Assembly: GCA_045606105.1 (NCBI GenBank)
Contig: JAZURI010000002.1
Coordinates: 155,230 to 219,229 of the forward strand
Source of the DNA: Spirochaetia bacterium
Lineage (GTDB): Bacteria > Spirochaetota > Spirochaetia > CADAEX01
Length of the DNA: 64,000 bases
Reading direction: 5' to 3'
Positions 1 through 64,000 of the stretch are shown here, piece by piece. The notes below the pieces were generated by a model. The model had not been told where the DNA came from, searched no databases, and worked only from the letters and a program-made list of their open reading frames with translations. The position numbers and the translations under genes were made by a program. The first letter of the stretch is position 1; each line of letters starts with the position of its first letter.

Positions 1-717
1 GAAATCGGAACCATTCAGGATATCAAAGCTATCGGTGCCATTGCCAAAGAAAAAGGTGTCTATTTCCATACCGATGCGGTTCAGGCTATCGGAAAGATAA
101 AGATTGATGTCAGGGATATGAATATCGACTTCCTCAGCATGTCGGGACATAAGATCTATGCCCCTAAGGGAATCGGTATCCTCTATGTCAGAAAAGGGGT
201 TCCTTACTGCCCTTTCATCCACGGAGGACATCAGGAGGGAGGCCGCAGGGCAGGAACTCTCAACACCACAGGTATCGTTGCTCTCGGAAAGGCGGCAGAA
301 ATGGCAGAGCTGGAGCTTGAAGAGGAATATACAAAGCTTTCATCCCTGAGGGACAGACTCAAGAAAGGAATCATTGAATCCATTCCAGATATCAGGGTAA
401 ACGGAAACCAGGAGCACTGTCTCCCGAACACCCTTAATGTTTCATTTATCGGAGCCGAGGGTGAATCCATACTTCTTTACATGGATCTTGAGGGAATTGC
501 GGTTTCCACAGGTTCAGCCTGCTCCACAGGTTCTCTTGAGCCTTCTCATGTGCTTATGGCTACCGGCGTTGATGCAGAGCTGGCTCACGGCTCCATCAGA
601 TTCAGCCTCGGCAGGGAAAACACAGAAGAGGATGTTGACTATGTACTGGAAAAACTTCCTCCTATCATCGAAAAAATAAGAAAAATGTCCACTGTTTACA
701 GAAAGGGAGGAAAATAA
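1..717 (+). CDS. nifS: Cysteine desulfurase (NifS/IscS family), C-terminal part; 5' end lies outside the window
   Basis: In-frame translation from nt 1 (EIGTIQDIKAIGAIAKEKGVYFHTDAVQAIGKIKIDVRDMNIDFLSMSGHKIYAPKGIGILYVRKG...) matches the class-V aminotransferase/IscS core including the HTDA and SGHK(I/L)YGPKG motifs. NifU follows immediately. Confidence 0.85.
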   Translation, partial: EIGTIQDIKAIGAIAKEKGVYFHTDAVQAIGKIKIDVRDMNIDFLSMSGHKIYAPKGIGILYVRKGVPYCPFIHGGHQEGGRRAGTLNTTGIVALGKAAEMAELELEEEYTKLSSLRDRLKKGIIESIPDIRVNGNQEHCLPNTLNVSFIGAEGESILLYMDLEGIAVSTGSACSTGSLEPSHVLMATGVDAELAHGSIRFSLGRENTEEDVDYVLEKLPPIIEKIRKMSTVYRKGGK

Positions 718-1313
718 TGAATTCATGGGTATATACAGAAAAAGTAAAAGAGCATTTCACAAATCCTAAAAATATTCTTGATGATGAAGAATCATTCGGT
801 GCAGACGGCCGCGGAGAGGTCGGAAACATTGCCTGCGGAGACCAGATGCTGGTTGTTATCAAGGTAAAGGACAATATCATCACAGAATGCAAATGGAAGA
901 CATACGGCTGTGCCAGTGCCATTGCCAGCACATCAATGATGAGCGAGATGGTTGTGGGCATGACTATCCAGGAGGCATACAAGATCAAGCCGGACGATAT
1001 CGTAGGTGAACTGGGAGGTCTCCCGGGACATAAGATCCACTGCTCCGTACTGGGTGACAGGGCCCTGAGAGCTGCCATCGAGGATTACTGCAGGAAAAAC
1101 GGACTTGAGGATAAGCTCGAGAAGGAAAAAGCCATTGTTATCTGTGTCTGCAACAACATTACAGACCAGGATATCGAAGACTTCATCAAGAACGGAGGCA
1201 AAAGCTTCGAGGAATTCCAGGAGAAGACCAAGATTGCCACAGTCTGCGGCGGATGCAAGGAAAAAGCAATGGATGTCTTTGAAGGATATATGCACCTTTT
1301 CGGAGGACATTGA
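717..1313 (+). CDS. nifU: NifU Fe-S cluster assembly scaffold (U-type N-domain plus C-terminal CxxC/BFD-like domain)
   Basis: 198 aa with GCASAIASTSMMSEMVVGMTIQEA and CGGCKEKAMD motifs. Its ATG overlaps the nifS stop (TAATG). Confidence 0.85.
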   Translation: MNSWVYTEKVKEHFTNPKNILDDEESFGADGRGEVGNIACGDQMLVVIKVKDNIITECKWKTYGCASAIASTSMMSEMVVGMTIQEAYKIKPDDIVGELGGLPGHKIHCSVLGDRALRAAIEDYCRKNGLEDKLEKEKAIVICVCNNITDQDIEDFIKNGGKSFEEFQEKTKIATVCGGCKEKAMDVFEGYMHLFGGH

Positions 1314-1552
1314 TGAAAAAGAGTACCGTCCTGATAATCGGCGCGCTTACGGGACTGATTATCGGTTATCTTGTTTTTGCAAAGACAGGAAACAGCTATA
1401 TTGAGCTGAAAACCCTGGTTCTTCCTGCAAAAAATGCCCTGGTCAAGGCTTTAAACAAGATCGGCGACCTTAATACCGTAAGAATCCAGATTCTGGCCTG
1501 CGGTGCTGCAGGTGCCATACTCAGCATGCTGCTTTTCAGAAAGAAAAAATAA
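1313..1552 (+). CDS. Small hydrophobic membrane protein, function unknown
   Basis: 80 aa ORF (MMKKSTVLIIGALTGLIIGYLVF...) with two predicted TM segments. Its start overlaps the nifU stop (TGATG). I recognise no family. Confidence 0.4.
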   Translation: MKKSTVLIIGALTGLIIGYLVFAKTGNSYIELKTLVLPAKNALVKALNKIGDLNTVRIQILACGAAGAILSMLLFRKKK

Positions 1553-1555
1553 ATA

Positions 1556-2497
1556 TCAGAAGGGCCGGCCGCAGGCTTTCGGGGCTGAGCTCTTTCTTGA
1601 TGAAAACACAAGGGCAATCAATGTAGCTATATACGGAAACGCACCGAATACGGCTGTAGGGATATCCTGCAGCCCCGGAAAAACCCGTCCCATATTAGAT
1701 ACAGTCATACAAATACCGAAAAAGAAGGATGTCCCCAGTATTCCCAGCGGATTCCAGTGACCGAAAATCATTGCTGCAATAGCAAGAAATCCCAAACCGT
1801 TCATACCTGCTACGGCATTGAAATCTCCGGCATAAGTTACAAGAACACATGCACCTGCAAGCCCGGAAAACAATCCTGAAGCCATTACCCCCAGATATCT
1901 CATTTTTATAACATTTATTCCTGCGGAAGCAACGGCAGAAGGATGTTCACCGCACCCCCTGAGCCTGAGACCGAAACTTGTCCTGTAAAGAAGAAAAAAC
2001 ATCATTCCCCATAGTATCAGGCAAAGATATGTGGACCAGTATACATTGGAAAAGAGAAGCGGACCTATAACCGGGATTTCTGACAGAAGAGGTACATCTG
2101 TCCTGATGATTCCTCTGGTAATGTGAATATTTCCGGCACCTGTAATAACCTTGGCCATAAAGACTGTTAACGAAGAGGCAAGCATATTGACAGCAATTCC
2201 GGATATTATCTGGTCTGCCTTGAGATTGACTGCGGCAAATGCATAAAGAAGAGAAAAGATTACCCCTCCTGACATAGCTGCCAATATTCCCAGAACAACA
2301 GACAATGTAAAGGAAATCCCCGATTCCTGAAGAAGCATTACAGTCAGTGCTGAAACAAAGCATCCGATAAGCATGAGTCCCTCTATACAGAGATTTGTAA
2401 CTCCGGACCTTTCGCATATAAGACATCCCAGAGCTGCCATCAGCAGAGGCATGGTATATGTGACGGAATTCTGAAAAATAGAATAAATTATTTCCAT
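1556..2497 (-). CDS. ABC transporter permease (BMP-family nucleoside/sugar importer, YufQ/RbsC-like)
   Basis: 313 aa polytopic membrane protein. It is co-oriented with, and overlaps, the second permease, the ATPase and the BMP lipoprotein. Confidence 0.8.
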   Translation of the reverse strand: MEIIYSIFQNSVTYTMPLLMAALGCLICERSGVTNLCIEGLMLIGCFVSALTVMLLQESGISFTLSVVLGILAAMSGGVIFSLLYAFAAVNLKADQIISGIAVNMLASSLTVFMAKVITGAGNIHITRGIIRTDVPLLSEIPVIGPLLFSNVYWSTYLCLILWGMMFFLLYRTSFGLRLRGCGEHPSAVASAGINVIKMRYLGVMASGLFSGLAGACVLVTYAGDFNAVAGMNGLGFLAIAAMIFGHWNPLGILGTSFFFGICMTVSNMGRVFPGLQDIPTAVFGAFPYIATLIALVFSSRKSSAPKACGRPF

Positions 2498-3564
2498 AAA
2501 TGCTTTCTCCCGATAATGAATGCGGATATTCTTTTTCCGTATCCCGCAAAAAGGACACTTACGGCACTGCTGTAAATTATTACCGCTATTACGGTATCGA
2601 CAAGATCCTGAGGAATTCCCATGACAGCCAGTGACCCGGAAGCCATTCTCAGGATACCGAAGAATAAAGCAGAAAAGAGGATTCCCACAGGGTTGCAGTT
2701 TCCAAGAAGCGCCACGGCAATTCCGTTGAACCCTTCGGAAGGCATGATACCTATCACAATACTGTCAGTATAACCGCAGTACATGGTCACACCGGCAAGA
2801 CCGGCAAGAACACCGGAAATGAACATTGTCGTAATTATGGTAGATGATACATTGATACCGGCATATTCAGCACAGCTTCTGTTGGCCCCTACTGCTTTCA
2901 GTCTGAAACCGAGTGTACTCCTGTCCAGAATAAACTTCACCGCAAAAACCATAATGAGTGCTATTATCAGTCCGTAATTAAGGGTGGAATATAGGGTCAG
3001 TTCCCGGATCCATTCCGCACTCAGGGTTTTTTCTACAGGAAGAGAGGCGGATCTGATGAGAACAGAGGGATTACAGATAAATCTTGGAACAGCATCATAT
3101 ACAATCCAATAGGCAACCCAGTTCATCATGATTGTGGAAACAACTTCATGGACATTGTACCTGGCTTTAAGAAAACCGGCTACAATACTCCATAAGCCTC
3201 CTGTTGCCGCTGCTGTAACCACAATGATAAGAATGGTTATTATCCTTGGTACGGAATCCGGAAGGTAGGCGGCTGCAAGGGAGGCTGCCAGTCCTCCCAT
3301 AATCATCTGCCCTGCGATACCTATATTGAAAAGCCCGCATCTGAAGGCAAAAGCAAATGAGAGTCCTGTCAGTATAAGCTGGGTTGCACATCCCAGAGTA
3401 CAGGCAATTCTTCTTCCGGTAGCCAGAGCTCCGAAAAAGATCTCATAAAGCCCCACAAAAGGATTCTTCCCTACACAGGCTATAAAAATCATACCGGCGG
3501 CAAGTCCTGCGGTTACTGCCATAAGAGATGTAATAATTACAGAAAGTTTTTTAGACTCACCCAT
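2488..3564 (-). CDS. ABC transporter permease (BMP-family importer, YufP-like)
   Basis: 358 aa polytopic membrane protein. It overlaps the neighbouring ATPase and permease genes. Confidence 0.8.
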   Translation of the reverse strand: MGESKKLSVIITSLMAVTAGLAAGMIFIACVGKNPFVGLYEIFFGALATGRRIACTLGCATQLILTGLSFAFAFRCGLFNIGIAGQMIMGGLAASLAAAYLPDSVPRIITILIIVVTAAATGGLWSIVAGFLKARYNVHEVVSTIMMNWVAYWIVYDAVPRFICNPSVLIRSASLPVEKTLSAEWIRELTLYSTLNYGLIIALIMVFAVKFILDRSTLGFRLKAVGANRSCAEYAGINVSSTIITTMFISGVLAGLAGVTMYCGYTDSIVIGIMPSEGFNGIAVALLGNCNPVGILFSALFFGILRMASGSLAVMGIPQDLVDTVIAVIIYSSAVSVLFAGYGKRISAFIIGRKHLWK

Positions 3565-5080
3565 TTTTTATTCCTGTCATCATAAGTCCCACCGCATTTA
3601 TATCGGTTTCTTCTCTTTTTACTATATCAATGATTTGTCCGCTGTTTATTACTGCAATACGGTCGGAAAGATTGAATATTTCATCAAGTTCAAAGGATAT
3701 CAGAAGAACCCCTTTTCCCTTGTCACGCTGCTCCACTATCATTCTGTGGATAAAACTGACAGCACCTACATCAAGTCCCCTTGTAGGCTGAACTGCCAGA
3801 AGAAGGTCGGGGTTTTCCGTTATCTCCCTTCCGATAATCATTTTCTGCTGATTTCCGCCGGAAAGAGAACCTGCGCTGCTGTCAGCACCTTCTCCGCACC
3901 TTACATCGAAAGTATCAATTATTTTTTCTGCATGACGGGTTATTTCATCAAAACAGAGGATATTGTTGCTTGAAAATTTCCCGGTATAATATTTTTTTAT
4001 CACGGCATTGAATGAGAGTGAAAAATCGGGAACCAGACCTCTTTTCAGCCGGTCTTCGGGAATATGTCCCAATCCACCTTCATTTCTTTCCCTGACACTG
4101 AGGGATGTTATGTTACGGCCGGAAAGAATTATGCTTCCTTCCGATATCCTGATGAGACCGGCCACCGCTTCCGCAAGTTCAGTCTGCCCATTGCCTGAAA
4201 CTCCGGCAATTCCCAGGATTTCTCCCTTCCGCACATCCAGGGATAAATTGTTTACAACCTTCACCCCTTTTTTGTCAACAATACTGATGTTCTTGATTTC
4301 AAGAACCTTGTTTCCGGGAACGGAAGGCTTTTTTTCCAAACTCAATGATACCGGGTGCCCAACCATCAGTGATGCCATTTCCTGTACTCCCACCGAAGCC
4401 ACATCCACTGTATCTATATATTTTCCACGCCTTATAATGGTACATTTTCCTGCCAGGGTTTTTATTTCCGCCAGCTTGTGGGTAATAAGTATGACTGATT
4501 TTCCTTCGGCAGCCAAAGCTCTGATGATTTTTATGAATTCCTTTGTTTCAGACAGAGTAAGGACTGCCGTAGGTTCGTCAAACAGAAGAATATCGGCATC
4601 CCTGTACAGCATCCTGATTATTTCCACCCGCTGCTGCATCCCCACGGTAATATCCGATATCTTCATGTCAGGTTCTATCATAAGTCCGTACTTTTCCGAT
4701 ATTTTCCTGATTCTGCGGCCGGCTTCCTCCAGGTTGTATACAAAACCTCCCTCATTTCCCATAATAATGTTTTCAGCAACGGTAAAATTATCCATAAGCT
4801 GAAAATGCTGGTGAACCATTCCGATGCCGAGTTCGAAAGCATCCTTGGGACTCCTTATGACAACATCCTTCCCTCTTATCCTTATCCTGCCGCTGTCAGG
4901 TTTTACCAGACCGAAAAGGATATTCATGAGAGTGGATTTACCGGCTCCGTTTTCCCCCAGAAGTGCGTGAATCTCCCCTTTTGCCACCTTGATGGTTATA
5001 TTATCATTAGCTTTTATCCCGGGAAAACTCTTGCAGATTCCTATCATTTCTATTTCATATCCGTTGCTATTCTCTGACAA
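3557..5080 (-). CDS. ABC transporter ATP-binding protein with duplicated ATPase domains (RbsA/YufO-like)
   Basis: 507 aa. Two Walker A motifs (GENGAGKST and a degenerate second one), an LSGGNQQK signature and a LLLFDEPT Walker B. Confidence 0.85.
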   Translation of the reverse strand: MSENSNGYEIEMIGICKSFPGIKANDNITIKVAKGEIHALLGENGAGKSTLMNILFGLVKPDSGRIRIRGKDVVIRSPKDAFELGIGMVHQHFQLMDNFTVAENIIMGNEGGFVYNLEEAGRRIRKISEKYGLMIEPDMKISDITVGMQQRVEIIRMLYRDADILLFDEPTAVLTLSETKEFIKIIRALAAEGKSVILITHKLAEIKTLAGKCTIIRRGKYIDTVDVASVGVQEMASLMVGHPVSLSLEKKPSVPGNKVLEIKNISIVDKKGVKVVNNLSLDVRKGEILGIAGVSGNGQTELAEAVAGLIRISEGSIILSGRNITSLSVRERNEGGLGHIPEDRLKRGLVPDFSLSFNAVIKKYYTGKFSSNNILCFDEITRHAEKIIDTFDVRCGEGADSSAGSLSGGNQQKMIIGREITENPDLLLAVQPTRGLDVGAVSFIHRMIVEQRDKGKGVLLISFELDEIFNLSDRIAVINSGQIIDIVKREETDINAVGLMMTGIKNG

Positions 5081-6089
5081 TTAATTCTCCCTCTGATATC
5101 TTTCTTATGACCTCTTCCAGGCTCCTTAATGTTTCATCGGAAAGATTCGGATTATTTTCCGGAATACCCATTCCGCCGTTATTCACCCCATGATATTTTA
5201 TTTCACCGCCGGGAAAATTTCCGGCAATGTAATCCAGGGCATTCCTATAGGCTACCAGAGAGACATTTTTTATTGCCGATGTAAGTATACATGATGTCCC
5301 GTCTCCCAGCTCTCCCAGACTGTATTGGTCGGAATCGACTCCGATAACCCAGACCTTGTTACCTTTCAACCTTCTGTTCTTTGCCTCGTTTATCACCCCT
5401 AAACCGGTGGAGCCTGCAGCGGCAAAGACAGCCTTGACCCCTTTTGAATAAAGAGCATTTCCCAGCTGACTGCCCAGAGCCATATCATTGAAAGAGCCGG
5501 CATAAATAAAATTGCTCCTGTCTATGATTATATTTGTTCCCAGATTACGGTTTGCATATTCAATACCCTGAATAAAACCGTTTTCATAACGGATAACCGG
5601 AGGAAGCTTTACTCCGCCGACAAAACCAAGCAGTCCTTCCTTTATTTCCAGTGAGGAAGCCACTCCGACCAGAAATCCTCCCTGCTCTTCCCTGAATATG
5701 TTTACGGAAACATTCTTTGAAGGGGCTTCCTGAGGAGTAATATCTACAAGTGAAAGGGAAAGTTCCGGATAATATCCTGCAGCTATATCAACTATATCAG
5801 AAAAGGCATATCCCGGCAGTACAATAAAGCCGTACCCCCGGTCATAAAGATCTGTAAGGCTTGAAATCCTTTCGGCTACCGACAGGTCTGCAGGTTTGAG
5901 ATATGTTACCACTGCCCCGGTTTCAGATCCTGCTTTCAGAAGCCCTTCATGGATACCCTGATTGAAGCAACGGTCATCCACACCGCCCATATCCACCAGC
6001 ATCCCCAGCCGGACTCCCTGTTCCTCCTTGCCGCGGCAGGCTGCAAAAAGGACCAGAATCAAAGCAATCAGAACCAGAATTCTTTTCAT
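5067..6089 (-). CDS. BMP-family lipoprotein; purine-nucleoside-binding protein of the ABC importer (PnrA/TmpC-like)
   Basis: Lipobox signal peptide MKRILVLIALILVLFAAC, then the Bmp/PnrA fold signature. I took the internal ATG as the start, not the longer ORF that begins at 6176. Confidence 0.8.
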   Translation of the reverse strand: MKRILVLIALILVLFAACRGKEEQGVRLGMLVDMGGVDDRCFNQGIHEGLLKAGSETGAVVTYLKPADLSVAERISSLTDLYDRGYGFIVLPGYAFSDIVDIAAGYYPELSLSLVDITPQEAPSKNVSVNIFREEQGGFLVGVASSLEIKEGLLGFVGGVKLPPVIRYENGFIQGIEYANRNLGTNIIIDRSNFIYAGSFNDMALGSQLGNALYSKGVKAVFAAAGSTGLGVINEAKNRRLKGNKVWVIGVDSDQYSLGELGDGTSCILTSAIKNVSLVAYRNALDYIAGNFPGGEIKYHGVNNGGMGIPENNPNLSDETLRSLEEVIRKISEGELIVRE

Positions 6090-6174
6090 GTTCACAGTAT
6101 ATAACAAAATTATTGTAATTGGAAGAAAAAGGTTATATATTATTAATATAATAATAAAAGATCGAGGTTTTATC

Positions 6175-6378
6175 ATGCCTACTTATGTATATGAATGCTG
6201 CAGCTGCGGAAAGGTTTCCGAGGTTTTTCAGTCCATGTCTGACGAGCCTCTGACAACATGTGAAAAATGCGGCGGAAAGATAAAAAGAATCATTCCCGGA
6301 GGCTCATCCGTAGGAATCGTGTTCAAGGGCAGCGGATTCTATTCCACTGACAATTCCCGTTCCGGAGGTAAATCCTGA
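6175..6378 (+). CDS. FmdB-family zinc-ribbon protein (putative regulatory protein)
   Basis: MPTYVYECCSCGKVSEVFQSMSDEPLTTCEKCGGKIKRII is the classic FmdB CxxC...CxxC signature. It lies 2 nt upstream of mscS. Confidence 0.75.
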   Translation: MPTYVYECCSCGKVSEVFQSMSDEPLTTCEKCGGKIKRIIPGGSSVGIVFKGSGFYSTDNSRSGGKS

Positions 6379-6380
6379 AA

Positions 6381-7202
6381 ATGGAATTTCTGAACAATAC
6401 CCTTTTTACGATAGGTCATCTTGAAATATCAATACTGACCATACTCATGCTTTTCCCTATTTTCATCGTTTCTGCGGTGATGGGAAAGATATTCGGAAAG
6501 ATAGTAAAGAGATCTCTGAAAAACCATAAAGGACATTTAAGCGATTCATCCCGCTTCAGGATGGAAAAGATAACCCAGTACGGGGTTTCTATAATTGCCG
6601 TGTTCACCGGTCTTACCATGATAGGAATCGACCTTTCCGTCATAGCCGTGGTTTTCGGTACACTGGGTATCGGTATCGGTTTCGGTCTCCAGAACTTCAT
6701 TGCCAACTTCTCGGCCGGACTTATCATTTTCTTTACCAGCCCCATCAAGGAGGGAGACCGTATCACAGTAGGAACCCAGGAGGGCTATGTTATCAAGATT
6801 AACACCATTTCGACCATAGTAAACACACTTATGGATGAAACCATGGTGGTTCCAAACTCCCTGCTCATATCTGATGTGATTTTCAATCACACCTTTACAG
6901 GAAGCGATGTATGTATCGAGAATACAATTATTATTGATTATGCGGCAGATGTGGACAAGGCCCTTGCAGTAATGTCCGACGAGCTGAAAAAATGTCCTTA
7001 TCTCCTTCCGGGATGTGAACCTGATGTCAGGGTTTCATCATTTGAGGAAATAGGTATAAAGCTGGTTTCTTATATTTCTATAAGGGATGTAAAGGATAAG
7101 GGACGTGCCAGAGCCTGCAACAACCTGAATATACTTCACGCTTTCCAGGATAAGGACATCCCTCTTCCGACAAGAAGAATAAATGTGATGGTTAAGAGTT
7201 AA
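6381..7202 (+). CDS. mscS: Small-conductance mechanosensitive channel (MscS family)
   Basis: 273 aa. N-terminal TM helices followed by the conserved MscS beta domain (GDRITVGTQEGYVIKINTISTIVNTLMDETMVVPNSLL). Confidence 0.75.
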   Translation: MEFLNNTLFTIGHLEISILTILMLFPIFIVSAVMGKIFGKIVKRSLKNHKGHLSDSSRFRMEKITQYGVSIIAVFTGLTMIGIDLSVIAVVFGTLGIGIGFGLQNFIANFSAGLIIFFTSPIKEGDRITVGTQEGYVIKINTISTIVNTLMDETMVVPNSLLISDVIFNHTFTGSDVCIENTIIIDYAADVDKALAVMSDELKKCPYLLPGCEPDVRVSSFEEIGIKLVSYISIRDVKDKGRARACNNLNILHAFQDKDIPLPTRRINVMVKS

Positions 7203-7755
7203 CTCTTTCCTGATATTCCTTTGTCTCTGTATTTACAAGAATCTTCTCTCCTTCCTTGATGAAAAGAGGAACTCTTACTGTAAGACCGGTTTCAATCTTA
7301 ACAGGCTTGGTTGTCTTTGTAACTGTATCGCCCTTGATGCCTTCGCTGGCTTCTGTTACCTTGAATACCATCTTTGCAGGAAGCTTGATATCAATAGGTC
7401 TGTCTTCCCATCTTACTACTCTGTAATCCTGACCCTCAAGCATGAAATAGATCTTGTCCTCAAGACCTTCTCTTGGAACAGGGAACTGTTCGAAGGTTTC
7501 ACCTTCCATGAAGTAGTAGTTTTCATCATCTGCGTACATGTACTGGCAGTTGGTTTCTGTTACAGAGATTTCTTCAGCTGATTCGTTTGTCTTCATTACA
7601 GTTGCAAGACCCTGATTGTTCAGAAGGTTCTTGAGCTTGAGACGAACAAATGCGGAACCCTTTCCAGGGTTTACGAATTCTCTTTCAACTACAAGATATG
7701 GCGCATCCTTAACCAGGAGGAACATTCCTTTGTCAATTGCTCCGGCTTTAATCAT
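7192..7755 (-). CDS. efp: Elongation factor P
   Basis: 187 aa. The KPGKGSAFVR-type loop appears as NPGKGSAFVRLKLKNL, and the full EF-P three-domain length is present. Confidence 0.9.
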   Translation of the reverse strand: MIKAGAIDKGMFLLVKDAPYLVVEREFVNPGKGSAFVRLKLKNLLNNQGLATVMKTNESAEEISVTETNCQYMYADDENYYFMEGETFEQFPVPREGLEDKIYFMLEGQDYRVVRWEDRPIDIKLPAKMVFKVTEASEGIKGDTVTKTTKPVKIETGLTVRVPLFIKEGEKILVNTETKEYQERVNS

Positions 7756-7823
7756 TTTTATACCTCAAATTAATAGATTATATATAGTGATTTTATATTT
7801 TTATCATAATTAATAACTTTAAA

Positions 7824-7852
7824 CAACAGTTTTTATTTGCAATTTAATAAAA
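7824..7852 (+). promoter_or_regulatory. Candidate sigma70 promoter for the cytidylate-kinase-like gene (TTGCAA, 17 bp spacer, TAAAAT)
   Basis: The intergenic region between divergent efp and the downstream gene is AT-rich and contains TTGCAAtttaataaaatagattgTAAAAT about 45 nt upstream of the ATG at 7894. Confidence 0.3.
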
Positions 7853-7893
7853 TAGATTGTAAAATTATAATATAAACGAAAAGGAAGGTACTT

Positions 7894-8721
7894 ATGGCAA
7901 TTATTACAATAGCCAGACAGGAAGGAAGTCTCAGCAACGAAATAGCTCTCGAACTGGCTTCCAGGCTGGGTTGCCAGTGTGTTGCAAACGACCTTATAGT
8001 ACAGGAGCTTACAACAAAATACGGCATAGATGAAAAGGCCATCAACAAATACGATGAAAAGAAGCCGGGTCTCCTTGCAAGTCTTACAAACCAGCATGAT
8101 AAATACAACAACTATTTCAAGCTTTATTTCCTTGAGAAAGCAATCAGCTCCCCTAAATGTATACTTCTGGGAAGAGGCGGTGCATTTTTTCTCAGGAATG
8201 TTCCGGGGGTCCTCAGGATCAGGGTTGTGGGAAACGAGAATCTCAGGGTCCGGAGAATGATGAAGATCAAGAACATCGATGAGAAGGCTGCAAGAAAGCA
8301 TGTGGCACTCAGGGACAACGAAAGAGCCGGCTATACAAGGTTCTTCTACAACATGTCATGGGATGATCCGGGCTCCTACGATATTGTCATCAATACCGAC
8401 AATCTCACTCCCGATACCATTGCGGCATTCCTTGAAGGAACCATCAATCATTATGAAACCGAGGAATATACCGAAAAGCTGGTAACCAGGTTAAATGAGC
8501 TCTATATCGCCCAGAAGCTTACCATCCATCTTCTTTACGAGGAAAAGATTCCTATCCATTTCCTTGAAGTCGATGTGCAGGGAGATCATGTAATTCTCAT
8601 GGGAACTGTTGAGGTACAGGGTCTTATCGAGCAGGCCGGGGTTGTGGCATCCCAGTATCCGGGAATCAGGAGCGTTGACAACAAGATAGTCTTTGTCAGC
8701 AGCTACCCTCCTATGGCATAG
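7894..8721 (+). CDS. Cytidylate-kinase-like family protein with a C-terminal BON-like domain
   Basis: 275 aa. The N-terminal MAIITIARQEGSLSNEIALELASRLG resembles the Cytidylate_kin2 family. The C-terminal ~80 aa (HFLEVDVQGDHVILMGTVEVQGLIEQAGVVASQYPGIRSVDNKIV) resembles a BON domain. Confidence 0.55.
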   Translation: MAIITIARQEGSLSNEIALELASRLGCQCVANDLIVQELTTKYGIDEKAINKYDEKKPGLLASLTNQHDKYNNYFKLYFLEKAISSPKCILLGRGGAFFLRNVPGVLRIRVVGNENLRVRRMMKIKNIDEKAARKHVALRDNERAGYTRFFYNMSWDDPGSYDIVINTDNLTPDTIAAFLEGTINHYETEEYTEKLVTRLNELYIAQKLTIHLLYEEKIPIHFLEVDVQGDHVILMGTVEVQGLIEQAGVVASQYPGIRSVDNKIVFVSSYPPMA

Positions 8722-9556
8722 GAACAGTAAAGTCCTGAAGCTCCAGGCAATATATGTTTTTTCCGGATTCTCCGGAGGATATGGTTTCCAGGGCGGTTAT
8801 GAAGGCTGCCTTGAAATCATAGTACAATATTCTTTTCACCTTTTTCCTTTCCCGATCCGAAAGAAATTCAGGATATGAGTGATAGTTTATCAGGGTAATC
8901 CTGTTATCCTCGCTGATATTTTCATTGGAGAGCGTGGAGAGAACCTTTCCTGCAGTTATCAGGATTTCAGCTTTTTCCTTTCCGAAAATCTCCTTTGTGC
9001 TTCCCTCCTGCTCCAGCCGTTTTCCACGGAGGCCCTCTCCGTATCCCTTTCCGAAGGCATCGAACATGAAGCTGCACAGAGGGTTGTCGTAGTAGATGAA
9101 AAGAGTCTCCCGGCCCTCTTCCTTAATTCCGCTGCCCAGCTTTTCAAGAAAAGCTGCCCCTTTTCCCCTGATTTCCAGACTTTCATCTATACCTGCAGCA
9201 GGACCTACAACCAGACAGTTCCTGCATATATCCTGCTTTCTTATTTCGGGAGTAAAGTAGATGTAGGGTGTAACGATAACCGGAAGCGGATTCTTCCCGG
9301 TACAGTATTTTTCTGCCGCCTCCACAAAATCCTTCTCATCCGCCACAGGAACAGGTTTAAGCCTGAATCCTTTCCCGGAGGCTGCACTGCGGAGCTCCTT
9401 CATGAAATCCTTTTCCCCGGAGGCTGAAAACAGAGGAACATCAAGAACTGCCGCTTCACTGAAATGCCTGTCATGGAGAAAGATTATTTCGGGTCTGCCG
9501 CAGCTGCCCAGCATAAGGAATGCTGTAAGAATCAGCATGAACCTGAATATTTTCAA
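8711..9556 (-). CDS. Hypothetical lipoprotein
   Basis: 281 aa. Signal peptide with lipobox FLMLGSC. No family recognised. Its start overlaps the upstream membrane-protein gene by 4 nt. Confidence 0.5.
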   Translation of the reverse strand: MKIFRFMLILTAFLMLGSCGRPEIIFLHDRHFSEAAVLDVPLFSASGEKDFMKELRSAASGKGFRLKPVPVADEKDFVEAAEKYCTGKNPLPVIVTPYIYFTPEIRKQDICRNCLVVGPAAGIDESLEIRGKGAAFLEKLGSGIKEEGRETLFIYYDNPLCSFMFDAFGKGYGEGLRGKRLEQEGSTKEIFGKEKAEILITAGKVLSTLSNENISEDNRITLINYHSYPEFLSDRERKKVKRILYYDFKAAFITALETISSGESGKNIYCLELQDFTVPMP

Positions 9557-10203
9557 GCCTTGGACTCCGCTTTGCGGGCTGCCAGGAAGAATATGGCGGT
9601 AAATACGATAATAAGACCGGCCAGCAGCACCAGGGACTGGATCCTGTGAAAGCTGTAATAGAGTGCCGAAACTGCGGCTGTCTCAAAAGGTACGGCAAGC
9701 ATGAGAATCAGAACCGGTATCTTCATGGCAACGGTACCCTTGTAGAAGCAAGCTGTAAACAGTGCCGCAATCACACACTGGAGAAGCATTGCTGCCGGAA
9801 GCATGAAAATAAGATAGGGATCTGCCCAATGGCCGTGGATACTGTAATAGAACTTTGCCATAACACCGACAAACATGAAAACAGCCATGAAGACGAATGT
9901 CCTGTAAAGAATACCTGAAAAGCTTTCGTTCCTGTATCCGGCTGCCATGATGAAGACCGTAATGATACCGATGAAGTAGAAATAGAGGTGGTCATGTACC
10001 AGGTAATGATAAAAAAGGACCTTGACCGAATCATTCAGCTGAATGAAGCCTGAAAGGAACTTATATGAAAATGCTGCCGCGAAAGCAACAAGAACTGCAA
10101 TAAGAGACCGGAAAAAAAATACTGAAAAACGGCGTTCTCCGGGTATCATCAGACAACCGCCTGTCACCAGCGCCGCAAACAGGATTATCGGAAACCATAT
10201 CAT
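9553..10203 (-). CDS. Hypothetical polytopic membrane protein (about 6 TM)
   Basis: 216 aa and highly hydrophobic. It is first in a two-gene unit with the lipoprotein. Confidence 0.5.
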   Translation of the reverse strand: MIWFPIILFAALVTGGCLMIPGERRFSVFFFRSLIAVLVAFAAAFSYKFLSGFIQLNDSVKVLFYHYLVHDHLYFYFIGIITVFIMAAGYRNESFSGILYRTFVFMAVFMFVGVMAKFYYSIHGHWADPYLIFMLPAAMLLQCVIAALFTACFYKGTVAMKIPVLILMLAVPFETAAVSALYYSFHRIQSLVLLAGLIIVFTAIFFLAARKAESKA

Positions 10204-10307
10204 ATTTTTATAATATTATTTTATTCCAAATTTTTCAATAAAACTATTTTATTTAATCACCTTTTATGATAAATTTTACTAAAATTTTTATATTAAAGAA
10301 GTGAAAT

Positions 10308-11333
10308 ATGGAAAAGAAAAACATTGATTGGGGAAATCTCGGATTTTCCTATATGCCTACTGACAAGAGATTTGTTTCGAATTTTAAGGACGGAGCCTGG
10401 GATGAGGGTGAAATTACAGCAGATTCAACAGTAAAAATCACTGAATGTGCAGGTGTGTTCCAGTATGCCCAGACATGCTTTGAGGGTCTTAAAGCTTACA
10501 CAACAGAAGACGGAAGTATCGTTACATTCCGCCCGGATCTCAACGCACAGAGAATGGAAGACAGTGCAAAAAGACTTGAAATGCCCCCTTTTCCAAAAGA
10601 TCGTTTCATTCAGGCTGTAATTGATACAGTCAAAGCAAACGAAGCTTATGTTCCGCCGTACGGTTCAGGAGCAACTCTTTATATCAGACCTAACATGTTT
10701 GCAAGCAGCGCCGTTATCGGTGTAAAGCCGGCAGATGAATACCAGTTCAGAATTTTTGTTACCCCTGTAGGACCTTACTTCAAGGGCGGTGTAAAGCCTC
10801 TTACACTCAGAGTATGTGATCTTGACAGAGCAGCACCTCACGGAACAGGACACATCAAGGCAGGACTCAACTATGCAATGAGCCTCCATGCAATCGTGGA
10901 TGCACACAACAAGGGTTTTGACGAGAACATGTATCTCGATTCCAAGACAAGATCTTTTGTTGAGGAAACAGGCGGAGCCAACTTCCTTTTTGTAACCAAG
11001 GACAACAAGGTTGTAACACCTAAGTCAAACACAATTCTCCCTTCAATCACAAGAAGATCTCTTATGATCGTAGCAAAGGATTACCTCGGTCTTGAAGTTG
11101 AAGAAAGAGAAATTTCCGTTAACGAACTCAGTGAATTTGCTGAATGCGGACTCTGCGGTACAGCTGCAGTTATCTCTCCTGTGGGCAAGATCATTGACCA
11201 CGGCAAGGAAATCTGCTTCCCAAGCGGAATGAGCGAAATGGGACCTGTAACAAAGAAACTTTACGATACACTTACCGGAATCCAGATGGGCAGAATCGAA
11301 GCTCCTGAAGGATGGATTGTAAAGATCAAATAA
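10308..11333 (+). CDS. ilvE: Branched-chain amino acid aminotransferase
   Basis: 341 aa. PLP fold-type IV signatures (FEGLKAY, GTGHIKAGLNYAMSL, ETGGANFLFV, ILPSITRRS). Confidence 0.85.
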   Translation: MEKKNIDWGNLGFSYMPTDKRFVSNFKDGAWDEGEITADSTVKITECAGVFQYAQTCFEGLKAYTTEDGSIVTFRPDLNAQRMEDSAKRLEMPPFPKDRFIQAVIDTVKANEAYVPPYGSGATLYIRPNMFASSAVIGVKPADEYQFRIFVTPVGPYFKGGVKPLTLRVCDLDRAAPHGTGHIKAGLNYAMSLHAIVDAHNKGFDENMYLDSKTRSFVEETGGANFLFVTKDNKVVTPKSNTILPSITRRSLMIVAKDYLGLEVEEREISVNELSEFAECGLCGTAAVISPVGKIIDHGKEICFPSGMSEMGPVTKKLYDTLTGIQMGRIEAPEGWIVKIK

Positions 11334-11336
11334 TTT

Positions 11337-12356
11337 TTAAGGATAATTTTTCCTGAAAGCCATTACCTTGGACATGATATTCAAAGAAAGGTCTGAGGTA
11401 ATGCCTTCTTTCAGATAATGGTAGCCCAGCCCTGCAATCATGGCACCGTTGTCACCGCACAGCTTCATTGACGGAATATAGACCTCGTACCCTTTTTCGG
11501 AAAGGCTGTTCAGGGATTTTCTGAGATAGGAATTGGCTGCAACCCCTCCCCCCGTAACAATCCTGCTGAGACCGGCATCTCCTGCCGCTTTCTTAAGTCT
11601 TCTTATAAGCATGTCTATTGCTGTTTTCTGGAATGATGCCGCAATATTCTCAGGGGAATCCTCGTATCCCGGCCTCCTGAACTGATGAATCTGGTTGATG
11701 ACCGCTGTTTTGAGACCTGAATAGGAAACATCGTACTTATGCTCCCCCTTATGAAGGGAAGGATCCGGAAACGCATAGGCATTGCTGTCACCGGCCTGAG
11801 CCATCCTGTCTATTATCAAGCCGCCCGGATATCCCCAGCCGTAGAATTTGGCAATCTTGTCAAAGGCCTCACCGCAGGCATCATCTATGGTGGTTCCCAT
11901 AATTTTCATGGAATCGTAGCTTTCTACCACGGCAATGATGGTATGTCCTCCAGAAACCAGAAGCGCCATGTGAGGATACGGAATATCGTACTCCAGATGG
12001 GCGGCATGGATATGGGCATAGATATGGTCTATTCCCACAAACGGTATACCGGAGGCAAAGGAAAGGGATTTCGCATAGGAAAGCCCCACCAGCAGGGAGC
12101 CTGCCAGCCCCGGTCTTGCTGTTACCGCAATACCGTCTATATCACTGAGCTTCATGCCGGCTTCGTCCAGGGAGGTCCTGATGACTCCCTTAATCCACTC
12201 CACATGGGTACGTGAAGCAATTTCCGGTACCACACCCATGAAAGGCTTATGTATATCAATCTGAGTAGCAACTACGTTTGAAAGAATTTTCTTGCCGTCT
12301 GCAACAACTGCTGCGGAGCATTCATCACAGGAGGACTCTATTCCGAGAATGTTCAA
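11337..12356 (-). CDS. tsaD: tRNA N6-adenosine threonylcarbamoyltransferase
   Basis: 339 aa. MNILGIESSCDECSAAVV and HMALLVSGGHT match the Kae1/TsaD motifs. Confidence 0.9.
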   Translation of the reverse strand: MNILGIESSCDECSAAVVADGKKILSNVVATQIDIHKPFMGVVPEIASRTHVEWIKGVIRTSLDEAGMKLSDIDGIAVTARPGLAGSLLVGLSYAKSLSFASGIPFVGIDHIYAHIHAAHLEYDIPYPHMALLVSGGHTIIAVVESYDSMKIMGTTIDDACGEAFDKIAKFYGWGYPGGLIIDRMAQAGDSNAYAFPDPSLHKGEHKYDVSYSGLKTAVINQIHQFRRPGYEDSPENIAASFQKTAIDMLIRRLKKAAGDAGLSRIVTGGGVAANSYLRKSLNSLSEKGYEVYIPSMKLCGDNGAMIAGLGYHYLKEGITSDLSLNIMSKVMAFRKNYP

Positions 12357-12361
12357 CTGAT

Positions 12362-13240
12362 TTATTCCTTATCTTTTAATATAAAAAAATCGGATACGGA
12401 GCCGAAGCAATAACCCTCCTCAATGAAGTCAGGATAGATTTCAAGCATTGTTTCTGCCAGCTCGGAAGCCCATACATGGCCTATCATTACGGCATAACCC
12501 TTCTTGTCTGCTATTTCCTTACCCTGATTTATTGCTTCCATTATTTTTTCCTTGGTATCGATATTATCCAAAAATACATCCCTTTTTACAATGGCAAGAC
12601 CCTTTTTTTCAGCTATCTCACCGCATACGGATTTTGAGTGGGTGAAACTGTCCACAAAGAAAATACCCCTCTCCCCGACTACTTCAAGCACCGCATCCAT
12701 AACCCGTCTGTCTATGGTTGCCGCAGATCCCATATGATTGTTCACCCCCACAATGTGAGGAACGGAATCCAGGTTTTTCCTGAAGGTGGACCTGATTTCC
12801 TCATCACTCATGGAAACATAGATTGCTCCCGGACCGGGATCGTTCTTTCCTACAGCTTCCATAGGCTGATGAAGCATTACGGTTTTTCCTGCCTTATGCA
12901 CCATTTCTGCAGCCTCTTCGGAATGGGCCAGATGAGGCAGAACAGCAACTGTCAGCTTGCCCGGAAACCGGAGAAAAGGCTCAAGCTGTCCGATATTGTG
13001 TCCCCCGTCGTCAAGTATTATGTAAATCATTTTCTTGGGCTCTTCCTGAGGGGCAGGTATTTCAGGCTCAGGAACAGGTGTCACCGGTGTTTCGGGAACT
13101 GCCGGGGGAATGACCGGCAGCTCTCCTGCAGGGGATGAAACCTCGGATTTCGGCGAATACAGTATTACGGCAACAATAAGTATCAAAGCAACGGCAATCG
13201 CAATACCGGCTAAAAGCAAAGGTTTGTTGTTCTTTTCCAA
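12362..13240 (-). CDS. Divergent polysaccharide deacetylase family protein (YibQ-like), membrane anchored
   Basis: 292 aa. N-terminal TM segment, Pro-rich linker, then a YibQ-type domain (IILDDGGHN...VGVNNHMGSAAT). Confidence 0.7.
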   Translation of the reverse strand: MEKNNKPLLLAGIAIAVALILIVAVILYSPKSEVSSPAGELPVIPPAVPETPVTPVPEPEIPAPQEEPKKMIYIILDDGGHNIGQLEPFLRFPGKLTVAVLPHLAHSEEAAEMVHKAGKTVMLHQPMEAVGKNDPGPGAIYVSMSDEEIRSTFRKNLDSVPHIVGVNNHMGSAATIDRRVMDAVLEVVGERGIFFVDSFTHSKSVCGEIAEKKGLAIVKRDVFLDNIDTKEKIMEAINQGKEIADKKGYAVMIGHVWASELAETMLEIYPDFIEEGYCFGSVSDFFILKDKE

Positions 13241-13283
13241 GATTTCTGCTCCCTTATATTATATTATACAAACAAAAATTCCA

Positions 13284-13958
13284 TTAAGCAAGGGAATAAA
13301 AGAATTCGCGGATTTCACGCCCTTTTGCAACACCCTTGGTTTCAAATTTTGTAACCGGTCTCCAGGGTGCGGCTCCGGCAGCTTTAACCAGACCCGGCTC
13401 CCCTTCCAGTACCTTATGCATCTGCTCTGCATAATCGGCCCAGTCGGTAACTGTATAGACATATCCTCCGGCCTTCAGCTTCCGTACCATGAAGGAGGCA
13501 AAGCTGCTGTTTATGAGTCTTCTCTTGTTATGCTTCTTCTTCTGCCACGGATCGGGAAAAAAAATATGGAAACCGGCAAGAGAGCTGTCATCAATCATGT
13601 TTTCCAGGATTTCGCAGGCATCGTGATTCATCACCCTGACATTGGAAAGTCCCTTTTCATGAACCATGTTGAGCAGAGCCCCCACTCCGGGAGGATAGAC
13701 ATCAACAGCTATGATATTGACCGACGGATTCCTTTCTGCCATCTGCCATGTGGCGGTACCGTCACCGAAGCCTATTTCCATAACCACGGGATTTGAATTT
13801 CCGAACACCCGGGTAAAATCAAGCTTTTTCCCCTCTTCAAAGGGAATGCCGTAGAGAGCTGTATAGTTGTCCATGGCATTGCGCTGAAGATTTGTCATAC
13901 GACCGCTTCTGACGATAAAGCTTTTTATTGTCTTAATATATTTCTTTTCCTCTTCCAT
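13284..13958 (-). CDS. trmB: tRNA (guanine46-N7)-methyltransferase
   Basis: 224 aa. VMEIGFGDGTATWQMAE SAM motif and the DPWQKKKH motif. Confidence 0.85.
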   Translation of the reverse strand: MEEEKKYIKTIKSFIVRSGRMTNLQRNAMDNYTALYGIPFEEGKKLDFTRVFGNSNPVVMEIGFGDGTATWQMAERNPSVNIIAVDVYPPGVGALLNMVHEKGLSNVRVMNHDACEILENMIDDSSLAGFHIFFPDPWQKKKHNKRRLINSSFASFMVRKLKAGGYVYTVTDWADYAEQMHKVLEGEPGLVKAAGAAPWRPVTKFETKGVAKGREIREFFYSLA

Positions 13959-13971
13959 ATTTCCTCTGAAA

Positions 13972-16900
13972 CTACAGGAGTCTTGTAAGATTGTCCCTGA
14001 TAAAGGCCGATTTTTCCTTCAGGTCTATAAGATCTGTCTTCATCATAAGATTATTCGGTCTGTCGGGAGCCAGTTTTATCTTGCCCCCTCCTTCCGTAAC
14101 AAGCCTGACAACCTTGTCTATTGATATCATCGACATTCTGGCAAAGGTAATCACTATCTCCCCTCTTTTCTCCCTGAGGGACGAAATCTGAAGCTTTGTA
14201 CAGAGTATCCTGATTTCTGCCAATGAAACAAGACTCTCTACCTCGTCCGGTATCGGACCGAACCGGTCCTCCATTTCGGTACAGATTATACCAAGCTCAC
14301 CATCCGAGGTGACACCTGCGATTTTCTTGTATATTTCCAGCTTTTCCGACTGATCCCTGATATAGGAATCGGGAATATAGCCGCTGTATTCCAGCTCAAG
14401 GTAGACATCGCCTGTCCTTATCTCATCCTTCTTGTGCTCCAGCTCTCCCACAGCCTCGTCGATAAGGCGGAGATACATGTCAAAGCCTACGGAGCTGATT
14501 TCACCGCTCTGGTCACGCCCCAGCAGGTTTCCGGCACCGCGGACCTCCAGGTCCTTCATTGCCACCTTGAAGCCGGCTCCCAGTCCCGTATTGTCCGAAA
14601 TGATACGGAGTCTTTTCATGGCAATTTCAGAAATGGCCAGATGATCAGGATAAAGAAGATAGGCATAGGCCAGCCGGTCAGACCTTCCTACGCGTCCCCT
14701 GAGCTGATACAGCTGGGAAATACCGTACATGTCGGCCCTGTCTATGATAATGGTGTTTACATTGGGAATATCTATACCGTTTTCAATTATGGTGGTGGAG
14801 ATAAGGACATGGATTCCCTTGTTTATGAACCTGTCCATTACATCCTCCAGCTCCTGTCCGCTCATCTTTCCGTGGGCAGTTTCCATGGTAAGCTCAGGGA
14901 TAAGGCTTTCCAGATACAGGCGTACCTCATCCAGGGTTTCTACCCTGTTGTGAAGATAGAAAACCTGTCCGCCCCGTTCTATTTCACGGGTAATGGCTTT
15001 CCGGACCACATCCTCGCTGTAGGGCTCCACAAAGGTCTCTATAGGTCTTCTGTTTCTCGGCGGTGTCTCCAGTACGGAAAGGTCGCGGATTTTGAGAAGC
15101 GACATGTGGAGTGTTCTCGGAATCGGAGTGGCCGAAAGGGTAAGACAGTCCACCGAGGTCTTCAGTTCCTTCATTTTTTCCTTGTCCTTAACCCCGAACC
15201 GCTGCTCCTCATCTATGACCATAAGGCCCAGATTCCTGAAAGCCACATCCTTCTGGAGGATACGGTGGGTTCCTATGATTATGTCGGCCCGGCCTGTTTT
15301 AAGCTCCTCTATTACAGCCTTCTGCTCCTGTCTCGGTACAAAACGGGAAAGAAGACGGACCGTAACCGGGAAATTGCCGAAACGCTCCTTGAAATTGTTG
15401 TAATGCTGCTCTGCCAGAATGGTTGTAGGACAAAGGAACGCAACCTGCTTGCCGCCGTCCACAGCCTTGAAAACGGCACGCATGGCTATTTCTGTCTTTC
15501 CGTAGCCCACATCGCCGCACACCAGCCTGTCCATAGGGAAGGAGCTTTCCATATCGCTCTTGACCTCATCTATGCAACGGAGCTGATCCTCTGTTTCGTC
15601 ATACGGAAAGGCAGCCTCAAACTGAATCTGCATGTCACTGTCGGCAGGAAATGAATACCCGGTGGCATTCTTCCTTCTGGAATAGAGCTTAATAAGCCGT
15701 TTTGCCAGATCCTCGGCCGCTTTTTTTGCCTTGTTCTTTCTGGCCTCCCAGGATTTTCCCCCTATACGGTCCAGCCGCGGGGATGCCCCCTCCGAACCGA
15801 TATAGCGCTGAACCAGGTTAACCTGTTCGATGGGAATGTAGAGGGTTTCCTCTTCGGCATATTCAATCTTTATATAATCTCTTTCGGTAGTACTGTTACT
15901 GATTCTGTCGATACCGATAAACCGTCCGATTCCGTAGTTTACATGAACTACGAAGTCCCCCTTGTTAAGCTCCACAAAGGAATCTATAGGACGGCTTTTT
16001 GCCCTCTTTACAGAGGCGGGTACCCTTTTCTTCCTGCCGAAAATCTCATTTTCCTGAATAGCCATGATATGACTGTCCGGAAGCACGAAGCCGCCCGATA
16101 TATAGCCGTTGATTACCTCAAGGTCAAGATCCTCAAGGATTTTCCTGATTCTGGAGGCCTGGGTTTCGGAATTGGAAAAAATATAGATTCTGTATCCGTT
16201 GGAAGCAAGAAGACGGAGCTCATCCTTAAGAAATGCAAAATTACCGAAAAAGGAACGACCCTGCTCATAACTGTAACGGATTATGTCCCGTCCCCCCTCC
16301 CGGGAATTTGCCAGTACGGGAAAATATATCTTTCTTTCAGATTTTTTTTCCAGAGAGTCGAAATCAATGAGTATTTTTCTGATTTCAGGGGGATTTTCAA
16401 AGGTTTTTCTTCCGAACTGACGGTAAAGGGACTTATATTCCTCCTCCATGGTCCTGCCTCTTCCGGGAAGAAGCTCGCTGTCAATCATAAGAAGAGTGGA
16501 AAATTCAGGAAGATACCCCAGAATGTTATCCGTTTTTTCAAAGGTAAGGGGAAAGATATACTCCTCGCCCGGTGCCTCTCCATGGGTTTTCAGACCTGAA
16601 AGAGCCTCCTTGGTAAAAAAGTCCATGCTTTCAGCTTTATCAATGTTTTCCTTTTTCCAGATAATTTCCCTGCAGGGAGGAATAAGGATATCGGTAAATT
16701 TTCCGGATGATTTCTGGGTTATGGGATCCAGCCCGGTTATTTTCTCAATTTCGTCAAAATCCAGAACAACACGGATTGCTTCGTCACTTCCAAAGGGAAA
16801 AAAATCAAAGACCTCTCCCCTGAGGGCAAAATCTCCTGCCACAGTAACCTTGGGAACCCTGATATAACCGCACTCCTGCATGTTATGCTCAAGCTTTTCA

Positions 16901-17358
16901 ACATTTATGCTGTCCCCTTTTCTCAGCCTGCAGATATGCTTCCGGATAAAATCGGCCGGTACCATGGGGGTAAGGAAGGCATCCACAGAGGTTACAACCA
17001 CCCTTTTCGGATCTGTCAGAATGGAGGCAATGGCTTTCATCCTGTCGCTGAAGTTCCTTGTACCCGGGCTGTCCCCTTTATAAGGAAGGGTGTTCCAGGC
17101 AGGGAGCAGGACCGCCTTTTCCGAAACCAGGGAAATATCGCTGAAAAACAGCTCTGCCTCTCTTTCCGTAGGGAGAACCGCAAGAAGGGTCCCCTTTGAA
17201 TAGCGGAGAAGATCGTCAATGACCACAGCCAGAGGCAGCTTCCTGATTCCCGATACGGTAATAGGAAACTTTCTGTCAATAAAGGCATTCACAAGAGTTT
17301 CGTGGGTAATCTGGGAATTATATATCTTTTTCAGTTCAGTTAAAAAATTTTCAGTCAT
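13972..17358 (-). CDS. mfd: Transcription-repair coupling factor
   Basis: 1128 aa. UvrB-like N-terminal region, RNAP-interacting domain, and a superfamily-2 helicase core (GDVGYGKTE, DEEQRFG). Confidence 0.9.
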   Translation of the reverse strand: MTENFLTELKKIYNSQITHETLVNAFIDRKFPITVSGIRKLPLAVVIDDLLRYSKGTLLAVLPTEREAELFFSDISLVSEKAVLLPAWNTLPYKGDSPGTRNFSDRMKAIASILTDPKRVVVTSVDAFLTPMVPADFIRKHICRLRKGDSINVEKLEHNMQECGYIRVPKVTVAGDFALRGEVFDFFPFGSDEAIRVVLDFDEIEKITGLDPITQKSSGKFTDILIPPCREIIWKKENIDKAESMDFFTKEALSGLKTHGEAPGEEYIFPLTFEKTDNILGYLPEFSTLLMIDSELLPGRGRTMEEEYKSLYRQFGRKTFENPPEIRKILIDFDSLEKKSERKIYFPVLANSREGGRDIIRYSYEQGRSFFGNFAFLKDELRLLASNGYRIYIFSNSETQASRIRKILEDLDLEVINGYISGGFVLPDSHIMAIQENEIFGRKKRVPASVKRAKSRPIDSFVELNKGDFVVHVNYGIGRFIGIDRISNSTTERDYIKIEYAEEETLYIPIEQVNLVQRYIGSEGASPRLDRIGGKSWEARKNKAKKAAEDLAKRLIKLYSRRKNATGYSFPADSDMQIQFEAAFPYDETEDQLRCIDEVKSDMESSFPMDRLVCGDVGYGKTEIAMRAVFKAVDGGKQVAFLCPTTILAEQHYNNFKERFGNFPVTVRLLSRFVPRQEQKAVIEELKTGRADIIIGTHRILQKDVAFRNLGLMVIDEEQRFGVKDKEKMKELKTSVDCLTLSATPIPRTLHMSLLKIRDLSVLETPPRNRRPIETFVEPYSEDVVRKAITREIERGGQVFYLHNRVETLDEVRLYLESLIPELTMETAHGKMSGQELEDVMDRFINKGIHVLISTTIIENGIDIPNVNTIIIDRADMYGISQLYQLRGRVGRSDRLAYAYLLYPDHLAISEIAMKRLRIISDNTGLGAGFKVAMKDLEVRGAGNLLGRDQSGEISSVGFDMYLRLIDEAVGELEHKKDEIRTGDVYLELEYSGYIPDSYIRDQSEKLEIYKKIAGVTSDGELGIICTEMEDRFGPIPDEVESLVSLAEIRILCTKLQISSLREKRGEIVITFARMSMISIDKVVRLVTEGGGKIKLAPDRPNNLMMKTDLIDLKEKSAFIRDNLTRLL

Positions 17359-17474
17359 GTATATTGATGACAGTATAAATATTACTTGGTTAATTTACAA
17401 TAAAGAGCAATAATTTTTTAATTTTAATATGGATATTATGAAAGATATGTGGGATAATCCAATCAGGTGTTCAG

Positions 17475-18149
17475 ATGAAAATTCTTTGTATAGCTGAAAA
17501 CAGAAACCTGAGATATGCCATAGAGCAGATACTGGGCAGCAATGAAAACTCACTTGTCTTTGCAGAGGATCCGCTGGCAGAAACCGAAAGGCTCAGGAGC
17601 TGCAGTCCCGATATCATTCTCATGAACTTTGAAGATTATCCCCTTCACTGGAAGCCGTTTCTGATCATGGCAGACCGGATTCTGGAGGGAGGCTACAGAT
17701 TCATTCTCCTGACCGGAAGAACATTCCTTATTGAAGAGAGCACTGCGGCAGAGTACCTTGGAGCAGAGCTGATTCCGTGGAATACGGAGGTCAGATTTTT
17801 CAGAGGAGAGCTGAGAAAGGCTGTAACAGGGACATATCCTGTCAGAAAAAAACAGGGAAGCCTTCCAAAGGCTGATTTTGCATTCATGCTTCCCGGCAGC
17901 TGCGAGATGATTTTTGCAGAGCGGGTATGGCAGCTTTCAGACCGGGATATTGTCTTTACCCTGGAAAAGGAAAAATCAAGACAGCTTTCCGAAACGGGAG
18001 AAATCCACAACTGTATTCTGAGACTGGGCAATGAAATCATCAGACCGGCATGCAGGGTGGAATCCATAGGAAAAAACATCAGGATGCTCTTCACCTCAAT
18101 CACGGACTCTGAAAAAGAGAAAATAAACAACAGCTTTACATATATCTGA
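17475..18149 (+). CDS. Hypothetical protein with a degenerate receiver-like N-domain and a possibly PilZ-like C-domain
   Basis: 224 aa. The N-terminal ~120 aa has CheY-like beta/alpha periodicity, but the acidic pocket is replaced (KILCIAEN; DIILMNFEDYP carries N where the phospho-Asp should be). The C-terminal part contains an SxxG-type motif. Confidence 0.4.
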   Translation: MKILCIAENRNLRYAIEQILGSNENSLVFAEDPLAETERLRSCSPDIILMNFEDYPLHWKPFLIMADRILEGGYRFILLTGRTFLIEESTAAEYLGAELIPWNTEVRFFRGELRKAVTGTYPVRKKQGSLPKADFAFMLPGSCEMIFAERVWQLSDRDIVFTLEKEKSRQLSETGEIHNCILRLGNEIIRPACRVESIGKNIRMLFTSITDSEKEKINNSFTYI

Positions 18150-19133
18150 TCAGAAAATCATATAGGATTCGATGGAATTATCCTTCAGAAGCAATACTGT
18201 ATTGTTCACATCCATCCCTTCCGTTACGGGAATAATGACCTTGTACATTTTATTTCCGTTGGCAGGAACGGTATTTATTACAGCCTTCAGATTCAGTTCT
18301 GCAATCTTTTTCTTCATGCTGTCGGCATTTTCCATGCTGCTGAAGGAACCGACCTGAATGGCAGACGGTACGGCAATGGTCTTCTCCTCCTCGGTGCCGG
18401 AAATATCGGCATCGGCAGGAAGCTTTTCTTCGTTTTTAACGCCTGCAGGTACATATCCTGAATCGATGAAAATCCTTGACGGGGTAACGGGAAAAGAGCT
18501 CTCCCGTGCTGCCAGCTTCCCCTCAAAGCCCGATTTCCTGAGCTTTTTCTCCGCAGCTGTGCGAGTATCCTCGATTCCGTATACTGTGGCAATATCGTAA
18601 ACCAGATATACCTCTGAGCTTTCCGATGCTCCGGCCAGTACGGCATCCAGAAGAGCTTTTCCTCCGGCATTGTCCCCCTTGTAGAAAAGCAGGGCTCCCT
18701 TCATGGCAGTCGCCTTCCTGCCGTAGGTATCTGTATCCCCCTCTGCAACAATTCCGAACATTTTTTCAGCCTGCTCTGTCTTGCCTGTTTCGTGGTATAT
18801 GACACCTGCCATATAGAGATTGTCATAGGATTTAGGGCTGACTCCGTAGGCCCTCTCATAGTAGCTGCATGCAGTTTCCAGGTTTCCGGTAACATGGGCC
18901 AGATCTGCAGTTGCCCGGTAAATGCGGTATTTGTCGGTAATCCTTGCGGAACAGAAATTAACAGCCTCGATTATCCTGGACGGAGACTTTTCCAGAACAA
19001 ATATACGGTCCAGTGCCTTATCGGGACTGATTTCGGTATTACGGAGCTGCTTGTAACAGTCGCTTAATTCGTCACCGTAGAGAGGAGATGAGAGTAAAAG
19101 AAATATTATGAGAATTTCAGATAGTCTTTTCAT
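18150..19133 (-). CDS. Secreted TPR-repeat protein with a C-terminal SPOR (peptidoglycan-binding) domain
   Basis: I started at the internal ATG (MKRLSEILIIFLLLSSPLYG signal peptide). TPR-like repeats in the middle. The C-terminus AIQVGSFSSMENADSMKKKIAELNLKAVINTV...YKVIIPVT fits the SPOR domain consensus. Confidence 0.65.
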   Translation of the reverse strand: MKRLSEILIIFLLLSSPLYGDELSDCYKQLRNTEISPDKALDRIFVLEKSPSRIIEAVNFCSARITDKYRIYRATADLAHVTGNLETACSYYERAYGVSPKSYDNLYMAGVIYHETGKTEQAEKMFGIVAEGDTDTYGRKATAMKGALLFYKGDNAGGKALLDAVLAGASESSEVYLVYDIATVYGIEDTRTAAEKKLRKSGFEGKLAARESSFPVTPSRIFIDSGYVPAGVKNEEKLPADADISGTEEEKTIAVPSAIQVGSFSSMENADSMKKKIAELNLKAVINTVPANGNKMYKVIIPVTEGMDVNNTVLLLKDNSIESYMIF

Positions 19134-19386
19134 CCTTGATTTCTTCTTTTTTATCCTTTTTCTTTTCCTTTTCCTTTTTTTCCTTATTCTTGGTCTTTGA
19201 AGTAAAAACAAAAGGGAGCATAAACAGAGCACCCAGAGCAAAGGAAACAGTTACCGAAAGAAAAATCGGAACATTGCTTATTTTCCTGAATCCGAAATTG
19301 ATATCTGTGACATTGGACAGATTCATTGCGGCAAACAGGGCATATATACAGATAAATATTACAAAAACTATCATTTTTCCTTTCAT
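19117..19386 (-). CDS. Small membrane protein (two TM) with a Lys/Glu-rich C-terminal tail
   Basis: 89 aa: MKGKMIVFVIFICIYALFAAMN...FVFTSKTKNKEKKEKEKKKDKKEEIKDEKTI. Its start overlaps the miaB stop by 4 nt, which suggests translational coupling. The tail is encoded by the polypurine tract. Confidence 0.5.
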   Translation of the reverse strand: MKGKMIVFVIFICIYALFAAMNLSNVTDINFGFRKISNVPIFLSVTVSFALGALFMLPFVFTSKTKNKEKKEKEKKKDKKEEIKDEKTI

Positions 19387-20675
19387 ATAACCTCACCTTT
19401 AAGAGTATTACCCACAGCGGAAACAATTTTCACATCCATGAATGTTCCTATTTTATCACATTTTTCTGCAAATACAACCATATCATCCCCTTCAGTTCTT
19501 CCCAGAAGCTCTTTTTCATCCTTTTTGGAGACAGATTCAACAAGAACCCTTCTTACTGAACCGACCTTGCTTTCCTTCAGCTCTCCGCTTATCCTGTGCT
19601 GGAGTGAAATGATCCTGTCCAGACGGGCCAGCTTGATTTCGTGAGGAACGCTGTCAGGCAATGTACAGGCCTTTGTTCCCTCCCTGGGATTGTAATAATA
19701 GGTATATGCATCGGAATACCTGACCTTTTCCATAAGCTCGGCAGTGGCAAGCCAGTCCTCCTCCTTTTCCCCCGGAAACCCGATGAGAATATCGGTGGTC
19801 AGGGATACGCCCCTTATCTTTTCCTTTATTTCGGCAATGATATCGAGATAACGGCCGGAGGTATATTTTCTGTTCATAAGCTCCAGGATCCTGTCGCTGC
19901 CGTGCTGTACCGGAAGATGGATATGGCTGCAGATCTGCGGATATTCCGCTATGGTATCGATAAGGTCGGAGCCGAAATCCTTAGGGTGGGATGACATGAA
20001 CCTTATCCAGCCCACGGATGAGATATTCTCGCAGGTAAGCTTCAGCAATGTGGCAAAATCTATCTCCTTTCCCTTATAAAATCCACGGTAGGAGTTTACA
20101 TTCTGTCCCAGGAAGGTAATCTCCTTTACCCCCTTGCTGTCCAGAAAGCGGACCTCGTTGATAACAGCCTCGGCATCCCTTGAAATCTCCCTTCCCCGTA
20201 CATACGGAACAATACAATAGGAACAGAAATTGTTGCAGCCGTGCATTATCGGCACAAAGGCCTTGAAGCTGCTGCCGTCGGAATGGTAATCCATGAATAC
20301 ATATTTGTCGGAAGCCTTTTTTTCAGGGATTGAATCCAGATACTCCAGGATATTGTTCTTTTCAAAGGTTCCCAGTACATAATCCACAGTTCCCTTTCCT
20401 TCCCTGAGCAGCTCCTCCTTGATACGCTCTGCCATACATCCTATTATGACAAGCCTGAAATCAGAGCTTTTTTTCAGTCTCCTGAAATAACCGATACGTC
20501 CCCATATCCTGTCCTCTGCAGTCTTGCGTACAGAGCATGTGTTTATGATAACCAGATCGGCATCTGCATCCTTTGCACAGGGCTCCCAGCCCCTTTTCCT
20601 GAGGAGAAGCTCCAGCGAGTCTGATTCTGCCTTGTTCATCTGGCAGCCGTATGTTTCAAGCCAATATTTATTCAT
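19383..20675 (-). CDS. miaB: tRNA-2-methylthio-N6-dimethylallyladenosine synthase (radical SAM methylthiotransferase)
   Basis: 430 aa. UPF0004 N-domain, the radical-SAM CxxxCxxC (CNNFCSYC) and a TRAM C-domain. Confidence 0.85.
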   Translation of the reverse strand: MNKYWLETYGCQMNKAESDSLELLLRKRGWEPCAKDADADLVIINTCSVRKTAEDRIWGRIGYFRRLKKSSDFRLVIIGCMAERIKEELLREGKGTVDYVLGTFEKNNILEYLDSIPEKKASDKYVFMDYHSDGSSFKAFVPIMHGCNNFCSYCIVPYVRGREISRDAEAVINEVRFLDSKGVKEITFLGQNVNSYRGFYKGKEIDFATLLKLTCENISSVGWIRFMSSHPKDFGSDLIDTIAEYPQICSHIHLPVQHGSDRILELMNRKYTSGRYLDIIAEIKEKIRGVSLTTDILIGFPGEKEEDWLATAELMEKVRYSDAYTYYYNPREGTKACTLPDSVPHEIKLARLDRIISLQHRISGELKESKVGSVRRVLVESVSKKDEKELLGRTEGDDMVVFAEKCDKIGTFMDVKIVSAVGNTLKGEVI

Positions 20676-21387
20676 CTGTTTTCTCTTTTATGAATTTTCT
20701 AACAAGTTCCCAGTCATTGTCAATAGGGACAACAATCCAGGCCCCCTTATCAAAATCCTCATCCACATCGGAAGCCTTTAATCCGTGATGGAGAAGATTT
20801 GAATAGGTTTCGTAAAGAACATTACCCGTCCCCAGGGAAATATTCCTGATTTTCTCTATTTTACCCATGGTCCGGTAAAGTGTGTAGGCCTCTTTAAGGG
20901 AAATATCGGTTTTTGTATATCTGAAGCCGATTCTGATTATGCTGCCCAGTTTTCCGATATCTGCAACACCTATTTCCCCCAGCTTATCCTTAACTGCCAT
21001 AAGAATCTTCTGCTGTCGGTAATCCCTGGAAAAAACAGGAGTAAAATGGCGTGCCCTGGCTATTCTCAGAGCCTCTATTCCGTTTACATGATGAATTCCG
21101 GCAGGATAAAACAGTGTGGTCCAGTTGCCGTTTTCATCCCTTACCCTGTAGGTAGGATCCACAAGGGGCTCCTCCAGCTCAACATCTATTCCTCCGAGAA
21201 CATTAACCAGTTCCACAAAAGCATACATGTCCACCACCGCATGGCGGTTTATTTCAAGCCCCGTGATTTCCGAAACAGTTCCGGCCAGGGTTTCTATACC
21301 GTAGGTTCCGTAAAGGCTGTTTATTTTCTTTTTTTTGTGGTAAAGGTCTCGCGGAATACTGATAAGATTTGCATAATTTCTTTCCAT
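20668..21387 (-). CDS. LCP (LytR-CpsA-Psr) family domain ORF; the 3' fragment of a frameshifted LCP gene
   Basis: The 239 aa ORF starts MERNYANLISIPRD (the LCP SIPRD motif). Upstream of its ATG the same frame continues without a start codon as NILVCGTNQNNTDAIIIVSLD, which is the beginning of the LCP domain, back to the A9 tract at 21472-21480. Confidence 0.6.
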   Translation of the reverse strand: MERNYANLISIPRDLYHKKKKINSLYGTYGIETLAGTVSEITGLEINRHAVVDMYAFVELVNVLGGIDVELEEPLVDPTYRVRDENGNWTTLFYPAGIHHVNGIEALRIARARHFTPVFSRDYRQQKILMAVKDKLGEIGVADIGKLGSIIRIGFRYTKTDISLKEAYTLYRTMGKIEKIRNISLGTGNVLYETYSNLLHHGLKASDVDEDFDKGAWIVVPIDNDWELVRKFIKEKTDE

Positions 21388-21467
21388 ATCAAGAGATACA
21401 ATTATTATGGCATCGGTATTGTTCTGATTTGTCCCGCAGACCAGTATGTTGAACAGGTTATCTGAGT

Positions 21468-22574
21468 TCAGTTTTTTTTTACCGATGAGATAATCACATT
21501 ATCCTTGTCAAATATGTATATTTCCCCGGTGCTTTTCTCCATGGAGATCTTGCCGGCCCGGCGACCGGTACTGTCGGTAATGACAAAATCGTAGCTGTCC
21601 TCAGTTTCGGAAGGTTTTGGGGAGATTACGCAGCCTCGGATGTCAAGAAAGCTTCTGAAGGAGTCATCGTTTACCATGTATTTAAGCTCCTCCAACTTTG
21701 AAACCGCCTTTTTTTCCGCAACTGTACGGATATCGAAATGAGAATCTATGTTGAAAAGCCTTTCCTTTAGCTCATGAAGCGTACAGACTGTATCACCGAG
21801 GGTAAAGGCTCCGTTTCCGAAGCTGAATACAGCAGAACAGAGAGTGGAACCGTCGGAACGGTGAATATCATACCCTTTACTTTGATAATCATCCTGTTTT
21901 TCCTTGAGATAAAGCTTTTTTTCTTTGAGATAAGATGAAAGGGCAGGATCTTCCATTATGGCTTCAAAATCCCCCAGAAGAGGAAAAACCGCACTGAATC
22001 TTTTTGCAGTGCCGTCGTAATGCCTTTCCAGGAAGTTTCTGATATCATCGGTTCCGTTCAGAACAGCGGAATCTGAACCGTTATGGGTTTCTGCCGTTAT
22101 TTTATCCGAAACGGAAACAGTAAAGAATGCTGCTCCGCCGGACAGGAGAAATATCCTGTTTCCCCGCAGAACAGGTGTCAGGCCGTATTTTTCATACAGC
22201 CGGAGAGCATCTTCCCCTTCAGAATAAAGAAGAAGAGCCTCCCTGAGCCTGGCCTCTCCGTACTCGCTGAGAAGCCTGTCCACCGCATTGTAATAAAGGG
22301 CGTAGTCTGAACCGTCATTTTTATCTGATTCTCCGGAAGGCAGGGTGTTACCATAGGAATTTGTCTTCAGACCGAGAAATTCCCTGACCTCGTTAAGGTC
22401 ATCCCCCAGCCCGTCAACCGAAAAGTCCAGCTGATTAAGATTTCCGGCCGTCTCCTTTATTTCGGTATAAAGCCGGTTTACTGCACGGTAGGTCCGGTAA
22501 TTGAAAAAAAACAGACTTCCCACACAGATCAGGGCAAGGGTAATGATTACTGCATTACGGAGCCTTCCTCTCAT
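21468..22574 (-). CDS. N-terminal membrane-anchored region of the LCP-family protein, in the 5' reading frame (ORF ends at the A9 tract)
   Basis: 368 aa. An N-terminal TM segment (AVIITLALICVGSLFFF) then a large extracytoplasmic region. The ORF terminates ...SSVKKN* immediately after AAAAAAAAAC. Confidence 0.55.
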   Translation of the reverse strand: MRGRLRNAVIITLALICVGSLFFFNYRTYRAVNRLYTEIKETAGNLNQLDFSVDGLGDDLNEVREFLGLKTNSYGNTLPSGESDKNDGSDYALYYNAVDRLLSEYGEARLREALLLYSEGEDALRLYEKYGLTPVLRGNRIFLLSGGAAFFTVSVSDKITAETHNGSDSAVLNGTDDIRNFLERHYDGTAKRFSAVFPLLGDFEAIMEDPALSSYLKEKKLYLKEKQDDYQSKGYDIHRSDGSTLCSAVFSFGNGAFTLGDTVCTLHELKERLFNIDSHFDIRTVAEKKAVSKLEELKYMVNDDSFRSFLDIRGCVISPKPSETEDSYDFVITDSTGRRAGKISMEKSTGEIYIFDKDNVIISSVKKN

Positions 22575-23830
22575 TAATGCCTGAAACTCCTCTGGCCGGT
22601 ATAAACCATGGCGGCATTGAATTCGTTGCAGGCCTCGATGGATTCAAAATCCCTGAGGGATCCGCCCGGCTGAACCACGGCTGTTACCCCTTCCTTAAGC
22701 CCGATATCGATTCCGTCCCTGAACGGGAAGAAGGCATCGGAAACCATGATGCTTCCCTTGAGACCGCCGTTTTCAGCCTTTACCACATCCTCGATTGCCT
22801 TTCTCTTGTCAGGATCTGTAAGGTTATACCAGGATTTTGCATAAAGATCCCAACAGATTCTGTCACACATTTTCTTGTAGGCCTTGTCTCTTGCAATTTC
22901 TGCAACACCTACCCTGTCCTGCTCTCCGGTACCGATTCCCACTGTAACGCCGTCCTTTACATAGATGACGGAGTTGCTGGTTACACCGCTTTCAACAAGC
23001 CAGCCGAAGATGATATCGTCGAATTCCTTGTCTGTAGGAGCTCTGTTTACCCTGTATTCCTGACCCTTGTATTCGCATACCGCAGGGAGGAAATCCTCTT
23101 TCTTTCTTGCAACCGGAAGATAGGACCACTGGGTAATGATTCCGCCGTCAAGAATGGACTTGAAATCGAGGAAACGGGTATATGCAAACTCATGGAGCCT
23201 GTCGATATTCTTTATGCGCATAACACGGAGATTCTTCTTGGACTGGAAAAGCTCGAATGCCTTAGGTGAGAATTCAGGTGCGGCAACAACCTCCACATAT
23301 CCTTCGCATACCTGCTCTGCAGTTTCGATATCCACCTCGCGGTTAAGGATTACCGCACCGCCGAAGGCTGCAATCCTGTCTGCCATAAGGGACTTATGGA
23401 ATGCATCCACAAGAGTTTCTCCCTTGGCTACACCGGACGGGTTGTTGTGCTTGATGATGACACTGCATGGTGTATCCTGGAAAAAGCGGAGAATGTTAAG
23501 ACCGTTGTCTACATCTGTGATATTGATCTTTCCGGGATGCTTGCCGGACTGAAGAAGCTCCACATCGGAAGCAAGGTACTTTCCGTTCAGGACAGTTTCC
23601 ACACCGCCGATGGAAAGGTTGCCGTTGATAAGCTTGTACATGGCTGCAGGCTGATCAGGGTTTTCCCCGTATCTGAGTCCCAGTCTTTCCCCGCCGATGT
23701 CCCACTGCACCTTCTCGTAGCACAGGGTCTGCTTTCCGGCCTCTCCCCTGAAGGAAATATCCATGAATTCAGGAAAGGCGTCCTTGTTGATGTTCTTATA
23801 CATATCCTTGAGATTTTCTGCCATTTTCAT
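22574..23830 (-). CDS. purH: AICAR transformylase domain protein (C-terminal half of the canonical bifunctional PurH), a separate ORF
   Basis: 418 aa. LRYGENPDQPAAMY, ...SDAFFPFRDGIDIGLKEGVTAVVQPGGSLRD and ...TGQRSFRH match the PurH AICARFT domain through to the C-terminal RHFRH-type end. Confidence 0.8.
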   Translation of the reverse strand: MKMAENLKDMYKNINKDAFPEFMDISFRGEAGKQTLCYEKVQWDIGGERLGLRYGENPDQPAAMYKLINGNLSIGGVETVLNGKYLASDVELLQSGKHPGKINITDVDNGLNILRFFQDTPCSVIIKHNNPSGVAKGETLVDAFHKSLMADRIAAFGGAVILNREVDIETAEQVCEGYVEVVAAPEFSPKAFELFQSKKNLRVMRIKNIDRLHEFAYTRFLDFKSILDGGIITQWSYLPVARKKEDFLPAVCEYKGQEYRVNRAPTDKEFDDIIFGWLVESGVTSNSVIYVKDGVTVGIGTGEQDRVGVAEIARDKAYKKMCDRICWDLYAKSWYNLTDPDKRKAIEDVVKAENGGLKGSIMVSDAFFPFRDGIDIGLKEGVTAVVQPGGSLRDFESIEACNEFNAAMVYTGQRSFRH

Positions 23831-23834
23831 ATCC

Positions 23835-24512
23835 TTAGTGAAGATTATAGATTCCGGCAGCCTTTTCTGCTGTTATGCCGGAAAGGTAGTTGATGATAGC
23901 TGTATCGTATGCTGATGTCTTTCCGAAAGTAACCTTTGCAAGGCGGAATCTTTCGGCCAGAGCCATTTCACCGTTGTTAGCCTCCAGATGGCTGATGATT
24001 GCACCGTATTCTGCAGGATCTGCAACAGAAGCAACCCTGAGGTAGTTCTTGGCTGATGCCCTCAGCATGCAAGGTCCGCCGATATCGATGTTTCCTCTTG
24101 CATTTTCAGGAGTTGCATCTGCCTTTGCAACAGTCTTTTCAAAAGGATAGAGATTCACGACAATCATGTCGAAAACTGTAGCCTCTGTTCTGGCAATATC
24201 CTTCTTATGCTCTTCGTTGTAGGTTTCGCTGAGGATTCCCAGATAGATCTTGAAATCAAGGGTCTTAACCAGACCGCCCTGCATTTCAGGCTGCTTTGTA
24301 TAATCGGAAACCTGAATAAGTGTTCCCTCTGCCTTATCGCCAAGAACATCCCTGATATAGGTATATGTTCCGCCGGTGGAGTAGATTCTGATGTCAGGAT
24401 TGATGCAAACCAGCTTCCTTACAAATTCGTCCAGACCTGTCTTGTCTGAAACACTGATAAGGACATTTCTGATTTTTACCTTATCATCGATTTCTGTTAC
24501 GTTGTTGATCAT
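23835..24512 (-). CDS. purH: IMP cyclohydrolase (MGS-like) domain protein (N-terminal half of canonical PurH), a separate ORF
   Basis: I started at MINNV, with GAGGT 8 nt upstream. VLISVSDKTGL, IYSTGGT, VKTLDFKIYLGIL, VVNLYPF and NIDIGGPCMLRASAKN match the PurH IMPCH domain. The ORF ends 4 nt before the AICARFT ORF begins. Confidence 0.8.
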   Translation of the reverse strand: MINNVTEIDDKVKIRNVLISVSDKTGLDEFVRKLVCINPDIRIYSTGGTYTYIRDVLGDKAEGTLIQVSDYTKQPEMQGGLVKTLDFKIYLGILSETYNEEHKKDIARTEATVFDMIVVNLYPFEKTVAKADATPENARGNIDIGGPCMLRASAKNYLRVASVADPAEYGAIISHLEANNGEMALAERFRLAKVTFGKTSAYDTAIINYLSGITAEKAAGIYNLH

Positions 24513-24534
24513 AGTTTTACCTCTGTTTATATGT

Positions 24535-27252
24535 TTATGCACCGTGACAATGCTTGAACTTTTTTCCGCTTCCGCATGGGCATGGATCATTTCTTCCCAC
24601 CTTAGGGGTTGATCTTACCACCTGTATCTGTTTTCCGTCAGGCTGCTGAGGTGCCCTTCCCTGAGCCACATTCCTGTGTGCCGCAAACTGTGCCGATTCC
24701 TGGTGTGTAGCCACGGAGGCACTTCTCTGTCTCGGCTTTTCCTCATATTTTTCAATCCGTACATTGATTACCTTTCTGGCAATGATACGCCTTATATCCT
24801 CAATCATTTTGTCGAAAATATCGAAGCCTTCCAGCTTGTACTCCAGCAGCGGGTTCTTCTGGCCGTAGGTACGGAGATTCACCGCCTCCTTCAGGGCATC
24901 AAGAGCCTCCAGATGCTCCTGCCACTTGATATCGATGATCCTGAGATATTCCATCTTGGCAAACATGTTGAAATCATCCCTTCCTACCTTTTCAGCCTTG
25001 CTGTCCAGGTCATCGGAAATATATTTTACTATTGCTTCCTTCAGCTGCTCCGGAGTTTCGTAGGACGAAACATCAAGAACGCTGTCCGCATTGAAGAAAA
25101 GCTTTTCCCTGAAGCTCTCCAGCGCTTCCGGAATATCGGACTGCTCCTTGACCTTATCGAAGAACTCATCGGCAAAATCCTTTATGATGCCTTTGATCCT
25201 GTCAAGGAAATTCATGTCTGCAATGACATCCTCCCTCTGGGAATAGATGAACTTTCTGTGTTCGCTGAGAACATTGTCGTAATCGAGAAGATGCTTTCTG
25301 ATTTCGTAGTTTCTTTCCTCAACCTTCTTCTGGGCATTTTCTATGGATTTGCTTATCCATGGGTGACGGATTGGCTCGTTGTCCTTCATTCCCACCTTTG
25401 CCATCATGGATTTGAGGTTGTCACCGCCGAAAAGTCTCATGAGGGTATCGTCCAGAGAGATATAGAACCTGGATTTTCCCGGGTCTCCCTGACGTCCTGA
25501 ACGACCTCTCAGCTGGTTGTCGATTCGTCTTGATTCATGTCTTTCGGTACCGATAACATAAAGACCGCCCAGGGACTTGATCTCTTCGTAGTCCTTTCTC
25601 CATTTGACCATGGCCTTTTCCAGGGCCTTTTCAAATTCCTCCGGAGTTGCCTCTGTACCGGCATTTTTACGGGCTATGTATTCAGGGTTTCCACCAAGCT
25701 TGATGTCTGTACCGCGTCCTGCCATGTTTGTAGCAATGGTTACCGCACCTTTTGCACCGGCTCCTGAGATAATCATGGCTTCGCGGGCATGGTTCTTGGC
25801 ATTGAGCACCTCATGCCTGATTCCCCGTCTGCTGAGCAGCGAGGAAAGGAGCTCCGACTTCTCGATGGAAACGGTTCCCACCAGTACCGGCTGTCCCTTT
25901 TTGTAGACTGATTCTATCTCATCACAGATAGCCTTGAACTTTATCTCCTCGTTAAGATAGATCTCATCATCCATGTCCTTTCTGGCCACCGGACGGTTTG
26001 TAGGGATTACAACCACATCCAGGTCATATATCTTGGTAAATTCCCTGGCTTCGGTATCGGCTGTACCGGTCATACCGGAAAGCTTGTCATACATCTTGAA
26101 GTAATTCTGGAAGGTGATGGTGGCGTGGGTCCTGTTCTTTCTGGCTACCTTGATCTTTTCCTTTGCCTCTATGGCCTGATGGAGACCGTCGGAATAACGG
26201 CGTCCCGAAAGGATACGACCTGTGAATTCGTCAACAATCTGTACCTGCCCCTCCTGAACCACATAATCCACATCAAGATGGAAAAGCTTATGAGCCTTGA
26301 GAGCCTGTGTAAAATAATGGATATATTCAAAGTTTTCGTCTGAAAAGAGAGAGCCTTCAATAAAATGATACTTGAGGAGGAGGCTCTCGATCTTGTTCAT
26401 ACCCTCATCGGTAAAGGTAACATGCTTTGTCTTTTCCTGAAGCTTGAAATCCCCTTTGAGAAGAGCATCCTCCTCCGGATAGGTTCCTGTTTCGGGATCC
26501 TTTTCGCATTCAACCAGGAACGGAACCAGTTTGTCCACCTGATAGAACTTTTCGGTATCATCCTCGGCCGCACCGGAAATGATAAGCGGAGTTCTGGCCT
26601 CGTCGATGAGGATGGAGTCGATTTCGTCCACAATGGCAAAGCTGTGACCTCTCTGTACCCGCTGGGAATTGTTCCAGCGCATGTTGTCACGGAGATAATC
26701 GAAACCCAGCTCATTGTTTGTGGCATAGGTGATATCACATTCATAGGCCTTTCTCTTGGCCTCAAAATCCATGTTGGAAAGAACGGTACCTACGGTTATG
26801 CCGAGAAAGTTGTGGACCCGTCCCATCCACTGGGCATCACGCTCGGCAAGATAGTCGTTGACAGTGACGATATGGACTCCCTTTCCCGAAAGTGCATTGA
26901 GGTATGCGGCCGTGATACTGGCCAGAGTCTTTCCTTCACCGGTCTTCATTTCGGTGATCTTTCCCTGATGGAGAACTATTCCTCCGAGAATCTGTACATC
27001 GTACGGTCTCTCTCCCAGAACCCTTCTTGCAGCCTCACGGCAGAGGGCAAAAGCTTCCGGCAGGATATCATCCAGGGTCTCTCCCGCAGAAAGACGCTTC
27101 CTGAAATCCTCAGTAATGCCTTTAAAGTCTTCATCCCGCAGGGACAGGGCCCAGGCCTCCTTTGCATTGACCTGATGCAGCAACGGCAGCAAAGACTTTA
27201 GGTCTTTATCATGCTTGGACCCGAAAATGGCCTCAACAACTTTATCCAGCAT
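24535..27252 (-). CDS. secA: Preprotein translocase ATPase SecA
   Basis: 905 aa. DEAD-like motor ([16 protein letters not shown]), the preprotein cross-linking domain, and a C-terminal zinc-binding tail [14 protein letters not shown]. Confidence 0.9.
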
Positions 27253-27410
27253 ATAATCCTCCGAAAATATAATACAGCAAAACTACCTAATACACAAGTA
27301 AACTGTAAAATTTTAAAATTTTATTAAACCTTGGAGCAGGAATTCCGATATATATAATGTCGAGGAAATATAGTTCCCCTCCCAGTTAACTATATTCAAG
27401 TCGATTCTTC

Positions 27411-27440
27411 GGGCTGATTGAAAAATCAGCCTTTTTTTTT
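27411..27440 (+). terminator. Rho-independent terminator on the plus strand (GGCTGATT-gaaa-AATCAGCC followed by T9)
   Basis: Perfect 8-bp stem, 4-nt loop, then nine T residues on the + strand. No annotated + strand gene lies upstream, so it may end a small RNA or form the other half of a bidirectional terminator. Confidence 0.45.
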
Positions 27441-27452
27441 ATCCCTGAAGAC

Positions 27453-27485
27453 AAAAAAAAACCTTGGTCCGACATAGGACCAAGG
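27453..27485 (-). terminator. Rho-independent terminator of the EF-G paralog gene (CCTTGGTCC stem, T9 on the minus strand)
   Basis: On the minus strand GGACCAAGG-tatgtc-CCTTGGTCC is followed by nine T residues, about 32 nt downstream of the stop at 27517. Confidence 0.6.
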
Positions 27486-27516
27486 AGTTTGTCAATAGAG
27501 TTAAATCAAGGATAAA

Positions 27517-29601
27517 TCAGGCCTGTGCTGCCTCTCTCTTAGCCTTTGCGTCTGCAATTACTGCCTCTGCAATCTTTCCTGTTACCGGACTGTAATGATC
27601 GAATTCAACTTCGAAGGAACCGGTTCCTGATGTAAGAGAACGGAGATCAATTGCATATCTGAGAAGCTCTGCCTGTGGTACTTCTGCATTTACCTGCTGG
27701 ATTCCACCTCCCATGCTGTCCTGACCAAGTACTTTTCCTCTCTTTGAACTGAGATCTGAAAGAACATCTCCGAGATACTGGTCATCCACAAAAACTGAAA
27801 GCTTCATAACAGGCTCCAGGAGAACAGGAGAAGCCTTTTCAATAACTTCGCGCAGACAACCTTTCGCCGCCAGTTTGAATGCCATTTCCGATGAATCGAC
27901 AGGATGTTCCTTACCGTCAAAAAGATTTACCTCTATGTCCACAATCGGATATCCTGCAAGAACACCTTCCTGCATTCCTTCCGCAATACCCTTTTCAATA
28001 CCAGGAATGTAACCCTTTGATACGGCACCACCCTTGATAGTATTGATGAATCTGAGATATTCGCCTCTTTCGATAGGCTGGATCTCAAAATGAACCTCAC
28101 CGAACTGACCGTGACCGCCGGACTGTTTCTTGTGTCTATAGCTTCCGGATGCCTTCTTGGTGATTGTTTCCCTGTATGCAACCTGAGGAACCTTTGTAAC
28201 AATCTTGATTTTCTGCTTGTCGCGGATCTTGTCCAGAATCATGTTGATCTGGAGCTCACCCATTCCGGAAATGATGGTTTCCTTTGTTTCTGTGTTATAG
28301 GAAATACGGAATGTGTTATCTTCCATTGCTGCCTTCTGCATGAACTGGCTGAGCTTGTCCTCATCCTTCTTGTCAACAGCGGATACTGTTACAGAGAATG
28401 TAGGGGTAGGAAGTCTGAGAGGGATGAATCTGTTCTTCAGTTCACCTGTGAACAGTGTGTCATTAGTCAATGTAAGAGGCATCTTTGATACGATACCGAT
28501 ATCTCCCGCTGTAAGCTCCTTGACTTCCATGAGCTTCTTACCTACCGCTGTATAGATCTTTGTTACCTTTTCCTTCTTTCCTTCCCTGAGGTTCATGAGT
28601 TCGGTATCCTGAGTAATGGTACCTGATACACATTTCCAGTAGGAAAGCTTTCCGGAGAACTGGTCGATGGTTGTCTTGATTGTGAAAACCTTGATATCTC
28701 CGTCCGGTGTGATAGGGGTAGGAATCTTGTTCATTTCTTCATCGAGAAGAATGTCGTTGAATCCGAGAGGACACGGTGAAAGCTCTGCAATGAAGTCGAT
28801 AAGAGCTGCAATACCTGAGCATACAGCTGCAGAACCGCAGAGAACAGGAGCAATCTTGTTGTCGCGGAGACCTGCCTGGATAGCCTTCTTTACATCCTCA
28901 ATGCTGAGAGTTCCCTCTTCAAGATATCTTTCCATGATTTCATCGTCGCCCTCTGCGGCTCCTTCAATCATGATTTCCTTGAATTCATTTACCATATCGG
29001 CATATTCTGCAGGAATTTCAGTTGCTGCCTCGATTTTTCCGGAAGCAGGAATCATGTAAGCCTTGTCGTTGAGAATATCGATGACTCCCTTGAAATCCTT
29101 TGCATCGCCGACAGGGATTGTGATAGGAACAAATGTCTTTCCGAATTTCTTCTTGATATCGTCAAGAGCCGCCTGATATGATGCCCTGTCCTTGTCCATC
29201 TTGTTGATGAAAACAAATCTAGGGATATTTCTTGAATCAAGACGCTGCCAGAGTTTCATTGTTTCAATCTGGGCACCTGTATCGGCACCAACCAGAAGCA
29301 GACCTGTCTCACATGCTCTGAGACCGAGAATAACCTCTCCCACGAAATCGGAAGCACCCGGAGTATCTACGAAGTTAAGCTTTTTATCATCTTTAAAAAT
29401 ATGAGATAATGTTGAATGGAATGAAATTTTCTTTTCAATTTCTTCTTCTGTATAGTCACTTACGGTCTTGCCGCTTTCTGTAGTTTCTGCCTTTGAAATC
29501 ATACCACCGGTGAACAGAATCTGCTCAAGCAAAGTTGTTTTACCTGTGCCGACATGTCCGGCCAATGCTGTGTTTTTAATTTGTTCAGTAGTAAATTCCA
29601 T
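27517..29601 (-). CDS. Elongation factor G paralog (EF-G2-like translational GTPase) with divergent G motifs
   Basis: 694 aa with full EF-G five-domain length. G1 is AGHVGTGKTT, G3 is VDTPGASDF (His to Ala), G4 is NKMD. The domain IV/V region is conserved (GGHGQFGEVHFEIQP...). Confidence 0.8.
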   Translation of the reverse strand: MEFTTEQIKNTALAGHVGTGKTTLLEQILFTGGMISKAETTESGKTVSDYTEEEIEKKISFHSTLSHIFKDDKKLNFVDTPGASDFVGEVILGLRACETGLLLVGADTGAQIETMKLWQRLDSRNIPRFVFINKMDKDRASYQAALDDIKKKFGKTFVPITIPVGDAKDFKGVIDILNDKAYMIPASGKIEAATEIPAEYADMVNEFKEIMIEGAAEGDDEIMERYLEEGTLSIEDVKKAIQAGLRDNKIAPVLCGSAAVCSGIAALIDFIAELSPCPLGFNDILLDEEMNKIPTPITPDGDIKVFTIKTTIDQFSGKLSYWKCVSGTITQDTELMNLREGKKEKVTKIYTAVGKKLMEVKELTAGDIGIVSKMPLTLTNDTLFTGELKNRFIPLRLPTPTFSVTVSAVDKKDEDKLSQFMQKAAMEDNTFRISYNTETKETIISGMGELQINMILDKIRDKQKIKIVTKVPQVAYRETITKKASGSYRHKKQSGGHGQFGEVHFEIQPIERGEYLRFINTIKGGAVSKGYIPGIEKGIAEGMQEGVLAGYPIVDIEVNLFDGKEHPVDSSEMAFKLAAKGCLREVIEKASPVLLEPVMKLSVFVDDQYLGDVLSDLSSKRGKVLGQDSMGGGIQQVNAEVPQAELLRYAIDLRSLTSGTGSFEVEFDHYSPVTGKIAEAVIADAKAKREAAQA

Positions 29602-29685
29602 AAATAAGACCTCCTCTTTAACTACCTTTATATGATAAAAGGCACTTCAGGGAGTTGTCAACCAAAAAATGGATTTCGTTGAAAA

Positions 29686-30060
29686 TTAGTTGTTTTTAAG
29701 GGAATTTATGAAATTTTTGAGGCAAAAAAAGCTTTTTTCACTGATATCATGCTCGATTTTACATGCATCAGAGTCAGCAGTTTCTGCATCCACCCCTATT
29801 TTTTCCAGAAAGTCTGCAATTACCTTATGTTTTTCATAAATACGGTCTGCAATTTTCTTTCCTTCATCGGTAAGGGAAATGGATGAGTCACTGTTGATGG
29901 TTATGTAACCTGCATCTGCCAGAGAATGTACCGCGGCGCTGACCGAAGGCTTGGAGAATCCCATGGCCCGTGCTATATCGACGGAGCGTACCTTTTCCTT
30001 TTCACCCTGGAGAACCACGATGGTCTCCAGGTACATTTCTGCAGATTCCTGAATTTTCAT
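29686..30060 (-). CDS. DtxR/MntR-family metal-dependent transcriptional repressor (short MntR/TroR type)
   Basis: 124 aa. The N-terminal wHTH (MYLETIVVLQGEKEKVRSVDIARAMGFSKPSVSAAVHSLADAGYI) is followed by a metal-binding/dimerisation helix region with conserved E, H and D residues. Confidence 0.75.
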   Translation of the reverse strand: MKIQESAEMYLETIVVLQGEKEKVRSVDIARAMGFSKPSVSAAVHSLADAGYITINSDSSISLTDEGKKIADRIYEKHKVIADFLEKIGVDAETADSDACKIEHDISEKSFFCLKNFINSLKNN

Positions 30061-31229
30061 TACGGCTTAAGCTCCGACATGATGTCTTCGTTGGTTGAGA
30101 TAGGGCTGTTGTTTTCCTTTGCAATATCGTAGGCTGTCTTTCCTTCGCCGGACTTGGCTGTAATGTCAGCCCCTTCCTCAAGAAGGGTTTCGATCATTCC
30201 CACAGATTCGCTGAAAAGGGCTGCAACCATAAGCGGTGTCATACCTCTCGGATCCCTGCCGTTTACATCGGCACCGGCCTTGATAAGGTTCTTTGCAATC
30301 ATTGTGTTGCTGTTCTTCATGGCAACATACATGAGTGCTGAAAGTCCGTTCTTGTCGGTCTGCTTCGGATCTGCTCCCAGCTCCAGAAATGTATCAATTA
30401 CTTCAGAGTTGAAGTTATAAGAACATGCATAGAGGAACGGTGAGAAACCGGCCGGTGTCATATCAGAAACAGAAACTCCCAGTCCGTGGAGATATTTTAT
30501 AACTTCAGGGTTAGGATTGAAGCATGCGGCCATGATCATCGGTGTGAAATCTTTTACACGGCAATTGTAGTCTGCCCCTTTTTCCACAAGCATCTTAAGG
30601 ACATCCACATTGTGGTTTGACATTGCAGTCTGCATTATAACCGGATATCCCTTCCTGTTTTCGGCATTCATGTCTGCACCCAGGGAGATAAGGGTTTCGG
30701 CAACCTTTGGGTTTTCGTTCTTGGTAACCGCGAACATAAGGGCTGTGAATCCGTCGATGTTCCTGTCTTCAAGATCGGCTCCTGCCTCCACGAGAACCTT
30801 GATGACATCGGTCTTGATATTTCCGCCGGCAGCTGCCATAAGAGGGGAAAGTCCGTCCTTGTTCTTGAGGTTCACATCTGCTCCGGCCTTGATAAGCTCG
30901 TTGAAGATTTCGATATTTGTTGTGGTCTGGGCTGCAAAGAGGAGAGCTGAATCGCCGTGGATATCAACCTCGTTTACCTTTGCTCCGTGCCTGAGAATAA
31001 TCTTAACTGCCTCCAGGGCATTGTCGTTCTGTGCAGCAATCATGAGAGGAGTTGTATAAAGCTCTCCGCTTCCGCTGTTGACTCTGGCACCGTCTTTGAT
31101 GGCCTGTTCAATGGCTTCAGGATTATTCTGTCTTACTATCTCGGCAAAAGCATCAGACTTCTTGTCACAGAATGCTGCAACCGGCATAACAAAGGCAATG
31201 AACAATACAAATAATTTTTTTAACATCAC
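30060..31229 (-). CDS. Ankyrin-repeat protein with a signal peptide (probable lipoprotein)
   Basis: 389 aa. Signal/lipobox VAAFC, then about 10 tandem ANK repeats ([27 protein letters not shown]...). It overlaps both flanking genes in an operon. Confidence 0.7.
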
Positions 31230-32521
31230 ATACTCCTGAAACGACTGATTGAGTTTTTCATTCTTTCTTCAAGATATGAAACATACTCTTCTTTTGATTT
31301 ATATGGCGAGCGGGCTACACCGCTTGCTACCGCTGCTTCCGCTACTGCGGAGGAGACAGAAACAAAGACTCTCGGATCAAACGGCTTCGGAATGATATAG
31401 TCCTTTCCGAAACTGAGGCTTTCCTTGTTATAGGCCTTCAGCACCTCTTCCGGTACAGGAAGCTTGGCCAGGGAAGCCAGTGCCTTTGATGCGGCAATCT
31501 TCATCTCTTCGTTTATACATGAGGCCTCAACATCGAGGGCTCCTCTGAAAATAAACGGGAATCCCATTACATTGTTTACCTGGTTCGGATAATCGGAACG
31601 TCCTGTAGCCATGATAACATCCTCCCTGGCTGCGACAGCTTCGGGATATGTTATTTCAGGGTCGGGATTTGCAAGGGCAAAGACAACAGGATTGTCATTC
31701 ATGGTCCTGAGCATTTCGCCTGAAACCAGCCCCTTTCCTGAAAGTCCCAGGAAAATATCGGCTCCCTTCATGGCATCTGCCAGTGTTCCCGGCCTGTCAC
31801 CGGAAGCAAAGTATTCCTTATATCTGTTCATGCCGGCCTGGCGTCCCTTGTAGATGATACCCTTGGTATCGCACATGGTTATGTTTTCCTTTCTGATTCC
31901 CAGGGCAACATAGAATCTGCCGCAGGCAATTCCTGCAGCTCCGGCACCGTTGATGACAACCTTAACCTCATCGATTTTCTTACCGGAAATCTCAAGGGCA
32001 TTGAGCAGGGCCGCACCTGTTATGATGGCTGTTCCGTGCTGGTCGTCATGGAAAACGGGAATATCCATAAGGGCCTTCAGGGAATCCTCGATCTCAAAGC
32101 ATTCCGGTGCCTTTATGTCCTCCAGGTTGATACCTCCGAAGGTAGGCCCCATGAGCTTTACGGCATCGATGAATTTCTGAGGATCGTTACAGTCAAGCTC
32201 GATGTCAAAGACATCCACATCGGCAAATCTCTTGAAAAGGACACCCTTTCCTTCCATTACCGGCTTTCCTGCTTCAGGTCCGATATTTCCCAGACCGAGA
32301 ACCGCAGTACCGTTGGTGATGACTCCTACGAGATTGCTCCTGTTTGTATATTCGGAAACCAATGCCTTGTTTTCCTTGATTTCAAGACACGGATATGCTA
32401 CTCCCGGTGTGTATGCGCAGCTCAGGTCTTCCTGGGTCCTGCAGGGCTTTGAAGGGATAACCTCAATCTTTCCCTTTACCGGGGAACTGTGATAAATAAG
32501 TGATTTCTCTTTCAGATCCAT
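31226..32521 (-). CDS. NAD(P)-dependent malic enzyme (malate dehydrogenase, oxaloacetate-decarboxylating)
   Basis: 431 aa. Matches the short bacterial malic enzyme family over its length ([20 protein letters not shown]-binding loop, ANPDPE). Confidence 0.85.
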
Positions 32522-32522
32522 T

Positions 32523-33818
32523 TTATTCCACCTGATTCAGCTCGCAGGCTGCCTTGAATATGTTTTCAAACAGGTCCTGGATATCTCCCCTGTCCACGGA
32601 AGAAAAGGCAACCCTGAGATATTTGTCGTTTACGGAGATGGTTCCGATACCGTAGTTGGCAAGAAGATGCTTCCTGAGCTTTTCCGCACTGAATCTTTCA
32701 ACCACGAAGGTCATGAAATAGCCGGAATTGAAAGGAATAGGAATAAGCGGACACTCTTCAGGCATCTCGCTGATGGCCTTTTTTACCTCCCTGTATCTCT
32801 TTTCCATCTTGTCGGCAATTATTGCCTTTTCCTGATGATATGTTATGCTCTTGATTCCCTTGAGAATGATATTCTGGGAAATGGTGGAGCAGGTTGATAC
32901 GGTAGCCCTGATGGCACCCATGGTCTTCTTTTCAAGGACTGAAATGGATTCTGCATCCAACGCCTTTCCGCCGAAGGTAATGAAACCGGTACGGAATCCC
33001 CATGCCAGCTCCTCTTTGGTGGCTCCGTCAATCTTTACTGCGGTGATGTTGTCATGGGCTCCGCAGAGACGGGCAAAGATGGACTCTGTCTCGATTCCGT
33101 CCTCGAAGAAAAGACCGAAATATGAGTCATCGCACATTACCAGAATATCCTTTCCCTTTTCAGCCTGGCGGACAAGTGCATCCACAGTCGCCTTCTGTTC
33201 CTGGGTGGAAAGGGAGTAACCTGTAGGGTTGTTAGGGAAATTGAGAACGAGGATAACCTTGTCTCCCCCGTTCTCGATTGTTTCCTCAAGCGCCTTGATA
33301 TTGAATCTGTATTCGCTGTCAAAGAACTGGAAATTGACAACCTCGGCCTGATGCAGTACAGAGAAGATAAGCTTGTAGTTACCCCAGAACATGTCCGGAA
33401 TGATAACCTTGTCATGATTATCGATAAAGATATCCGCAACCAGTGAAAGACCGTGGGTCAGACCTGTGGTGATTACAGGCATGGAAACATTCTGGTTGAT
33501 AAGGGAGGGATTCTTCTTGATCATTTCCCTCATCCAGATCTGTCTGAGTTCCGGAAGTCCGGCAGTAGGAGCATAGGCAAAGATTTCAGATGAACTGAGA
33601 CCGTTTACAAGACTCCTCATGGACGGAAGATACATCGGCTGGCCCTCTTCCATTGCCATTCCGATAGTAGCATTATAGTTATAGGCATCTTTCTTTGCCT
33701 CATTAGACTGTGAAACTATCCCCTTCGGAAAATAAAGACGTCTTCCGAGGTCTGATAAAAGAGAATAAACAGGTTTGCCTTCGAGAATTGAGTTCAATTC
33801 TTCAGCCAATCGATCCAA
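32523..33818 (-). CDS. PLP-dependent aminotransferase, class I/II (aspartate aminotransferase family)
   Basis: 431 aa. NFPNNPTG motif. PLP-lysine region (SKEL...) not confidently placed. Overall fold-type I length. Confidence 0.75.
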
Positions 33819-33830
33819 AACCCTACCCCC

Positions 33831-34442
33831 TTAAAAGATTAAGTAATAAAAATACATGAGCATCATTCCTAATATAACAGAAATGATAAGGGATAAATAG
33901 ATACTTAATTTAAATTTTTTTATAAAAATTAAATTTATTAGAAAAATCAGTAACGCCGGAATTACCAGCCGTACCGATTTCCACCCTTCAACCACTCCGG
34001 AGAAATCATAGATAAGCCGGTCAAGCCCCAGTTCCCTGTTAAGAACCGAGTTTTCAAGGAAGAAAATCACGGCATAAGCCACCAGTCCCATTACCCCGGC
34101 ACGGATTCCGCGGATTCCGGAGGAGACAACCCTGTTTCCTGCCAGATGATGGCTGAGAAGACAGATTGCGGCCGAAAGAATGATGGCAGGGAAGATAAAT
34201 CCCAATGTGGCGGCAATTCCTCCCGGAAATCCGGCCACCTCCTTGCCTACATAGGTTGCTGTATTGATTACTATAGGCCCCGGTGTGAGCTGGGCTATGG
34301 CACATATATCGGCAAATTCCTCGGAGGTACACCAGCTGCGGGACAGAAGCTCCGATTCGATGATTGCCAGGTTTGCATACCCTCCTCCGAAGGCAAAGAG
34401 ACCGATCTTGGCAAACACCAGGAAAAGAAGAAGGTAAATCAT
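33831..34442 (-). CDS. chrA: Chromate transporter (CHR family) short-chain subunit, C-terminal half homolog
   Basis: 203 aa with the CHR-family motif FGGGYANLAIIE. It is paired with the upstream half gene by an ATGA overlap. Confidence 0.7.
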   Translation of the reverse strand: MIYLLLFLVFAKIGLFAFGGGYANLAIIESELLSRSWCTSEEFADICAIAQLTPGPIVINTATYVGKEVAGFPGGIAATLGFIFPAIILSAAICLLSHHLAGNRVVSSGIRGIRAGVMGLVAYAVIFFLENSVLNRELGLDRLIYDFSGVVEGWKSVRLVIPALLIFLINLIFIKKFKLSIYLSLIISVILGMMLMYFYYLIF

Positions 34443-34975
34443 CAGAGTCCCTCCTTCCTGTAGAGAAATATTCCCAGTAAACCGCTGAGAATTATGACAT
34501 ATATTGCAGGAATCCCTATGAAGGCCACGGCAACAAAGGCTGTAACGGCAACAACGACATCATTGCGGGACCTGAAGCTTTTTTTCATCATGTTGGCCAT
34601 GGTACAGATGATGAAGGCTGAAACTGCGGCCCTGATGCTGGTAAATGCATATCCTGTCAGCGGGGAATCCTTGATAAGCTCCACATAGGATGCAACAAAA
34701 AGGATTATGCAGACCGGAGGAATTATAACACCGGCCAGTGCCGAGGCAGCTCCCCTTTTTCCCCTGAGCAGATTTCCGATATGGATGGCGGCATTTACGC
34801 CGATGGCACCGGGCATGGAGTAGATCACGGCAAAGACGGCGTTCATTTCCTTTTCTGAAAGAAGGTTTCTCTTCTTACGGAATTCCTCGTCCATCACGAC
34901 AAGCATGACCGGTCCTCCCCCCAATGTAAAAAAGGCAATCTTGAAAAATGTGACAAAGAGAGAAAAACATGACAT
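34442..34975 (-). CDS. chrA: Chromate transporter (CHR family) short-chain subunit, N-terminal half homolog
   Basis: 177 aa with the CHR motif TLGGGPVMLVVM. This is the typical two-gene short-CHR arrangement. Confidence 0.7.
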   Translation of the reverse strand: MSCFSLFVTFFKIAFFTLGGGPVMLVVMDEEFRKKRNLLSEKEMNAVFAVIYSMPGAIGVNAAIHIGNLLRGKRGAASALAGVIIPPVCIILFVASYVELIKDSPLTGYAFTSIRAAVSAFIICTMANMMKKSFRSRNDVVVAVTAFVAVAFIGIPAIYVIILSGLLGIFLYRKEGL

Positions 34976-34987
34976 CAGGTCATATTC

Positions 34988-36058
34988 CTATTTTTTTTTC
35001 GTATTATATCCCGTACTCATCATGATACTGATGAATTTTGTACTTTCGAAGTAACTGAAGGCTACCCTGAACATAACAGTTATAGGAACGGCAAGAACTG
35101 CTCCCAGCGGACCCCATATCCATGACCAGAAAGCGAGAGTGATAAGGATAAGCACCGGGCTGAGATTAAGGTTGGATCCCTGAATACGAGGCTCAATGAA
35201 GTTACCCATCAGCTGCTGGATTCCCAGGTTAAGGAGGAATATTACCATAGGAAGGATTGGTTCCGGATAGAACTGCACTATACCCTGTATGGAAATAAGT
35301 ACAACGACAATGGTTGAACCGATAGTAGGTACGAAGTTAAGGAAGAATGCTATACAACCCCAGATAAGAGGGAAATCCACCCCTGTAAGCTCAAGTACAA
35401 GCCATACCTCAAGACCTGTGAGGAAGGAGATGATGGACTTGATGAAGAAGTACTTACCTACCAGCTGCAGGATTCTGGCACTGATGATGGTAAACTTCTT
35501 GGAGGCCTGGAAGTTGAAGGCATCGTTGATTTTAGATGATATATACGGATATTCGAGAAACAGGAAAAACATGAAGATGAAGATAAGCACTGTATATCCC
35601 ATCATCTTGGTAAAGGAGCCCGAAACTCCCATTACATAGTTCTGAACTATTGAATACCAGTCGTAGGCAGCCAGGAAATCGGGTGCCGTATCCAGCTTGA
35701 AGAGAATCATGATACGGGTTGAGAAATCGGCATAGATATCCCTGAACTTGTTAAGATACTTCGGATAATCGCTGATGAAGACACTGAAGCTGGACTGGAC
35801 GACAGTGATTAAGAAATACAGGAAAACCGCCAGGATGGTCATGATAAGGATTACGGCCAGTGTTCTCGGTATCTTGCATTTATCTTCAAGAAACTGCATG
35901 ACAGGAAACAGCATGAAGCTGATCATAATGGCAAATACCAATGGAGCCATAACGGATGCGGAAGACTTCAGGAAAAAGCATCCCACCATTACAAAAATCA
36001 GGACAAACAGAATGAGAATAGCCTGATTAAGTTTATTAGTATTGTCATTTTTCAACAT
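34988..36058 (-). CDS. AI-2E family transporter (PerM/YdiK-like)
   Basis: 356 aa, about 8 TM. The conserved C-terminal half (FLNFVPTIGS...LGAVLAVPIT) is typical of the AI-2E/UPF0118 family. Confidence 0.75.
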   Translation of the reverse strand: MLKNDNTNKLNQAILILFVLIFVMVGCFFLKSSASVMAPLVFAIMISFMLFPVMQFLEDKCKIPRTLAVILIMTILAVFLYFLITVVQSSFSVFISDYPKYLNKFRDIYADFSTRIMILFKLDTAPDFLAAYDWYSIVQNYVMGVSGSFTKMMGYTVLIFIFMFFLFLEYPYISSKINDAFNFQASKKFTIISARILQLVGKYFFIKSIISFLTGLEVWLVLELTGVDFPLIWGCIAFFLNFVPTIGSTIVVVLISIQGIVQFYPEPILPMVIFLLNLGIQQLMGNFIEPRIQGSNLNLSPVLILITLAFWSWIWGPLGAVLAVPITVMFRVAFSYFESTKFISIMMSTGYNTKKK

Positions 36059-36133
36059 TTAAAATATTATCCTGAATTACAGATTAACATATTGTTAATT
36101 TAATTATAATAAAAAAATTTACAGAGGGAAAGA

Positions 36134-36643
36134 GTGATTGCTAAATTTAAGGAAAAATTTCCAAAAATAGAAAAACCTGCTTTCATTGCAGACAATGCTG
36201 TTATTACCGGAGATGTTGAAATCAAGGAAGATGCCAGCATCTGGTACGGAGCTGTTCTCAGAGGTGATATCGAACCTATCGTCATCGGAAAAGGGTCAAA
36301 TGTACAGGACGGCTGCATTCTCCATACCTCTGAGGGAACACCATGTATTCTCGGAGACTATGTATCTGTGGGACATGCCGCAATACTTCACGGCTGCAGG
36401 ATCGAAAACTACTGCCTTATCGGTATGGGAGCAACAATCATCGATGATGCGGTTATCGGAGAGGAATCCATTGTAGGAGCTTGTGCGCTTGTTACAAAAG
36501 GAAAGAAATTCCCTCCTCGCTCCATGATTCTCGGAAATCCGGCAAAGGTTGTAAGATCCCTCACCGACGAGGAGGTTGCAATGCTTCATTCCCATCCTAT
36601 GCACTATATTCAGGTTGCAAAGGATACGGAAGAAAGCCGCTGA
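36134..36643 (+). CDS. Gamma-class carbonic anhydrase family protein (hexapeptide-repeat, CaiE/PaaY/YrdA-like)
   Basis: 169 aa with a GTG start after GAGGGAAAGA. Left-handed beta-helix hexapeptide repeats and conserved His ligands (ILHTSEG, GHAAILHGC). Confidence 0.75.
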   Translation: MIAKFKEKFPKIEKPAFIADNAVITGDVEIKEDASIWYGAVLRGDIEPIVIGKGSNVQDGCILHTSEGTPCILGDYVSVGHAAILHGCRIENYCLIGMGATIIDDAVIGEESIVGACALVTKGKKFPPRSMILGNPAKVVRSLTDEEVAMLHSHPMHYIQVAKDTEESR

Positions 36644-36649
36644 TATGAA

Positions 36650-37600
36650 CTATTCAAGGGATGACGGACTTACGAAGGACATCTTGTCAATCGGATTGTC
36701 TATCATCTCTGACTTGAGTATGAAGCTGATATCATAATCAAGAGCTTCAAGATCTTCAGCTGTCAGCTTGCTGATGAAGTGACTCCAGCTGTAGAGCCTT
36801 TCCGCATCCTCAATGGAAATATCCTGAATCTCAGCACCCAGGCGGATTGCCTCCTTTTCATTTTCATTCATCCATTTTACAGCCTTTTCATAAGCGGAAA
36901 GGTAGATTTCCAGCATATCCGGATACTCTTCCACGAACTTCTTTCCGGCTGCTGCAACGAGAAGCGGCTTTACATACCCTTCACAGGTAACCAGGATTCT
37001 GGCACCGTTCTTTTCGGCTGCAATCACGGCTGCTGCCGCGGCAAGAGCACAGTCCACTTTTCCGGCCAGCATGGCAGAGGTTGCGTTAGGAATACTCATA
37101 TTGACGAAATTGATATCCTTGCGGCTCATTCCCTCCTTGGCAAGAACTGCTTCCAGAAGTTCGTCAAGCACGGTACCTCTCGGACCTGCCACAGTCTTTC
37201 CCCTGAGGTCGGCAGGAGTCTTTACGGAATCATTGGCTGTGATGATGGTGAACATCTGCTCCGGTCTGCTGAAGCCTGAGAAGATTTCCACAGGGTTTCC
37301 GGCAGCATTTGCAAGAATCACCGATGCGGTATTGATAACAGATGCAATATCCAGGGAGCCGGCAGCTATTGCTTCGGACTGCTTGGCACCGGAATTGATC
37401 TCGTAATAATTTACCTTGATACCTTTCTTTCCGAATTCCTCTTCTGCAATCTGCTTTTCCTTCATGATGATGAGAGGAAGGTTAAAAGGATCCCTTACAT
37501 AGGAGATATTGATTTCTTCAAGCTCCTTCTCCCCTTTGCCCGATGCAAATGAAGAGACTGCAAGAAGAACCATGAGAGTAAAACAAAGGATTTTTTTCAT
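36650..37600 (-). CDS. ABC-type substrate-binding lipoprotein (NMT1/SsuA/TauA-like); orphan, with no adjacent permease or ATPase
   Basis: I started at MKKILCFTLMVLLAVSSFASG (signal/lipobox-like). Periplasmic binding protein type-2 fold resembling aliphatic sulfonate/nitrate SBPs. Confidence 0.65.
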   Translation of the reverse strand: MKKILCFTLMVLLAVSSFASGKGEKELEEINISYVRDPFNLPLIIMKEKQIAEEEFGKKGIKVNYYEINSGAKQSEAIAAGSLDIASVINTASVILANAAGNPVEIFSGFSRPEQMFTIITANDSVKTPADLRGKTVAGPRGTVLDELLEAVLAKEGMSRKDINFVNMSIPNATSAMLAGKVDCALAAAAAVIAAEKNGARILVTCEGYVKPLLVAAAGKKFVEEYPDMLEIYLSAYEKAVKWMNENEKEAIRLGAEIQDISIEDAERLYSWSHFISKLTAEDLEALDYDISFILKSEMIDNPIDKMSFVSPSSLE

Positions 37601-37712
37601 GATGTTTTTCCTTAGACAGGTCAGTGTCCCGGAGGACCTTTCCATTCAGATTTATTCTTTCATACGAAAGATTTCCATGGGGTCAGCACAGGCTTCCCCC
37701 TAAGAAGCATTG

Positions 37713-37958
37713 TTATCTGGCAGAGTAAACTGTCTTGGTGCTGATTCCCCGGAGCATTCCCAGCTTTCCCGAAAGGGCGCTGATGATATCGGTAGGAGCA
37801 TCCACCGCAATGCTGATGACTGAGATGTTCTTCTCCCTGTAGGGGATTCCCATACGGCCGATGATATAGCTGCTGTAGTCATGAAGAATGCTGTTCATTC
37901 TCTCCACAGCCTCCGGATTTTCGATAATTATACCAATAAGGGCTACTCTTGTTTCCAT
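37713..37958 (-). CDS. Small ACT/NikR-C-like protein of the TM1266-like family (putative iron-only hydrogenase system regulator family)
   Basis: 81 aa: METRVALIGIIIENPEAVERMNSILHDYSSYIIGRMGIPYREKNISVISIAVDAPTDIISALSGKLGMLRGI. This matches the GRMG(I/L)PY...ISALSGKLG pattern I recall for this family. The family call rests on my memory of that pattern, not on a search. Confidence 0.45.
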   Translation of the reverse strand: METRVALIGIIIENPEAVERMNSILHDYSSYIIGRMGIPYREKNISVISIAVDAPTDIISALSGKLGMLRGISTKTVYSAR

Positions 37959-37997
37959 ACTTGAATTATATAAAAAAAAAGCCCTTTTGACAATAAA

Positions 37998-39014
37998 TCA
38001 GAGAATAATCATGCAGTCGCCGTAGGAAAAGAAACGGTATCTTTCGGAAACGGCATGGGAATAGGCCTCTTTTATGAGCTTTTCTCCTGCAAAGGCTGAA
38101 ACCAGCATAAGGAGCGTGGATTCAGGGGTATGGAAATTGGTAAAGAGCCTGTCCACGAACCTGAAGCTGTAGCCCGGATAGATGAATATGGAGGTTGAGC
38201 TGCTTCCCGGAGGAATGATACCCTCCCGGCAGGCCGATTCCAGGGTACGCATGGAGGTGGTACCTACGGCGGTTATCCTCTTTCCGGCTCTCTTTGCTTC
38301 ATTGAGCTTATCCGAAACATCCTGAGGAATAAAATACTCCTCCGTATGCATTCTGTGGTCCTCGATATTTTCGCTGCGGATAGGAAAGAAGGTTCCGGCA
38401 CCCACATGGAGGGTTACCTCAAGAATTTCTGTCCCTTTTCCTTTCAGCTTTTCAAGGATTTCATCGGTAAAATGAAGTCCTGCCGTAGGAGCTGCCACCG
38501 AGCCTGTCTCCTTGGCATAGATGGTCTGATACCTGCTGCTGTCCATTTCCTCATCACTGCGCTTAATGTAGGGTGGCAGCGGAACATGGGCATTCCGGTC
38601 AAGATACAGGTCATCTATCACACGGGAAAATTCTAGAATCCTGGAATCATCATGAACCTCTGTGATTACCCCGGTCACATCCTCAGGAAAGCTGAATTCC
38701 TTTCCCGGAACCTGTTTCCGGCTCTTTTTGCAGATAACCTCCCAGCTTCTGTCCGAAAGGGGCCGGAGCAGAAAGAACTCCACCCTTCCTCCCGTCCTGC
38801 TGGTTCCGTAGATCCTGGCTTTCCGGACCTTTGTATTGTTTACCACAAGGATATCGTTTTCATCGAAATAATCGGTGATGTCGGCTATGTTCCTGTCCAG
38901 ATAAAGCCCCTTTTCCCGGTCAAGAACCATCATCCTGGATGTTCCCCTGACTTCGGGCGGATACTGGGCTATAAGCTCCTGGGGAAGGTCAAAACTGAAG
39001 TCGCTGGTTTTCAT
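37998..39014 (-). CDS. queA: S-adenosylmethionine:tRNA ribosyltransferase-isomerase
   Basis: 338 aa. [24 protein letters not shown] and a C-terminal GDCM-type end. Confidence 0.9.
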
Positions 39015-40023
39015 CGTTTCCTCCCGGTTCCAGTCCCAGATGCTGATATGCGGCCTGTGTCACGATTCTCCCTCTCGGTGTACGCTGTATGAAGCCTCTC
39101 TGGATAAGATAAGGCTCGTAGAAATCCTCCAGTGTTTCGGTGGATTCTCCTACGGATATGGCAAGGGTATCGGCTCCCACGGGACCGCCGGAATAGTTTT
39201 CTATAATTACCCTGAGTATTTCCCGGTCCTGCTTTTCAAGACCGCATTCATCGATACCCAGCTTGGAAAGACCGAAACGTACAGTATCCACGGTGATGAT
39301 ATTACTGCCTGAAATCTGGGCAAAATCCCTCATTCTACGGAGAATGCGGTTGGCTACACGGGGAGTTCCCCTGCAGCAGGAGGCCATGAGATCCAGAGCC
39401 CTGTCATCTATTTCTATATTCAGGATAGCTGCGGAACGGGTGAGAATATTTATTATTTCATCCTTTTCGTAGAGATTCATCCTGATGTTGATACCAAAAC
39501 GGCTGAAAAGAGGACTTGAAACATTGCCCGACTTGGTGGTGGCCCCCACAAGGGTGAAGGGCGGTATCGGCAGTCTGATGGAACGGGCGGAAGGACCCTG
39601 CCCTATGATCCAGTCCAGCTCGAAATCCTCCATGGCAATATAGAGCATCTCCTCGATGGCCGGCTTGAGACGATGGATTTCATCTATGAAGAAAACCGTA
39701 TTCGGGGAAATGGTGGTAAGAAGACCTGCCAGATCCTTTGGTTTATCCAGTGCCGGAGCAGAGGTAACCTTGAACTCGCTCCCCATTTCATGTGCAATGA
39801 TACCGGCAAGGGTGGTTTTTCCCAATCCCGGAGGGCCGCTGAAAAAAACATGATCCAGGCTTTCGCCTCTTCCCTTGGCTGCCTTGAGAAAAATCCTGAG
39901 ATTCTCCTTGAGCTGCTTCTGCCCCTGGAAGTCGTCGAGACTCACGGGCCTGAGAGCCGTATCCTTTCTGTCCTCAGGTATGATGCTACCGGATAAAATG
40001 TTATCGTCTTCTGTTTCTATCAT
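38989..40023 (-). CDS. ruvB: Holliday junction branch-migration ATPase RuvB
   Basis: 344 aa. AAA+ motifs [20 protein letters not shown] and the sensor region. The ATGA overlap with ruvA is present. Confidence 0.9.
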
Positions 40024-40619
40024 GTGCTTAACATTACGATGGCCTGCTTGAAGAGATATTTCTCAAGCTCATCTTCCTTCATGTTCTTAGTATCGGAATT
40101 TTTCAGCACTTCATCAACAGCTTTCTGTGCCTTTCTGCGGTCGAAGCCCATATCCGAAAGTGCATTGACAATATCGCCGAACCTGTGCTTTTCCTCCGGA
40201 ATCTCCTCCTCTGTCCTGACAAGCTTTCCCCTGAGGGCAAGCAGTATCTTCTGGGCAGTTTTCTTTCCGATACCCGGAATACCTGCCAGCAGCTCCACAT
40301 CATCCCTGTCCAGGGCCTCTGCCAGCTGGTCCACTGTAACCGAGGAGAGCATCTTCATGGCCTGCTTCGGACCGATTCCGCTGACCTTGAGAAGCTCCAG
40401 GAAAAAAAGTCTTTCATCTGAAGAGCTGAAACCGTAAAGCTTTACTGCATCCTCTCTGTGAAGCAGATAGATGTAGAGCCTGCACTCCTCCCCGTTTCCG
40501 GGAAGAGCTCCCAGTGTCTTGGTGGATACGGTAATATCCCATTCTATTCCCGACGGGCTGAGAAGAAATACATTTTCCGCCCCCTTGTGGGTCAGCGTGC
40601 CGTATAATGAATTAAACAT
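40020..40619 (-). CDS. ruvA: Holliday junction DNA-binding protein RuvA
   Basis: I started at MFNSLYGTL, 4 nt after the ruvC stop. HhH motifs [13 protein letters not shown] and [13 protein letters not shown]. Confidence 0.85.
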
Positions 40620-41094
40620 TGTTAAAGCTCCTGTTGTTGAAATGACAGATAGCGGCAGACAAGGCATCGGCAGCATGGTCGGGTCTAGGAACCTTTTCAA
40701 GGTTAAGTATAAGGCGTACCATTTCCTGCACCTGCTTCTTTTCAGCCCGCCCCTCTCCTACCACGGCCCTTTTTATGACCTGAGGGGAATATTCCGCCAC
40801 CGGAAGGTTTCTCATTGCAAATGCAAGCTGAATAACCCCCTTTGCATGGGCTACCGGAATACCGCTGGTTATATTCTTTACGAAAAAAAGTCCTTCTACG
40901 CCGGCTTCATCAGGCTTATAGGTATCAAGAACCTGATTGATGTCCTTAAAAATGACGAAAAGCCGCTGAGACAGCGGCATTTCGGGAAGAGTTTTGATAA
41001 CTCCGTGACTTATATATCTGATTTTGTTTCCTTCAGACTCAATAATACCGTAGCCTGTGGAGGCGAGTCCCGGATCTACTCCGATAATTCTCAC
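40612..41094 (-). CDS. ruvC: Crossover junction endodeoxyribonuclease RuvC
   Basis: 160 aa. MRIIGVDPGLASTGYGI with the catalytic D/E pattern and a DHAADALSAAICH tail. Confidence 0.9.
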   Translation of the reverse strand: MRIIGVDPGLASTGYGIIESEGNKIRYISHGVIKTLPEMPLSQRLFVIFKDINQVLDTYKPDEAGVEGLFFVKNITSGIPVAHAKGVIQLAFAMRNLPVAEYSPQVIKRAVVGEGRAEKKQVQEMVRLILNLEKVPRPDHAADALSAAICHFNNRSFNNV

Positions 41095-41102
41095 TTTATT
41101 AA

Positions 41103-41846
41103 TCAGTCTTCCATTTCAAAGTCGTCAGGAACTTCCAGGTTTGTTGAAACGTTCTGAACGTCATCAAGATCCTCAAGTCTTTCGATAAGCTTAAGGGCCT
41201 TTGCTGTCTTTTCCTTGTCTACAGAAACCATAAGATCCGCAATTCTGCTTACTTCTGCCTCTGTCTGCTCGAAACCTGCCTTGTTGAGAGCATCGAGAAC
41301 AGCCATGAAATCTTCAGGAGCTGTAATAACCTCAATGGTTCCGTCTTCTGTGCTTACATCGTCTGCGCCTGCTTCAAGAGCTACGGAGAAAATGTCATCT
41401 TCGCTGTATTTTGATGCATCAAAAGCAATAACACCCTTTCTCTTGAAAAGATGGGATACGCTTCCTGTGGCACCGAGGTTTCCGCCGCCCTTTGTAAGAA
41501 CACTTCTTACATCAGCTGCAGTTCTGTTCTTGTTGTCTGTAAGTGTTTCAATAAGAAGGGCAACTCCGCCCGGGCCATAACCTTCGTACATGAGTTCTAC
41601 ATATTCAACACCTTCAAGCTCACCTGTACCTTTCTTAATGGCTTTATCGATATTATCCTTAGGCATGTTTGCTGCTTTTGCCTTGAGAATGATGGCACGG
41701 AGTCTTGGGTTTCCTTCCTCGTCACCGCCGCCCATTTTGGCTGCAACAGTAATTTCCTTGATAATTTTTGTAAAAATCTGACCGCGCTTTGCGTCAGCAG
41801 CACCTTTTTTATGCTTGATACTTGCCCATTTGCTATGACCGGACAT
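41103..41846 (-). CDS. yebC: YebC/PmpR-family DNA-binding transcriptional regulator
   Basis: 247 aa. [16 protein letters not shown]-terminus and the conserved YebC core. Confidence 0.85.
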
Positions 41847-41929
41847 AAAGTCTCCTTAAACTATATAGATTGAAAAAAATCTATCATATGAGAAAACCTC
41901 GGTCAAGAGGTTGCCCACATGATTTGGTT

Positions 41930-43147
41930 TTACTTTGTTATGACACGGACGAATTTTTTCTTTCCGCCGCGGATAACCACTTCGCCGTCACTGTCAAGAA
42001 CTGAGGCATCGATTACTGCCTTCACATCCCTGATATTGCTGTCGGCCACTACTGCACCACCCTGCTCTATGAGACGGCGTGCATCACTTTTTGTTCCTCC
42101 CAGAGCCCTGAAGAAAAGTTCTGTAATAAGGATACCTTTTTCAAAATCCTCTCTCGGAATCTCGATGGAAGGCATGTTTTCCTTGTTTCCGCTTCCGCTG
42201 AAGGCTGCCCTGGCACCTGAAAGGGCCTTGTCGGCCTCCTCCCTGCCGTGGATAAGGGCAGTAACCTCCCACGCAAGTCTTTCCTTGGCCTCATTGATGT
42301 TGCCCTGACAGATTGCCGCAATTTCATCAAGTGAAAGGAAAGTGAAGAGCTTGAAGAATTTCTCCACATCAGGATCGTTTACATTTCTCCAGTACTGGAA
42401 AAAGTCGTATACAGGTGTAAGCTCAGGATCCAGGAAAATGGCTCCCTTCTCGCTCTTTCCCATTTTCTGACCGTCGGCCCTGGTTACAAGCGGGAATGTG
42501 AGACCGAAGGCTTCATCTCCGGTAAGACGACGGATAAGGTCGATTCCTGCAACTATGTTACCCCACTGGTCATCACCGCCGATCTGGAGACAGGCATTGT
42601 ATTTCCTGTGGAGGTTGAGATAGTCAAAGCTCTGGAGAAGCTGATAGTTGAACTCGATGAATGAGAGACCTGTTTCCATTCTTTTCCTGTAGGACTCGAA
42701 GGTAAGCATCTTGTTTACGGAAAACTGGGAACCGATTTCCCTGAGGAAGTCGATGTAGTTCAGGTCTGCCAGCCAGTCCTTGTTGTTTACGGAATAGGCT
42801 TCGTTTCCGTCGAAACCGATGAAACGGTCCAGCTGGGCTGTAATTGATTTTGTATTTTCGTCAAGTGTTTCATAGGAAAGCATCTTGCGCATTTCTGTCT
42901 TTCCGGACGGATCGCCGATTCTTGCGGTTCCCCCTCCCACCAGGGCAATTCCCTTGTGTCCCATGGCCTTCAGATGGCGGAGTGCGAAGAACGGTACCAT
43001 ATGACCGATATGAAGACTCGGTCCTGTTGGGTCACAGCCCACATAAAAGGTAACAGGTCCCTTGTCCATAAGGGCGGAAAGCCCTTCGATATCGGTACAC
43101 TGCTGGAAAAAACCCCTTTCCTTTAAAACTTCAAGTGCCTTGTTCAT
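41930..43147 (-). CDS. tyrS: Tyrosine--tRNA ligase
   Basis: 405 aa. The HIGH motif appears as PSLHIGH, KMSKS as KMGKS, and a C-terminal S4-like domain is present. Confidence 0.9.
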   Translation of the reverse strand: MNKALEVLKERGFFQQCTDIEGLSALMDKGPVTFYVGCDPTGPSLHIGHMVPFFALRHLKAMGHKGIALVGGGTARIGDPSGKTEMRKMLSYETLDENTKSITAQLDRFIGFDGNEAYSVNNKDWLADLNYIDFLREIGSQFSVNKMLTFESYRKRMETGLSFIEFNYQLLQSFDYLNLHRKYNACLQIGGDDQWGNIVAGIDLIRRLTGDEAFGLTFPLVTRADGQKMGKSEKGAIFLDPELTPVYDFFQYWRNVNDPDVEKFFKLFTFLSLDEIAAICQGNINEAKERLAWEVTALIHGREEADKALSGARAAFSGSGNKENMPSIEIPREDFEKGILITELFFRALGGTKSDARRLIEQGGAVVADSNIRDVKAVIDASVLDSDGEVVIRGGKKKFVRVITK

Positions 43148-43157
43148 CTGTACTTCC

Positions 43158-44492
43158 TTAAACCCTCTTGTAATCCTTGTCTGCCTGACGGATTACTGCC
43201 GGGATATCCTCGATTCTGATTCTCTTCTGTTCCATGGAATCCCTGAATCTGATAGTTACGGTCCCGTTTTCCTTTGTATCGTAGTCTACTGTGATACAGT
43301 AAGGAGTTCCGATTTCATCCTGGCGTCTGTATCTGCGTCCGATAGCACCGCCCTGATCGTAATATGTGGTGAAATCCTCTCTCAGGTTCTTTTCGATCTC
43401 CTGTGCCATTTCAGCCAGTCCGTCCTTCTTTACCAGTGGGAAAACTGCAACCTTGATAGGGGCAACAGCCGGATGGAAATGGAGAACAACTCTGGAATCC
43501 TCTCCTTCAACTGCCTGCTCTTCGTAAGCATCTGAAAGAACTGTAAGAACTGTTCTTGTAAGACCTGCCGATGTTTCAATAATATATGGAATGTATTTCC
43601 TGTTTGTTCCGTCTTCAAGATAGGACTGATCCTTTCCGGAATATTCGGAATGGCGTGTAAGGTCAAAGTTTGTTCTGTTGTGAACACCTTCAAGCTCCTG
43701 GAAGCCCATCGGGAATTCATATTCGATGTCGTATGCGCATTTTGCATAGTGTGCCAGCTCGTCCGGACCGTGCTCATGCCATCTGAGCTTGCTTTCCCTG
43801 ATACCAAGCTTCTTGTAGTAGTTCCAGCGTTCGCCTCTCCAGTAATCAAACCATTTGTCGTCATCCTCAGGCTGAACGAAGAACTGCATCTCCATCTGCT
43901 CGAATTCACAGGTTCTGAAAATGAAGTTCTTGGTTGTGATCTCGTTTCTGAAAGCCTTTCCTACCTGTGCGATACCGAAAGGAACCTTCATTCTGCAGTT
44001 CTGAACCACATTCTTGAAGTTTACGTAGATACCCTGTGCAGTTTCGGGACGGAGATAGACAATGCTTCCGTTTTCCTCCACCGGACCGATATGGGTCTTG
44101 AACATAAGGTTGAATTTTCTGGTTTCTGTAAGCTCGCCGCCGCATTCCGGACAGATCTTGCTTTTTGCGTTTTCTTCAGGAATCTTGTCCTCCCTGAATC
44201 TCTGCTTGCATTTCTTGCAGTCAACAAGAGGGTCTGTGAAGTTCTCCACATGACCGGAGGCTTCCCATACTCTCGGATGCATCATGATTGCAGCATCGAT
44301 ACCTACAATATTATCATGAAGTCTGGTCATTTCCTTCCACCAGAATTCCTGGATATTCTTTTTCAGGGCGATTCCCAGAGGACCGTAGTCCCATGCTGAA
44401 GAAAGACCGCCGTAAATTTCACTTGACTGGAAGATAAAACCTCTTCTTTTACACAAGGAAACCAAGGTTTCCATACTAAGGTTGTTACTCAT
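43158..44492 (-). CDS. glyQS: Glycine--tRNA ligase (alpha2 dimeric, class II, GlyQS type)
   Basis: 444 aa. Class II motifs, the zinc-knuckle-like CKKCKQRF/CPECG insertion, and a C-terminal anticodon-binding domain. Confidence 0.9.
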   Translation of the reverse strand: MSNNLSMETLVSLCKRRGFIFQSSEIYGGLSSAWDYGPLGIALKKNIQEFWWKEMTRLHDNIVGIDAAIMMHPRVWEASGHVENFTDPLVDCKKCKQRFREDKIPEENAKSKICPECGGELTETRKFNLMFKTHIGPVEENGSIVYLRPETAQGIYVNFKNVVQNCRMKVPFGIAQVGKAFRNEITTKNFIFRTCEFEQMEMQFFVQPEDDDKWFDYWRGERWNYYKKLGIRESKLRWHEHGPDELAHYAKCAYDIEYEFPMGFQELEGVHNRTNFDLTRHSEYSGKDQSYLEDGTNRKYIPYIIETSAGLTRTVLTVLSDAYEEQAVEGEDSRVVLHFHPAVAPIKVAVFPLVKKDGLAEMAQEIEKNLREDFTTYYDQGGAIGRRYRRQDEIGTPYCITVDYDTKENGTVTIRFRDSMEQKRIRIEDIPAVIRQADKDYKRV

Positions 44493-45966
44493 TTTTTACC
44501 CCATCACTTAATATTTTTATTGCTTTTTGTATTCTGTTATGTGTTGTTTCCCCACCGAGAAGCTTGATAGAACCCACAATCGGAGGAGAAATCTTTGTAC
44601 CTGTAACCGCCACACGGAGCACCATGAGGAAATCTCCGAGCTTTACACCGATCTCACCGCATTTTTCCCTGAGAAGAGGCTCTATCTCCTCCTCTGTCAT
44701 GGAAATGAACTGCTCTGTCATGGAATCGAGAACCCTGAGAATCTCTGCAGATCCCTCAGCACTTCCCTTTTTTGGAATAAGCTCGTTAGGATCGGCAATT
44801 TCAGGCTCTCTGAAAAGGAAACCGATGACTTCCGGAATATCGGAAAGATATTTAAGCCTTTCCTTGGCAAGAGGAACCGCATTCCTGAGAACTGCCTCCT
44901 CTTCCGGCTTTACCGGCTGGCTGACAAGTCCGGCCTGAACAAGATATGGCATCAGAAGGGCTGTAAGCTCGTCATCGCTTTTCTTCCTGATATACTGACC
45001 GTTGAACCAGTCCAGCTTCTTGTAGTCGAAGACTCCCGGTGCCTTGTTCAGCTTGTCAAGGGTGAAAAGCTCCTCAAGCTCTTCTCTTGAAAAGAATTCC
45101 CTGCTGTCGTCATAGGACCATCCGATAAGGGAAACATAGTTGAGGATTGCTTCCGGAAGATATCCCTTTGCCCTGAAATCCCTGAGAGATGTGGAGCCGT
45201 GGCGTTTTGAAAGCTTCTGTCCGTCACTTCCCATTACCATAGGAAGATGGCAGTATACCGGAGGCTTCCATCCGAAGGCTTCATAGAGGATGACATGGAG
45301 AGGAATGGAAGGTACCCACTCCTGAGCCCTGAGGATATGTGTTATCTTCATGAAATGGTCATCAATGATGTTTGCAAGATGATATGTTGGGAATCCGTCT
45401 GACTTGAGCAGGATAGGATCCGGGTTTACATCGCTGTTTTTCTTCTTCATCTTTCCGAGAAGAAAATCCTCGTATTCGGTATATCCGTCAAGAGGAATCT
45501 TCAGTCTGATTACAGGCTTGATTCCTGCATCCTTGTAAACCTGCTGCTCCTCCTCGGTAAGGTCGCGGCATTTTCTGTCATAGCCGAATTCCTTTTTCTC
45601 CTGCTGCTGCTTTTCCCTGAGCTTTTCAAGCCTCTCGGAGGTACAGTAGCAGTAATATGCATGTCCGCTTTCCACAAGCTTTCTGGCATATTCCCGGTAA
45701 AGCTCCGTTCTCTGGGACTGCACGTAAGGGCCGTATTCTCCCCCCGCTTCAGGTCCCTCGTCCCAGCTGACACCCAGCCATCTGAGAGTGGAATAAAGAT
45801 CATCCAGCGCCTCGGTCTGATATCTTTCACGGTCTGTATCCTCTATTCTGAGGAGGAATTTACCGCCGTTGGCCCTGGCAAAAAAATAGTTGAAAAGTGC
45901 TGTCCTTACACCGCCGATGTGCTGAAGACCTGTAGGTGAAGGGGCATATCTTACTCTGACTTCCAT
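44485..45966 (-). CDS. gltX: Glutamate--tRNA ligase
   Basis: 493 aa. RYAPSPTG...HIGG (HIGH) and KLSKR (KMSKS) motifs. It overlaps glyQS by 8 nt. Confidence 0.9.
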   Translation of the reverse strand: MEVRVRYAPSPTGLQHIGGVRTALFNYFFARANGGKFLLRIEDTDRERYQTEALDDLYSTLRWLGVSWDEGPEAGGEYGPYVQSQRTELYREYARKLVESGHAYYCYCTSERLEKLREKQQQEKKEFGYDRKCRDLTEEEQQVYKDAGIKPVIRLKIPLDGYTEYEDFLLGKMKKKNSDVNPDPILLKSDGFPTYHLANIIDDHFMKITHILRAQEWVPSIPLHVILYEAFGWKPPVYCHLPMVMGSDGQKLSKRHGSTSLRDFRAKGYLPEAILNYVSLIGWSYDDSREFFSREELEELFTLDKLNKAPGVFDYKKLDWFNGQYIRKKSDDELTALLMPYLVQAGLVSQPVKPEEEAVLRNAVPLAKERLKYLSDIPEVIGFLFREPEIADPNELIPKKGSAEGSAEILRVLDSMTEQFISMTEEEIEPLLREKCGEIGVKLGDFLMVLRVAVTGTKISPPIVGSIKLLGGETTHNRIQKAIKILSDGVKNE

Positions 45967-45980
45967 AAAAACCTCTTAAT

Positions 45981-47150
45981 TTATTCCCTGTTCCAGATTC
46001 GTCTATAAGAACTGTTTGCTGTATTCTTCCATACTCCGAAGCCATAGGTCATAGCATACAGGTCGAATGTGACACCGTCCGGATACATATCCACGAAGAA
46101 ATTGTTCACAGGGGCAGTACTGATATCAAATGAAAGGTATTCGTAATAATCGGAAAGTACCTCCACAGATCTTCTCGGTCTGTCCGGATCGAGATGAGAA
46201 TCCTTGTCGGTTCTAGGATTATGAACCTCATAATACCCTTTGCACCCCGTAATACCCGATCCTATGACAAGCATCTTGTGTGTGGTGCTTGCAGAAGTAG
46301 GTACGTTAAGCAGAGCCATTCCCTGAAGACCGATACCGCTCGGTGTGTTGTCATCGCTCTGGATCCAGGCTGTGGAGGCTGCGGAGGCAGGTGTATCCAC
46401 GGCATAGACATAACCTTCGCTGTCTCCCGAATAGAGCCTGTCGTCAACAGTGTCATAGTAAACACGTCCGAAGATCTCTTCTTCATCCTTCAGCTCACCT
46501 GAGCCTTTCCTTGGTGTAAAATCGGTCCAGCTGTTATACTGACCCCTGTAGATCTTGTACTGTGCATTGAGATACCGGGTAGTTCCGTCGGAAACGATGT
46601 CGAACACACCTGTGGATGTAACATAAAGCTTAGGAAGGGATGTATCCTGGTTGAAGGTTGCTCCCTTGTCTGTGGAATAATAGAAATTTCCGCTCTTGTC
46701 GGAAAGATAGATGATATCGTCAGCAATACTGAGCTTGCATATCTTCCTGTCCACCGGTGTGGGAACCGGGGTCCATGTACCGGAACCGTCGCCCTGAAAA
46801 AGAAGGGTCTCCACATTGTCCTTGTCGTATGAGAGAATGAATATGGTACCGTCGCTGTGAAGGGCCATTTCTGTAGTATAGTGGCATCCCTGCGGATTAG
46901 GAACCCTGTTCCAGTCCAGTTCCCTTCCCTCTGCCTGCTTCTTGAAGATGGTTCCTGCGGCAACATAGAGATAACCGCCGGTCTTTATCATTGTATCGGA
47001 GGTTACGGAGTTAGGCATGGAATAGTCCTTAACCTTCTCTTCCACGCTGAGACCGTAGAAGATACCTACATCACTGTCGTTGCAGGATACGGAAAACAGA
47101 AGAAAAACAGCCACGACTGCATTAAGTAATATCTTTTTCATTTCAGCCAC
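45981..47150 (-). CDS. Lipoprotein with BNR/Asp-box (SxDxGxTW/F) repeats, a probable beta-propeller
   Basis: 389 aa. Lipobox LFSVSC. Asp-box-like motifs YYSTDKGATF and QGDGSGTWT. Confidence 0.5.
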   Translation of the reverse strand: MAEMKKILLNAVVAVFLLFSVSCNDSDVGIFYGLSVEEKVKDYSMPNSVTSDTMIKTGGYLYVAAGTIFKKQAEGRELDWNRVPNPQGCHYTTEMALHSDGTIFILSYDKDNVETLLFQGDGSGTWTPVPTPVDRKICKLSIADDIIYLSDKSGNFYYSTDKGATFNQDTSLPKLYVTSTGVFDIVSDGTTRYLNAQYKIYRGQYNSWTDFTPRKGSGELKDEEEIFGRVYYDTVDDRLYSGDSEGYVYAVDTPASAASTAWIQSDDNTPSGIGLQGMALLNVPTSASTTHKMLVIGSGITGCKGYYEVHNPRTDKDSHLDPDRPRRSVEVLSDYYEYLSFDISTAPVNNFFVDMYPDGVTFDLYAMTYGFGVWKNTANSSYRRIWNRE

Positions 47151-47151
47151 C

Positions 47152-47778
47152 TCAGAACCTGAACATTACAGACAATGATGTCTCAAGGAAATTACCGAAC
47201 ATGGTATGATCCGAAGTAACCTTTCCATTGCCGGAATAGATCTGCGGAATGAACCAGTATACGGCATTTATACCGAAAACCCACTCCTCGGAATAATTCC
47301 AGTATGCTCCCACTGAAGGCTTGATTATCATGTCGATATGGGCAGCATCATCCAGGATGGAGAGACAGCCGCCGACTCCCAGGGATACCGGAAATTCAAA
47401 GGGATACATCCTGAACCAGTATGTGGCCTTGGCTGTAAGGGGAACCATATAGAGGATTCTGTCGTTGGGACTCATGGCAAAGGTACCGCCGAACTCAGCA
47501 CCGATGGAAACATGGTTGCTGATGAAGGTCTGCCACGAAAGGGATCCTACGCCTCCCAGGGTAAGGTTTGTATCCGTGGTGGAGAAATCCTTGTCCATGA
47601 AGAAAAGAGGAATGAACAATCCGGCATTGATGAAGAACATCTGGTCGCCGAGACCGTACATTTCCACAAAGGTATCTTCATCTTCCTCATCAACATCAGG
47701 TGCGGCAAAAACCGGCACTGTGATGAATGCTACAATAATCAAAATCAAGAAAAATTTTTTGCTCAAATTATACATCAT
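47152..47778 (-). CDS. Small outer-membrane beta-barrel-like protein (signal peptide, alternating amphipathic strands, C-terminal Phe)
   Basis: 208 aa. Signal peptide FITVPVFAAPD. A run of aromatic-rich amphipathic strands. C-terminal ...LSVMFRF. Confidence 0.45.
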   Translation of the reverse strand: MMYNLSKKFFLILIIVAFITVPVFAAPDVDEEDEDTFVEMYGLGDQMFFINAGLFIPLFFMDKDFSTTDTNLTLGGVGSLSWQTFISNHVSIGAEFGGTFAMSPNDRILYMVPLTAKATYWFRMYPFEFPVSLGVGGCLSILDDAAHIDMIIKPSVGAYWNYSEEWVFGINAVYWFIPQIYSGNGKVTSDHTMFGNFLETSLSVMFRF

Positions 47779-47825
47779 CAGAAATATATTATTTTATTAT
47801 TATTTTATCAAGCATTTGGCAGAGC

Positions 47826-47858
47826 AAAAAAAAACCCGGACTAATTACTTAATCCGGG
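47826..47858 (-). terminator. Rho-independent terminator downstream of tRNA-Phe
   Basis: On the minus strand CCCGGA-ttaagtaattag-TCCGGG is followed by nine T residues, starting 4 nt after the tRNA 3' end. Confidence 0.6.
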
Positions 47859-47861
47859 ATC

Positions 47862-47934
47862 TGCCACCGATCAGAATCGAACTGATGACACGTAGATTTT
47901 CAGTCTACTGCTCTACCGACTGAGCTACAGCGGC
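47862..47934 (-). tRNA. tRNA-Phe (anticodon GAA)
   Basis: Minus-strand sequence GCCGCTGTAGCTCAGTCGGTAGAGCAGTAGACTGAAAATCTACGTGTCATCAGTTCGATTCTGATCGGTGGCA folds as a cloverleaf. The 7-bp acceptor has two G-U pairs. D-loop AGTCGGTA. Anticodon loop CTGAAAA. T-loop TTCGATT. CCA is not encoded. Confidence 0.85.
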
Positions 47935-47946
47935 TTACCGTTGTCA

Positions 47947-47975
47947 TTTATATTACAGCCGTAAAAAAATGTCAA
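47947..47975 (-). promoter_or_regulatory. Near-consensus sigma70 promoter driving tRNA-Phe (TTGACA, 17 bp spacer, TAATAT/TATAAA)
   Basis: The minus strand reads TTGACAtttttttacggctgtaaTATAAAtgacaacggtaa-GCCGCTG. The -10 element ends about 11 nt before the mature 5' end. Confidence 0.5.
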
Positions 47976-48000
47976 TATGTATTCCGAAAAAATTAAAATT

Positions 48001-48447
48001 TCATCTCGGAAGATTTCCGTTTACCGTTATGCATATACCCTTTACGGAAGGAAAATTGAAGCTGATGGTCTTTCTGAGAATCGCTGTGCTCTCCTCAAAG
48101 GTAAGCCCCGTATGGGATGAGGAAAGGACCGCTTCTATCGATAAATCGGCATATACGGTATCGTTCCTGTACAGGAGCCGGTTAAGTCTTGTCCTTTCGG
48201 GAAATATGTTGTCACGGACCAGCAGGGAGGAGCCCAGGAGAGCATCCTTCACAAGCAACTCTATATTCTTTTCGGTATCATGCTTTTCGGCAATCAGGCG
48301 ATGCTCCATGACCACGGCCCTGGAAACCGGCTCCACAAAAAAAAGGGAACGGTCGGTGAATCTGTTTTCCTCGGTAAAGAACCATATCACCGAAAATGAA
48401 ATGAAAACAAACAATGATATAAAATAAATCAGCCACCCTTTTTTCAT
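48001..48447 (-). CDS. Membrane-anchored GerMN-like domain protein
   Basis: 148 aa. N-terminal TM segment, then a region resembling the GerMN domain (LVKDALLGSS...ICITVNGNLP). It sits immediately downstream of the amidase gene. Confidence 0.45.
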   Translation of the reverse strand: MKKGWLIYFISLFVFISFSVIWFFTEENRFTDRSLFFVEPVSRAVVMEHRLIAEKHDTEKNIELLVKDALLGSSLLVRDNIFPERTRLNRLLYRNDTVYADLSIEAVLSSSHTGLTFEESTAILRKTISFNFPSVKGICITVNGNLPR

Positions 48448-48453
48448 GCCGTC

Positions 48454-49530
48454 CTACTCCGAATGCTCGAAATCATATACAAAATCCTGTATCCCATTAT
48501 AAATGCCTTCGCTGATTTTCTGCAAGTAGCTGTTGCTGTTAAGCAGCTCCGCCTCCTTCGGATTTGAAACAAATCCCACCTCTATGAGAACAGAAGGCAC
48601 CTTGGCGTTGCGGACAACAAACCACGATTCCCTTTTTATACCCCGGTTCGGTATTTCACGGCTGATCTTCTTGTCCATGCCGTCAAGGATTGAGCCGGCC
48701 AGTTGGATGCTTTCCCTGGAGAGCTCCTCCTCCGCAATGGTGTTCAGGGCTGTGATAAGGGTCCTGTTGCCGGAATCCACGCTGCCGGAATCGACCACGG
48801 AACGCCTGTATTCGTCAGGCAGACACCATACCTCGAAGCCGTTGGCCTTCTTGTTGAGGGAGGCATTTGCATGAACCGATATGAAAAGGATACTCTCGTT
48901 GGGCTTCAGCTTTATACTGTTGGCCATCCGGACCCTGTCGTCCAGGCTCGGGAAGGTATCTCCCGTACGGCTCATTATTATCTTCTTGTCAGGATATTCC
49001 CTGGAGAGCATATCCTTCAGCTTCTTTCCGATATTAAGGACAACGGTCTTTTCCATTACCCTCACATTCCGGCCTCTGATCCTGTGGGTTCCTATGGCAC
49101 CCGGATCCTTTCCGCCGTGTCCCGGATCTATGAATATGGCAGCCACCCTGTGACCGCTTTTCGTATATACTGCCCTCTGAGCCGGAACCACCTTGTCATG
49201 CTGCCTGACCGCCTCGGCCAGGGAGCCTGAAACCATGAGCATGCCATCTTTCATATAGACAGAGCCGCTGCCCACCTTTTCAGATGAATCGGCCACCATG
49301 AACGGAACCCCGGGCCTGAAGGAATAGGAATATCTGCCGGTCCTCAGCTCACCGTTCTCGCTTCTCGGATCCCAGATTATCTCCCCTTTCAGCTCATCCG
49401 CCAGTGAAAAGATATCCTCGTCCGCTCTGTCTGCCGCGGCGACAGGCAGGGATAAAAGAAGGAAAAGCAGTATGATAATGTACCTGATAAAGGATGCTTT
49501 CAAATAATTCACCGTTATTACAATGGTCAA
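48454..49530 (-). CDS. N-acetylmuramoyl-L-alanine amidase (Amidase_3 / AmiC-like) with an N-terminal AMIN-like region
   Basis: 358 aa. Signal peptide. Catalytic core AIFIDPGHGGKDPGA...SVHANA...IEVGFVSNPKE. Confidence 0.8.
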   Translation of the reverse strand: MTIVITVNYLKASFIRYIIILLFLLLSLPVAAADRADEDIFSLADELKGEIIWDPRSENGELRTGRYSYSFRPGVPFMVADSSEKVGSGSVYMKDGMLMVSGSLAEAVRQHDKVVPAQRAVYTKSGHRVAAIFIDPGHGGKDPGAIGTHRIRGRNVRVMEKTVVLNIGKKLKDMLSREYPDKKIIMSRTGDTFPSLDDRVRMANSIKLKPNESILFISVHANASLNKKANGFEVWCLPDEYRRSVVDSGSVDSGNRTLITALNTIAEEELSRESIQLAGSILDGMDKKISREIPNRGIKRESWFVVRNAKVPSVLIEVGFVSNPKEAELLNSNSYLQKISEGIYNGIQDFVYDFEHSE

Positions 49531-49687
49531 TTATAGTATTTTGCAAGATATCTTGTCAAATGCGGAGCTTTATAAATATTATATATATAAATTTATAATA
49601 AGGGCTCTTTCTTATTGACTATTTTTCACCCTTGTGGTAACTTTTTTAGGCAAATTATCATTTTTACATTATTTTTTAGGAGGACTA

Positions 49688-50206
49688 TTGGCTGAAAAAG
49701 AGTTAAGAATCAATGAAAACATCAGAGTTAGAGAAGTTAGACTGTTGGATGAGAACAACCAGATGCAGGGTGTAGTTTCAATCCAGGAGGCACTTACTTT
49801 AGCACAGGAGAGGGGCTACGATCTGGTAGAGGTGGCACCCCAGGCAAGTCCGCCGGTCTGCAAGCTGCTGGACTACGGAAAGTTTGTTTTCGATCAGGAA
49901 AAGAAACTCAAGGAATCAAAGAAAAAGCAGAAGCAGATTAAATTAAAAGAAGTAAGAATGCAGCCATTAATAGAAATTCATGATTTGCAGTTCAAGACAA
50001 AACATGTAAAAGAATTTCTCGACGAAGGTAACAAAGTTAAGATCACTGTCAGATTCAAGGGTCGCCAGCTTGCCCACACCGATTTGGGAAGGGATACGCT
50101 GAACAAGATTCTGGAGCTTCTGGACGGTGAGTATATCCTTGACAAGCCGCCTATGATGGAAGGTCGGTTTATGTCTATGTTATTAAATCCAAAAGGTAAA
50201 AAATAG
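49688..50206 (+). CDS. infC: Translation initiation factor IF-3 (probable non-ATG start)
   Basis: The conserved IF-3 N- and C-domains ([43 protein letters not shown]...) are present. There is no ATG near the 5' end. The best candidate is the in-frame TTG at 49688, just after AGGAGG. infC classically uses a rare start (AUU in E. coli). Confidence 0.75.
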
Positions 50207-50217
50207 GAGGCTTCAAA

Positions 50218-50415
50218 ATGCCAAAAATGAAGACAAGAAAAGCTGCGGCAAAAAGATATTCTCTTACCGCAACCGGCAAGGTAAAATACAAGAAGATGGG
50301 TCTGCGCCACATTCTCACAAAGAAATCAACAAAGAGAAAGAGAAACCTCAGACATTCCGGAATTCTCAGCAAAGCTGAAACAGCAAGAGCTAAAGTATTA
50401 ATGCCTTACAGCTGA
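50218..50415 (+). CDS. rpmI: 50S ribosomal protein L35
   Basis: 65 aa: [26 protein letters not shown]... Confidence 0.9.
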
Positions 50416-50439
50416 ACAAAAAATTAAAGGAGAAGAATT

Positions 50440-50799
50440 ATGCCAAGAGCAGTCGACGGAACAAGACGTCATGATAGAAGAAAAAAGATTTTAGAGAGAG
50501 CAAAAGGTTACAGAGGTTCCAGAAGCCTTCTTTTCAAGACAGCAAAGGAAACCGTAGCAAGAGCGCTTCAGAACTCATACGACCACAGAAAGCAGAGAAG
50601 AAGAAACTTCAGAGCTCTCTGGATTGCCAGAATTTCAGCTGAATGCAGAAACCAGGGTATCACATACTCAAGATTCATGAACGGCCTCACAAAGGCAAAC
50701 ATCGTTCTGAACAGAAAAGCCCTTTCCAACATGGCAATCGAGGATAAGGCTGCTTTCACAGCACTTATTGAAAAAGCAAAGGCTGCACTGGAAGCCTGA
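50440..50799 (+). CDS. rplT: 50S ribosomal protein L20
   Basis: 119 aa: MPRAVDGTRRHDRRKKILERAKGYRGSRSLLFKTAKETV... Confidence 0.9.
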   Translation: MPRAVDGTRRHDRRKKILERAKGYRGSRSLLFKTAKETVARALQNSYDHRKQRRRNFRALWIARISAECRNQGITYSRFMNGLTKANIVLNRKALSNMAIEDKAAFTALIEKAKAALEA

Positions 50800-50819
50800 C
50801 ATACTGAGGGAGAATCAGC

Positions 50820-51191
50820 ATGAGCACAATCGAACAGATCAGATTACTTGCGGGAAAAATTGAAAAGGCCGTTGAAACAATCAAGGCATTCAAGGCTGAA
50901 AACATCCGGCTCAAGGAAGAGCTGGCAAAGGCTAAAGCAAGGGAAGAGGAGCTGGAAAACCTCGTCGCATCATACAAAAGCGGAAGCGAAGATGTGGATG
51001 ACGGAATTGCATATGCAATCAAGCTTCTTGATGAAATCGAACTGGAAGATTCTGCCGCTGCTCCCGAAATTATTCCTGCCGAAGAGCTCAACCGGGCTCA
51101 GGCAGAGAATTTTACCCTTTCTGCACAGGAAGAAGAGAGCCTGGATATCGATCTGGATAACAGCGGCAGCGAGCAGCTTAACATTTTCTGA
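50820..51191 (+). CDS. Coiled-coil protein resembling cell-division factor ZapB
   Basis: 123 aa. The N-terminus QIRLLAGKIEKAVETIKAFKAENIRLKEEL parallels the ZapB pattern ([24 protein letters not shown]). An acidic C-terminal tail follows. It sits immediately upstream of zapA. Confidence 0.45.
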   Translation: MSTIEQIRLLAGKIEKAVETIKAFKAENIRLKEELAKAKAREEELENLVASYKSGSEDVDDGIAYAIKLLDEIELEDSAAAPEIIPAEELNRAQAENFTLSAQEEESLDIDLDNSGSEQLNIF

Positions 51192-51202
51192 TTCCTGACT
51201 GT

Positions 51203-51487
51203 ATGAAAAATACTGTAAAGATCAATTTATTGGGTTCATCCTTCACCATCAAGGTTGATGATGAACCTGAATATGTCAATAAAATCGTCGCTTATGCCGA
51301 TGAGCGGATAAAAAAGATTCAATCAACAATTACTAACGAAAATCCCTTGAGAATATCTTTATTAGCGTGTATATTTATAATAGATGAGCTTTTTAAGGAA
51401 CGTGATTTTTCCGAAAGGGAAAGAAAGAGGATTGCGGATATCACGGAACAGCTTATCAGCAGTATAGATTCTGCTATAGAAGAATAA
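51203..51487 (+). CDS. zapA: Cell division protein ZapA
   Basis: 94 aa. VKINLLGSSFTIKVDDEPEYVNKIVAYADERIKKI...LLACIFIIDEL follows the ZapA pattern (V.I.I.G..Y.L...D.E..L..AA.VD....FIAALNISYEL). Confidence 0.65.
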   Translation: MKNTVKINLLGSSFTIKVDDEPEYVNKIVAYADERIKKIQSTITNENPLRISLLACIFIIDELFKERDFSERERKRIADITEQLISSIDSAIEE

Positions 51488-51489
51488 TA

Positions 51490-51665
51490 TTTGCCTGCGG
51501 AGTTCGGGCGGAGTGGAAATCTCTTGGGACAAACTATAATATAGGGATTTTTTATACAATAATTGAAGCTCTTTCGCAGAGTATTCATGATATTGAACTA
51601 CTAAAAACCCACGTGAACATTAGTTCAAGAGATTATCTCCAAGCGGCTTTGCGGGTTTTTTATAA
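51490..51665 (+). ncRNA. Candidate 6S-like regulatory RNA (ssrS) downstream of zapA
   Basis: About 175 nt noncoding stretch. The 5' segment (GGAG..AATCTCTTG) can pair with the 3' segment (CAAGAGATT..CTCC) across an AT-rich interior, and it ends in GCGGGTTTTTT. ssrS lies directly downstream of zapA in E. coli and relatives. Confidence 0.3.
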
Positions 51666-51680
51666 TAAAACGGAGAACCG

Positions 51681-52517
51681 ATGACCAGATATCTTGCATT
51701 AACGGCTTTTACCTTATGTCTGCTTTTCTCTTCCTGTGCCACATTGTCAGAAACAGGTACAACCGGCTCTTCCGAAACATCTCAGTCTGAAACAGTTGAA
51801 AAATTCCAAAAAAAGCATGTCCCTATAAAGGAAATCAGGAGACAGAACGGTCTTATCATGTCCTACTCTGTTTTCAAGTACGGAAACGACAGGTATACTC
51901 CTGCAGAAATAAACATCTATGACAGGCACAGCATCCTTACCGAAAAGATCCTTACCGAAAAGCTCGGTATCAGAACCGAAAAAAAGAGTTTTATGGATGC
52001 AGACAACAATATCCACAGATACTATGTCATCACCAGGGACGAAAAGGGAAATATCGTGGAGCAGATTCTTTTCGGAGGCTCCAACCGCCTCATTGCCGTG
52101 GAGGAGTTTGTCTACGATGACCTGGGAAACAAAACTGAATGGAGAGCCTACAACAGCAGCGAGGTTCTTCTTACCTTCAACAGATATCAATATGAAAACG
52201 GCCTCAATACAAGAACCGACAGCTATCATGCAGACGGTACACCGGCAGAATATTTCATAAACAGATACGACAGGGCCGGAAACCTGACAGTCACCGAACA
52301 TTATGACAGTTCCGGCCGGCTGCTGGGAATCCACAGGACCACATACAAGAACGGTCTGATTTTCAGGGAGGAATCCCTGGGAAAGAACAAGGAAACCGAG
52401 TGGTACATTACCTACATATACAGCGACCAGTACAGAAAGGTGACAAAAACCACATGGTCGGCCTCAGGTGAGGAACTGGAACAGGTAGAACAGACCTGTA
52501 TCCTTCTGGACAGATAA
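51681..52517 (+). CDS. Lipoprotein with YD/RHS-like repeats
   Basis: 278 aa. Lipobox LFSSC. Tandem degenerate repeats with the YDxxGRL-type motif (RYDRAGNLTVTEHYDSSGRLLGIH, FVYDDLGNKTEW, RYQYENGLNTRTDSY). Confidence 0.5.
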   Translation: MTRYLALTAFTLCLLFSSCATLSETGTTGSSETSQSETVEKFQKKHVPIKEIRRQNGLIMSYSVFKYGNDRYTPAEINIYDRHSILTEKILTEKLGIRTEKKSFMDADNNIHRYYVITRDEKGNIVEQILFGGSNRLIAVEEFVYDDLGNKTEWRAYNSSEVLLTFNRYQYENGLNTRTDSYHADGTPAEYFINRYDRAGNLTVTEHYDSSGRLLGIHRTTYKNGLIFREESLGKNKETEWYITYIYSDQYRKVTKTTWSASGEELEQVEQTCILLDR

Positions 52518-52526
52518 GGGGGAATC

Positions 52527-53699
52527 ATGAAAAAGCTTTCAATCATCATGATTTTAATCCTTCTTCATACCTTCTCCGCCTATGCCGGGGACCATGCAAG
52601 AAATGCAGCATGGCTCAGAATAATGAACAGCTCCGAATTCGAATACAGAACCGAAATACTCAATACTGTTTTCGATGAAAATGACCGCTATGTAAAAAAA
52701 GCCCTTCTGAACGACCTTCAGGAAAGCATGCACGGAAACAAGTTTGCCCACGTGGCTCCCGACAAGCTGGAAAACTATCAGGGAATGATTGTACGGAGAC
52801 TTGGAATCCTGAATGACAAGGCCTCTGCGGAAAACATATATTATTTAATGGAAAATACCGGTAATTCCGCACTGAAACGGGAAGCGGTCACCGCTTTGGG
52901 TAAAATCGGAGCAGTCAGATACGGAAATACCATTACCGACATGCTTACCGAGGCAAATTCAAGACAGTATTTCCTTACGGAATCAGGATATGTAAATGCG
53001 GCAGAAGAAAATGCCCTTGATGCGGCAGCTGCGGTTGATGCAATAGAGAACATGTATCTTGAACAGAGCTATGAACCGGTTTTCAGGGCATATGCCTGCG
53101 GATACCCGAAGGAGAGCAATGTTGCGTCAAAAGCGGAAAAGGTTCTTTTTTCACTTTCCCCCAACCCTACCTCTGAACTGAAGAAAATAGCATCGAAGGA
53201 AAACAATCCTGAAATGCTGGGTCATATACTGGATATCCATGAAGCATCCGAAGCCACATTGCAAGAAAAGGGAGAAATTGCCTCCGTTATTCTTAACAAG
53301 GCTGCTGAAAACGGATTCCTTCCGGGAAATTATATTGAAAGAAGCTGTTACCTGATAGAAAAAGGGGGAACCGGCGTATCCGGAGGAGACAAGGCAGTCA
53401 AGGCTGTTCTCGAAGGAGACATTGATAGGGATATTACCGAAAGAATAATTGCAATTGCCCCGCTCTGCAAAAACGGAATCAAGGAGTTGGATTCATATCT
53501 CCGGAACCAGATAAAGCTGAATCAGACTGGCAAAGGGGATTTCGGCCAGAGGGAAAAGATTGTGGCTGTAATAAATACTTTCGGAAATACCGGCTCCAGA
53601 GAACATCTCAACACACTGATCAGAGTCAGAACGGCAGGATGGCCTGAAAACATAGTTTCGGCCACTGAACAGGCTATTGACAAAATACTGGACAGATAA
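52527..53699 (+). CDS. Secreted HEAT/PBS-lyase-like repeat protein
   Basis: 390 aa. Signal peptide LLHTFSAYAG. Repeats of the AxxALGKIGAVRYGNT type. Confidence 0.45.
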   Translation: MKKLSIIMILILLHTFSAYAGDHARNAAWLRIMNSSEFEYRTEILNTVFDENDRYVKKALLNDLQESMHGNKFAHVAPDKLENYQGMIVRRLGILNDKASAENIYYLMENTGNSALKREAVTALGKIGAVRYGNTITDMLTEANSRQYFLTESGYVNAAEENALDAAAAVDAIENMYLEQSYEPVFRAYACGYPKESNVASKAEKVLFSLSPNPTSELKKIASKENNPEMLGHILDIHEASEATLQEKGEIASVILNKAAENGFLPGNYIERSCYLIEKGGTGVSGGDKAVKAVLEGDIDRDITERIIAIAPLCKNGIKELDSYLRNQIKLNQTGKGDFGQREKIVAVINTFGNTGSREHLNTLIRVRTAGWPENIVSATEQAIDKILDR

Positions 53700-53700
53700 G

Positions 53701-55659
53701 CTACATCAGATTTACCGGATCCACATCCGATTCCATATATACACCGAAAGGGGTCCTGAACTGACCGGCCAGTGAGGCAAGTATACTGTGGGAGCAGGAA
53801 AAATCCGAAGTGTTTACTATTATCTGATAACGATGATTATCGGACAGAACAGCAATAGGGGCTTCAGCCGGTCCCATTACATTGAAAAGACCTGACGATG
53901 AGGCTTTTAACCGGCCGGCAAACTCAGCAGCTGCATTACAGGCCTTTTCCCTGTCCCTGCTCCTGAAAACAAACCTGAAAAGCCTGGAAAAAGGGGGAAA
54001 ACCCATTCCCTGCCTGAAACTCAGCTCTCTGGAATAAAAACCCTCTTCATCATTGCGGGCCGCACAGGTTATGGCATAATTATCAGGTCTGTAGGTCTGA
54101 ATTATAACCTTGCCCCCTTCAAAAAAGCGACCTGCTCTTCCCGAAACCTGGGTAAGAAGGGAATAAGTCCGTTCCGCCGCCCTGAAATCAGGCATCTGCA
54201 GCGTGGTATCAGCCAGGATTATCCCCACCAACGATACCGAAGGAAAGTTGAAGCCCTTGGCTACCATCTGGGTTCCCAGAAGGATATCGGCCTCCTTACG
54301 GGCAAAGGCAGACAGCACCGCTCCTGTCTTTTCCTTGTCTGTGGCCGTATCGCTGTCCAGACGAAGAATTTTCATGTAAGGAAAAAGATTTCTTATATCC
54401 TCCTCTGTCTTTTCCGTTCCGAAGCCGCTGTATCCCACATCAAGACCTCCGCATCCGGGACAGACCCTGGATGGAGATACGGAATAGCCGCAGTAATGAC
54501 AGATAAGAAGATTTCTGCTTCTGTGATAGGTAAGAGGAACCGAGCAATGGGTGCATTTCATTTCAAAACCGCAGTTCTGACAGGAAAAATTATAGAAAAA
54601 TCCCCTTCTGTTAAGGAAAAGAATGGTCTGTTTTCCCTGAGAATAGGCATTGTAGATTTCATTTTTCAGAACCGCAGAAATGGATGAGGTCTGTCTGTTC
54701 ATGTCCACTATGCTGATTTCAGGCATGACACCGCCGGAAACCCTGCAGGGAAGCTCCAGATGAGTCAGAATTCCCTTTTTCATCAGATAATATGCTTCCA
54801 CCGACGGGGTTGCACTTCCCATCAGCACCTTTGCATTCTCCCTTTTTGCCCTGTACATTGCCACCTGGCGGGCATGGTACCGGGGAGAAGAGCCCGATTT
54901 ATAGGAGTTTTCATGCTCCTCATCTATGATCACAAGCCCCAGATTCCTTACCGGAGCAAAAACCGCACTTCTGGCACCGATGACAAACCTTGCCTCACCC
55001 CGCTGTATAAGCTTCCATTGCTTGAGCCGCATTGAAGGGGTAAGGGCTGAATGAAGCACCGCCACCGCAGAGCCGAACCTTTTTTTCACCGCATCCAGCA
55101 TCTGGTGCGACAGGGCTATTTCAGGTACAAGATAAATAATACCTCTCCCCTGAGCCATAAGTCTTTCGGCAAGGGTGAAAAAGACCTCTGTCTTTCCGCT
55201 GCCTGTAACACCGTGAAGGTAAAAAAGGGACTCATTCCCTTCACTGACCCTGAGAACGGCTTTTTCCTGAGCTTCTGTCAGGGTATGCCCCTCTGAAAAG
55301 CCGTAATCTGCGGCCGGCTCATCCTCCAGCTCCTTTTCCTTTTTTCCTCCGGGAAGAATGGCATGAAGCGCCTCTCCCCAGCCGCACATATACATGTCCC
55401 CCATCCAGAGGGCCATCTGCCAGCAGGAAGAATCGAAAAGTGGTTCCGTTTCCATTATCCTGGATATTTTTTTCAGTTCAAAGGAGGGGTTAGGATTTTC
55501 TGACAGGATATCCACCACATAGCCCTGCATTTCCCGCCGGCCGAAAGGGACCTTGACACGCATGCCGATACCGCACTCCCCCTTTTCGCAGGGAAGATAG
55601 GTAAAGACCTGTCTCAATGGGAGATTCAATGCTACCTGTATGAATTTTCCGTCACTCAT
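53701..55659 (-). CDS. priA: Primosomal protein N-prime (replication restart helicase PriA)
   Basis: 652 aa. Walker A GVTGSGKTE, DEEH box, the Cys-rich zinc-binding insertion (CQNCGFEMKCTHC...CHYCG...CPGCG) and the C-terminal domain. Confidence 0.9.
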   Translation of the reverse strand: MSDGKFIQVALNLPLRQVFTYLPCEKGECGIGMRVKVPFGRREMQGYVVDILSENPNPSFELKKISRIMETEPLFDSSCWQMALWMGDMYMCGWGEALHAILPGGKKEKELEDEPAADYGFSEGHTLTEAQEKAVLRVSEGNESLFYLHGVTGSGKTEVFFTLAERLMAQGRGIIYLVPEIALSHQMLDAVKKRFGSAVAVLHSALTPSMRLKQWKLIQRGEARFVIGARSAVFAPVRNLGLVIIDEEHENSYKSGSSPRYHARQVAMYRAKRENAKVLMGSATPSVEAYYLMKKGILTHLELPCRVSGGVMPEISIVDMNRQTSSISAVLKNEIYNAYSQGKQTILFLNRRGFFYNFSCQNCGFEMKCTHCSVPLTYHRSRNLLICHYCGYSVSPSRVCPGCGGLDVGYSGFGTEKTEEDIRNLFPYMKILRLDSDTATDKEKTGAVLSAFARKEADILLGTQMVAKGFNFPSVSLVGIILADTTLQMPDFRAAERTYSLLTQVSGRAGRFFEGGKVIIQTYRPDNYAITCAARNDEEGFYSRELSFRQGMGFPPFSRLFRFVFRSRDREKACNAAAEFAGRLKASSSGLFNVMGPAEAPIAVLSDNHRYQIIVNTSDFSCSHSILASLAGQFRTPFGVYMESDVDPVNLM

Positions 55660-56341
55660 TCTTTAATTTTTCCAGCTCTTCCTTAAGCCTTTTAAGATCG
55701 TCCCAGACTGCTCTCCTGAGAGAGGGATCTCTGAGGACACCGCTGGGATGATAGGTCGGAATCAGCGGAATACCGTTGAACCGGTATGTCCTTCCCCTGA
55801 GTCTTCCCAGAGGAGATTCATCTCCTATAAGGGTCTGTGCCGCAATTCTCCCTACCGTCAGTATCATCCTGGGTCTGAGAATTTCAATCTGTCTTCTGAG
55901 GAAAGGGATACAGACCTCTATTTCATCAGGCCGGGGATCCCTGTTTCCCGGAGGACGGCATTTAACCACATTTGCAATAAAGCAATCCCTGTGCCGGCTC
56001 ATTCCTATGGCATCCAGCCACTTGTCCAGATACTGCCCTGCCTTGCCCACAAACGGAATACCGCTGACATCCTCGTCTGCACCCGGCCCTTCGCCTACCA
56101 CCAGCAGATCAGGCCGTTCAACACCGAAGCCTGGTACCGCCTTTATTCTCCTTTCACAGAGTCTGCATCCTGTGCAGGCTGAAACCTCCCCGGCCACCGC
56201 ATCAAGGGAGTCATTCATTTTCTCCGCACTACTGCACTTCAGCATCACCGGAGAAAGGGGACGGTTCATGCTCCTTCCGTATTTTACAATATCCTCAAAA
56301 TCATTTATAAGCTTCCAGTATTCGTTATCAAAATCAGTCAT
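55652..56341 (-). CDS. Uracil-DNA glycosylase, family 4 (4Fe-4S UDG)
   Basis: 229 aa. CTGCRLCE, GEGPGADED and FVGKAGQYL motifs of family-4 UDG. Confidence 0.8.
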   Translation of the reverse strand: MTDFDNEYWKLINDFEDIVKYGRSMNRPLSPVMLKCSSAEKMNDSLDAVAGEVSACTGCRLCERRIKAVPGFGVERPDLLVVGEGPGADEDVSGIPFVGKAGQYLDKWLDAIGMSRHRDCFIANVVKCRPPGNRDPRPDEIEVCIPFLRRQIEILRPRMILTVGRIAAQTLIGDESPLGRLRGRTYRFNGIPLIPTYHPSGVLRDPSLRRAVWDDLKRLKEELEKLKNE

Positions 56342-57071
56342 ATATCACCCTGTCGAGAAAAAGCCCCCTGGCTGCGGCACAGGCTCCGGCACAATCCCTG
56401 TTACGGGCCTCCAGTATCCGGCTCATGTCATCGGAGGAAAGCCCCTTGTTGTACAGCTCCAGCACGGTTCCCACTATGGAACGGACCATCCTCCGGAGAA
56501 ATCCGTCGGCCGATACCTTGAACACGGTATAACCGCGGCTCTGGTAAAAAACTGCCGATTTTATGGTTCTGGACATGGGATAACCCTCCTCCATCACGGA
56601 AGAAAAGGAGGTAAAATCATGATATCCCACCAGAGGTGCCACTATTTCATTAAGACGGTTCAGGTCCGGATTTTCCTTTATTCCGAGACAATACCGGGCA
56701 AGCCAGGGATAGCACATGGAGTTCGGCAGCATATAGTATTTGTATACACGCTCCACGGCATCGAACCTTGCATGAAAGCCTTCATCAACCTGTTCGCTTT
56801 TTATTATCCTGATATCGCCGGGGAGAAAGGCATTGATGGCATCCCTGTATTTTTCCTGAGGTATCCTCATGTCGGTATAAAAATTGGCACACTGACCGGC
56901 AGCATGGACACCGGAATCGGTTCTCCCCGCCCCTGTAATCTTCACCGGAAAACCGTGAAGCTTTTCCAATGCCTTTTCAAGCCGTTCCTGAACAGTATCC
57001 TCGGTGTTCTGAATCTGCCAGCCGCAGTAGTTGGTTCCGTCATAGGCTATAGTAAGCTTTATGTTTGACAC
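56334..57071 (-). CDS. truA: tRNA pseudouridine(38-40) synthase
   Basis: 245 aa. Catalytic motif GAGRTDSGVHAAGQ. Confidence 0.85.
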   Translation of the reverse strand: MSNIKLTIAYDGTNYCGWQIQNTEDTVQERLEKALEKLHGFPVKITGAGRTDSGVHAAGQCANFYTDMRIPQEKYRDAINAFLPGDIRIIKSEQVDEGFHARFDAVERVYKYYMLPNSMCYPWLARYCLGIKENPDLNRLNEIVAPLVGYHDFTSFSSVMEEGYPMSRTIKSAVFYQSRGYTVFKVSADGFLRRMVRSIVGTVLELYNKGLSSDDMSRILEARNRDCAGACAAARGLFLDRVIYD

Positions 57072-57072
57072 C

Positions 57073-58032
57073 CTACTCCTCCGCCGGTACCGCTTCTACC
57101 GCCTCTATGGTCACAGATACGGAATCGGGAGAAAAATCTATGATATCGACATTTTTTGCAGTTATCACCCTGAGAGGAACACGGTATATACCCGGCTCCT
57201 TAATTCCGCTGACATCTGCGGTAAGCTTCAGGTCTCCGGCCTTTATTCTATCGGCATCTCTTCCGCCGGTCTCAATCTTGACCACACCCTGGGAAATGAC
57301 TGAATCTGCGCTCAGGTTGTCGCCGCAGCCCTGAATCTCTATATCAACTGCAGGGAAAGTCTTTGCAGTCCTGATTCTTGCGATATTGACGGAAAGCATT
57401 ATGTTCCGGTCCTGGATATCAACAAAGGAATCGGAATTGTCAATCTCGACCACTGTAGTGAAGTTTTCGGTCTTTCCGTTTATTGAAACAGGCTTGGTCT
57501 TGAGTACCTTTATCCTCTGCAGCGATTTTTCAGGCCCCATAGCAGTAACGGTTCCCGGAGTCAGGAAGGAACCTGCCAGCTCGTAACCTTCGGCAGGAAT
57601 ACCTATGAACACCGGCTCCAGAGCCAGTCTCTTCATCTTCTTTTCCTCATAGAAAACAGAAATCTTCAGAGGCTCCACATTTATTTCAAGAGGAGACATA
57701 TAGAGAGCATTACCCTGTCTTTCAACCTTTACAGCCCTTTCGTAGGAGCCCTCCTCTGTTACATCACGGAAATCGGCATAGACATTGATATCATCGCTGA
57801 TGATGGAATATATGTCATCCCTGTTTCCCTTGAGAGAAATCTTTATGTTCTTAGGAATGTTGTCAACTGTAACAAAGCCCTCCGGAGAAAGCACCCTGAA
57901 CGGTACACGGAGATAACGCTCCTCGATTATGCTCTGCTTGTAGAAAAGGGAGAAAATAACTGCAATGGCCAGGGAAATAAGCTTTGCTGTCCAGTTTTTT
58001 ACAAAGAAATTTCTTATCTTGTTGATTTTCAT
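57073..58032 (-). CDS. cdaR: YbbR-domain protein CdaR (regulator of diadenylate cyclase)
   Basis: 319 aa. N-terminal TM then repeated YbbR-like beta domains. It sits directly downstream of cdaA with a 4-nt overlap. Confidence 0.75.
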   Translation of the reverse strand: MKINKIRNFFVKNWTAKLISLAIAVIFSLFYKQSIIEERYLRVPFRVLSPEGFVTVDNIPKNIKISLKGNRDDIYSIISDDINVYADFRDVTEEGSYERAVKVERQGNALYMSPLEINVEPLKISVFYEEKKMKRLALEPVFIGIPAEGYELAGSFLTPGTVTAMGPEKSLQRIKVLKTKPVSINGKTENFTTVVEIDNSDSFVDIQDRNIMLSVNIARIRTAKTFPAVDIEIQGCGDNLSADSVISQGVVKIETGGRDADRIKAGDLKLTADVSGIKEPGIYRVPLRVITAKNVDIIDFSPDSVSVTIEAVEAVPAEE

Positions 58033-58823
58033 TCGTTGTCAGCCTCCTCGTCCGCAAGCTCCGGATTGCCGAGAACCACAAGACTGTTCAGCCTGCTCTT
58101 CAATTCCTCCTCCGGGAGGTTGTAATAGAGATTGGAGTTGTAGGCCAATGAAAGCGCACCTGTCTCCTCCGAAACCACCAGCACCACGGCATCTGTCTTT
58201 TCGGTGATTCCCAGGGCAGCCCTGTGCCTGGTACCGAAGCTTTTCCTGATTCCCTTCTGCTCCGAAAGGGGAAGAAGACATCCTGCAGAAACGATTTTCT
58301 TGCCGGAAATTATGGCTGCACCGTCATGGAGGGCGGTATCCTTTCCGAAAATGGTTATGATGAGACTCGATGAGATATCGGCATTGATAACTGTTCCCGA
58401 ATCGATGAAGTTCCTGAGATTTGCCTGGCGCTCGAAAACTAGGAGACATCCTCTTTTCATGGTGGAAAGAATCTGGGCCGCACTGATGATGGTCTCAACC
58501 TCGGTACCGATGATCCTGCGCCGTCCGCTGAACATACGGCTCTGTCCCACCTTCAGGAAGAAGCTTTTGATTTCCTGCTGGAATACTATGGCCATGATTA
58601 TGATGAAGCCGTTGGCCAGCTTGTTGAGAAGCCAGAGCATGGTTTCAAGCCGGAGCATGAAGGCAAAGGCATAGAGAGTCAGAATGGCAACTATACCCTT
58701 TATTACAGGGAGAACCTTGTTCTGAAGAAGTATCTTGTAAATCTGGTAGATTATGAAAGAAAGAAGGAAAATATCCAGAACAGGACGGAAATATGTGAGA
58801 TACATATCATATAAATTTTCCAA
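58029..58823 (-). CDS. cdaA: Diadenylate cyclase (c-di-AMP synthase) CdaA
   Basis: 264 aa. Three N-terminal TM helices, then a DAC domain (TALHDGAAII...GTRHRAALGITE). Confidence 0.85.
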   Translation of the reverse strand: MENLYDMYLTYFRPVLDIFLLSFIIYQIYKILLQNKVLPVIKGIVAILTLYAFAFMLRLETMLWLLNKLANGFIIIMAIVFQQEIKSFFLKVGQSRMFSGRRRIIGTEVETIISAAQILSTMKRGCLLVFERQANLRNFIDSGTVINADISSSLIITIFGKDTALHDGAAIISGKKIVSAGCLLPLSEQKGIRKSFGTRHRAALGITEKTDAVVLVVSEETGALSLAYNSNLYYNLPEEELKSRLNSLVVLGNPELADEEADNE

Positions 58824-58825
58824 AG

Positions 58826-59641
58826 CTACCTCCCATGAGCCAGGTCTATGGCTTTCAGCACATTGATTACATCCAGGGTCTCCTTCACATCATGAACCCT
58901 GAGAACATCGGCTCCCAGACGGCAGGAAGCGGCTGTACAGGCCAGGGTTCCGGCCAGCCGGTCTCCCGTATCCCGTCCCGTTATCCTTCCGATAAAGGAC
59001 TTCCGTGAATATCCCATGAGTACCGGACACCCCAGCCGCTTCAGGTCAGGAATACCTCCGAAAAGGGCTGTATTTCCATCCTGGTCCTTGCCGAAACCGA
59101 TACCGGGATCCAAGGTTATCCTGTCCCGTTCTATTCCGAGCCGCTGAAGTACACCGATCCTCTCCCCAAGGTAGGAAACCACCTCCTTTACGGTATCGCC
59201 TCCCGGAGGGATATTCTCCATGTGCATTAATATAATATCACATTTATATTTTTTTACAATTTCAATTATTGATAAATCGTAAGTTAGTGCTGAAATATCA
59301 TTTATGATGCTGACACCGGCATCCAAGGCCCTTTCCGCCACCGAACCCTTCCTGGTATCCAGGGAAACGGGAATCCTTACCCTTCTGCATATTTCATCCA
59401 GGAGAGGAAAAAGTCTGGACATCTCCTCCTCTGCAGAAATTATTTCCGAGCCCGGTCTGGAGGATTCTCCCCCTATATCAATTATGTCTGCCCCGGCATG
59501 CTCCATTTCGAGAGCCATTTCCACAGCCTTTTCCAAGGAACCGGTACGGCTTCCCGGATAAAAGGAATCGGGCGTTGCATTTAGAATCCCCATAACCAGG
59601 GGACGGTCTGTCTTTCCCCGCAGGGAGCTGATTATTCCCAT
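58826..59641 (-). CDS. folP: Dihydropteroate synthase
   Basis: I started at MGIISSLRGK. ILNATPDSFY, DIIDIGGESSRPG and the GxSRKSF motif identify DHPS. The longer 356-aa ORF upstream has no homology and is not a credible extension. Confidence 0.8.
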   Translation of the reverse strand: MGIISSLRGKTDRPLVMGILNATPDSFYPGSRTGSLEKAVEMALEMEHAGADIIDIGGESSRPGSEIISAEEEMSRLFPLLDEICRRVRIPVSLDTRKGSVAERALDAGVSIINDISALTYDLSIIEIVKKYKCDIILMHMENIPPGGDTVKEVVSYLGERIGVLQRLGIERDRITLDPGIGFGKDQDGNTALFGGIPDLKRLGCPVLMGYSRKSFIGRITGRDTGDRLAGTLACTAASCRLGADVLRVHDVKETLDVINVLKAIDLAHGR

Positions 59642-59710
59642 ACATCCATTATAGCAGAACATACGAAAAAAACAAAACATAAAGCCTTTTTTTTGCCGAT
59701 AAAGTTTAAC

Positions 59711-59739
59711 TTGTCTTATATAATCTAATAATGTATAAT
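59711..59739 (+). promoter_or_regulatory. Candidate sigma70 promoter for trkA (TTGTCT, 17 bp spacer, TATAAT) placed to give a leaderless or near-leaderless transcript
   Basis: TTGTCTtatataatctaataatgTATAAT ends 8 nt before the trkA ATG at 59748. No Shine-Dalgarno lies between them. Confidence 0.35.
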
Positions 59740-59747
59740 AAAGATGT

Positions 59748-61145
59748 ATGACAGTAGTTATTGTTGGAGCCGACCGTGTTGGAACCCGGCTGGCAAAAAT
59801 CCTTATTGAAGAAAAGATGGATGTCATTATCTTTGAGCAGGATCCTGAAAAGGCGGCTGCAGCTTCAGGTGCTCTGGACTGCCTGGTCCTGAACAAGGAC
59901 GGAATGAATCCCGATCACCTGAGAGAAGCAAATATAGATAAGGCTGACTACTTTATCTGTCTCACCGGCTCTGATGAAAGAAACATGATTGCCTGCGGTC
60001 TGGTAAACAGGGAATTCGATATCCCGAACAAGATTGCCAGAGTCCACAACATCAATTTCACCCACACCTCCATTCTTGAAAAATCATTTCTGGGAATAGA
60101 TTATATCGTAAACCCTGAGCTGGAGGCGGCAAAGGCCATCATCTCAAAGATTGAGCACGGAGCTACCGGCGATATCATGCTTTTCGAGAACAGCATTTTC
60201 CAGATCAGAAGCCTTTATGTCTCCAAAGAAAGTATTTTTGCAGGAAAACAGGTAAAGGATATCCGCAGCCTGGTTCCTATGAAAATCCTTCTTGCCCTTA
60301 TCATGAAGGAGGACGGATATGTGGTTCCTAAGGGAGATACCCTTATAGAGGAGGGAGATCTTCTTTACATCATGGGTACGGAGGAGAATCTTTCCGTCCT
60401 TCTGGCCAAGGAAGGAAAAACCCGCGTAGAGCTCAACAAGATGATTATTGTGGGAGGAAATGCCATCTCCACCTTCATCTGTGATTATTTCTACAAGAAG
60501 GGAAAGATAAACAGAAACAAAAACAATTTCTGGAACATGTGGGCAGGCTCCCAGATAAAGAAAAACATTGCCATAATCGACAGGGATTATAACCTGTGCA
60601 AGGAGCTGGCGGCACGGTTCCCGGAAGCCCTGATACTCAACGAAGATATTTCCGACGAAAATGTACTGGAGGATGAGGGACTTACCGACGGCGACCTGAT
60701 AGTAGCAGCCACAAACAACCAGGAGCTGAACATTGTTACGGCCGTCTATGCAAAATCCCTTGGTATAAAGAAATCTCTGGCCCTGGTAAACAAGACCAGT
60801 TATCTCCATATTGCTTCAAGCCTTGGCATTGACGTCCCTGTAAGCCTTAACTACAGTACACTCCAAGGTATTCTCAGCTTCATCAGAAGAAAGAATATCA
60901 AGAGCTCATATACAATTCCCGAAAGCGATATCGAGGTTGTTCAGATCCAGGTATCGGAAACCAGCATGGTTGCAGGGATGAAGATTATGGATATTTCCCT
61001 GCCATCGCAGACTCTGCTTCTGGCTGTAAGAAGCGGAACAGAGGATATTCTCCCGGGCGGAAATTATGAAATCAAGAAGGATGACAACATCATTCTCCTT
61101 GTCAAAAAGGACAATATAGAAAAAATACAGTCTATTTTTTCGTGA
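59748..61145 (+). CDS. trkA: Trk system potassium uptake protein TrkA (two NAD-binding RCK_N plus two RCK_C domains)
   Basis: 465 aa. MTVVIVGADRVGTRLAKIL Rossmann start and a duplicated domain architecture. Confidence 0.85.
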   Translation: MTVVIVGADRVGTRLAKILIEEKMDVIIFEQDPEKAAAASGALDCLVLNKDGMNPDHLREANIDKADYFICLTGSDERNMIACGLVNREFDIPNKIARVHNINFTHTSILEKSFLGIDYIVNPELEAAKAIISKIEHGATGDIMLFENSIFQIRSLYVSKESIFAGKQVKDIRSLVPMKILLALIMKEDGYVVPKGDTLIEEGDLLYIMGTEENLSVLLAKEGKTRVELNKMIIVGGNAISTFICDYFYKKGKINRNKNNFWNMWAGSQIKKNIAIIDRDYNLCKELAARFPEALILNEDISDENVLEDEGLTDGDLIVAATNNQELNIVTAVYAKSLGIKKSLALVNKTSYLHIASSLGIDVPVSLNYSTLQGILSFIRRKNIKSSYTIPESDIEVVQIQVSETSMVAGMKIMDISLPSQTLLLAVRSGTEDILPGGNYEIKKDDNIILLVKKDNIEKIQSIFS

Positions 61146-62602
61146 AGCAAATGAACTTTAAGCTTATTCTGAAAATCATTTCTATTATTCTCATGGTGGT
61201 GGCGGCAGCGCAGATTCCTTCTTTGCTGTGGGCCTTCTATTTTCAGGAACCGGAGATGATTTTCAATTTCCTGACCACCATCGGTGCCACCACCGCTGTG
61301 GCTCTGGTTATTTTCTTTTTCTGCAGAAATCTGAAAACCAATGTACTTTCCATGAAGGACGGATTTTTTACCGTAACACTGCTGTGGATAATATCGGCAG
61401 CCGCAGGTGCGGCACCGTTCCTCACAGCCGGTGTAACCGATTCCATGGCAACTGCCTTCTTTGAAACCATGTCGGGGCTTACCACAACCGGAGCCACCGT
61501 ATTTTCAGATGTGGAATCCTTCCCGAAAAGCCTTCTTTTCTGGCGCAGCACCACCCATTTCCTGGGAGGTATGGGAATAGTTGTTCTTACTGTAGCGGTT
61601 TTTCCTCTGATCGGAATCAATACCATAAACATGGTAAAGGCTGAAACCACAGGCCCTTCCGTACAGAAAATCATGCCTAAGATTGCGGAAACAGCCAGGG
61701 TGCTCTGGTACATATACATGATCCTGACCCTGGGCGAGATACTTCTTCTGAAGGCGGCCGGAATGAGCTGGTTCGACTCAATGACCCACTCCATGGCCAC
61801 AATTTCCACCGGAGGATTTTCGGTCAGAAACACAAGTCTCTGCTCATATAACTCACTCCCAATAGACCTGATTATAACCTTCTTCATGTTTGCCGGCGGA
61901 GTAAACTTTGTCCTCTATTTCAGCCTGATTACAGGAAATACAAAGCTTTTCAGAAACAATTCCGAGTTCAAGGCATACACAGCCATATTCATAATAGCAG
62001 CCCTAAGCATTGCATTCTCCCTTTACAGGGCAGACTGCTACTCACTGGTCGACTCCCTGAGGCACGGAAGCTTCCAGGCCATATCTGTCATGACCACCAC
62101 AGGTTTTGCCTCTGCAGACTATCTGCAATGGCCTGATTTTGCACAGATGATGCTTCTTGCCCTCATGTTCTGCGGAGGTTGTGCCGGATCAACTGCCGGC
62201 GGTATCAAGGTAATGAGACATGTAATTGTTTTCAAGCAGTCGCTCTTAGACTTGAAAAGAATACTCAGACCGAAAGCTGTCTATATTCTCAGGGATAACG
62301 ATATGACCATAAAGAAAGGTACCATACTGGGTGTTTCAAGCTTCATAATCGTTTATCTGATTATAATAGTAATCTCATCCCTGGTAATATCCATGGCAGG
62401 TTATGATATGGTTACATCGCTTTCTGCGGCACTGGCCACATTGGGTAACATCGGTCCTAGCTTCGGCATGATCGGTCCGATGGAATGCTACAGCTTTTTC
62501 GGTGACGGAATGAAATGCTTTCTTTCATTCCTTATGCTGGCAGGAAGACTTGAGCTTTATACAGTACTGCTTCTTTTTACCGGCGTATTCTGGCGCAGAT
62601 AA
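61142..62602 (+). CDS. trkH: Trk system potassium uptake protein TrkH
   Basis: 486 aa polytopic membrane protein with repeated selectivity-filter-like TTTGF/TGG segments (MSGLTTTGATVF, SVMTTTGFAS). It overlaps trkA by 4 nt. Confidence 0.85.
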   Translation: MKQMNFKLILKIISIILMVVAAAQIPSLLWAFYFQEPEMIFNFLTTIGATTAVALVIFFFCRNLKTNVLSMKDGFFTVTLLWIISAAAGAAPFLTAGVTDSMATAFFETMSGLTTTGATVFSDVESFPKSLLFWRSTTHFLGGMGIVVLTVAVFPLIGINTINMVKAETTGPSVQKIMPKIAETARVLWYIYMILTLGEILLLKAAGMSWFDSMTHSMATISTGGFSVRNTSLCSYNSLPIDLIITFFMFAGGVNFVLYFSLITGNTKLFRNNSEFKAYTAIFIIAALSIAFSLYRADCYSLVDSLRHGSFQAISVMTTTGFASADYLQWPDFAQMMLLALMFCGGCAGSTAGGIKVMRHVIVFKQSLLDLKRILRPKAVYILRDNDMTIKKGTILGVSSFIIVYLIIIVISSLVISMAGYDMVTSLSAALATLGNIGPSFGMIGPMECYSFFGDGMKCFLSFLMLAGRLELYTVLLLFTGVFWRR

Positions 62603-62604
62603 AA

Positions 62605-63204
62605 TTATTTCAACTCAAACCTGATCTCTGCGGTAACGGAGCCTGACACCGCCTTCTCCCCTATTTTTCCGGGGCTGAAACTCCATTTTCCCACAGCCTT
62701 CACAGCGGCATTGTCCAGCAGCTTATATCCGGAGGAGCTGATTATTTCACTTCCCGCAAGCCTCCCCTCCTCATCGATATTCAGAAGAAGGACAACAGTT
62801 CCCGCCAGCCCCTTCTTTACAGCGGCCGGAGGATAAACCGGATCGGGTTTATCCAAAAAAACGGGAGGTGTATGGATATCAGGGAGTGATGCTGCTTCCG
62901 ATACGGCAGCTTCCGGGGGCGACAACACAGCCTCGGCCGACCTGCTGTATACAGCTTCCACTTCCGGGACAGGGGCCGGAGCCGGCTTTGCCGCAGGAAC
63001 CGGTATCACGGGAACCTGTACCTTTTCAGGGATAATCTCCCGTTCCGTCCGGACATCCGGGGCTGTGATCCTCCTTTCCGATATCCTGAACGAGACCCGG
63101 GAAGATTCTGTTTTCTCATAGCCATCCATTTCAAAAACCATCCCCAGAACAAGGAGATGAACAGAGAGAGAAAGAAACAGAATGGCCGGAAAACGCAGTT
63201 TCAG
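62605..63204 (-). CDS. TonB-family energy transducer (TM anchor, Pro-rich spacer, TonB_C domain); probable non-canonical start
   Basis: TonB_C domain (PVYPPAAVKKGLAGTVVLLLNIDEEGRLAGSEII...) and a Pro-rich PVIPVPAAKPAPAPVPE spacer. The N-terminal anchor RFPAILFLSLSVHLLVLG carries the TonB SxxxH motif. It is in frame but upstream of the first ATG (63141) and behind GGAGG, so the 5' end is uncertain. Confidence 0.6.
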   Translation of the reverse strand: MKLRFPAILFLSLSVHLLVLGMVFEMDGYEKTESSRVSFRISERRITAPDVRTEREIIPEKVQVPVIPVPAAKPAPAPVPEVEAVYSRSAEAVLSPPEAAVSEAASLPDIHTPPVFLDKPDPVYPPAAVKKGLAGTVVLLLNIDEEGRLAGSEIISSSGYKLLDNAAVKAVGKWSFSPGKIGEKAVSGSVTAEIRFELK

Positions 63205-64000
63205 TAGGATAATGAACCTCCGAAGACAAATTCTCTACCCGGCCCGGAATAGAAGGACTCTGTGGGATTGTACATGCTGTCATAGCCCACATAGGCGGCG
63301 GTGGCATATTCAACATCGAAAAGGTTGTTTACCCTGGCAAAAAGGGATCCCTTGCATTTCCCCTCATGGCTGTACTTCACGGTAAGACCGGTAATGATAT
63401 GGGAATCATTTTCATCCATGCTGTTGTCATAATCCTGTCCTATGTAATATTTTCCGGTGAAGATGATATCGGAGGAAACTGAAAATCCCCGGGGAAGACT
63501 GATTTCAGGCACCAATGAAAACCGGTACTCCGGCACCAGCGGCACCCTGTTTCCGTCATGTTCCCCGGCGGTAAACTCAGCCACATTCCGGCTGTATCCT
63601 GCATCAAGGGTAAAAAAACCGGCAGTCAGGGAGGCCTCTGCATTGATACCGTAATGGATGGTATCGTTCATGTTCTCGTTTCTGAAGGTGATACCGTTGT
63701 ATGCAATCTCATCCTTCATGGCAAGCACATACCCCGATGCCCCCAGGGAAAGCCAGCTGATACCGTTGAAGTTGAAGCCCAACTCAAAGGAATGGCCGTA
63801 TTCGGGCTCCAGAGAAGAGTTGAAACCCTCGCCGTACCCCTGATAGCTTACCTGCTCGTCGGTAAACGGAGTCCTGTATACACGGTCATATCTGAAATAG
63901 GCATTGCTGCAGTCCGGAAAAAGATAATTGATACCAGCGGTCATGGAGACAGGGGTAAATATTTCCTCATCATCTTCAGCTGTGGAGGCAGAACCGAAAT
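63201..64000 (-). CDS. TonB-dependent outer-membrane receptor, C-terminal beta-barrel portion; 5' end lies outside the window
   Basis: The frame is open to the window edge. C-terminal barrel strands with the typical terminal ...NLFDVEY...GPGREFVFGGSLSY* ending in an aromatic residue. TonB follows immediately. Confidence 0.6.
   Translation of the reverse strand, partial: FGSASTAEDDEEIFTPVSMTAGINYLFPDCSNAYFRYDRVYRTPFTDEQVSYQGYGEGFNSSLEPEYGHSFELGFNFNGISWLSLGASGYVLAMKDEIAYNGITFRNENMNDTIHYGINAEASLTAGFFTLDAGYSRNVAEFTAGEHDGNRVPLVPEYRFSLVPEISLPRGFSVSSDIIFTGKYYIGQDYDNSMDENDSHIITGLTVKYSHEGKCKGSLFARVNNLFDVEYATAAYVGYDSMYNPTESFYSGPGREFVFGGSLSY

Follow-up and report, generated by a model that had tools for sequence, protein, structure and literature searches.

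A poly-A run in a split spirochaete LCP-family envelope gene as a probable site of programmed recoding

To our knowledge, conserved programmed frameshifts in bacterial chromosomal genes are few, comprising those in prfB, dnaX, copA and tssM. The tssM gene of Citrobacter rodentium and Yersinia pseudotuberculosis encodes an envelope-spanning membrane protein and is interrupted right past a poly-A run (A11). Its zero frame gives a truncated N-terminal product, extra untemplated A's give the full-length protein with its functional C-terminal domain, and both forms and their ratio are needed; the surroundings of the run lack any Shine-Dalgarno-like element or RNA structure (PMC4256274). The spirochaete gene described here is alike in its layout, in its two predicted products and in the lack of nearby elements. 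It is unlike tssM in encoding an LCP enzyme instead of a part of the T6SS membrane complex, and it belongs to another phylum. Experiments on tssM have demonstrated its slippage and the requirement for the two isoforms, whereas the LCP case is drawn from comparative genomics. A further contrast with tssM is that the LCP site has been kept across many deep lineages, among which the frame state alternates.

A full-length and a truncated product also arise from a slippery A run in dnaX, likewise a cellular gene. The described cases are transcriptional slippage at A9 in Thermus thermophilus, a two-ORF arrangement of the Chlorobi type, and -1 programmed ribosomal frameshifting (PRF) at A_AAA_AAG in E. 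coli. As in the LCP family, dnaX homologues differ in whether the standard frame gives the long or the short product, and possibly in mechanism. The dnaX product is, in contrast, a cytoplasmic replication protein, and in E. coli an internal Shine-Dalgarno sequence and a hairpin serve as defined stimulators, whereas none was found at the LCP site. Two overlapping ORFs fused by one extra nucleotide at about nine A/T, as here, are known from orfA/orfAB of IS elements and from Shigella mxiE/spa (PMC1088944, PMC5009743). Those are mobile-element or virulence-plasmid genes, whereas the present gene is chromosomal, lies in a conserved operon and is an envelope gene of the housekeeping type. No recoding in the LCP family and no frameshift in a spirochaete turned up in the literature searched, which included the Atkins 2016 review and Antonov 2013 with its supplements.

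The gene lies on the minus strand of the window (the whole stretch of DNA analysed, 64,000 nucleotides from a Spirochaetia bacterium). Its features are as follows:

20668..22574, minus strand: the whole putatively recoded gene, with N-terminal anchor and N-domain, poly-A linker and LCP domain
21468..22574, minus strand: zero-frame ORF of 368 aa, ending SSVKKN-stop, the predicted short isoform
21472..21480, minus strand: A9 run, the candidate slip site, coding for a conserved KKK in the interdomain linker
21468..21470, minus strand: zero-frame TGA stop, one codon past the A9 run, overlapping the LCP-frame Leu codon CTG (C-TGA)
21388..21471, minus strand: 28-codon bridge, read in the -1 frame as LNSDNLFNILVCGTNQNNTDAIIIVSLD, containing no ATG, GTG or TTG
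20668..21387, minus strand: ORF of 239 aa as gene-called (MERNYANLISIPRD...), the remainder of the LCP domain
Tryptic junction peptide of the fused reading: LNSDNLFNILVCGTNQNNTDAIIIVSLDMER, with a K before it

The original prediction held that the two ORFs are one gene, split at a homopolymer, and that one added A would restore a protein of ~640 aa. This was borne out. With one A added to 20668..22574 (minus strand), or with a -1 shift of the ribosome, the gene encodes 635 aa without an internal stop, and this product aligns end to end with single-ORF orthologues of 650-690 aa. The A9 run is located at the frame junction, where the minus strand reads ...TCA TCG GTA AAA AAA AAC TGA. The zero-frame reading of the run is GT[A AAA AAA AA]C, with the heptamers A_AAA_AAA and A_AAA_AAC inside. 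As had also been claimed, the LCP domain extends back to the A tract, and the -1 frame is open from the A9 run to 20668 (21480..20668 translates as KKKLNSDNLFNILVCGTNQNNTDAIIIVSLDMERNY..., stop-free). Linker residues 367-372 had a pLDDT below 50. The window has six 9-nt A/T runs, and this A9 is the only one within the body of a coding region; the other five lie between genes or at the very C-terminal end of one.

The envelope operon proposed around the gene was also found. The neighbours are two purH-like genes on one side and miaB, a gene for a LapA-like small membrane protein and a TPR/SPOR gene on the other, with the 239-aa ORF overlapping the miaB start. The order purH-LCP-miaB-lapA-SPOR is common to shifted orthologues and single-ORF relatives.

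Profile and structure searches placed the C-terminal 260 aa in the LCP (LytR_cpsA_psr) family, for which a phosphotransferase role is predicted. On the fused protein, the Pfam model PF03816 matched over profile positions 1-148 (residues 386-532) with 95.9 bits (cut-off 24.6), and TIGR00350 scored 83.8 bits (cut-off 62.3). On the 239-aa ORF, the Pfam match began only at profile position 14. Scores for the TagU, LytR and CpsA equivalog models were far under their cut-offs. With Foldseek, the LCP part matched TagV, Cps2A and LcpA (E 1e-15 to 1e-13), with target-normalised TM scores of 0.64-0.69 to TagV and LcpA, and the TagV alignment began at QNNTDAIIIVSLD. Residues L378, G381, D388 and S406-D410 were invariant in the orthologue alignment. 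Beta strands 1 and 2 of the LCP domain are encoded in the bridge, together with the first three of these residues. The LCP fold, with its N-terminal strand, Asp motif and IPRD motif, was complete in the fused (frameshifted) reading only. LCP domains work outside the membrane, and we know of no substrate for them in spirochaetes. By Pfam, NCBIfam and fold, the C-terminal part is thus like the glycopolymer transferases TagT/U/V, Cps2A and LcpA. Unlike these, the spirochaete protein has an N-terminal region of ~370 aa with no family or fold match: the zero-frame ORF gave no Pfam match and no significant fold match. This ORF starts with a long N-terminal helix that includes a hydrophobic anchor, followed by a disordered stretch and three beta/alpha modules. 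A cluster of 23 members contains it, and 14 of the 15 that were listed have precisely this length of 368 aa.

We consider it probable, at roughly 0.6, that this single gene undergoes programmed recoding at A9, probably by transcriptional slippage, giving a short and a full-length protein. Standard decoding would yield the membrane-anchored N-domain protein, stopping one codon past the run. Some expression events would instead involve a shift to the -1 frame at the run, most likely because RNA polymerase slips on the nine A's and inserts an extra, untemplated one; slippage of the ribosome by -1 on A_AAA_AAA or A_AAA_AAC may contribute. Either slip would produce the 635-aa protein, whose N-terminal anchor would put the C-terminal LCP phosphotransferase domain outside the membrane. 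From the comparative evidence below we infer that slippage occurs, as well as its level, its efficiency and a role for the short product.

The split could in principle stem from an error in sequencing or assembly, or from recent inactivation to a pseudogene, as the original prediction had considered. Homopolymers are error-prone, and the gene is indeed split in the zero frame. GT-A9-CTGAA was, however, present in all 21 Logan contigs of the species (20 SRA runs, three accession series), a count taken from assembled contigs, below whose consensus minor subpopulations may lie. The same layout came from SPAdes, MEGAHIT, Logan and one chromosome-level MAG, thus from many independent assemblies and platforms, and relatives with A10-A12 were assembled in frame. 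The layout is also deeply conserved, being kept at 45-50% identity, and the LCP frame is under strong purifying selection (dN/dS 0.07-0.14 at dS ~0.8). Relaxed selection, additional disabling mutations and patchy occurrence, as expected of a pseudogene, were not seen. Error and recent inactivation are therefore both exceedingly improbable.

At least 18 other lineages (40-72% LCP identity) carry an A run of 9-12 nt in the same linker and need the same shift, +1 A or -1. These shifted lineages include L029, L034, L128 and L139 (A11), L063, L071, L073, L079, L084, L123, L151 and L174 (A10), L103-L111 and L182 (A9), L183 (A12), L185 (A11) and L186 (A10). In each of them the N-domain is in one frame, the LCP domain is in the -1 frame and the run is at the junction. 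The frame relation is constant across the shifted lineages although the run length differs. Nine of the ten sister lineages have A9. On the tree, 41 of the 139 scored orthologues, some from Peregrinibacteria MAGs, have a run of 9-13 nt at the same linker position. The genome scan used the pattern [VI]DMYAF[IR][DE] and covered genomes beyond the window's own, which reads VDMYAFVE, and its nearest. The zero-frame stop lies 0-1 codons past the run in all shifted lineages but one, and transcripts with one A more or one A fewer lead to the full-length protein or to a stop, usually within 0-7 codons.

Both halves of the gene and the start-less bridge between them are under selection, and the run and the frame relation are conserved. 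Across seven A9 sister lineages (dS 0.75-0.9), dN/dS was 0.08 for the N-domain, 0.14 for the bridge and 0.07 for the LCP domain. Within the species, dN of the bridge was 0, its four nucleotide differences (counted by eye) all being synonymous in the -1 frame. The ~270 LCP-frame codons were stop-free in every lineage. As the same break recurs across dozens of spirochaete lineages related to this one and both halves are under strong selection, a programmed frameshift is the likeliest reading, and not an error or a dead gene. Codon usage is evidence that the A run itself is under selection, even in in-frame genes. In the KKK linkers of 16 in-frame orthologues, 47 of the 48 Lys codons were AAA, compared with a gene-wide mean of 0.62 (0.23 in L022; binomial p = 3e-9, in a test that counts related sequences as independent). 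All-AAA motifs were found in 15 of the 16, against 5.6 expected.

The two ORFs might instead encode two proteins, with translation of the LCP part starting at ATG 21387 or re-initiating at C-TGA, and with this part acting as a non-covalent partner of the 368-aa protein. The window species does have an in-frame ATG 84 nt past the run, and ORFs of 185-310 aa appear on their own as 'LCP family protein' in gene calls and NCBI annotation. In five of the eight lineages checked, however, the first LCP-frame ATG, GTG or TTG comes in mid-domain, 268-282 nt past the run, at the M of DMYAF. Purifying selection acts on the 28 start-less codons, in which invariant residues and two core strands are encoded. 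In the 239-aa ORF no signal peptide or membrane segment was found, although LCP domains act outside the membrane. The codons at the overlap (CTG, CTA, ATC) are poor or non-start codons, no Shine-Dalgarno sequence was seen by eye before the ATG at 21387, and the minus strand separating the two ORFs showed no sigma-70-like promoter. An independent start for the LCP ORF was rejected on the start-codon positions together with the conserved start-less bridge, and two separate proteins are very improbable. The original prediction would have given way had orthologues also been two ORFs with independent starts. The first half of this was observed, as orthologues are also two ORFs; the second was not, since they lack independent starts. 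The combination indicates recoding at the level of RNA or the ribosome.

In many bacteria, slippage becomes relevant once an A run reaches nine or more (PMC1088944), and reporter slippage was 10%, 40% and 63% for 7, 9 and 11 A's (PMC3711429). Some AT-rich bacteria tolerate 9-nt runs. The junction holds A9-A12 in the shifted orthologues, at or above a threshold of ~9 nt taken from other bacteria (PMC1088944), which may not be that of these spirochaetes. The run and its frame relation are also conserved with purifying selection downstream, as expected for transcriptional slippage.

With programmed -1 ribosomal frameshifting as the main mechanism, tRNA-Lys would slip on A_AAA_AAA (or tRNA-Lys and tRNA-Asn on A_AAA_AAC) and the mRNA would be unchanged. 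A heptamer of the form X_XXY_YYZ is in phase in every shifted lineage, all but one of which need exactly -1, and frameshift sites from which heptamers were recovered included both A_AAA_AAA and A_AAA_AAC (PMC3711429). The zero-frame stop directly after the run in most lineages could slow the ribosome. Any run of nine or more A's, however, holds the heptamer in every phase, so its presence is uninformative. The runs are always at least 9 nt, never the 7 nt sufficient for ribosomal slippage, and L161 (A13) needs the opposite shift. No stimulatory element (hairpin, pseudoknot or Shine-Dalgarno-like sequence) was recovered. Folding of each of 17 shifted lineages against dinucleotide shuffles revealed no RNA structure of unusual stability on either side of the run (mean z -0.15 downstream, -0.21 upstream). 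No structure common to the 17 lineages, no match to an Rfam frameshift element and no conserved upstream Shine-Dalgarno-like element at the run was found. Since no stimulatory structure was found, transcriptional slippage is favoured, the same reasoning having been applied to tssM (PMC4256274), and ribosomal frameshifting is unlikely to be the main mechanism.

The switch could also operate in the DNA, as a phase-variable locus in which slipped-strand mispairing changes A9 (OFF) to A10 (ON) and back, with assemblies reporting the majority OFF state. The original prediction had raised such a contingency locus. Poly-A tracts of 9-13 nt are hypermutable, this one is a simple sequence repeat within the coding region of an envelope gene, and envelope enzymes are a typical class of phase-variable products. 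Tract length does change over evolutionary time, as the close relatives L102 (A10, compared with A9 in its sisters), L126 (A12) and L112 (A11) are in frame and L161 (A13) needs -1 A; L139 has A11. Frame state switched at least eight times on the tree, a rough neighbour-joining one. Against this, all 20 independent samples of the species have A9, and neither an in-frame allele nor a fused ~635-aa protein of the species turned up in a database of 5.8 billion protein sequences. A9 is kept by nine of the ten sister lineages at dS ~0.8. The distribution of states is strongly lopsided, with +1 A needed by 44 sequences, -1 A by one, and 16 in frame; L170 and L173, which the script scored as needing -1 A, were left aside as unreliable because of their position at contig edges. 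If at least 18 lineages were mostly OFF, selection on the LCP domain would be relaxed, but its dN/dS is 0.07. Sisters of opposite frame state are ~10% apart in nucleotide sequence, and changes in tract length were seen only between lineages at that distance, not among closely related isolates or within populations. We regard phase variation as quite improbable as the main explanation, although it may occur in the DNA at a low level.

If recoding by slippage at the run takes place, genotype would set the ratio of short to full-length protein, and the in-frame relatives would give the reverse ratio. More tentatively, and with somewhat less than even confidence, the family as a whole may use the poly-A linker as an ancient isoform switch. 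Every orthologue with the run, in frame or out of frame and also in Peregrinibacteria MAGs, would then make both forms by RNA-level slippage, evolution would tune the ratio by switching the frame default with the run left intact, and the short isoform would have a function of its own, perhaps in regulating or scaffolding the LCP enzyme, just as tssM needs both of its forms.

If true, the finding adds a widely distributed programmed frameshift, in a spirochaete cell-envelope enzyme family. Current annotation by gene callers and NCBI splits the gene, across dozens of clusters, into a hypothetical protein and a truncated 'LCP family protein', and pseudogene filters would wrongly drop the split halves. 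The runs of 9-13 nt, with in-frame and out-of-frame defaults, form a natural series usable for work on slippage efficiency and the evolution of isoform ratios. The conserved arrangement would also point to a function for LCP enzymes, and for their large N-terminal domain, in diderm spirochaetes.

The junction within the LCP gene (20668..22574, minus strand) reads ...ATC TCA TCG GTA AAA AAA AAC TGA ACT CAG... on the minus strand. Its parts are as follows:

21480..21472, minus strand: A9 run
21470..21468, minus strand: zero-frame TGA stop
22574..21468, minus strand: N-domain ORF, 368 aa, C-terminal end SSVKKN*
21387..20668, minus strand: LCP-part ORF, 239 aa, beginning MERNYANLISIPRD

Translated from 21480, the -1 frame reads KKKLNSDNLFNILVCGTNQNNTDAIIIVSLDMERNY... 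and stays open as far as the stop at 20668; with one A added to the A9, a 635-aa protein free of internal stops results. This fused protein matched Pfam LytR_cpsA_psr over profile positions 1-148 (residues 386-532), and the match of the 239-aa ORF began only at profile position 14, with NCBIfam TIGR00350 in agreement. The original description of one gene split into two ORFs at an A9, of a single ~640-aa product upon insertion of one A, and of an LCP domain reaching back to the run was accurate. Both profile and fold place the fused protein in the LCP family. The roughly 370 aa that precede its LCP domain are uncharacterised, and in NCBI the C-terminal halves are annotated simply as 'LCP family protein'.

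Six 9-nt A/T runs occur in the window, and only the junction A9 lies within the body of a coding region, the other five being intergenic or at the extreme C-terminus of a gene. A multi-pass membrane protein ORF (34988-36058, minus strand), possibly AI-2E/PerM-like, ends ...GYNTKKK* right on an A9 run (34991-34999), where slippage would alter the C-terminal tail only. Upstream of secA, an intergenic T9-atccctgaagac-A9 (27432-27461, runs 12 nt apart) is a potential weak A-U hairpin or AT-tract promoter element. The LCP gene also has an in-frame, G-interrupted A8 (HKKKKIN, 21329-21336) in its LCP part and a T8 (LFFFFN, 22504-22511) in its membrane anchor, both below the 9-nt threshold.

Within the species, GT-A9-CTGAA was found in all 21 contigs, which came from 20 different sequencing runs and three accession series. 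The 90%-identity cluster that includes the 368-aa ORF has 23 members, and 14 of the 15 listed are exactly 368 aa long; the cluster of the 239-aa ORF has 16. Among 5.8 billion sequences queried with the fused protein, none of ~635 aa came from this species; the sole near-identical match was the 368-aa cluster. Strain variants of the 368-aa ORF (P0123-P0126 vs P0121) carried one of two alternative blocks at residues about 165-200 (NGSDSAVLNG...ERHYDGTAK or NSSDSVVLDG...EKHYENTEK) in different backgrounds, which looks like recombination between N-domain alleles.

The same layout was present in other lineages, whose orthologue loci are given as L-numbers. In the closest other species (L029, L034, L063, L071, L073, L079, L084), N-domain and LCP domain match in different frames, the latter in -1, and the frame change coincides exactly with a run of A10 or A11. 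Scanning metagenomes brought in nine sister lineages (L103-L111), all A9 and sharing 60-65% LCP identity with the window, and further out-of-frame loci with A11 (L128, L139) or A10 (L123, L151, L174). The LCP part, used as a protein query, retrieved dozens of clusters of 'LCP-only' ORFs (185-310 aa). Four of these clusters were sampled, giving five loci (two identical), and all five had an out-of-frame poly-A junction (L182 A9, L183/L184 A12, L185 A11, L186 A10). One of them (L186:482-2589, ERZ21831104 ctg97437c, 1.93 Mb) is a more distant homologue (41% identity) that reads DIKKKR* and then KKKTINLPSSIP... at the junction; it lies outside the purH-miaB context, adjoining TraG/TrwB-like conjugation genes. 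In all these lineages, an uninterrupted protein of 620-695 aa results if the mRNA gains one A or the ribosome shifts by -1. The assemblies in question are SPAdes, MEGAHIT and Logan products, along with a chromosome-level MAG (OY759746.1). Recurrence across several assemblers, together with the A9 in 21 of 21 contigs from 20 runs, refutes the assembly artefact originally considered.

More distant homologues, for the most part from spirochaete MAGs, were single ORFs of 650-690 aa with about 30% identity over 94-99% of their length. Their gene order was that of the window (two purH-like genes, LCP, miaB, lapA-like, SPOR), so the ancestral LCP gene was one ORF. The purH-like function itself (22574-24590, minus strand) is split between two neighbouring ORFs that differ in frame:

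24590..23835, minus strand: purH-like ORF 1, 251 aa, MGS and start of AICARFT
23830..22574, minus strand: purH-like ORF 2, 418 aa, AICARFT_IMPCHas

No homopolymer was found between these two ORFs. The layout recurs in L001, L005, L014, L029, L034, L063, L022 and L024, and is therefore a conserved arrangement, not an error.

Selection was estimated from seven full-length A9 sister sequences (dS about 0.75-0.9). Pairwise Nei-Gojobori dN/dS, near saturation between clades, was 0.08 in the N-domain and 0.07 in the LCP domain beyond the window's ATG; between the run and that ATG it was 0.14. The 28 start-less codons bridging run and ATG (21388..21471, minus strand) had dN = 0 in the window's species, all four nucleotide differences (counted by eye) being synonymous in the LCP frame. 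In five of eight lineages checked, the first LCP-frame ATG/GTG/TTG is the Met codon of DMYAF, 268-282 nt past the run and well inside the LCP domain. The bridge carries the invariant L378, G381 and D388, and its alignment to the TagV and TagT crystal structures falls at their start. In an AlphaFold model matching TagV, Cps2A and LcpA (E about 1e-15 to 1e-13), it forms the first two core strands (residues 374-383 and 386-396), and the slip site falls between the domains, in a linker modelled with low confidence (residues 367-372). On its own, the 239-aa ORF would be missing core structure as well as any export signal, and no sigma-70-like promoter was found between the two ORFs. Together, these observations make two readings very unlikely: a recent pseudogene, as first proposed, in view of purifying selection on both halves and the bridge (0.07-0.14), and a pair of independent proteins, in view of the start-less but selected bridge and the incomplete 239-aa ORF.

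The junction was surveyed in all loci and placed on an LCP-domain tree of 147 sequences, 139 of them scorable: 98 had no run, 16 an in-frame A9-A12 run and 25 were out of frame. In-frame runs encode a conserved KKK[LT]xxP linker, whose Lys codons were AAA in 47 of 48 cases (binomial p = 3e-9, optimistic since the sequences are related); gene-wide, AAA made up on average 62% of Lys codons in these genes, down to 23% in L022. All-AAA linker motifs numbered 15 of 16, against 5.6 expected. If the transcript gains or loses one A, nearly all run-bearing genes either encode the full-length protein or meet a stop, usually within 0-7 codons. The in-frame group takes in Candidatus Peregrinibacteria MAGs (L093, L101) with the N-domain and LCP architecture and an A9/A10 KKK linker, with which metagenome contigs L179-L181 group. 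This distribution suggests transfer between spirochaetes and a Peregrinibacteria lineage, or very old ancestry.

The two states interleave on this tree, a rough neighbour-joining distance tree, with at least eight changes, and sisters in different states are ~10% apart in nucleotides (L102 vs L104, 89.9%; L126 vs L161, 89.7%). Frame states were strongly skewed: leaving out the window and the five 'LCP-only' loci, 44 sequences (21 Logan, 9 sister group, 14 other lineages) need one more A, one needs one fewer (L161, A13), and 16 are in frame. Clear tract-length variation between close lineages was seen only among three related contigs of 85-90% nucleotide identity, L161:1644 (Ga0123353_10276304; A13, needs one A fewer), L126:3636 (A12, in frame) and L139:828 (A11, needs one A more). 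In a classical contingency locus, which switches tract length at the DNA level, close isolates should differ in length and both OFF states should occur. The assembled sequences showed neither, and the invariant A9 in 21 of 21 species contigs and the 44 to 1 skew among assemblies count against the phase-OFF locus once envisaged.

Long A runs are a classic substrate for RNA polymerase slippage, which at the A9 would add one A and give the full-length protein. Selection against A runs appears at nine nucleotides in many bacteria (PMC1088944), and reporter frameshifting reached 10%, 40% and 63% for 7, 9 and 11 A's (PMC3711429). Citrobacter tssM has a premature stop closely preceded by an A11 run; its transcripts contain 10-15 A's, and the two resulting protein isoforms are both needed (PMC4256274). 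A -1 ribosomal shift at the run might contribute to the full-length product, the protein being nearly the same by either mechanism (VKKKL vs VKKNL at the junction). In bacteria, efficient -1 ribosomal frameshifting normally depends on a stimulator, either a Shine-Dalgarno-like element upstream or a structure downstream. When 68 nt downstream of the run and 60 nt upstream of it were folded in 17 shifted lineages, z-scores averaged -0.15 and -0.21, respectively, and no common structure emerged; an Rfam search had no match. The runs were also always at least 9 nt long, never the 7 nt sufficient for the ribosome. Given the lack of stimulators, the run lengths, the polymerase's propensity to slip on long A runs and the tssM precedent, we favour transcriptional slippage adding one A, with a possible ribosomal contribution. 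Slippage in these organisms, its efficiency and any function of the 368-aa short product are what we infer from these comparisons.

Recoding of this kind is known, poly-A slippage being comparable to that of tssM, Thermus dnaX, mxiE and IS elements. No LCP or spirochaete case turned up in the 2016 recoding review, in the GeneTack cluster paper with its supplements, or in keyword searches. What is unusual here is the wide conservation, combined with a default frame that alternates between lineages.

Follow-up and report, generated by a model that had tools for sequence, protein, structure and literature searches.

Canonical PurH/ATIC carries its two activities on one chain. On the minus strand of the 64-kb stretch of spirochaete DNA analyzed here (the window), they are divided between two adjacent open reading frames, which raises the question of whether these represent a genuine pair of genes or a fused purH that has been broken, and of what their products do. 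Our results confirm that the purJ-purV split is real and conserved, and that neither faulty assembly nor a recent nonsense mutation accounts for it. We consider, with a probability of about 0.9, that the locus carries a stable two-gene version of PurH, in which purJ is predicted to encode an IMP cyclohydrolase (IMPCH) and purV a 10-formyl-tetrahydrofolate-dependent AICAR formyltransferase (AICARFT). The relevant features are the following:

24535..27252, minus strand: secA, recognized from its translation and from the SecA Pfam domains in a syntenic related locus (L001)
23835..24512, minus strand: purJ, predicted standalone IMP cyclohydrolase (MGS-like PurH N-domain), 225 aa plus TAA
23825..23837, minus strand: junction, comprising the purJ TAA and a 10-nt spacer, GGATATGAAA; a Shine-Dalgarno (SD)-like AAGGA overlaps the stop
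22574..23824, minus strand: purV, predicted standalone AICAR formyltransferase (PurH C-domain), 416 aa plus TAA
21468..22574, minus strand: orf368, a membrane-anchored 368-aa protein of unassigned function, its start codon overlapping the stop of purV (TAATG)

The first frame (ORF1) appears in the ORF list at 24590..23835, but we place the start of purJ at the ATG at 24512, giving 225 aa, since orthologues measure 225–226 aa and the longer reading would overlap the secA stop at 24535. The protein terminates in ...AGIYNLH, followed by the TAA at 23837-23835. ORF1 matches positions 3–200 of the 510 positions of the PurH profile NF002049 (E 2.8e-59), with Pfam matches to MGS and to the start of AICARFT_IMPCHas, while ORF2 matches positions 199–511 of TIGR00355 (E 5.7e-68) and carries PF01808 at residues 76–311 (E 1.5e-57). 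PurH is thus divided exactly at its inter-domain linker (198/199), as had been proposed from the sequence. Assignment to the canonical bifunctional PurH equivalog was rejected, the two ORFs scoring 201 and 270 bits against NF002049 (cut-off 402) and 195 and 230 bits against TIGR00355 (cut-off 528).

On the minus strand the junction reads CAC TAA GGAT ATG AAA ATG GCA GAA, with one ATG (23830) lying 4 nt past the purJ stop and a second (23824) lying 10 nt past it. The original prediction had purV starting at the second ATG, in a different frame and 4 nt after the stop; the change of frame stands (the second ATG is out of frame with ORF1, with an offset of 13 nt), but the distance of 4 nt belongs to the first ATG. 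The choice of the second ATG itself is well supported. Indeed, a strain that is 96% identical, represented by four independent assemblies, has ATT in place of the first ATG and keeps the second, while more distant orthologues begin with MAENLKDMYK directly after GGAG (junctions of the form TAAGGAG...ATGGCAGAA, with an 11-nt spacer) and independent gene callers also give a purV of 416 aa. The SD-like AAGGA ends 7 nt before this second ATG, the right distance for such a site, again in agreement with what had been claimed.

Fused purH is the norm, being found in 85% of bacterial genomes according to Cruz et al. (Genome Biol Evol 11:1235, 2019; PMC6486802), and the window was judged from its assembly; in principle, the two frames could stem from a mistake in sequencing or assembly, or from a mutation that recently turned a fused gene into a pseudogene. 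This explanation is effectively refuted, and with it the idea of a disrupted purH. The purJ stop, the spacer length and the frame shift are identical in the four assemblies mentioned above, despite 4% nucleotide divergence. Both halves are under purifying selection, with dN/dS values of 0.016 for purJ (against the related locus L086) and 0.018 for purV. For each gene, all of the 120 nearest homologues are standalone, no fused orthologue occurs among 85 related loci, and PurJ is devoid of a fused AICARFT domain here, in the four assemblies and in 59 related loci. In other species the spacer length and the frame vary, yet the orthologues are always split. The original claim of a genuine split rather than a nonsense mutation is therefore borne out.

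The related spirochaete genomes, which had been suggested as a check, carry the same arrangement. Among loci with enough flanking sequence, purJ and purV are adjacent and unfused, in any frame, in 22 of 23 cases in Spirochaetota and in all 35 in Desulfobacterota; the spacers between them range from -8 to 595 nt. In PVC/Planctomycetota, the two genes are unlinked (17/17 loci, as well as one Kiritimatiellae purJ locus), and purV of PVC bacteria often adjoins folD. Fused proteins close to the PurV subfamily were rare in a representative search; the IMPCH loop is degenerate in P0258 (600 aa), canonical (RVKTLHP) in P0337 (561 aa) and divergent (DGLIKTL) in P0284 (550 aa).

The original prediction presented a split PurH as unusual, a view that does not hold. 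The two-gene arrangement is already known: Cruz et al. named purJ and purV in 2019 and proposed them as a replacement for purH, and the PurV subfamily of the window occurs in at least 579 GTDB species. Thus, having been described in 2019 and being present in hundreds of bacterial species, the split is ordinary. As reported in that work, the pair is present in 44 of 1,266 bacterial genomes, including all sampled Desulfobacterales, and some standalone purV genes are accompanied by purO instead of purJ. The locus studied here is of the same kind, with IMPCH and AICARFT on separate genes that often lie outside pur clusters, and the subfamily of the window is itself present in Desulfobacterales, at 60–63% identity. 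It differs in that the main-text taxonomic tables of PMC6486802 list purV/purJ without Spirochaetes or PVC, whereas the present case comes from a rumen-type Spirochaetia, and in that the subfamily loop, the PurV extension and insertion and the folD linkage presented below were not described in that paper. A further literature search returned archaeal papers only, and none on spirochaetes.

Both proteins resemble canonical PurH/ATIC (TIGR00355, NF002049; PDB 1g8m, 1p4r, 3zzm, 4ehi and 1zcz) in their domains, in the order of these domains (IMPCH first), in catalytic residues and in fold, but form two polypeptides where the canonical enzyme is one. PurJ aligns to residues 2–200, approximately, of PDB PurH/ATIC chains with E values of 1e-29 to 1e-36. 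Residues K66, Y104, D125 and K137 of human ATIC, whose importance for IMPCH is shown by mutagenesis (cited in PMC3261824), correspond to K83, Y122, D143 and K155 of PurJ, and are invariant in an alignment of 14 family members. PurJ is inferred from its sequence to be a standalone PurH-type IMP cyclohydrolase, with a predicted FAICAR to IMP activity. A natural precedent exists in Archaeoglobus fulgidus, whose unfused PurH2 (AF1811) is a standalone PurH-type IMP cyclohydrolase that is active in vitro and complements E. coli (PMC6797443); this protein is archaeal, and its partner is the folate-independent PurP rather than PurV. The unfused PurH1/PurV of bacteria, according to the same work, have never been characterized biochemically.

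For PurV, the sites compared were the catalytic K267/H268 (positions in the avian 1g8m chain, equal to the human numbering cited in PMC3261824), the AICAR-binding R208/Y209, the SN motif, FFPFRD and the C-terminal R...H. The PurV residues R51-Y52, K125-H126, N284, FFPFRD (F365-F366-P-F-R-D), R412 and H416 align to PurH/ATIC and do not vary across 15 family members; all substrate-binding residues of AICARFT are kept. The AF2 model of PurV (pLDDT 79.7) matches 4a1o, 3zzm, 4ehi and 1g8m with a Foldseek probability of 1.0 and a TM score of about 0.65, at about 27–29% identity to PurH/ATIC chains in the structural alignments. PurV exceeds the bacterial AICARFT domain by about 100 aa, and has a family-specific, conserved N-terminal extension of about 48 aa as well as, near residues 318–352, an insertion of about 35 aa. 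The NCBI equivalog model NF005492/PRK07106 (390 aa) also describes a standalone AICARFT-domain protein; PurV was rejected as a member, since it reaches 125.5 bits where the cut-off is 415 and only its residues 358–418 (the C-terminal 60) align well, and the two are, by sequence, different subfamilies. PurV would thus be a standalone AICAR formyltransferase with 10-formyl-tetrahydrofolate as its predicted formyl donor. In relatives, folD (12 loci), fhs (4) and folE2 (6) are recurrent neighbors of purV or of purJ-purV, which is consistent with folate-dependent formyl transfer.

Not all of the active site is canonical. The loop that reads GGRVKTLHPxIHGG in canonical enzymes is GGLVKTLDFKIYLG throughout the PurJ subfamily, with invariant substitutions at the positions of human R64 (to L), H69 (to D), P70 (to F) and H73 (to Y). 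These changes, together with the conserved extension of PurV and its insertion, could suggest that function has been modified in this subfamily, either through another substrate for PurJ (the PDB contains a standalone IMPCH-like protein with a different role, ForH of formycin biosynthesis, 6nko) or through an obligate non-covalent PurJ-PurV complex involving the PurV extension, the oligomeric state of both proteins being itself a prediction. We regard this as highly improbable, given that the four IMPCH mutagenesis residues and all AICARFT substrate-binding residues are kept, that the folD and fhs neighbors fit canonical chemistry, and that the genes of PVC bacteria, being unlinked, speak against assembly during translation being strictly required.

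The surroundings of the pair bear on its expression and its role. secA ends 22 nt before the start codon of purJ, and orf368, which gave no match in Pfam and NCBIfam scans, follows purV in related Spirochaetia as well (syntenic loci L001-L004 and L086). A scan of positions 19000–30000 gave a single convincing minus-strand terminator, a hairpin upstream of secA (27485-27462), and no terminator-like site between purJ and purV. In the same region promoter-like matches were no commoner than in shuffled sequences, and the operon structure is therefore read from spacing alone; secA is probably the first gene of a transcription unit shared with purJ and purV. Independent regulation of the two activities, which the original prediction had envisaged, is unlikely in view of the tight, co-directional secA-purJ-purV-orf368 arrangement with no terminator-like site between purJ and purV. 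Translational coupling of purJ and purV is plausible from the 10-nt spacer and the SD overlapping the stop; it does not appear to be a conserved requirement, since other loci show such a wide range of spacers and PVC bacteria keep the two genes apart. No ZTP or other riboswitch was found near the genes: Rfam searches at gathering thresholds returned tRNA-Phe only in the window, and only an unrelated Flavo-1 RNA in 16 related loci, among them loci with folD or with long purJ-purV spacers.

As originally stated, no other de novo purine gene turned up in the window (Pfam scans of 40 large ORFs), and it does contain a Bmp/PnrA-type ABC transporter (1556-6176, Pfam scan). The flanks of the 85 related loci show no recurrent pur gene either. 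De novo purine synthesis is absent from some spirochaetes that live in association with hosts. Taken together, these points could indicate an orphan pair, in which case the rest of the pathway would be missing, PnrA would import nucleosides, and purJ-purV would serve only to convert AICAR/ZMP, such as that arising in histidine synthesis, back to IMP. This seems unlikely to us. In a genome of several Mb, a 64-kb stretch without pur genes carries little weight, the lack of a ZTP riboswitch in the window and the 16 loci speaks against such a role, and the same subfamily is present in free-living Desulfobacterales and Victivallis. PMC6486802 reports that 63% of purV, purJ and purO genes are found away from pur clusters, even in genomes whose pathway they presumably complete, so that missing pur neighbors are no evidence for salvage; the same report finds that the purJ/purV pair anticorrelates with purH. 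It is equally doubtful that the pair is the sole remnant of the purine pathway, serving AICAR/ZMP-to-IMP recycling alongside nucleoside import from within a secA-purJ-purV-orf368 housekeeping operon; separately, and just as tentatively, the PurJ loop and the N-terminal extension of PurV may have evolved to let the two proteins work or assemble non-covalently.

The stable two-gene PurH is thus our preferred reading, carried by gene structure, homology, catalytic residues, fold, purifying selection and a split conserved across phyla. In the mechanism that we propose, purJ and purV would be co-transcribed in that order, probably with secA upstream and orf368 downstream, as their spacing suggests; PurV would formylate AICAR to FAICAR, which PurJ would then cyclise to IMP. 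The 10-nt spacer with its SD on the purJ stop would favor similar amounts of PurJ and PurV. If both proteins are similarly abundant, the split should cost little, since PurH/ATIC shows no channelling and the separately expressed halves of the human and Staphylococcus enzymes are active (PMC6797443).

The significance of these results beyond annotation quality is small. In NCBI records the purV half is labelled 'IMP cyclohydrolase' and the true cyclohydrolase half 'hypothetical protein', and since both halves fall below the PurH equivalog cut-offs, pathway reconstructions may wrongly score such organisms as lacking purH. The PurV subfamily is a reasonable target for biochemistry, although no open question hinges on it. 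For the organisms concerned, our analysis confirms that purine steps 9 and 10 are placed on two well-conserved genes across many Spirochaetota, Desulfobacterota and PVC bacteria.

On the minus strand of the window, positions 22574-24590 hold two successive ORFs, purJ and then purV, which lie in a tight co-directional string of secA, purJ, purV and a 368-aa protein gene, followed by genes for an LCP-family transferase and MiaB. The features concerned are:

24512-23835, minus strand: purJ, encoding a predicted 225-aa standalone IMP cyclohydrolase
23837-23835, minus strand: TAA stop of purJ, following the C-terminus ...AGIYNLH
23824-22574, minus strand: purV, encoding a predicted 416-aa AICAR formyltransferase
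21468-22574, minus strand: gene for a 368-aa protein, membrane-anchored at its N-terminus

As listed, the purJ ORF begins at 24590; because the ORF would then share its 5' part with the end of secA, whose stop lies at 24535, and purJ orthologues measure 225-226 aa, the start is placed at ATG 24512, as originally predicted. At the junction, the minus strand reads CAC TAA GGAT ATG AAA ATG GCA GAA, with the two genes in different frames. The mechanical ORF list puts the purV start at the first ATG (23830, 418 aa); the second (23824) yields a 416-aa protein, MAENLKDMYK.... The second ATG, which was the start proposed, is supported by four assemblies from a strain with 96% identity, in which the first ATG is ATT and the second is retained, by orthologues at 86-92% identity, which carry TAAGGAG-N7-ATGGCAGAA and whose protein begins MAENLKDMYK, and by independent gene calls of 416 aa. 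The SD-like AAGGA, noted originally about 7 nt before this ATG, overlaps the purJ stop and ends 7 nt 5' of the ATG. The original prediction described the two ORFs and their junction accurately in all details.

PurJ aligned to positions 3-200 of the 510 in the PurH profile (E 2.8e-59) and also matched Pfam MGS, and PurV aligned to positions 199-511 (E 5.7e-68), with Pfam AICARFT_IMPCHas at 76-311; therefore the break falls in the inter-domain linker, where it had been placed. The split is genuine, as had been argued, and neither an assembly artefact nor a pseudogene. Indeed, the runs SRR29277939, -40, -52 and -62, assembled separately and representing the strain with 96% nucleotide identity to the window, contain the same 225-aa and 416-aa pair, TAA and 10-nt spacer. 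The dN/dS values against this strain were 0.016 for purJ and 0.018 for purV, and those against more distant orthologues were at most 0.125 wherever dS was unsaturated. The best 120 database homologues of PurV are proteins of 414-434 aa carrying PF01808 alone, with the exception of a 507-aa protein fused to unrelated domains (79% of the query covered), and the best 120 of PurJ span 221-245 aa; neither set includes a fused PurH.

In a representative library clustered at 50% identity, the clusters nearest PurV are standalone proteins of 403-431 aa, and canonical fused PurH (~500-540 aa) first appears at ~216 bits, mixed with fragments and further standalone proteins, aligning in two pieces because of an insertion in the PurV subfamily. 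Only rare fused forms score higher. Two rare fused PurH-like proteins of the library, P0258 (600 aa, IMPCH loop degenerate) and P0284 (550 aa, IMPCH loop DGLIKTL), have an AICARFT half resembling the PurV subfamily, and may be intermediates or re-fusions bearing on the evolutionary history of the split.

Residues important for human cyclohydrolase activity, K66, Y104, D125 and K137 (PMC3261824), were located in PurJ by aligning the profile of a 14-member family with human ATIC (1p4r) and counting chain positions; their counterparts are PurJ K83, Y122, D143 and K155, none of which varies among the 14 members. The active-site loop of PurJ (residues 79-92, encoded within 23835-24512) is GGLVKTLDFKIYLG, invariant across the standalone subfamily alignment, whereas canonical PurH/ATIC have GGRVKTLHPxIHGG; relative to human ATIC, R64 is replaced by L, H69 by D, P70 by F and H73 by Y. 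In PurV, all 15 family members share without variation R51-Y52 (the R-Y of LRYGENP), the catalytic pair K125-H126 (chain positions K267/H268 in avian 1g8m), N284 of the SN motif, FFPFRD and the C-terminal R412...H416, and these align to PurH/ATIC structures. The subfamily also has a conserved extension of ~48 aa at the N-terminus and a ~35-aa insertion. The AlphaFold model of PurV (mean pLDDT 79.7) matched PurH/ATIC of M. tuberculosis, C. jejuni, T. maritima, bird and human in Foldseek with probability 1.0 and TM ~0.65.

Within the string, 22 nt separate the end of secA from purJ, and the stop codon of purV and the ATG of the 368-aa protein gene overlap (TAATG at 22574). The sole convincing minus-strand terminator in the scanned stretch 19000-30000 lies upstream of secA. 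The gene order recurs in related Spirochaetia, where the 368-aa protein, which has no Pfam or NCBIfam match, is conserved directly 3' of purV (376, 391 and 368 aa in loci L001, L004 and L086). A Pfam scan of forty large ORFs of the window identified housekeeping functions (EF-G, EF-P, tRNA synthetases, RuvAB, PriA, TsaD, QueA, Trk and others) and no other pur gene, in line with the original prediction, which had also noted a PnrA-type importer; a Bmp/PnrA-type ABC transporter is at 1556-6176. Apart from tRNA-Phe, Rfam detected nothing in the window; a ZTP riboswitch was found neither there nor in 16 related loci. Elsewhere, a 389-aa protein consisting almost wholly of ankyrin repeats (30060-31229, minus strand; Ank_2, E 6e-52), of a kind uncommon in free-living bacteria, is encoded next to malic enzyme and aminotransferase genes, and ~1.5 kb at 50207-51680 hold no ORF of ≥150 aa on either strand and no Rfam match.

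With one genome per GTDB species, the PurV subfamily was found in at least 579 species, the best 80 of which belong to Spirochaetota, Desulfobacterota, Victivallales/Lentisphaerota, Kiritimatiellia, Verrucomicrobiota and Latescibacterota and include the cultured Desulfobotulus alkaliphilus and Candidatus Marispirochaeta associata, as well as a Victivallis vadensis MAG. Linkage was traced by tblastn and ORF tracing at 85 loci. The same split holds in related spirochaetes, with an unfused purJ directly upstream of purV at 22 of 23 Spirochaetota loci, as at all 35 Desulfobacterota loci with enough flank; at the 17 PVC/Planctomycetota loci this was never the case, purJ being absent within ~4 kb, and one Kiritimatiellae purJ lies in an unrelated neighbourhood. 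The distance between adjacent purJ and purV varies from -8 to 595 nt, all three relative frames are represented, and no purJ-purV fusion occurred among the traced loci. A ~240-aa HD-domain protein is conserved immediately upstream of purJ at 15 Desulfobacterota loci (within L024-L085, e.g. L085 187-909).

When flanking ORFs were clustered and then assigned by Pfam, recurrent neighbours were folD at 12 loci (L005, L045, L064, L083, L014, L016, L018, L019, L025, L032, L015 and L068), formate-THF ligase at 4 and folE2 at 6, which are genes for making 10-formyl-THF. In PVC bacteria and Brocadiaceae folD immediately precedes purV, and folD-purJ-purV occurs in Marispirochaeta and other spirochaetes. 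At L015 an 828-nt unannotated stretch separates fhs-folD from the purV downstream of it, and L068 has folD-folE2-purV. The combination of folD with purV or purJ-purV is a recurrent one-carbon/purine module, and these neighbours fit a putative role of PurV as folate-dependent AICAR formyltransferase. No other pur genes recurred in these flanks.

The idea that an orphan purJ/purV pair serves AICAR/ZMP salvage draws on one point, that pur neighbours are lacking, as is usual for these genes, and we consider this idea unlikely. According to the survey of 1,403 genomes by Cruz et al. 2019, which named standalone purJ (IMPCH) and purV (AICARFT), 63% of these genes are located outside pur clusters. 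The combination was found in 44 of 1,266 bacterial genomes, more than any other bacterial alternative to purH, and every sampled member of the Desulfobacterales, Desulfovibrionales, Prevotellaceae, Fervidobacteriaceae and Thermodesulfobacteria has it (PMC6486802). Desulfobacterales carry the same PurV subfamily as the window. In earlier work on archaea, fused PurH was described as 'almost uniformly' used by non-archaea and an unfused PurH1 as still uncharacterised (PMC6797443, PMC3261824). The two-gene arrangement is already known and common.

In the most likely mechanism, PurV would convert AICAR and 10-formyl-THF to FAICAR, which PurJ would cyclise to IMP. Fused PurH does not channel FAICAR, the halves of human, avian and Staphylococcus PurH are active when separately expressed, as is the naturally unfused PurH2 of A. 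fulgidus (PMC6797443, PMC3261824); therefore, separation should have no functional effect as long as the two proteins are co-expressed. Coupled or re-initiating translation is plausible in the window, with its short spacer and an SD overlapping the stop; since spacers reach 595 nt and the genes are unlinked elsewhere, the family does not require it.

Beyond what the main text of the survey describes, the distribution reaches Spirochaetota and PVC bacteria, purJ and purV are unlinked in the latter, folD/fhs linkage occurs, and the subfamily has its own PurJ loop GGLVKTLDFKIYLG and PurV extension and insertion. Public names are misleading: in NCBI homologue tables, the ~417-aa AICARFT-domain PurV is called 'IMP cyclohydrolase' and the ~225-aa PurJ 'hypothetical protein'. 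Neither window protein falls in the canonical PurH equivalogs or the NF005492 standalone family, the latter being rejected for PurV, because their scores lie below the cut-offs; automated pathway calls may therefore miss steps 9 and 10.

Follow-up and report, generated by a model that had tools for sequence, protein, structure and literature searches.

The 694-aa product of a minus-strand gene in the window (the whole 64-kb stretch of spirochaete DNA that was analysed) belongs, with near certainty, to the EFG II (EF-G2) family of elongation factor G (EF-G) paralogs, and is an EF-G2-type factor of an already described family rather than a new kind of factor. Taken as a whole, we think it fairly probable that this is a spirochaete EFG II protein, accessory to the main EF-Gs, which would act as a hydrolysis-poor, slow translocase under conditions of scarcity. 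The mechanistic core of this proposal, slow translocation independent of GTP hydrolysis, is drawn by analogy with characterised relatives and could as readily prove wrong as right.

The coding sequence occupies 27517..29601, stop codon included (ATG at 29601-29599, TGA at 27519-27517; this and all features given below lie on the minus strand), and was delimited from the open reading frame list and the five EF-G Pfam domains of its product. GTP_EFTU, EF-G_D2, EFG_III, EFG_IV and EFG_C all score above cut-off, which bears out the original prediction of an EF-G paralog of full five-domain length, and the AlphaFold2 model of the product has a mean pLDDT of 89.4 and a pTM of 0.81. Inside the 84-nt gap 5' of the ATG there is a putative sigma-70-type promoter (TTGACA-18 nt-TATCAT, 29632..29661), recognised by consensus match only (11/12), and a Shine-Dalgarno sequence GAGGAGG was read 8 nt 5' of the ATG (29610..29616). 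The gene does have its own rho-independent terminator, as had been claimed: the element at 27452..27485 starts 31 nt past the stop codon and consists of a 9-bp stem (6 G-C) with a 6-nt loop at 27485..27462, followed by nine T. No riboswitch or leader RNA was found upstream of the gene with Rfam, the sole match in the window being tRNA-Phe. Neighbouring genes encode SecA (secA), a DtxR-type repressor, an ankyrin-repeat protein and malic enzyme, and the gene lies outside the str operon (rpsL-rpsG-fusA-tuf), as is required of EFG II. We considered whether the DtxR-type repressor gene directly upstream makes for a conserved link to metal regulation, and rejected the idea, since this repressor is patchy among rumen and gut relatives: at the loci of relatives 76-91% identical it is present in L004/L006 (a horse-faeces MAG) and L016, with the arrangement of the horse-faeces MAG recurring in Logan contig L005, and absent from L007-L010, L075 and L077.

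Assignment to EFG II follows the signature positions of Margus 2011 (PMC3150367), six of type I and seven of type II in 1WDT numbering. The type I positions, which differ from EFG I (Gly16, Leu25, Ser61, Thr291, Gly333 and Lys/Arg352), correspond to G15, L24, S60, T310, G354 and K373 here, all with the EFG II residue, and the same residues occur in 120, 104, 120, 120, 119 and 120, respectively, of the 120 closest homologs. The conserved type II positions (D216, V250, L264, K471, K472, E513 and G603) are likewise all retained, as D219, V253, L267, K491, K492, E536 and G626, and all 13 positions are nearly invariant across the 120 homologs. The motif pattern is also that of EFG II, with RGITI relaxed to xxxSx (KKISF) and GKT, DxPG, NKMD and GSA present. 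A neighbour-joining tree of 67 sequences, which is distance-based and has a single experimentally anchored EFG II sequence (Thermus thermophilus EF-G-2), split the canonical EF-Gs from the signature-bearing proteins, including ours and T. thermophilus EF-G-2, in 100/100 bootstraps; the canonical side held T. thermophilus EF-G and the spirochaete 675-677-aa paralogs. Profile models point the same way. The best NCBIfam match was NF009381 (PRK12740.1-5; 796.8 bits against a cut-off of 583), and the canonical EF-G model TIGR00484 gave 590.8 bits, below its cut-off of 659.4. This shortfall, together with an alanine where canonical EF-G has its catalytic histidine, indicates that the protein is not a canonical EF-G (EFG I); the original prediction of a paralog distinct from canonical fusA, with an altered catalytic centre and intact nucleotide-binding motifs, was therefore correct. 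The protein also falls below the cut-offs of the NCBIfam EF-G2 model NF009377 (560 bits against 890) and of NF058620, Bacteroidetes-specific by name (578 against 1000), and its closest characterised relatives are about 32-33% identical. The best TM-score of its structural model was to the ribosome-bound EF-G2 of Bacteroides thetaiotaomicron (8dmf; TMq 0.92, rmsd 3.1 Å).

The HMMER alignment with T. thermophilus EF-G is gapless over residues 2-180, and no indel near switch II could shift another histidine into the catalytic position; the motif alignment behind the original prediction is therefore not off by an insertion. The G1/P-loop AGHVGTGKTT (residues 14-23, 29533..29562), extended by one residue to AGHVGTGKTTL (14-24), pairs with AAHIDAGKTTT, the Ile and Asp of AHIDAGKT being replaced by Val17 and Gly18. 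Gly15 (Ala in EFG I) and Leu24 just past G1 are EFG II signatures, and G15, H16, T19, G20, K21 and T22 are invariant across the 120 homologs. In switch I/G2, KKISF (residues 57-61, 29419..29433) replaces RGITI, with EKKISFH (56-62) pairing with ERGITIT; Ser60, an EFG II signature found in 120/120 homologs, stands for the Mg-coordinating Thr, in agreement with the EFG II G2 consensus xxxSx (Margus 2011, PMC3150367). At G3/switch II, DTPGA (residues 79-83, 29353..29367; DTPGASDF over 79-86) pairs with DTPGHVDF, which places Ala83 (codon 29353-29355) at the catalytic histidine position (T. thermophilus His87, E. coli His92). G4, which confers guanine specificity, is intact, NKMD (residues 133-136, 29194..29205) pairing with NKMD. 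The elements for GTP binding are therefore kept (the GKT P-loop, Ser60 for Mg, DxPG, NKMD and GSA) and those that activate hydrolysis in canonical EF-G are gone, with His changed to Ala, the P-loop Ile-Asp to Val-Gly and RGITI degenerate.

The histidine loss had been presented as a peculiarity of one protein. It is instead the norm in EFG II/EF-G2, indeed what defines this family, which has been known since 2011. The catalytic histidine is absent from all 120 closest homologs, in which position 83 is Ser (65), Ala (28), Ile (11), Thr (9), Val (4) or Leu (3) and never His, while D79, P81 and G82 of switch II are invariant. In a wider alignment of 155 sequences (the 150 nearest cluster representatives with three further family members and two reference sequences), Tyr occupied the catalytic column in 69, Phe in 34, Ser in 9, Asp in 9, Ala in 7 and His in 9, about four of these nine His coming from canonical EF-Gs. 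T. thermophilus EF-G-2 has DAPGY at switch II and GHAGSGKT at G1, and in Mycobacterium smegmatis EF-G2 the catalytic His is replaced by Tyr98 (bioRxiv 10.64898/2026.05.25.727771). The clade of the present protein carries a small residue at this position (Ser in most, Ala here), and the rest of EFG II has mostly Tyr or Phe.

A function can be proposed from the characterised relatives. The EFG II product would be the spirochaete form of an ancient, non-essential EF-G paralog, accessory to the main elongation and recycling factors (spdEFG1 and spdEFG2 in spirochaetes). It would bind GTP and the ribosome, and would drive tRNA-mRNA translocation through binding energy and the insertion of domain IV in the A site, with GTP hydrolysis predicted to be very slow or absent and turnover, as a result, slow. 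The outcome may be a cheap and slow mode of translation in times of nutrient scarcity, as reported for B. thetaiotaomicron EF-G2. Translocation by that EF-G paralog needs no GTP hydrolysis (Han et al. 2023, cited by PMC12775393 and PMC10994844), and expression of its gene, fusA2, is highest on carbon deprivation, with fusA showing the inverse (PMC10994844). E. coli EF-G H92A, although highly deficient in GTP hydrolysis, still translocates over multiple turnovers and takes around 20 s to be released (PMC12775393). The domain IV tip of our protein is also well preserved in the 120-homolog alignment. In tip loop 1 (residues 491-502, KKQSGGHGQFGE; 28096..28131), which contains the EFG II signatures Lys491 and Lys492, no variation was seen at K491, K492, Q493, G495, G496, G498 or Q499, and H497 is shared by 119 of the 120. 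In tip loop 2 (residues 562-571, DGKEHPVDSS; 27889..27918), where His566 is the equivalent of T. thermophilus His573, the family shows no change at D, G, K, E, H, V, D and S. Because these loops are needed for translocation, the suggestion that the protein no longer acts as a canonical translocase seems doubtful.

Its companion, impaired or altered GTP hydrolysis, fares better and is plausible by analogy: the EF-G2 proteins of B. thetaiotaomicron and M. smegmatis agree with it, the latter having minimal ribosome-dependent GTPase activity (bioRxiv 10.64898/2026.05.25.727771). It is not certain, as T. thermophilus EF-G-2 disagrees. This protein (DAPGY, GHAGSGKT) lacks both the histidine and the P-loop Asp, and yet intrinsic and ribosome-dependent GTPase activity and translocation have been reported for it (Margus 2011, PMC3150367; bioRxiv 10.64898/2026.05.25.727771, citing Connell et al. 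2007), so that sequence alone is no proof of lost hydrolysis. It may be, then, that our protein does hydrolyse GTP on the ribosome, without recourse to the histidine, and serves as a second, slightly different GTP-dependent translocase, an alternative that we consider unlikely. It retains the P-loop His16, a contact of the sarcin-ricin loop, and a switch I histidine two residues past Ser60, His62, is present in 103/120 family members. As a relocated catalytic residue His62 was rejected: a histidine turns up sporadically at the same position in EFG II proteins whose catalytic residue is Tyr, and so it is not a specific compensation. In this clade position 83 drifts between small and aliphatic residues (Ser, Ala, Ile, Thr, Val, Leu), which argues that it has no catalytic function; the E. 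coli H92A enzyme speaks against hydrolysis without the histidine, and GTPase activity is missing in two of the three characterised EFG II proteins.

Members of EFG II differ in function, since M. smegmatis EF-G2 appears neither to translocate nor to recycle ribosomes (bioRxiv 10.64898/2026.05.25.727771). On that model our protein would be a stress-specific, ribosome-binding but non-translocating regulator, occupying the factor site of the non-rotated 70S in a hibernation-like manner and damping or protecting translation under stress. The mycobacterial protein binds the non-ratcheted 70S and has been termed stress-specific (bioRxiv 10.64898/2026.05.25.727771; Baid & Sengupta 2025, through a citing source). 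It is, however, far more diverged in G1, G4 and G5 (GPSGG, TKLD), whereas ours retains GHxxTGKT, NKMD, GSA and the invariant domain IV tip loops, and scores higher to canonical EF-G (503 bits with the T. thermophilus protein) than to M. smegmatis EF-G2 (404 bits). The hibernation-type role that had been listed among the candidates thus survives as a minority reading, and we regard it as quite improbable.

For the other roles put forward at the outset, ribosome rescue or tetracycline-type protection, we found no support, and we judge a rescue factor or a Tet(M)/Tet(O)-like ribosomal protection protein to be highly improbable. Such proteins belong to the same EF2 superfamily and are similar in length, and the B. 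thetaiotaomicron EF-G2 protein of PDB 7uvp was even deposited under the name 'TetQ'. Against the protection models, however, our protein reaches 269 bits for tet_protect NF012153 (cut-off 775), and 192 against 1100 and 125 against 1425 bits for the Tet(M/O/W/Q) models, and with Tet(M), Tet(Q) and Otr(A) its scores fall far short of the cut-offs. Its domain IV carries EF-G-type loops, and no resistance or mobile-element context was seen around the gene.

That the organism has no EF-G but this one, which would make it a canonical translocase whose active site is unusual, or that the gene is a decaying pseudogene copy, we regard as extremely improbable, even though the 64-kb window holds no other EF-G gene. 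Orthologs at 81-91% identity retain DTPGASDF, and the gene is under strong purifying selection: dN/dS was 0.05-0.09 in the ortholog comparisons, in all but one of which dS was saturated (1.5-2.5), and the usable comparison (L016, dS 0.62) gave 0.078. A dN/dS of about 0.08 and an open reading frame that is intact across the phylum exclude decay. As for a sole EF-G, an EFG II protein is expected to share its genome with another EF-G, either EFG I or spdEFG1 plus spdEFG2, and every spirochaete genome tabulated with EFGII also has spdEFG1 and spdEFG2, the three occurring together in eight Spirochaeta/Treponema genomes; an EFGII is listed for the cultivable Treponema denticola, and none is given for Borrelia or T. 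pallidum (Atkinson 2015, PMC4342817); no spirochaete sub-subgroup was named by Margus 2011 (PMC3150367). A His-bearing EF-G lies at most 500 nt upstream of the ortholog in 13/56 GTDB loci, ten more have one somewhere in the 8-kb flank, and in complete chromosomes of 3.9-4.2 Mb the EFG II ortholog adjoins a His-bearing EF-G. In three rumen Spirochaetia MAGs (GCA_017405275.1, GCA_017437425.1 and GCA_017538315.1) a His-bearing EF-G of 675-676 aa is encoded at another place in the genome, in the order SBP_bac_5, FAD oxidoreductase, EF-G, adenylate kinase. These were found with the 677-aa neighbour from locus L001, in assemblies separate from those giving the EFG II loci, and so are suggestive of a canonical EF-G in the EFG II-bearing rumen MAGs as well.

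The accessory, hydrolysis-poor translocase that we favour has several described counterparts, none of which it matches in full. With T. thermophilus EF-G-2 (1WDT, the EFG II prototype) it shares the 13 signatures, GHxxxGKT with the Gly and the trailing Leu, and DxPG without His, and with EFG II generally the reduction of G2 to xxxSx and a gene outside the str operon. It nonetheless has just 33% identity to 1WDT, has moved less far from canonical EF-G than the majority of the EFG II proteins (503 bits with T. thermophilus EF-G against 376 with 1WDT) and is without the large G' or domain I/II deletion. The EF-G2 of B. thetaiotaomicron (BT_2167, fusA2; PDB 7UVP/8DMF) is an EFG II protein which, going by citations of Han et al. 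(2023, EMBO J), has no GTPase activity, translocates slowly and is induced by carbon starvation. Ours, in contrast, is 32% identical to it, and falls below the cut-off of the Bacteroidetes model, and the regulation by Cur is Bacteroides-specific. M. smegmatis EF-G2 (PDB 9K0Z/9K10), dispensable for growth, is likewise of EFG II type with the His replaced; it is strongly degenerate in G1, G4 and G5, all of which our protein keeps along with the domain IV tip. E. coli EF-G H92A (H91A) bears the same His-to-Ala change at the same position and still translocates, with very slow hydrolysis and release, but is an engineered single change in a canonical factor, whereas the P-loop Ile-Asp and switch I are altered here too. 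Finally, spdEFG1 and spdEFG2 (B. burgdorferi EF-G1 and EF-G2; the mtEF-G1/mtEF-G2 lineage) are EF-G paralogs from the same phylum that keep AHIDAGKT, RGITI and DTPGH and pass TIGR00484, none of which holds for our protein, and they lie on the other side of the tree. Identity with spdEFG1 was rejected, as the three-residue 'KDG' insertion in switch I is missing and the alignment to T. thermophilus EF-G is gapless there.

In many Spirochaetota the EFG II ortholog is directly preceded, on the same strand, by a spdEFG2-like gene. This adjacency, together with the clade-specific Ser/Ala catalytic state and the conserved switch I His62, raises a further, tentative possibility to which we give little weight, namely that the EFG II copy is a third, hydrolysis-independent translocase working with spdEFG2 in the spirochaete lineage. 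In spirochaetes translocation already falls to spdEFG1 and recycling to spdEFG2, and EFG II would be an added translocase; if true, EFG II and spdEFG2 would together amount to a complete second set of factors, low in energy cost, for elongation and recycling during starvation.

In summary, EF-G paralogs that lack the catalytic histidine are an established family, with structures and biochemistry from Bacteroides, Mycobacterium and Thermus, and are already catalogued in spirochaetes. Our results identify as EF-G2-type factors those proteins of rumen and gut spirochaete MAGs that carry the plain annotation 'elongation factor G', and describe a spirochaete clade with small rather than aromatic residues at the catalytic position and a gene that is often linked to a recycling-type EF-G. 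If the spirochaete protein is indeed a hydrolysis-independent translocase, it would extend to a second phylum the evidence for translocation on binding energy alone, and would add to the evidence that gut microbes translate cheaply when starved.

The EF-G paralog is encoded on the minus strand at 27517..29601, as the original prediction had it, with an ATG at 29601 and a TGA at 27519-27517, and its 694-aa product comprises the five EF-G domains (Pfam GTP_EFTU, EF-G_D2, EFG_III, EFG_IV and EFG_C). A phmmer alignment with Thermus thermophilus (Tth) EF-G was gapless over the first ~180 residues, pairing AGHVGTGKTTL with AAHIDAGKTTT (G1), EKKISFH with ERGITIT (switch I), DTPGASDF with DTPGHVDF (switch II) and NKMD with NKMD (G4). 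This bears out the altered motifs and intact NKMD read previously; the displacement by an insertion that had been allowed for was not found, there being no indel in this stretch able to move another His to the catalytic site, and Ala83 aligns precisely with the catalytic His of canonical EF-G (His87 in Tth, His92 in Escherichia coli). On the same strand, a promoter-like site (TTGACA-18-TATCAT, 11 of 12 consensus matches) lies 5' of the gene, a Shine-Dalgarno sequence (GAGGAGG) stands 8 nt 5' of the start codon, and the terminator ascribed to the gene is present as a clean hairpin (stem 27485..27462) followed by a T-run. A second hairpin, at 27411-27432 (plus strand), separates this terminator from secA; it has a T-run after it on the plus strand and an A-run before it on the minus strand, and no converging plus-strand gene ends there.

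Bacterial EF-Gs comprise EFG I, spdEFG1, spdEFG2 and EFG II, the last marked by six residues unlike EFG I (type I) and seven specially conserved ones (type II) (Margus, Remm and Tenson, 2011; PMC3150367). In an alignment with Tth EF-G, T. thermophilus EF-G-2 (reference sequence checked and identical to PDB 1WDT) and the 120 closest homologs, our protein carried all six type I residues (G15, L24, S60, T310, G354, K373) and all seven of type II (D219, V253, L267, K491, K492, E536, G626), and these thirteen positions were almost invariant across the homologs. In a neighbour-joining tree of 67 sequences, one branch, recovered in 100 of 100 bootstraps, separated the canonical EF-Gs from every protein with the signature; Tth EF-G and the spirochaete paralogs that have the His fell on the first side, Tth EF-G-2 and our protein on the second. 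The best NCBIfam model was NF009381 (PRK12740.1-5, 'elongation factor G' subfamily; 796.8 bits, cut-off 583), while the canonical equivalog TIGR00484 scored below its cut-off (590.8 against 659.4 bits). The AlphaFold2 model was a regular five-domain EF-G (pLDDT 89.4, pTM 0.81), and its top TM-score was with Bacteroides thetaiotaomicron EF-G2 on the ribosome (8dmf, TMq 0.92). The protein is thus a member of EFG II (EF-G2). The original reading, a paralog distinct from canonical EF-G with a changed GTPase, was reasonable in gist, but the feature is a hallmark of a known family.

The catalytic His is missing from all 120 closest homologs (at least 56% identity, all Spirochaetota where named); in its place stands Ser (65), Ala (28), Ile (11), Thr (9), Val (4) or Leu (3). 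In a full HMMER search of 1.84 billion cluster representatives, a single one stands for the entire spirochaete clade. When 150 representatives were aligned with three more family members and two references, the column held Tyr in 69 and Phe in 34, with fewer Ser, Asp, Ala or Leu, and His in only nine, about four of them ordinary EF-Gs. Judged from these alignments, loss of the histidine is the EFG II norm; that spirochaetes have a small residue (Ser/Ala) in an otherwise mostly aromatic family appears to be unstated in the EFG II literature examined, a minor point. Two representatives were fusion-sized: P0232 (943 aa) matched only query residues 1-486, at 46% identity, before diverging, and P0242 (1040 aa) is a canonical EF-G lengthened at its N-terminus by ~340 aa. 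His62 in switch I (codon 29416-29418, minus strand), two residues past the Mg-binding Ser60, occurs in 103 of the 120 homologs; the position is Thr in canonical EF-G and sporadically His in other EFG II clades.

Within the family, little or no variation is seen at the nucleotide-binding residues G15, H16, T19, G20, K21, T22, S60, D79, P81, G82, D85, F86 and G88 or in the domain IV tip loops KKQSGGHGQ and DGKEHPVDSS, and NKxD is kept in most members. The catalytic position drifts among non-catalytic residues, and the P-loop Ile-Asp of AHIDAGKT has become Val/Gly, then Gly/Ser. Against close orthologs dN/dS was 0.05-0.09, with dS saturated except in the comparison with locus L016, which gave 0.078. 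Together, the conserved binding residues and tip loops, drifting catalytic site and low dN/dS indicate that selection retains the translocation tip and the capacity to bind GTP and the ribosome, but not the hydrolysis machinery.

EFG II is already catalogued for spirochaetes: Spirochaeta sp. Buddy, S. coccoides, S. smaragdinae, S. thermophila, Treponema azotonutricium, T. brennaborense, T. denticola and T. primitia have the set EFGII, spdEFG1 and spdEFG2, and Borrelia and T. pallidum spdEFG1 and spdEFG2 only (Atkinson, 2015; PMC4342817, Additional file 2). A scan of GTDB species genomes found the ortholog across Spirochaetota (Spirochaetia, Treponematales, Sphaerochaeta, Salinispira and Rectinemataceae labels), the nearest (76-91% identity) in MAGs of horse-faeces, yak, buffalo, goat and sheep-rumen origin, so a spirochaete of the rumen or gut is the most likely source of the window. 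On L068 (CAVESN010000028.1), 20 kb long and assigned to Bacteroides uniformis, lies a gene for an EFG II of spirochaete type; its product shares 51% identity with the query, whereas the B. thetaiotaomicron EF-G2 of solved structure is far more distant (32%). Mis-binning is the likely cause, horizontal transfer less so.

The rumen clade shares the order malic enzyme, ankyrin-repeat protein, in some genomes a DtxR-type repressor, and EFG II, with secA downstream immediately or some kilobases on. In the window, the ankyrin protein (389 aa; 30060-31229, minus strand) consists almost wholly of repeats and has a hydrophobic N-terminus; its coding sequence shares 4 nt with the malic-enzyme gene and 1 nt with that of the repressor. 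The gene for this repressor, a 124-aa metal-dependent protein of DtxR/MntR type (29686-30060, minus strand; Fe_dep_repress and Fe_dep_repr_C), stops 84 nt short of the EFG II start. It recurs at L016, on Logan contig L005 and in the MAG from horse faeces (L004/L006), and the corresponding site lacks it in L007-L010, L075 and L077, so its link to EFG II is probably incidental. A tRNA-Phe (GAA; 47862-47934, minus strand) was the sole Rfam/ARAGORN match in the 64-kb window.

Many other Spirochaetota encode an EF-G paralog of 675-677 aa immediately 5' of the EFG II ortholog on the same strand: it lies within 500 nt at 13 of the 56 loci whose upstream sequence reaches at least 2.6 kb, and within the 8-kb flank at 10 more. 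Adjacent pairs occur at L001 (3681-5714, 677 aa, then 6001-8085), L002 (3861-5894, then 6001-8082), L011-L015, L019-L021, L027, L045, L065, L070 and L071, with gaps of 88-417 nt; adjacency is lost in the window's rumen clade. The paralog, of which P0310, P0302 and P0328 (L085-L104) are rumen versions, has AHIDAGKT, RGITI, DTPGH and NKMD and passes TIGR00484 (848-864 bits). Both of its domain IV tip loops have degenerated (VIAGNENRAE against QTGGRGQYGH; DAQYSETFSS against DGSYHEVDSS), and it lacks the KDG insertion; by elimination it would be a recycling-type spdEFG2, which NCBIfam would name plainly 'elongation factor G'. This frequent adjacency seems likewise unstated, if minor, in the EFG II literature examined. 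No second EF-G lies within the 64-kb window, and His-bearing 675-676-aa EF-Gs occur elsewhere in rumen Spirochaetia MAGs; relatives and published tables, rather than the window's own genome, indicate that the query is not the organism's only EF-G.

What might such a protein do? T. thermophilus EF-G-2, which also lacks the His (DAPGY at switch II), is reported to be a histidine-independent GTPase on the ribosome (bioRxiv 10.64898/2026.05.25.727771), and a similar activity here is possible, if rather unlikely. Slightly more doubtful is a non-translocating stress regulator of the Mycobacterium smegmatis type, where EF-G2 has Tyr98 in place of His88 and H88Y in EF-G1 nearly abolishes GTPase (bioRxiv 10.64898/2026.05.25.727771). 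NCBIfam scores, the tables of Atkinson (2015) and dN/dS exclude, or make very unlikely, Tet-type protection, a role as sole EF-G and decay to a pseudogene. The best reading of our analysis is a slow translocase poor in hydrolysis. E. coli EF-G H92A, the same His-to-Ala substitution as Ala83, is highly deficient in hydrolysis yet keeps multi-turnover translocation, with release in ~20 s (PMC12775393). That paper also cites B. thetaiotaomicron EF-G2 as a paralog translocating without GTP hydrolysis. In B. thetaiotaomicron, fusA2 peaks under carbon starvation as fusA falls (PMC10994844). All three fit binding kept and hydrolysis lost, and the spirochaete protein may serve as a GTP-binding, slow alternative translocase during nutrient-limited growth.
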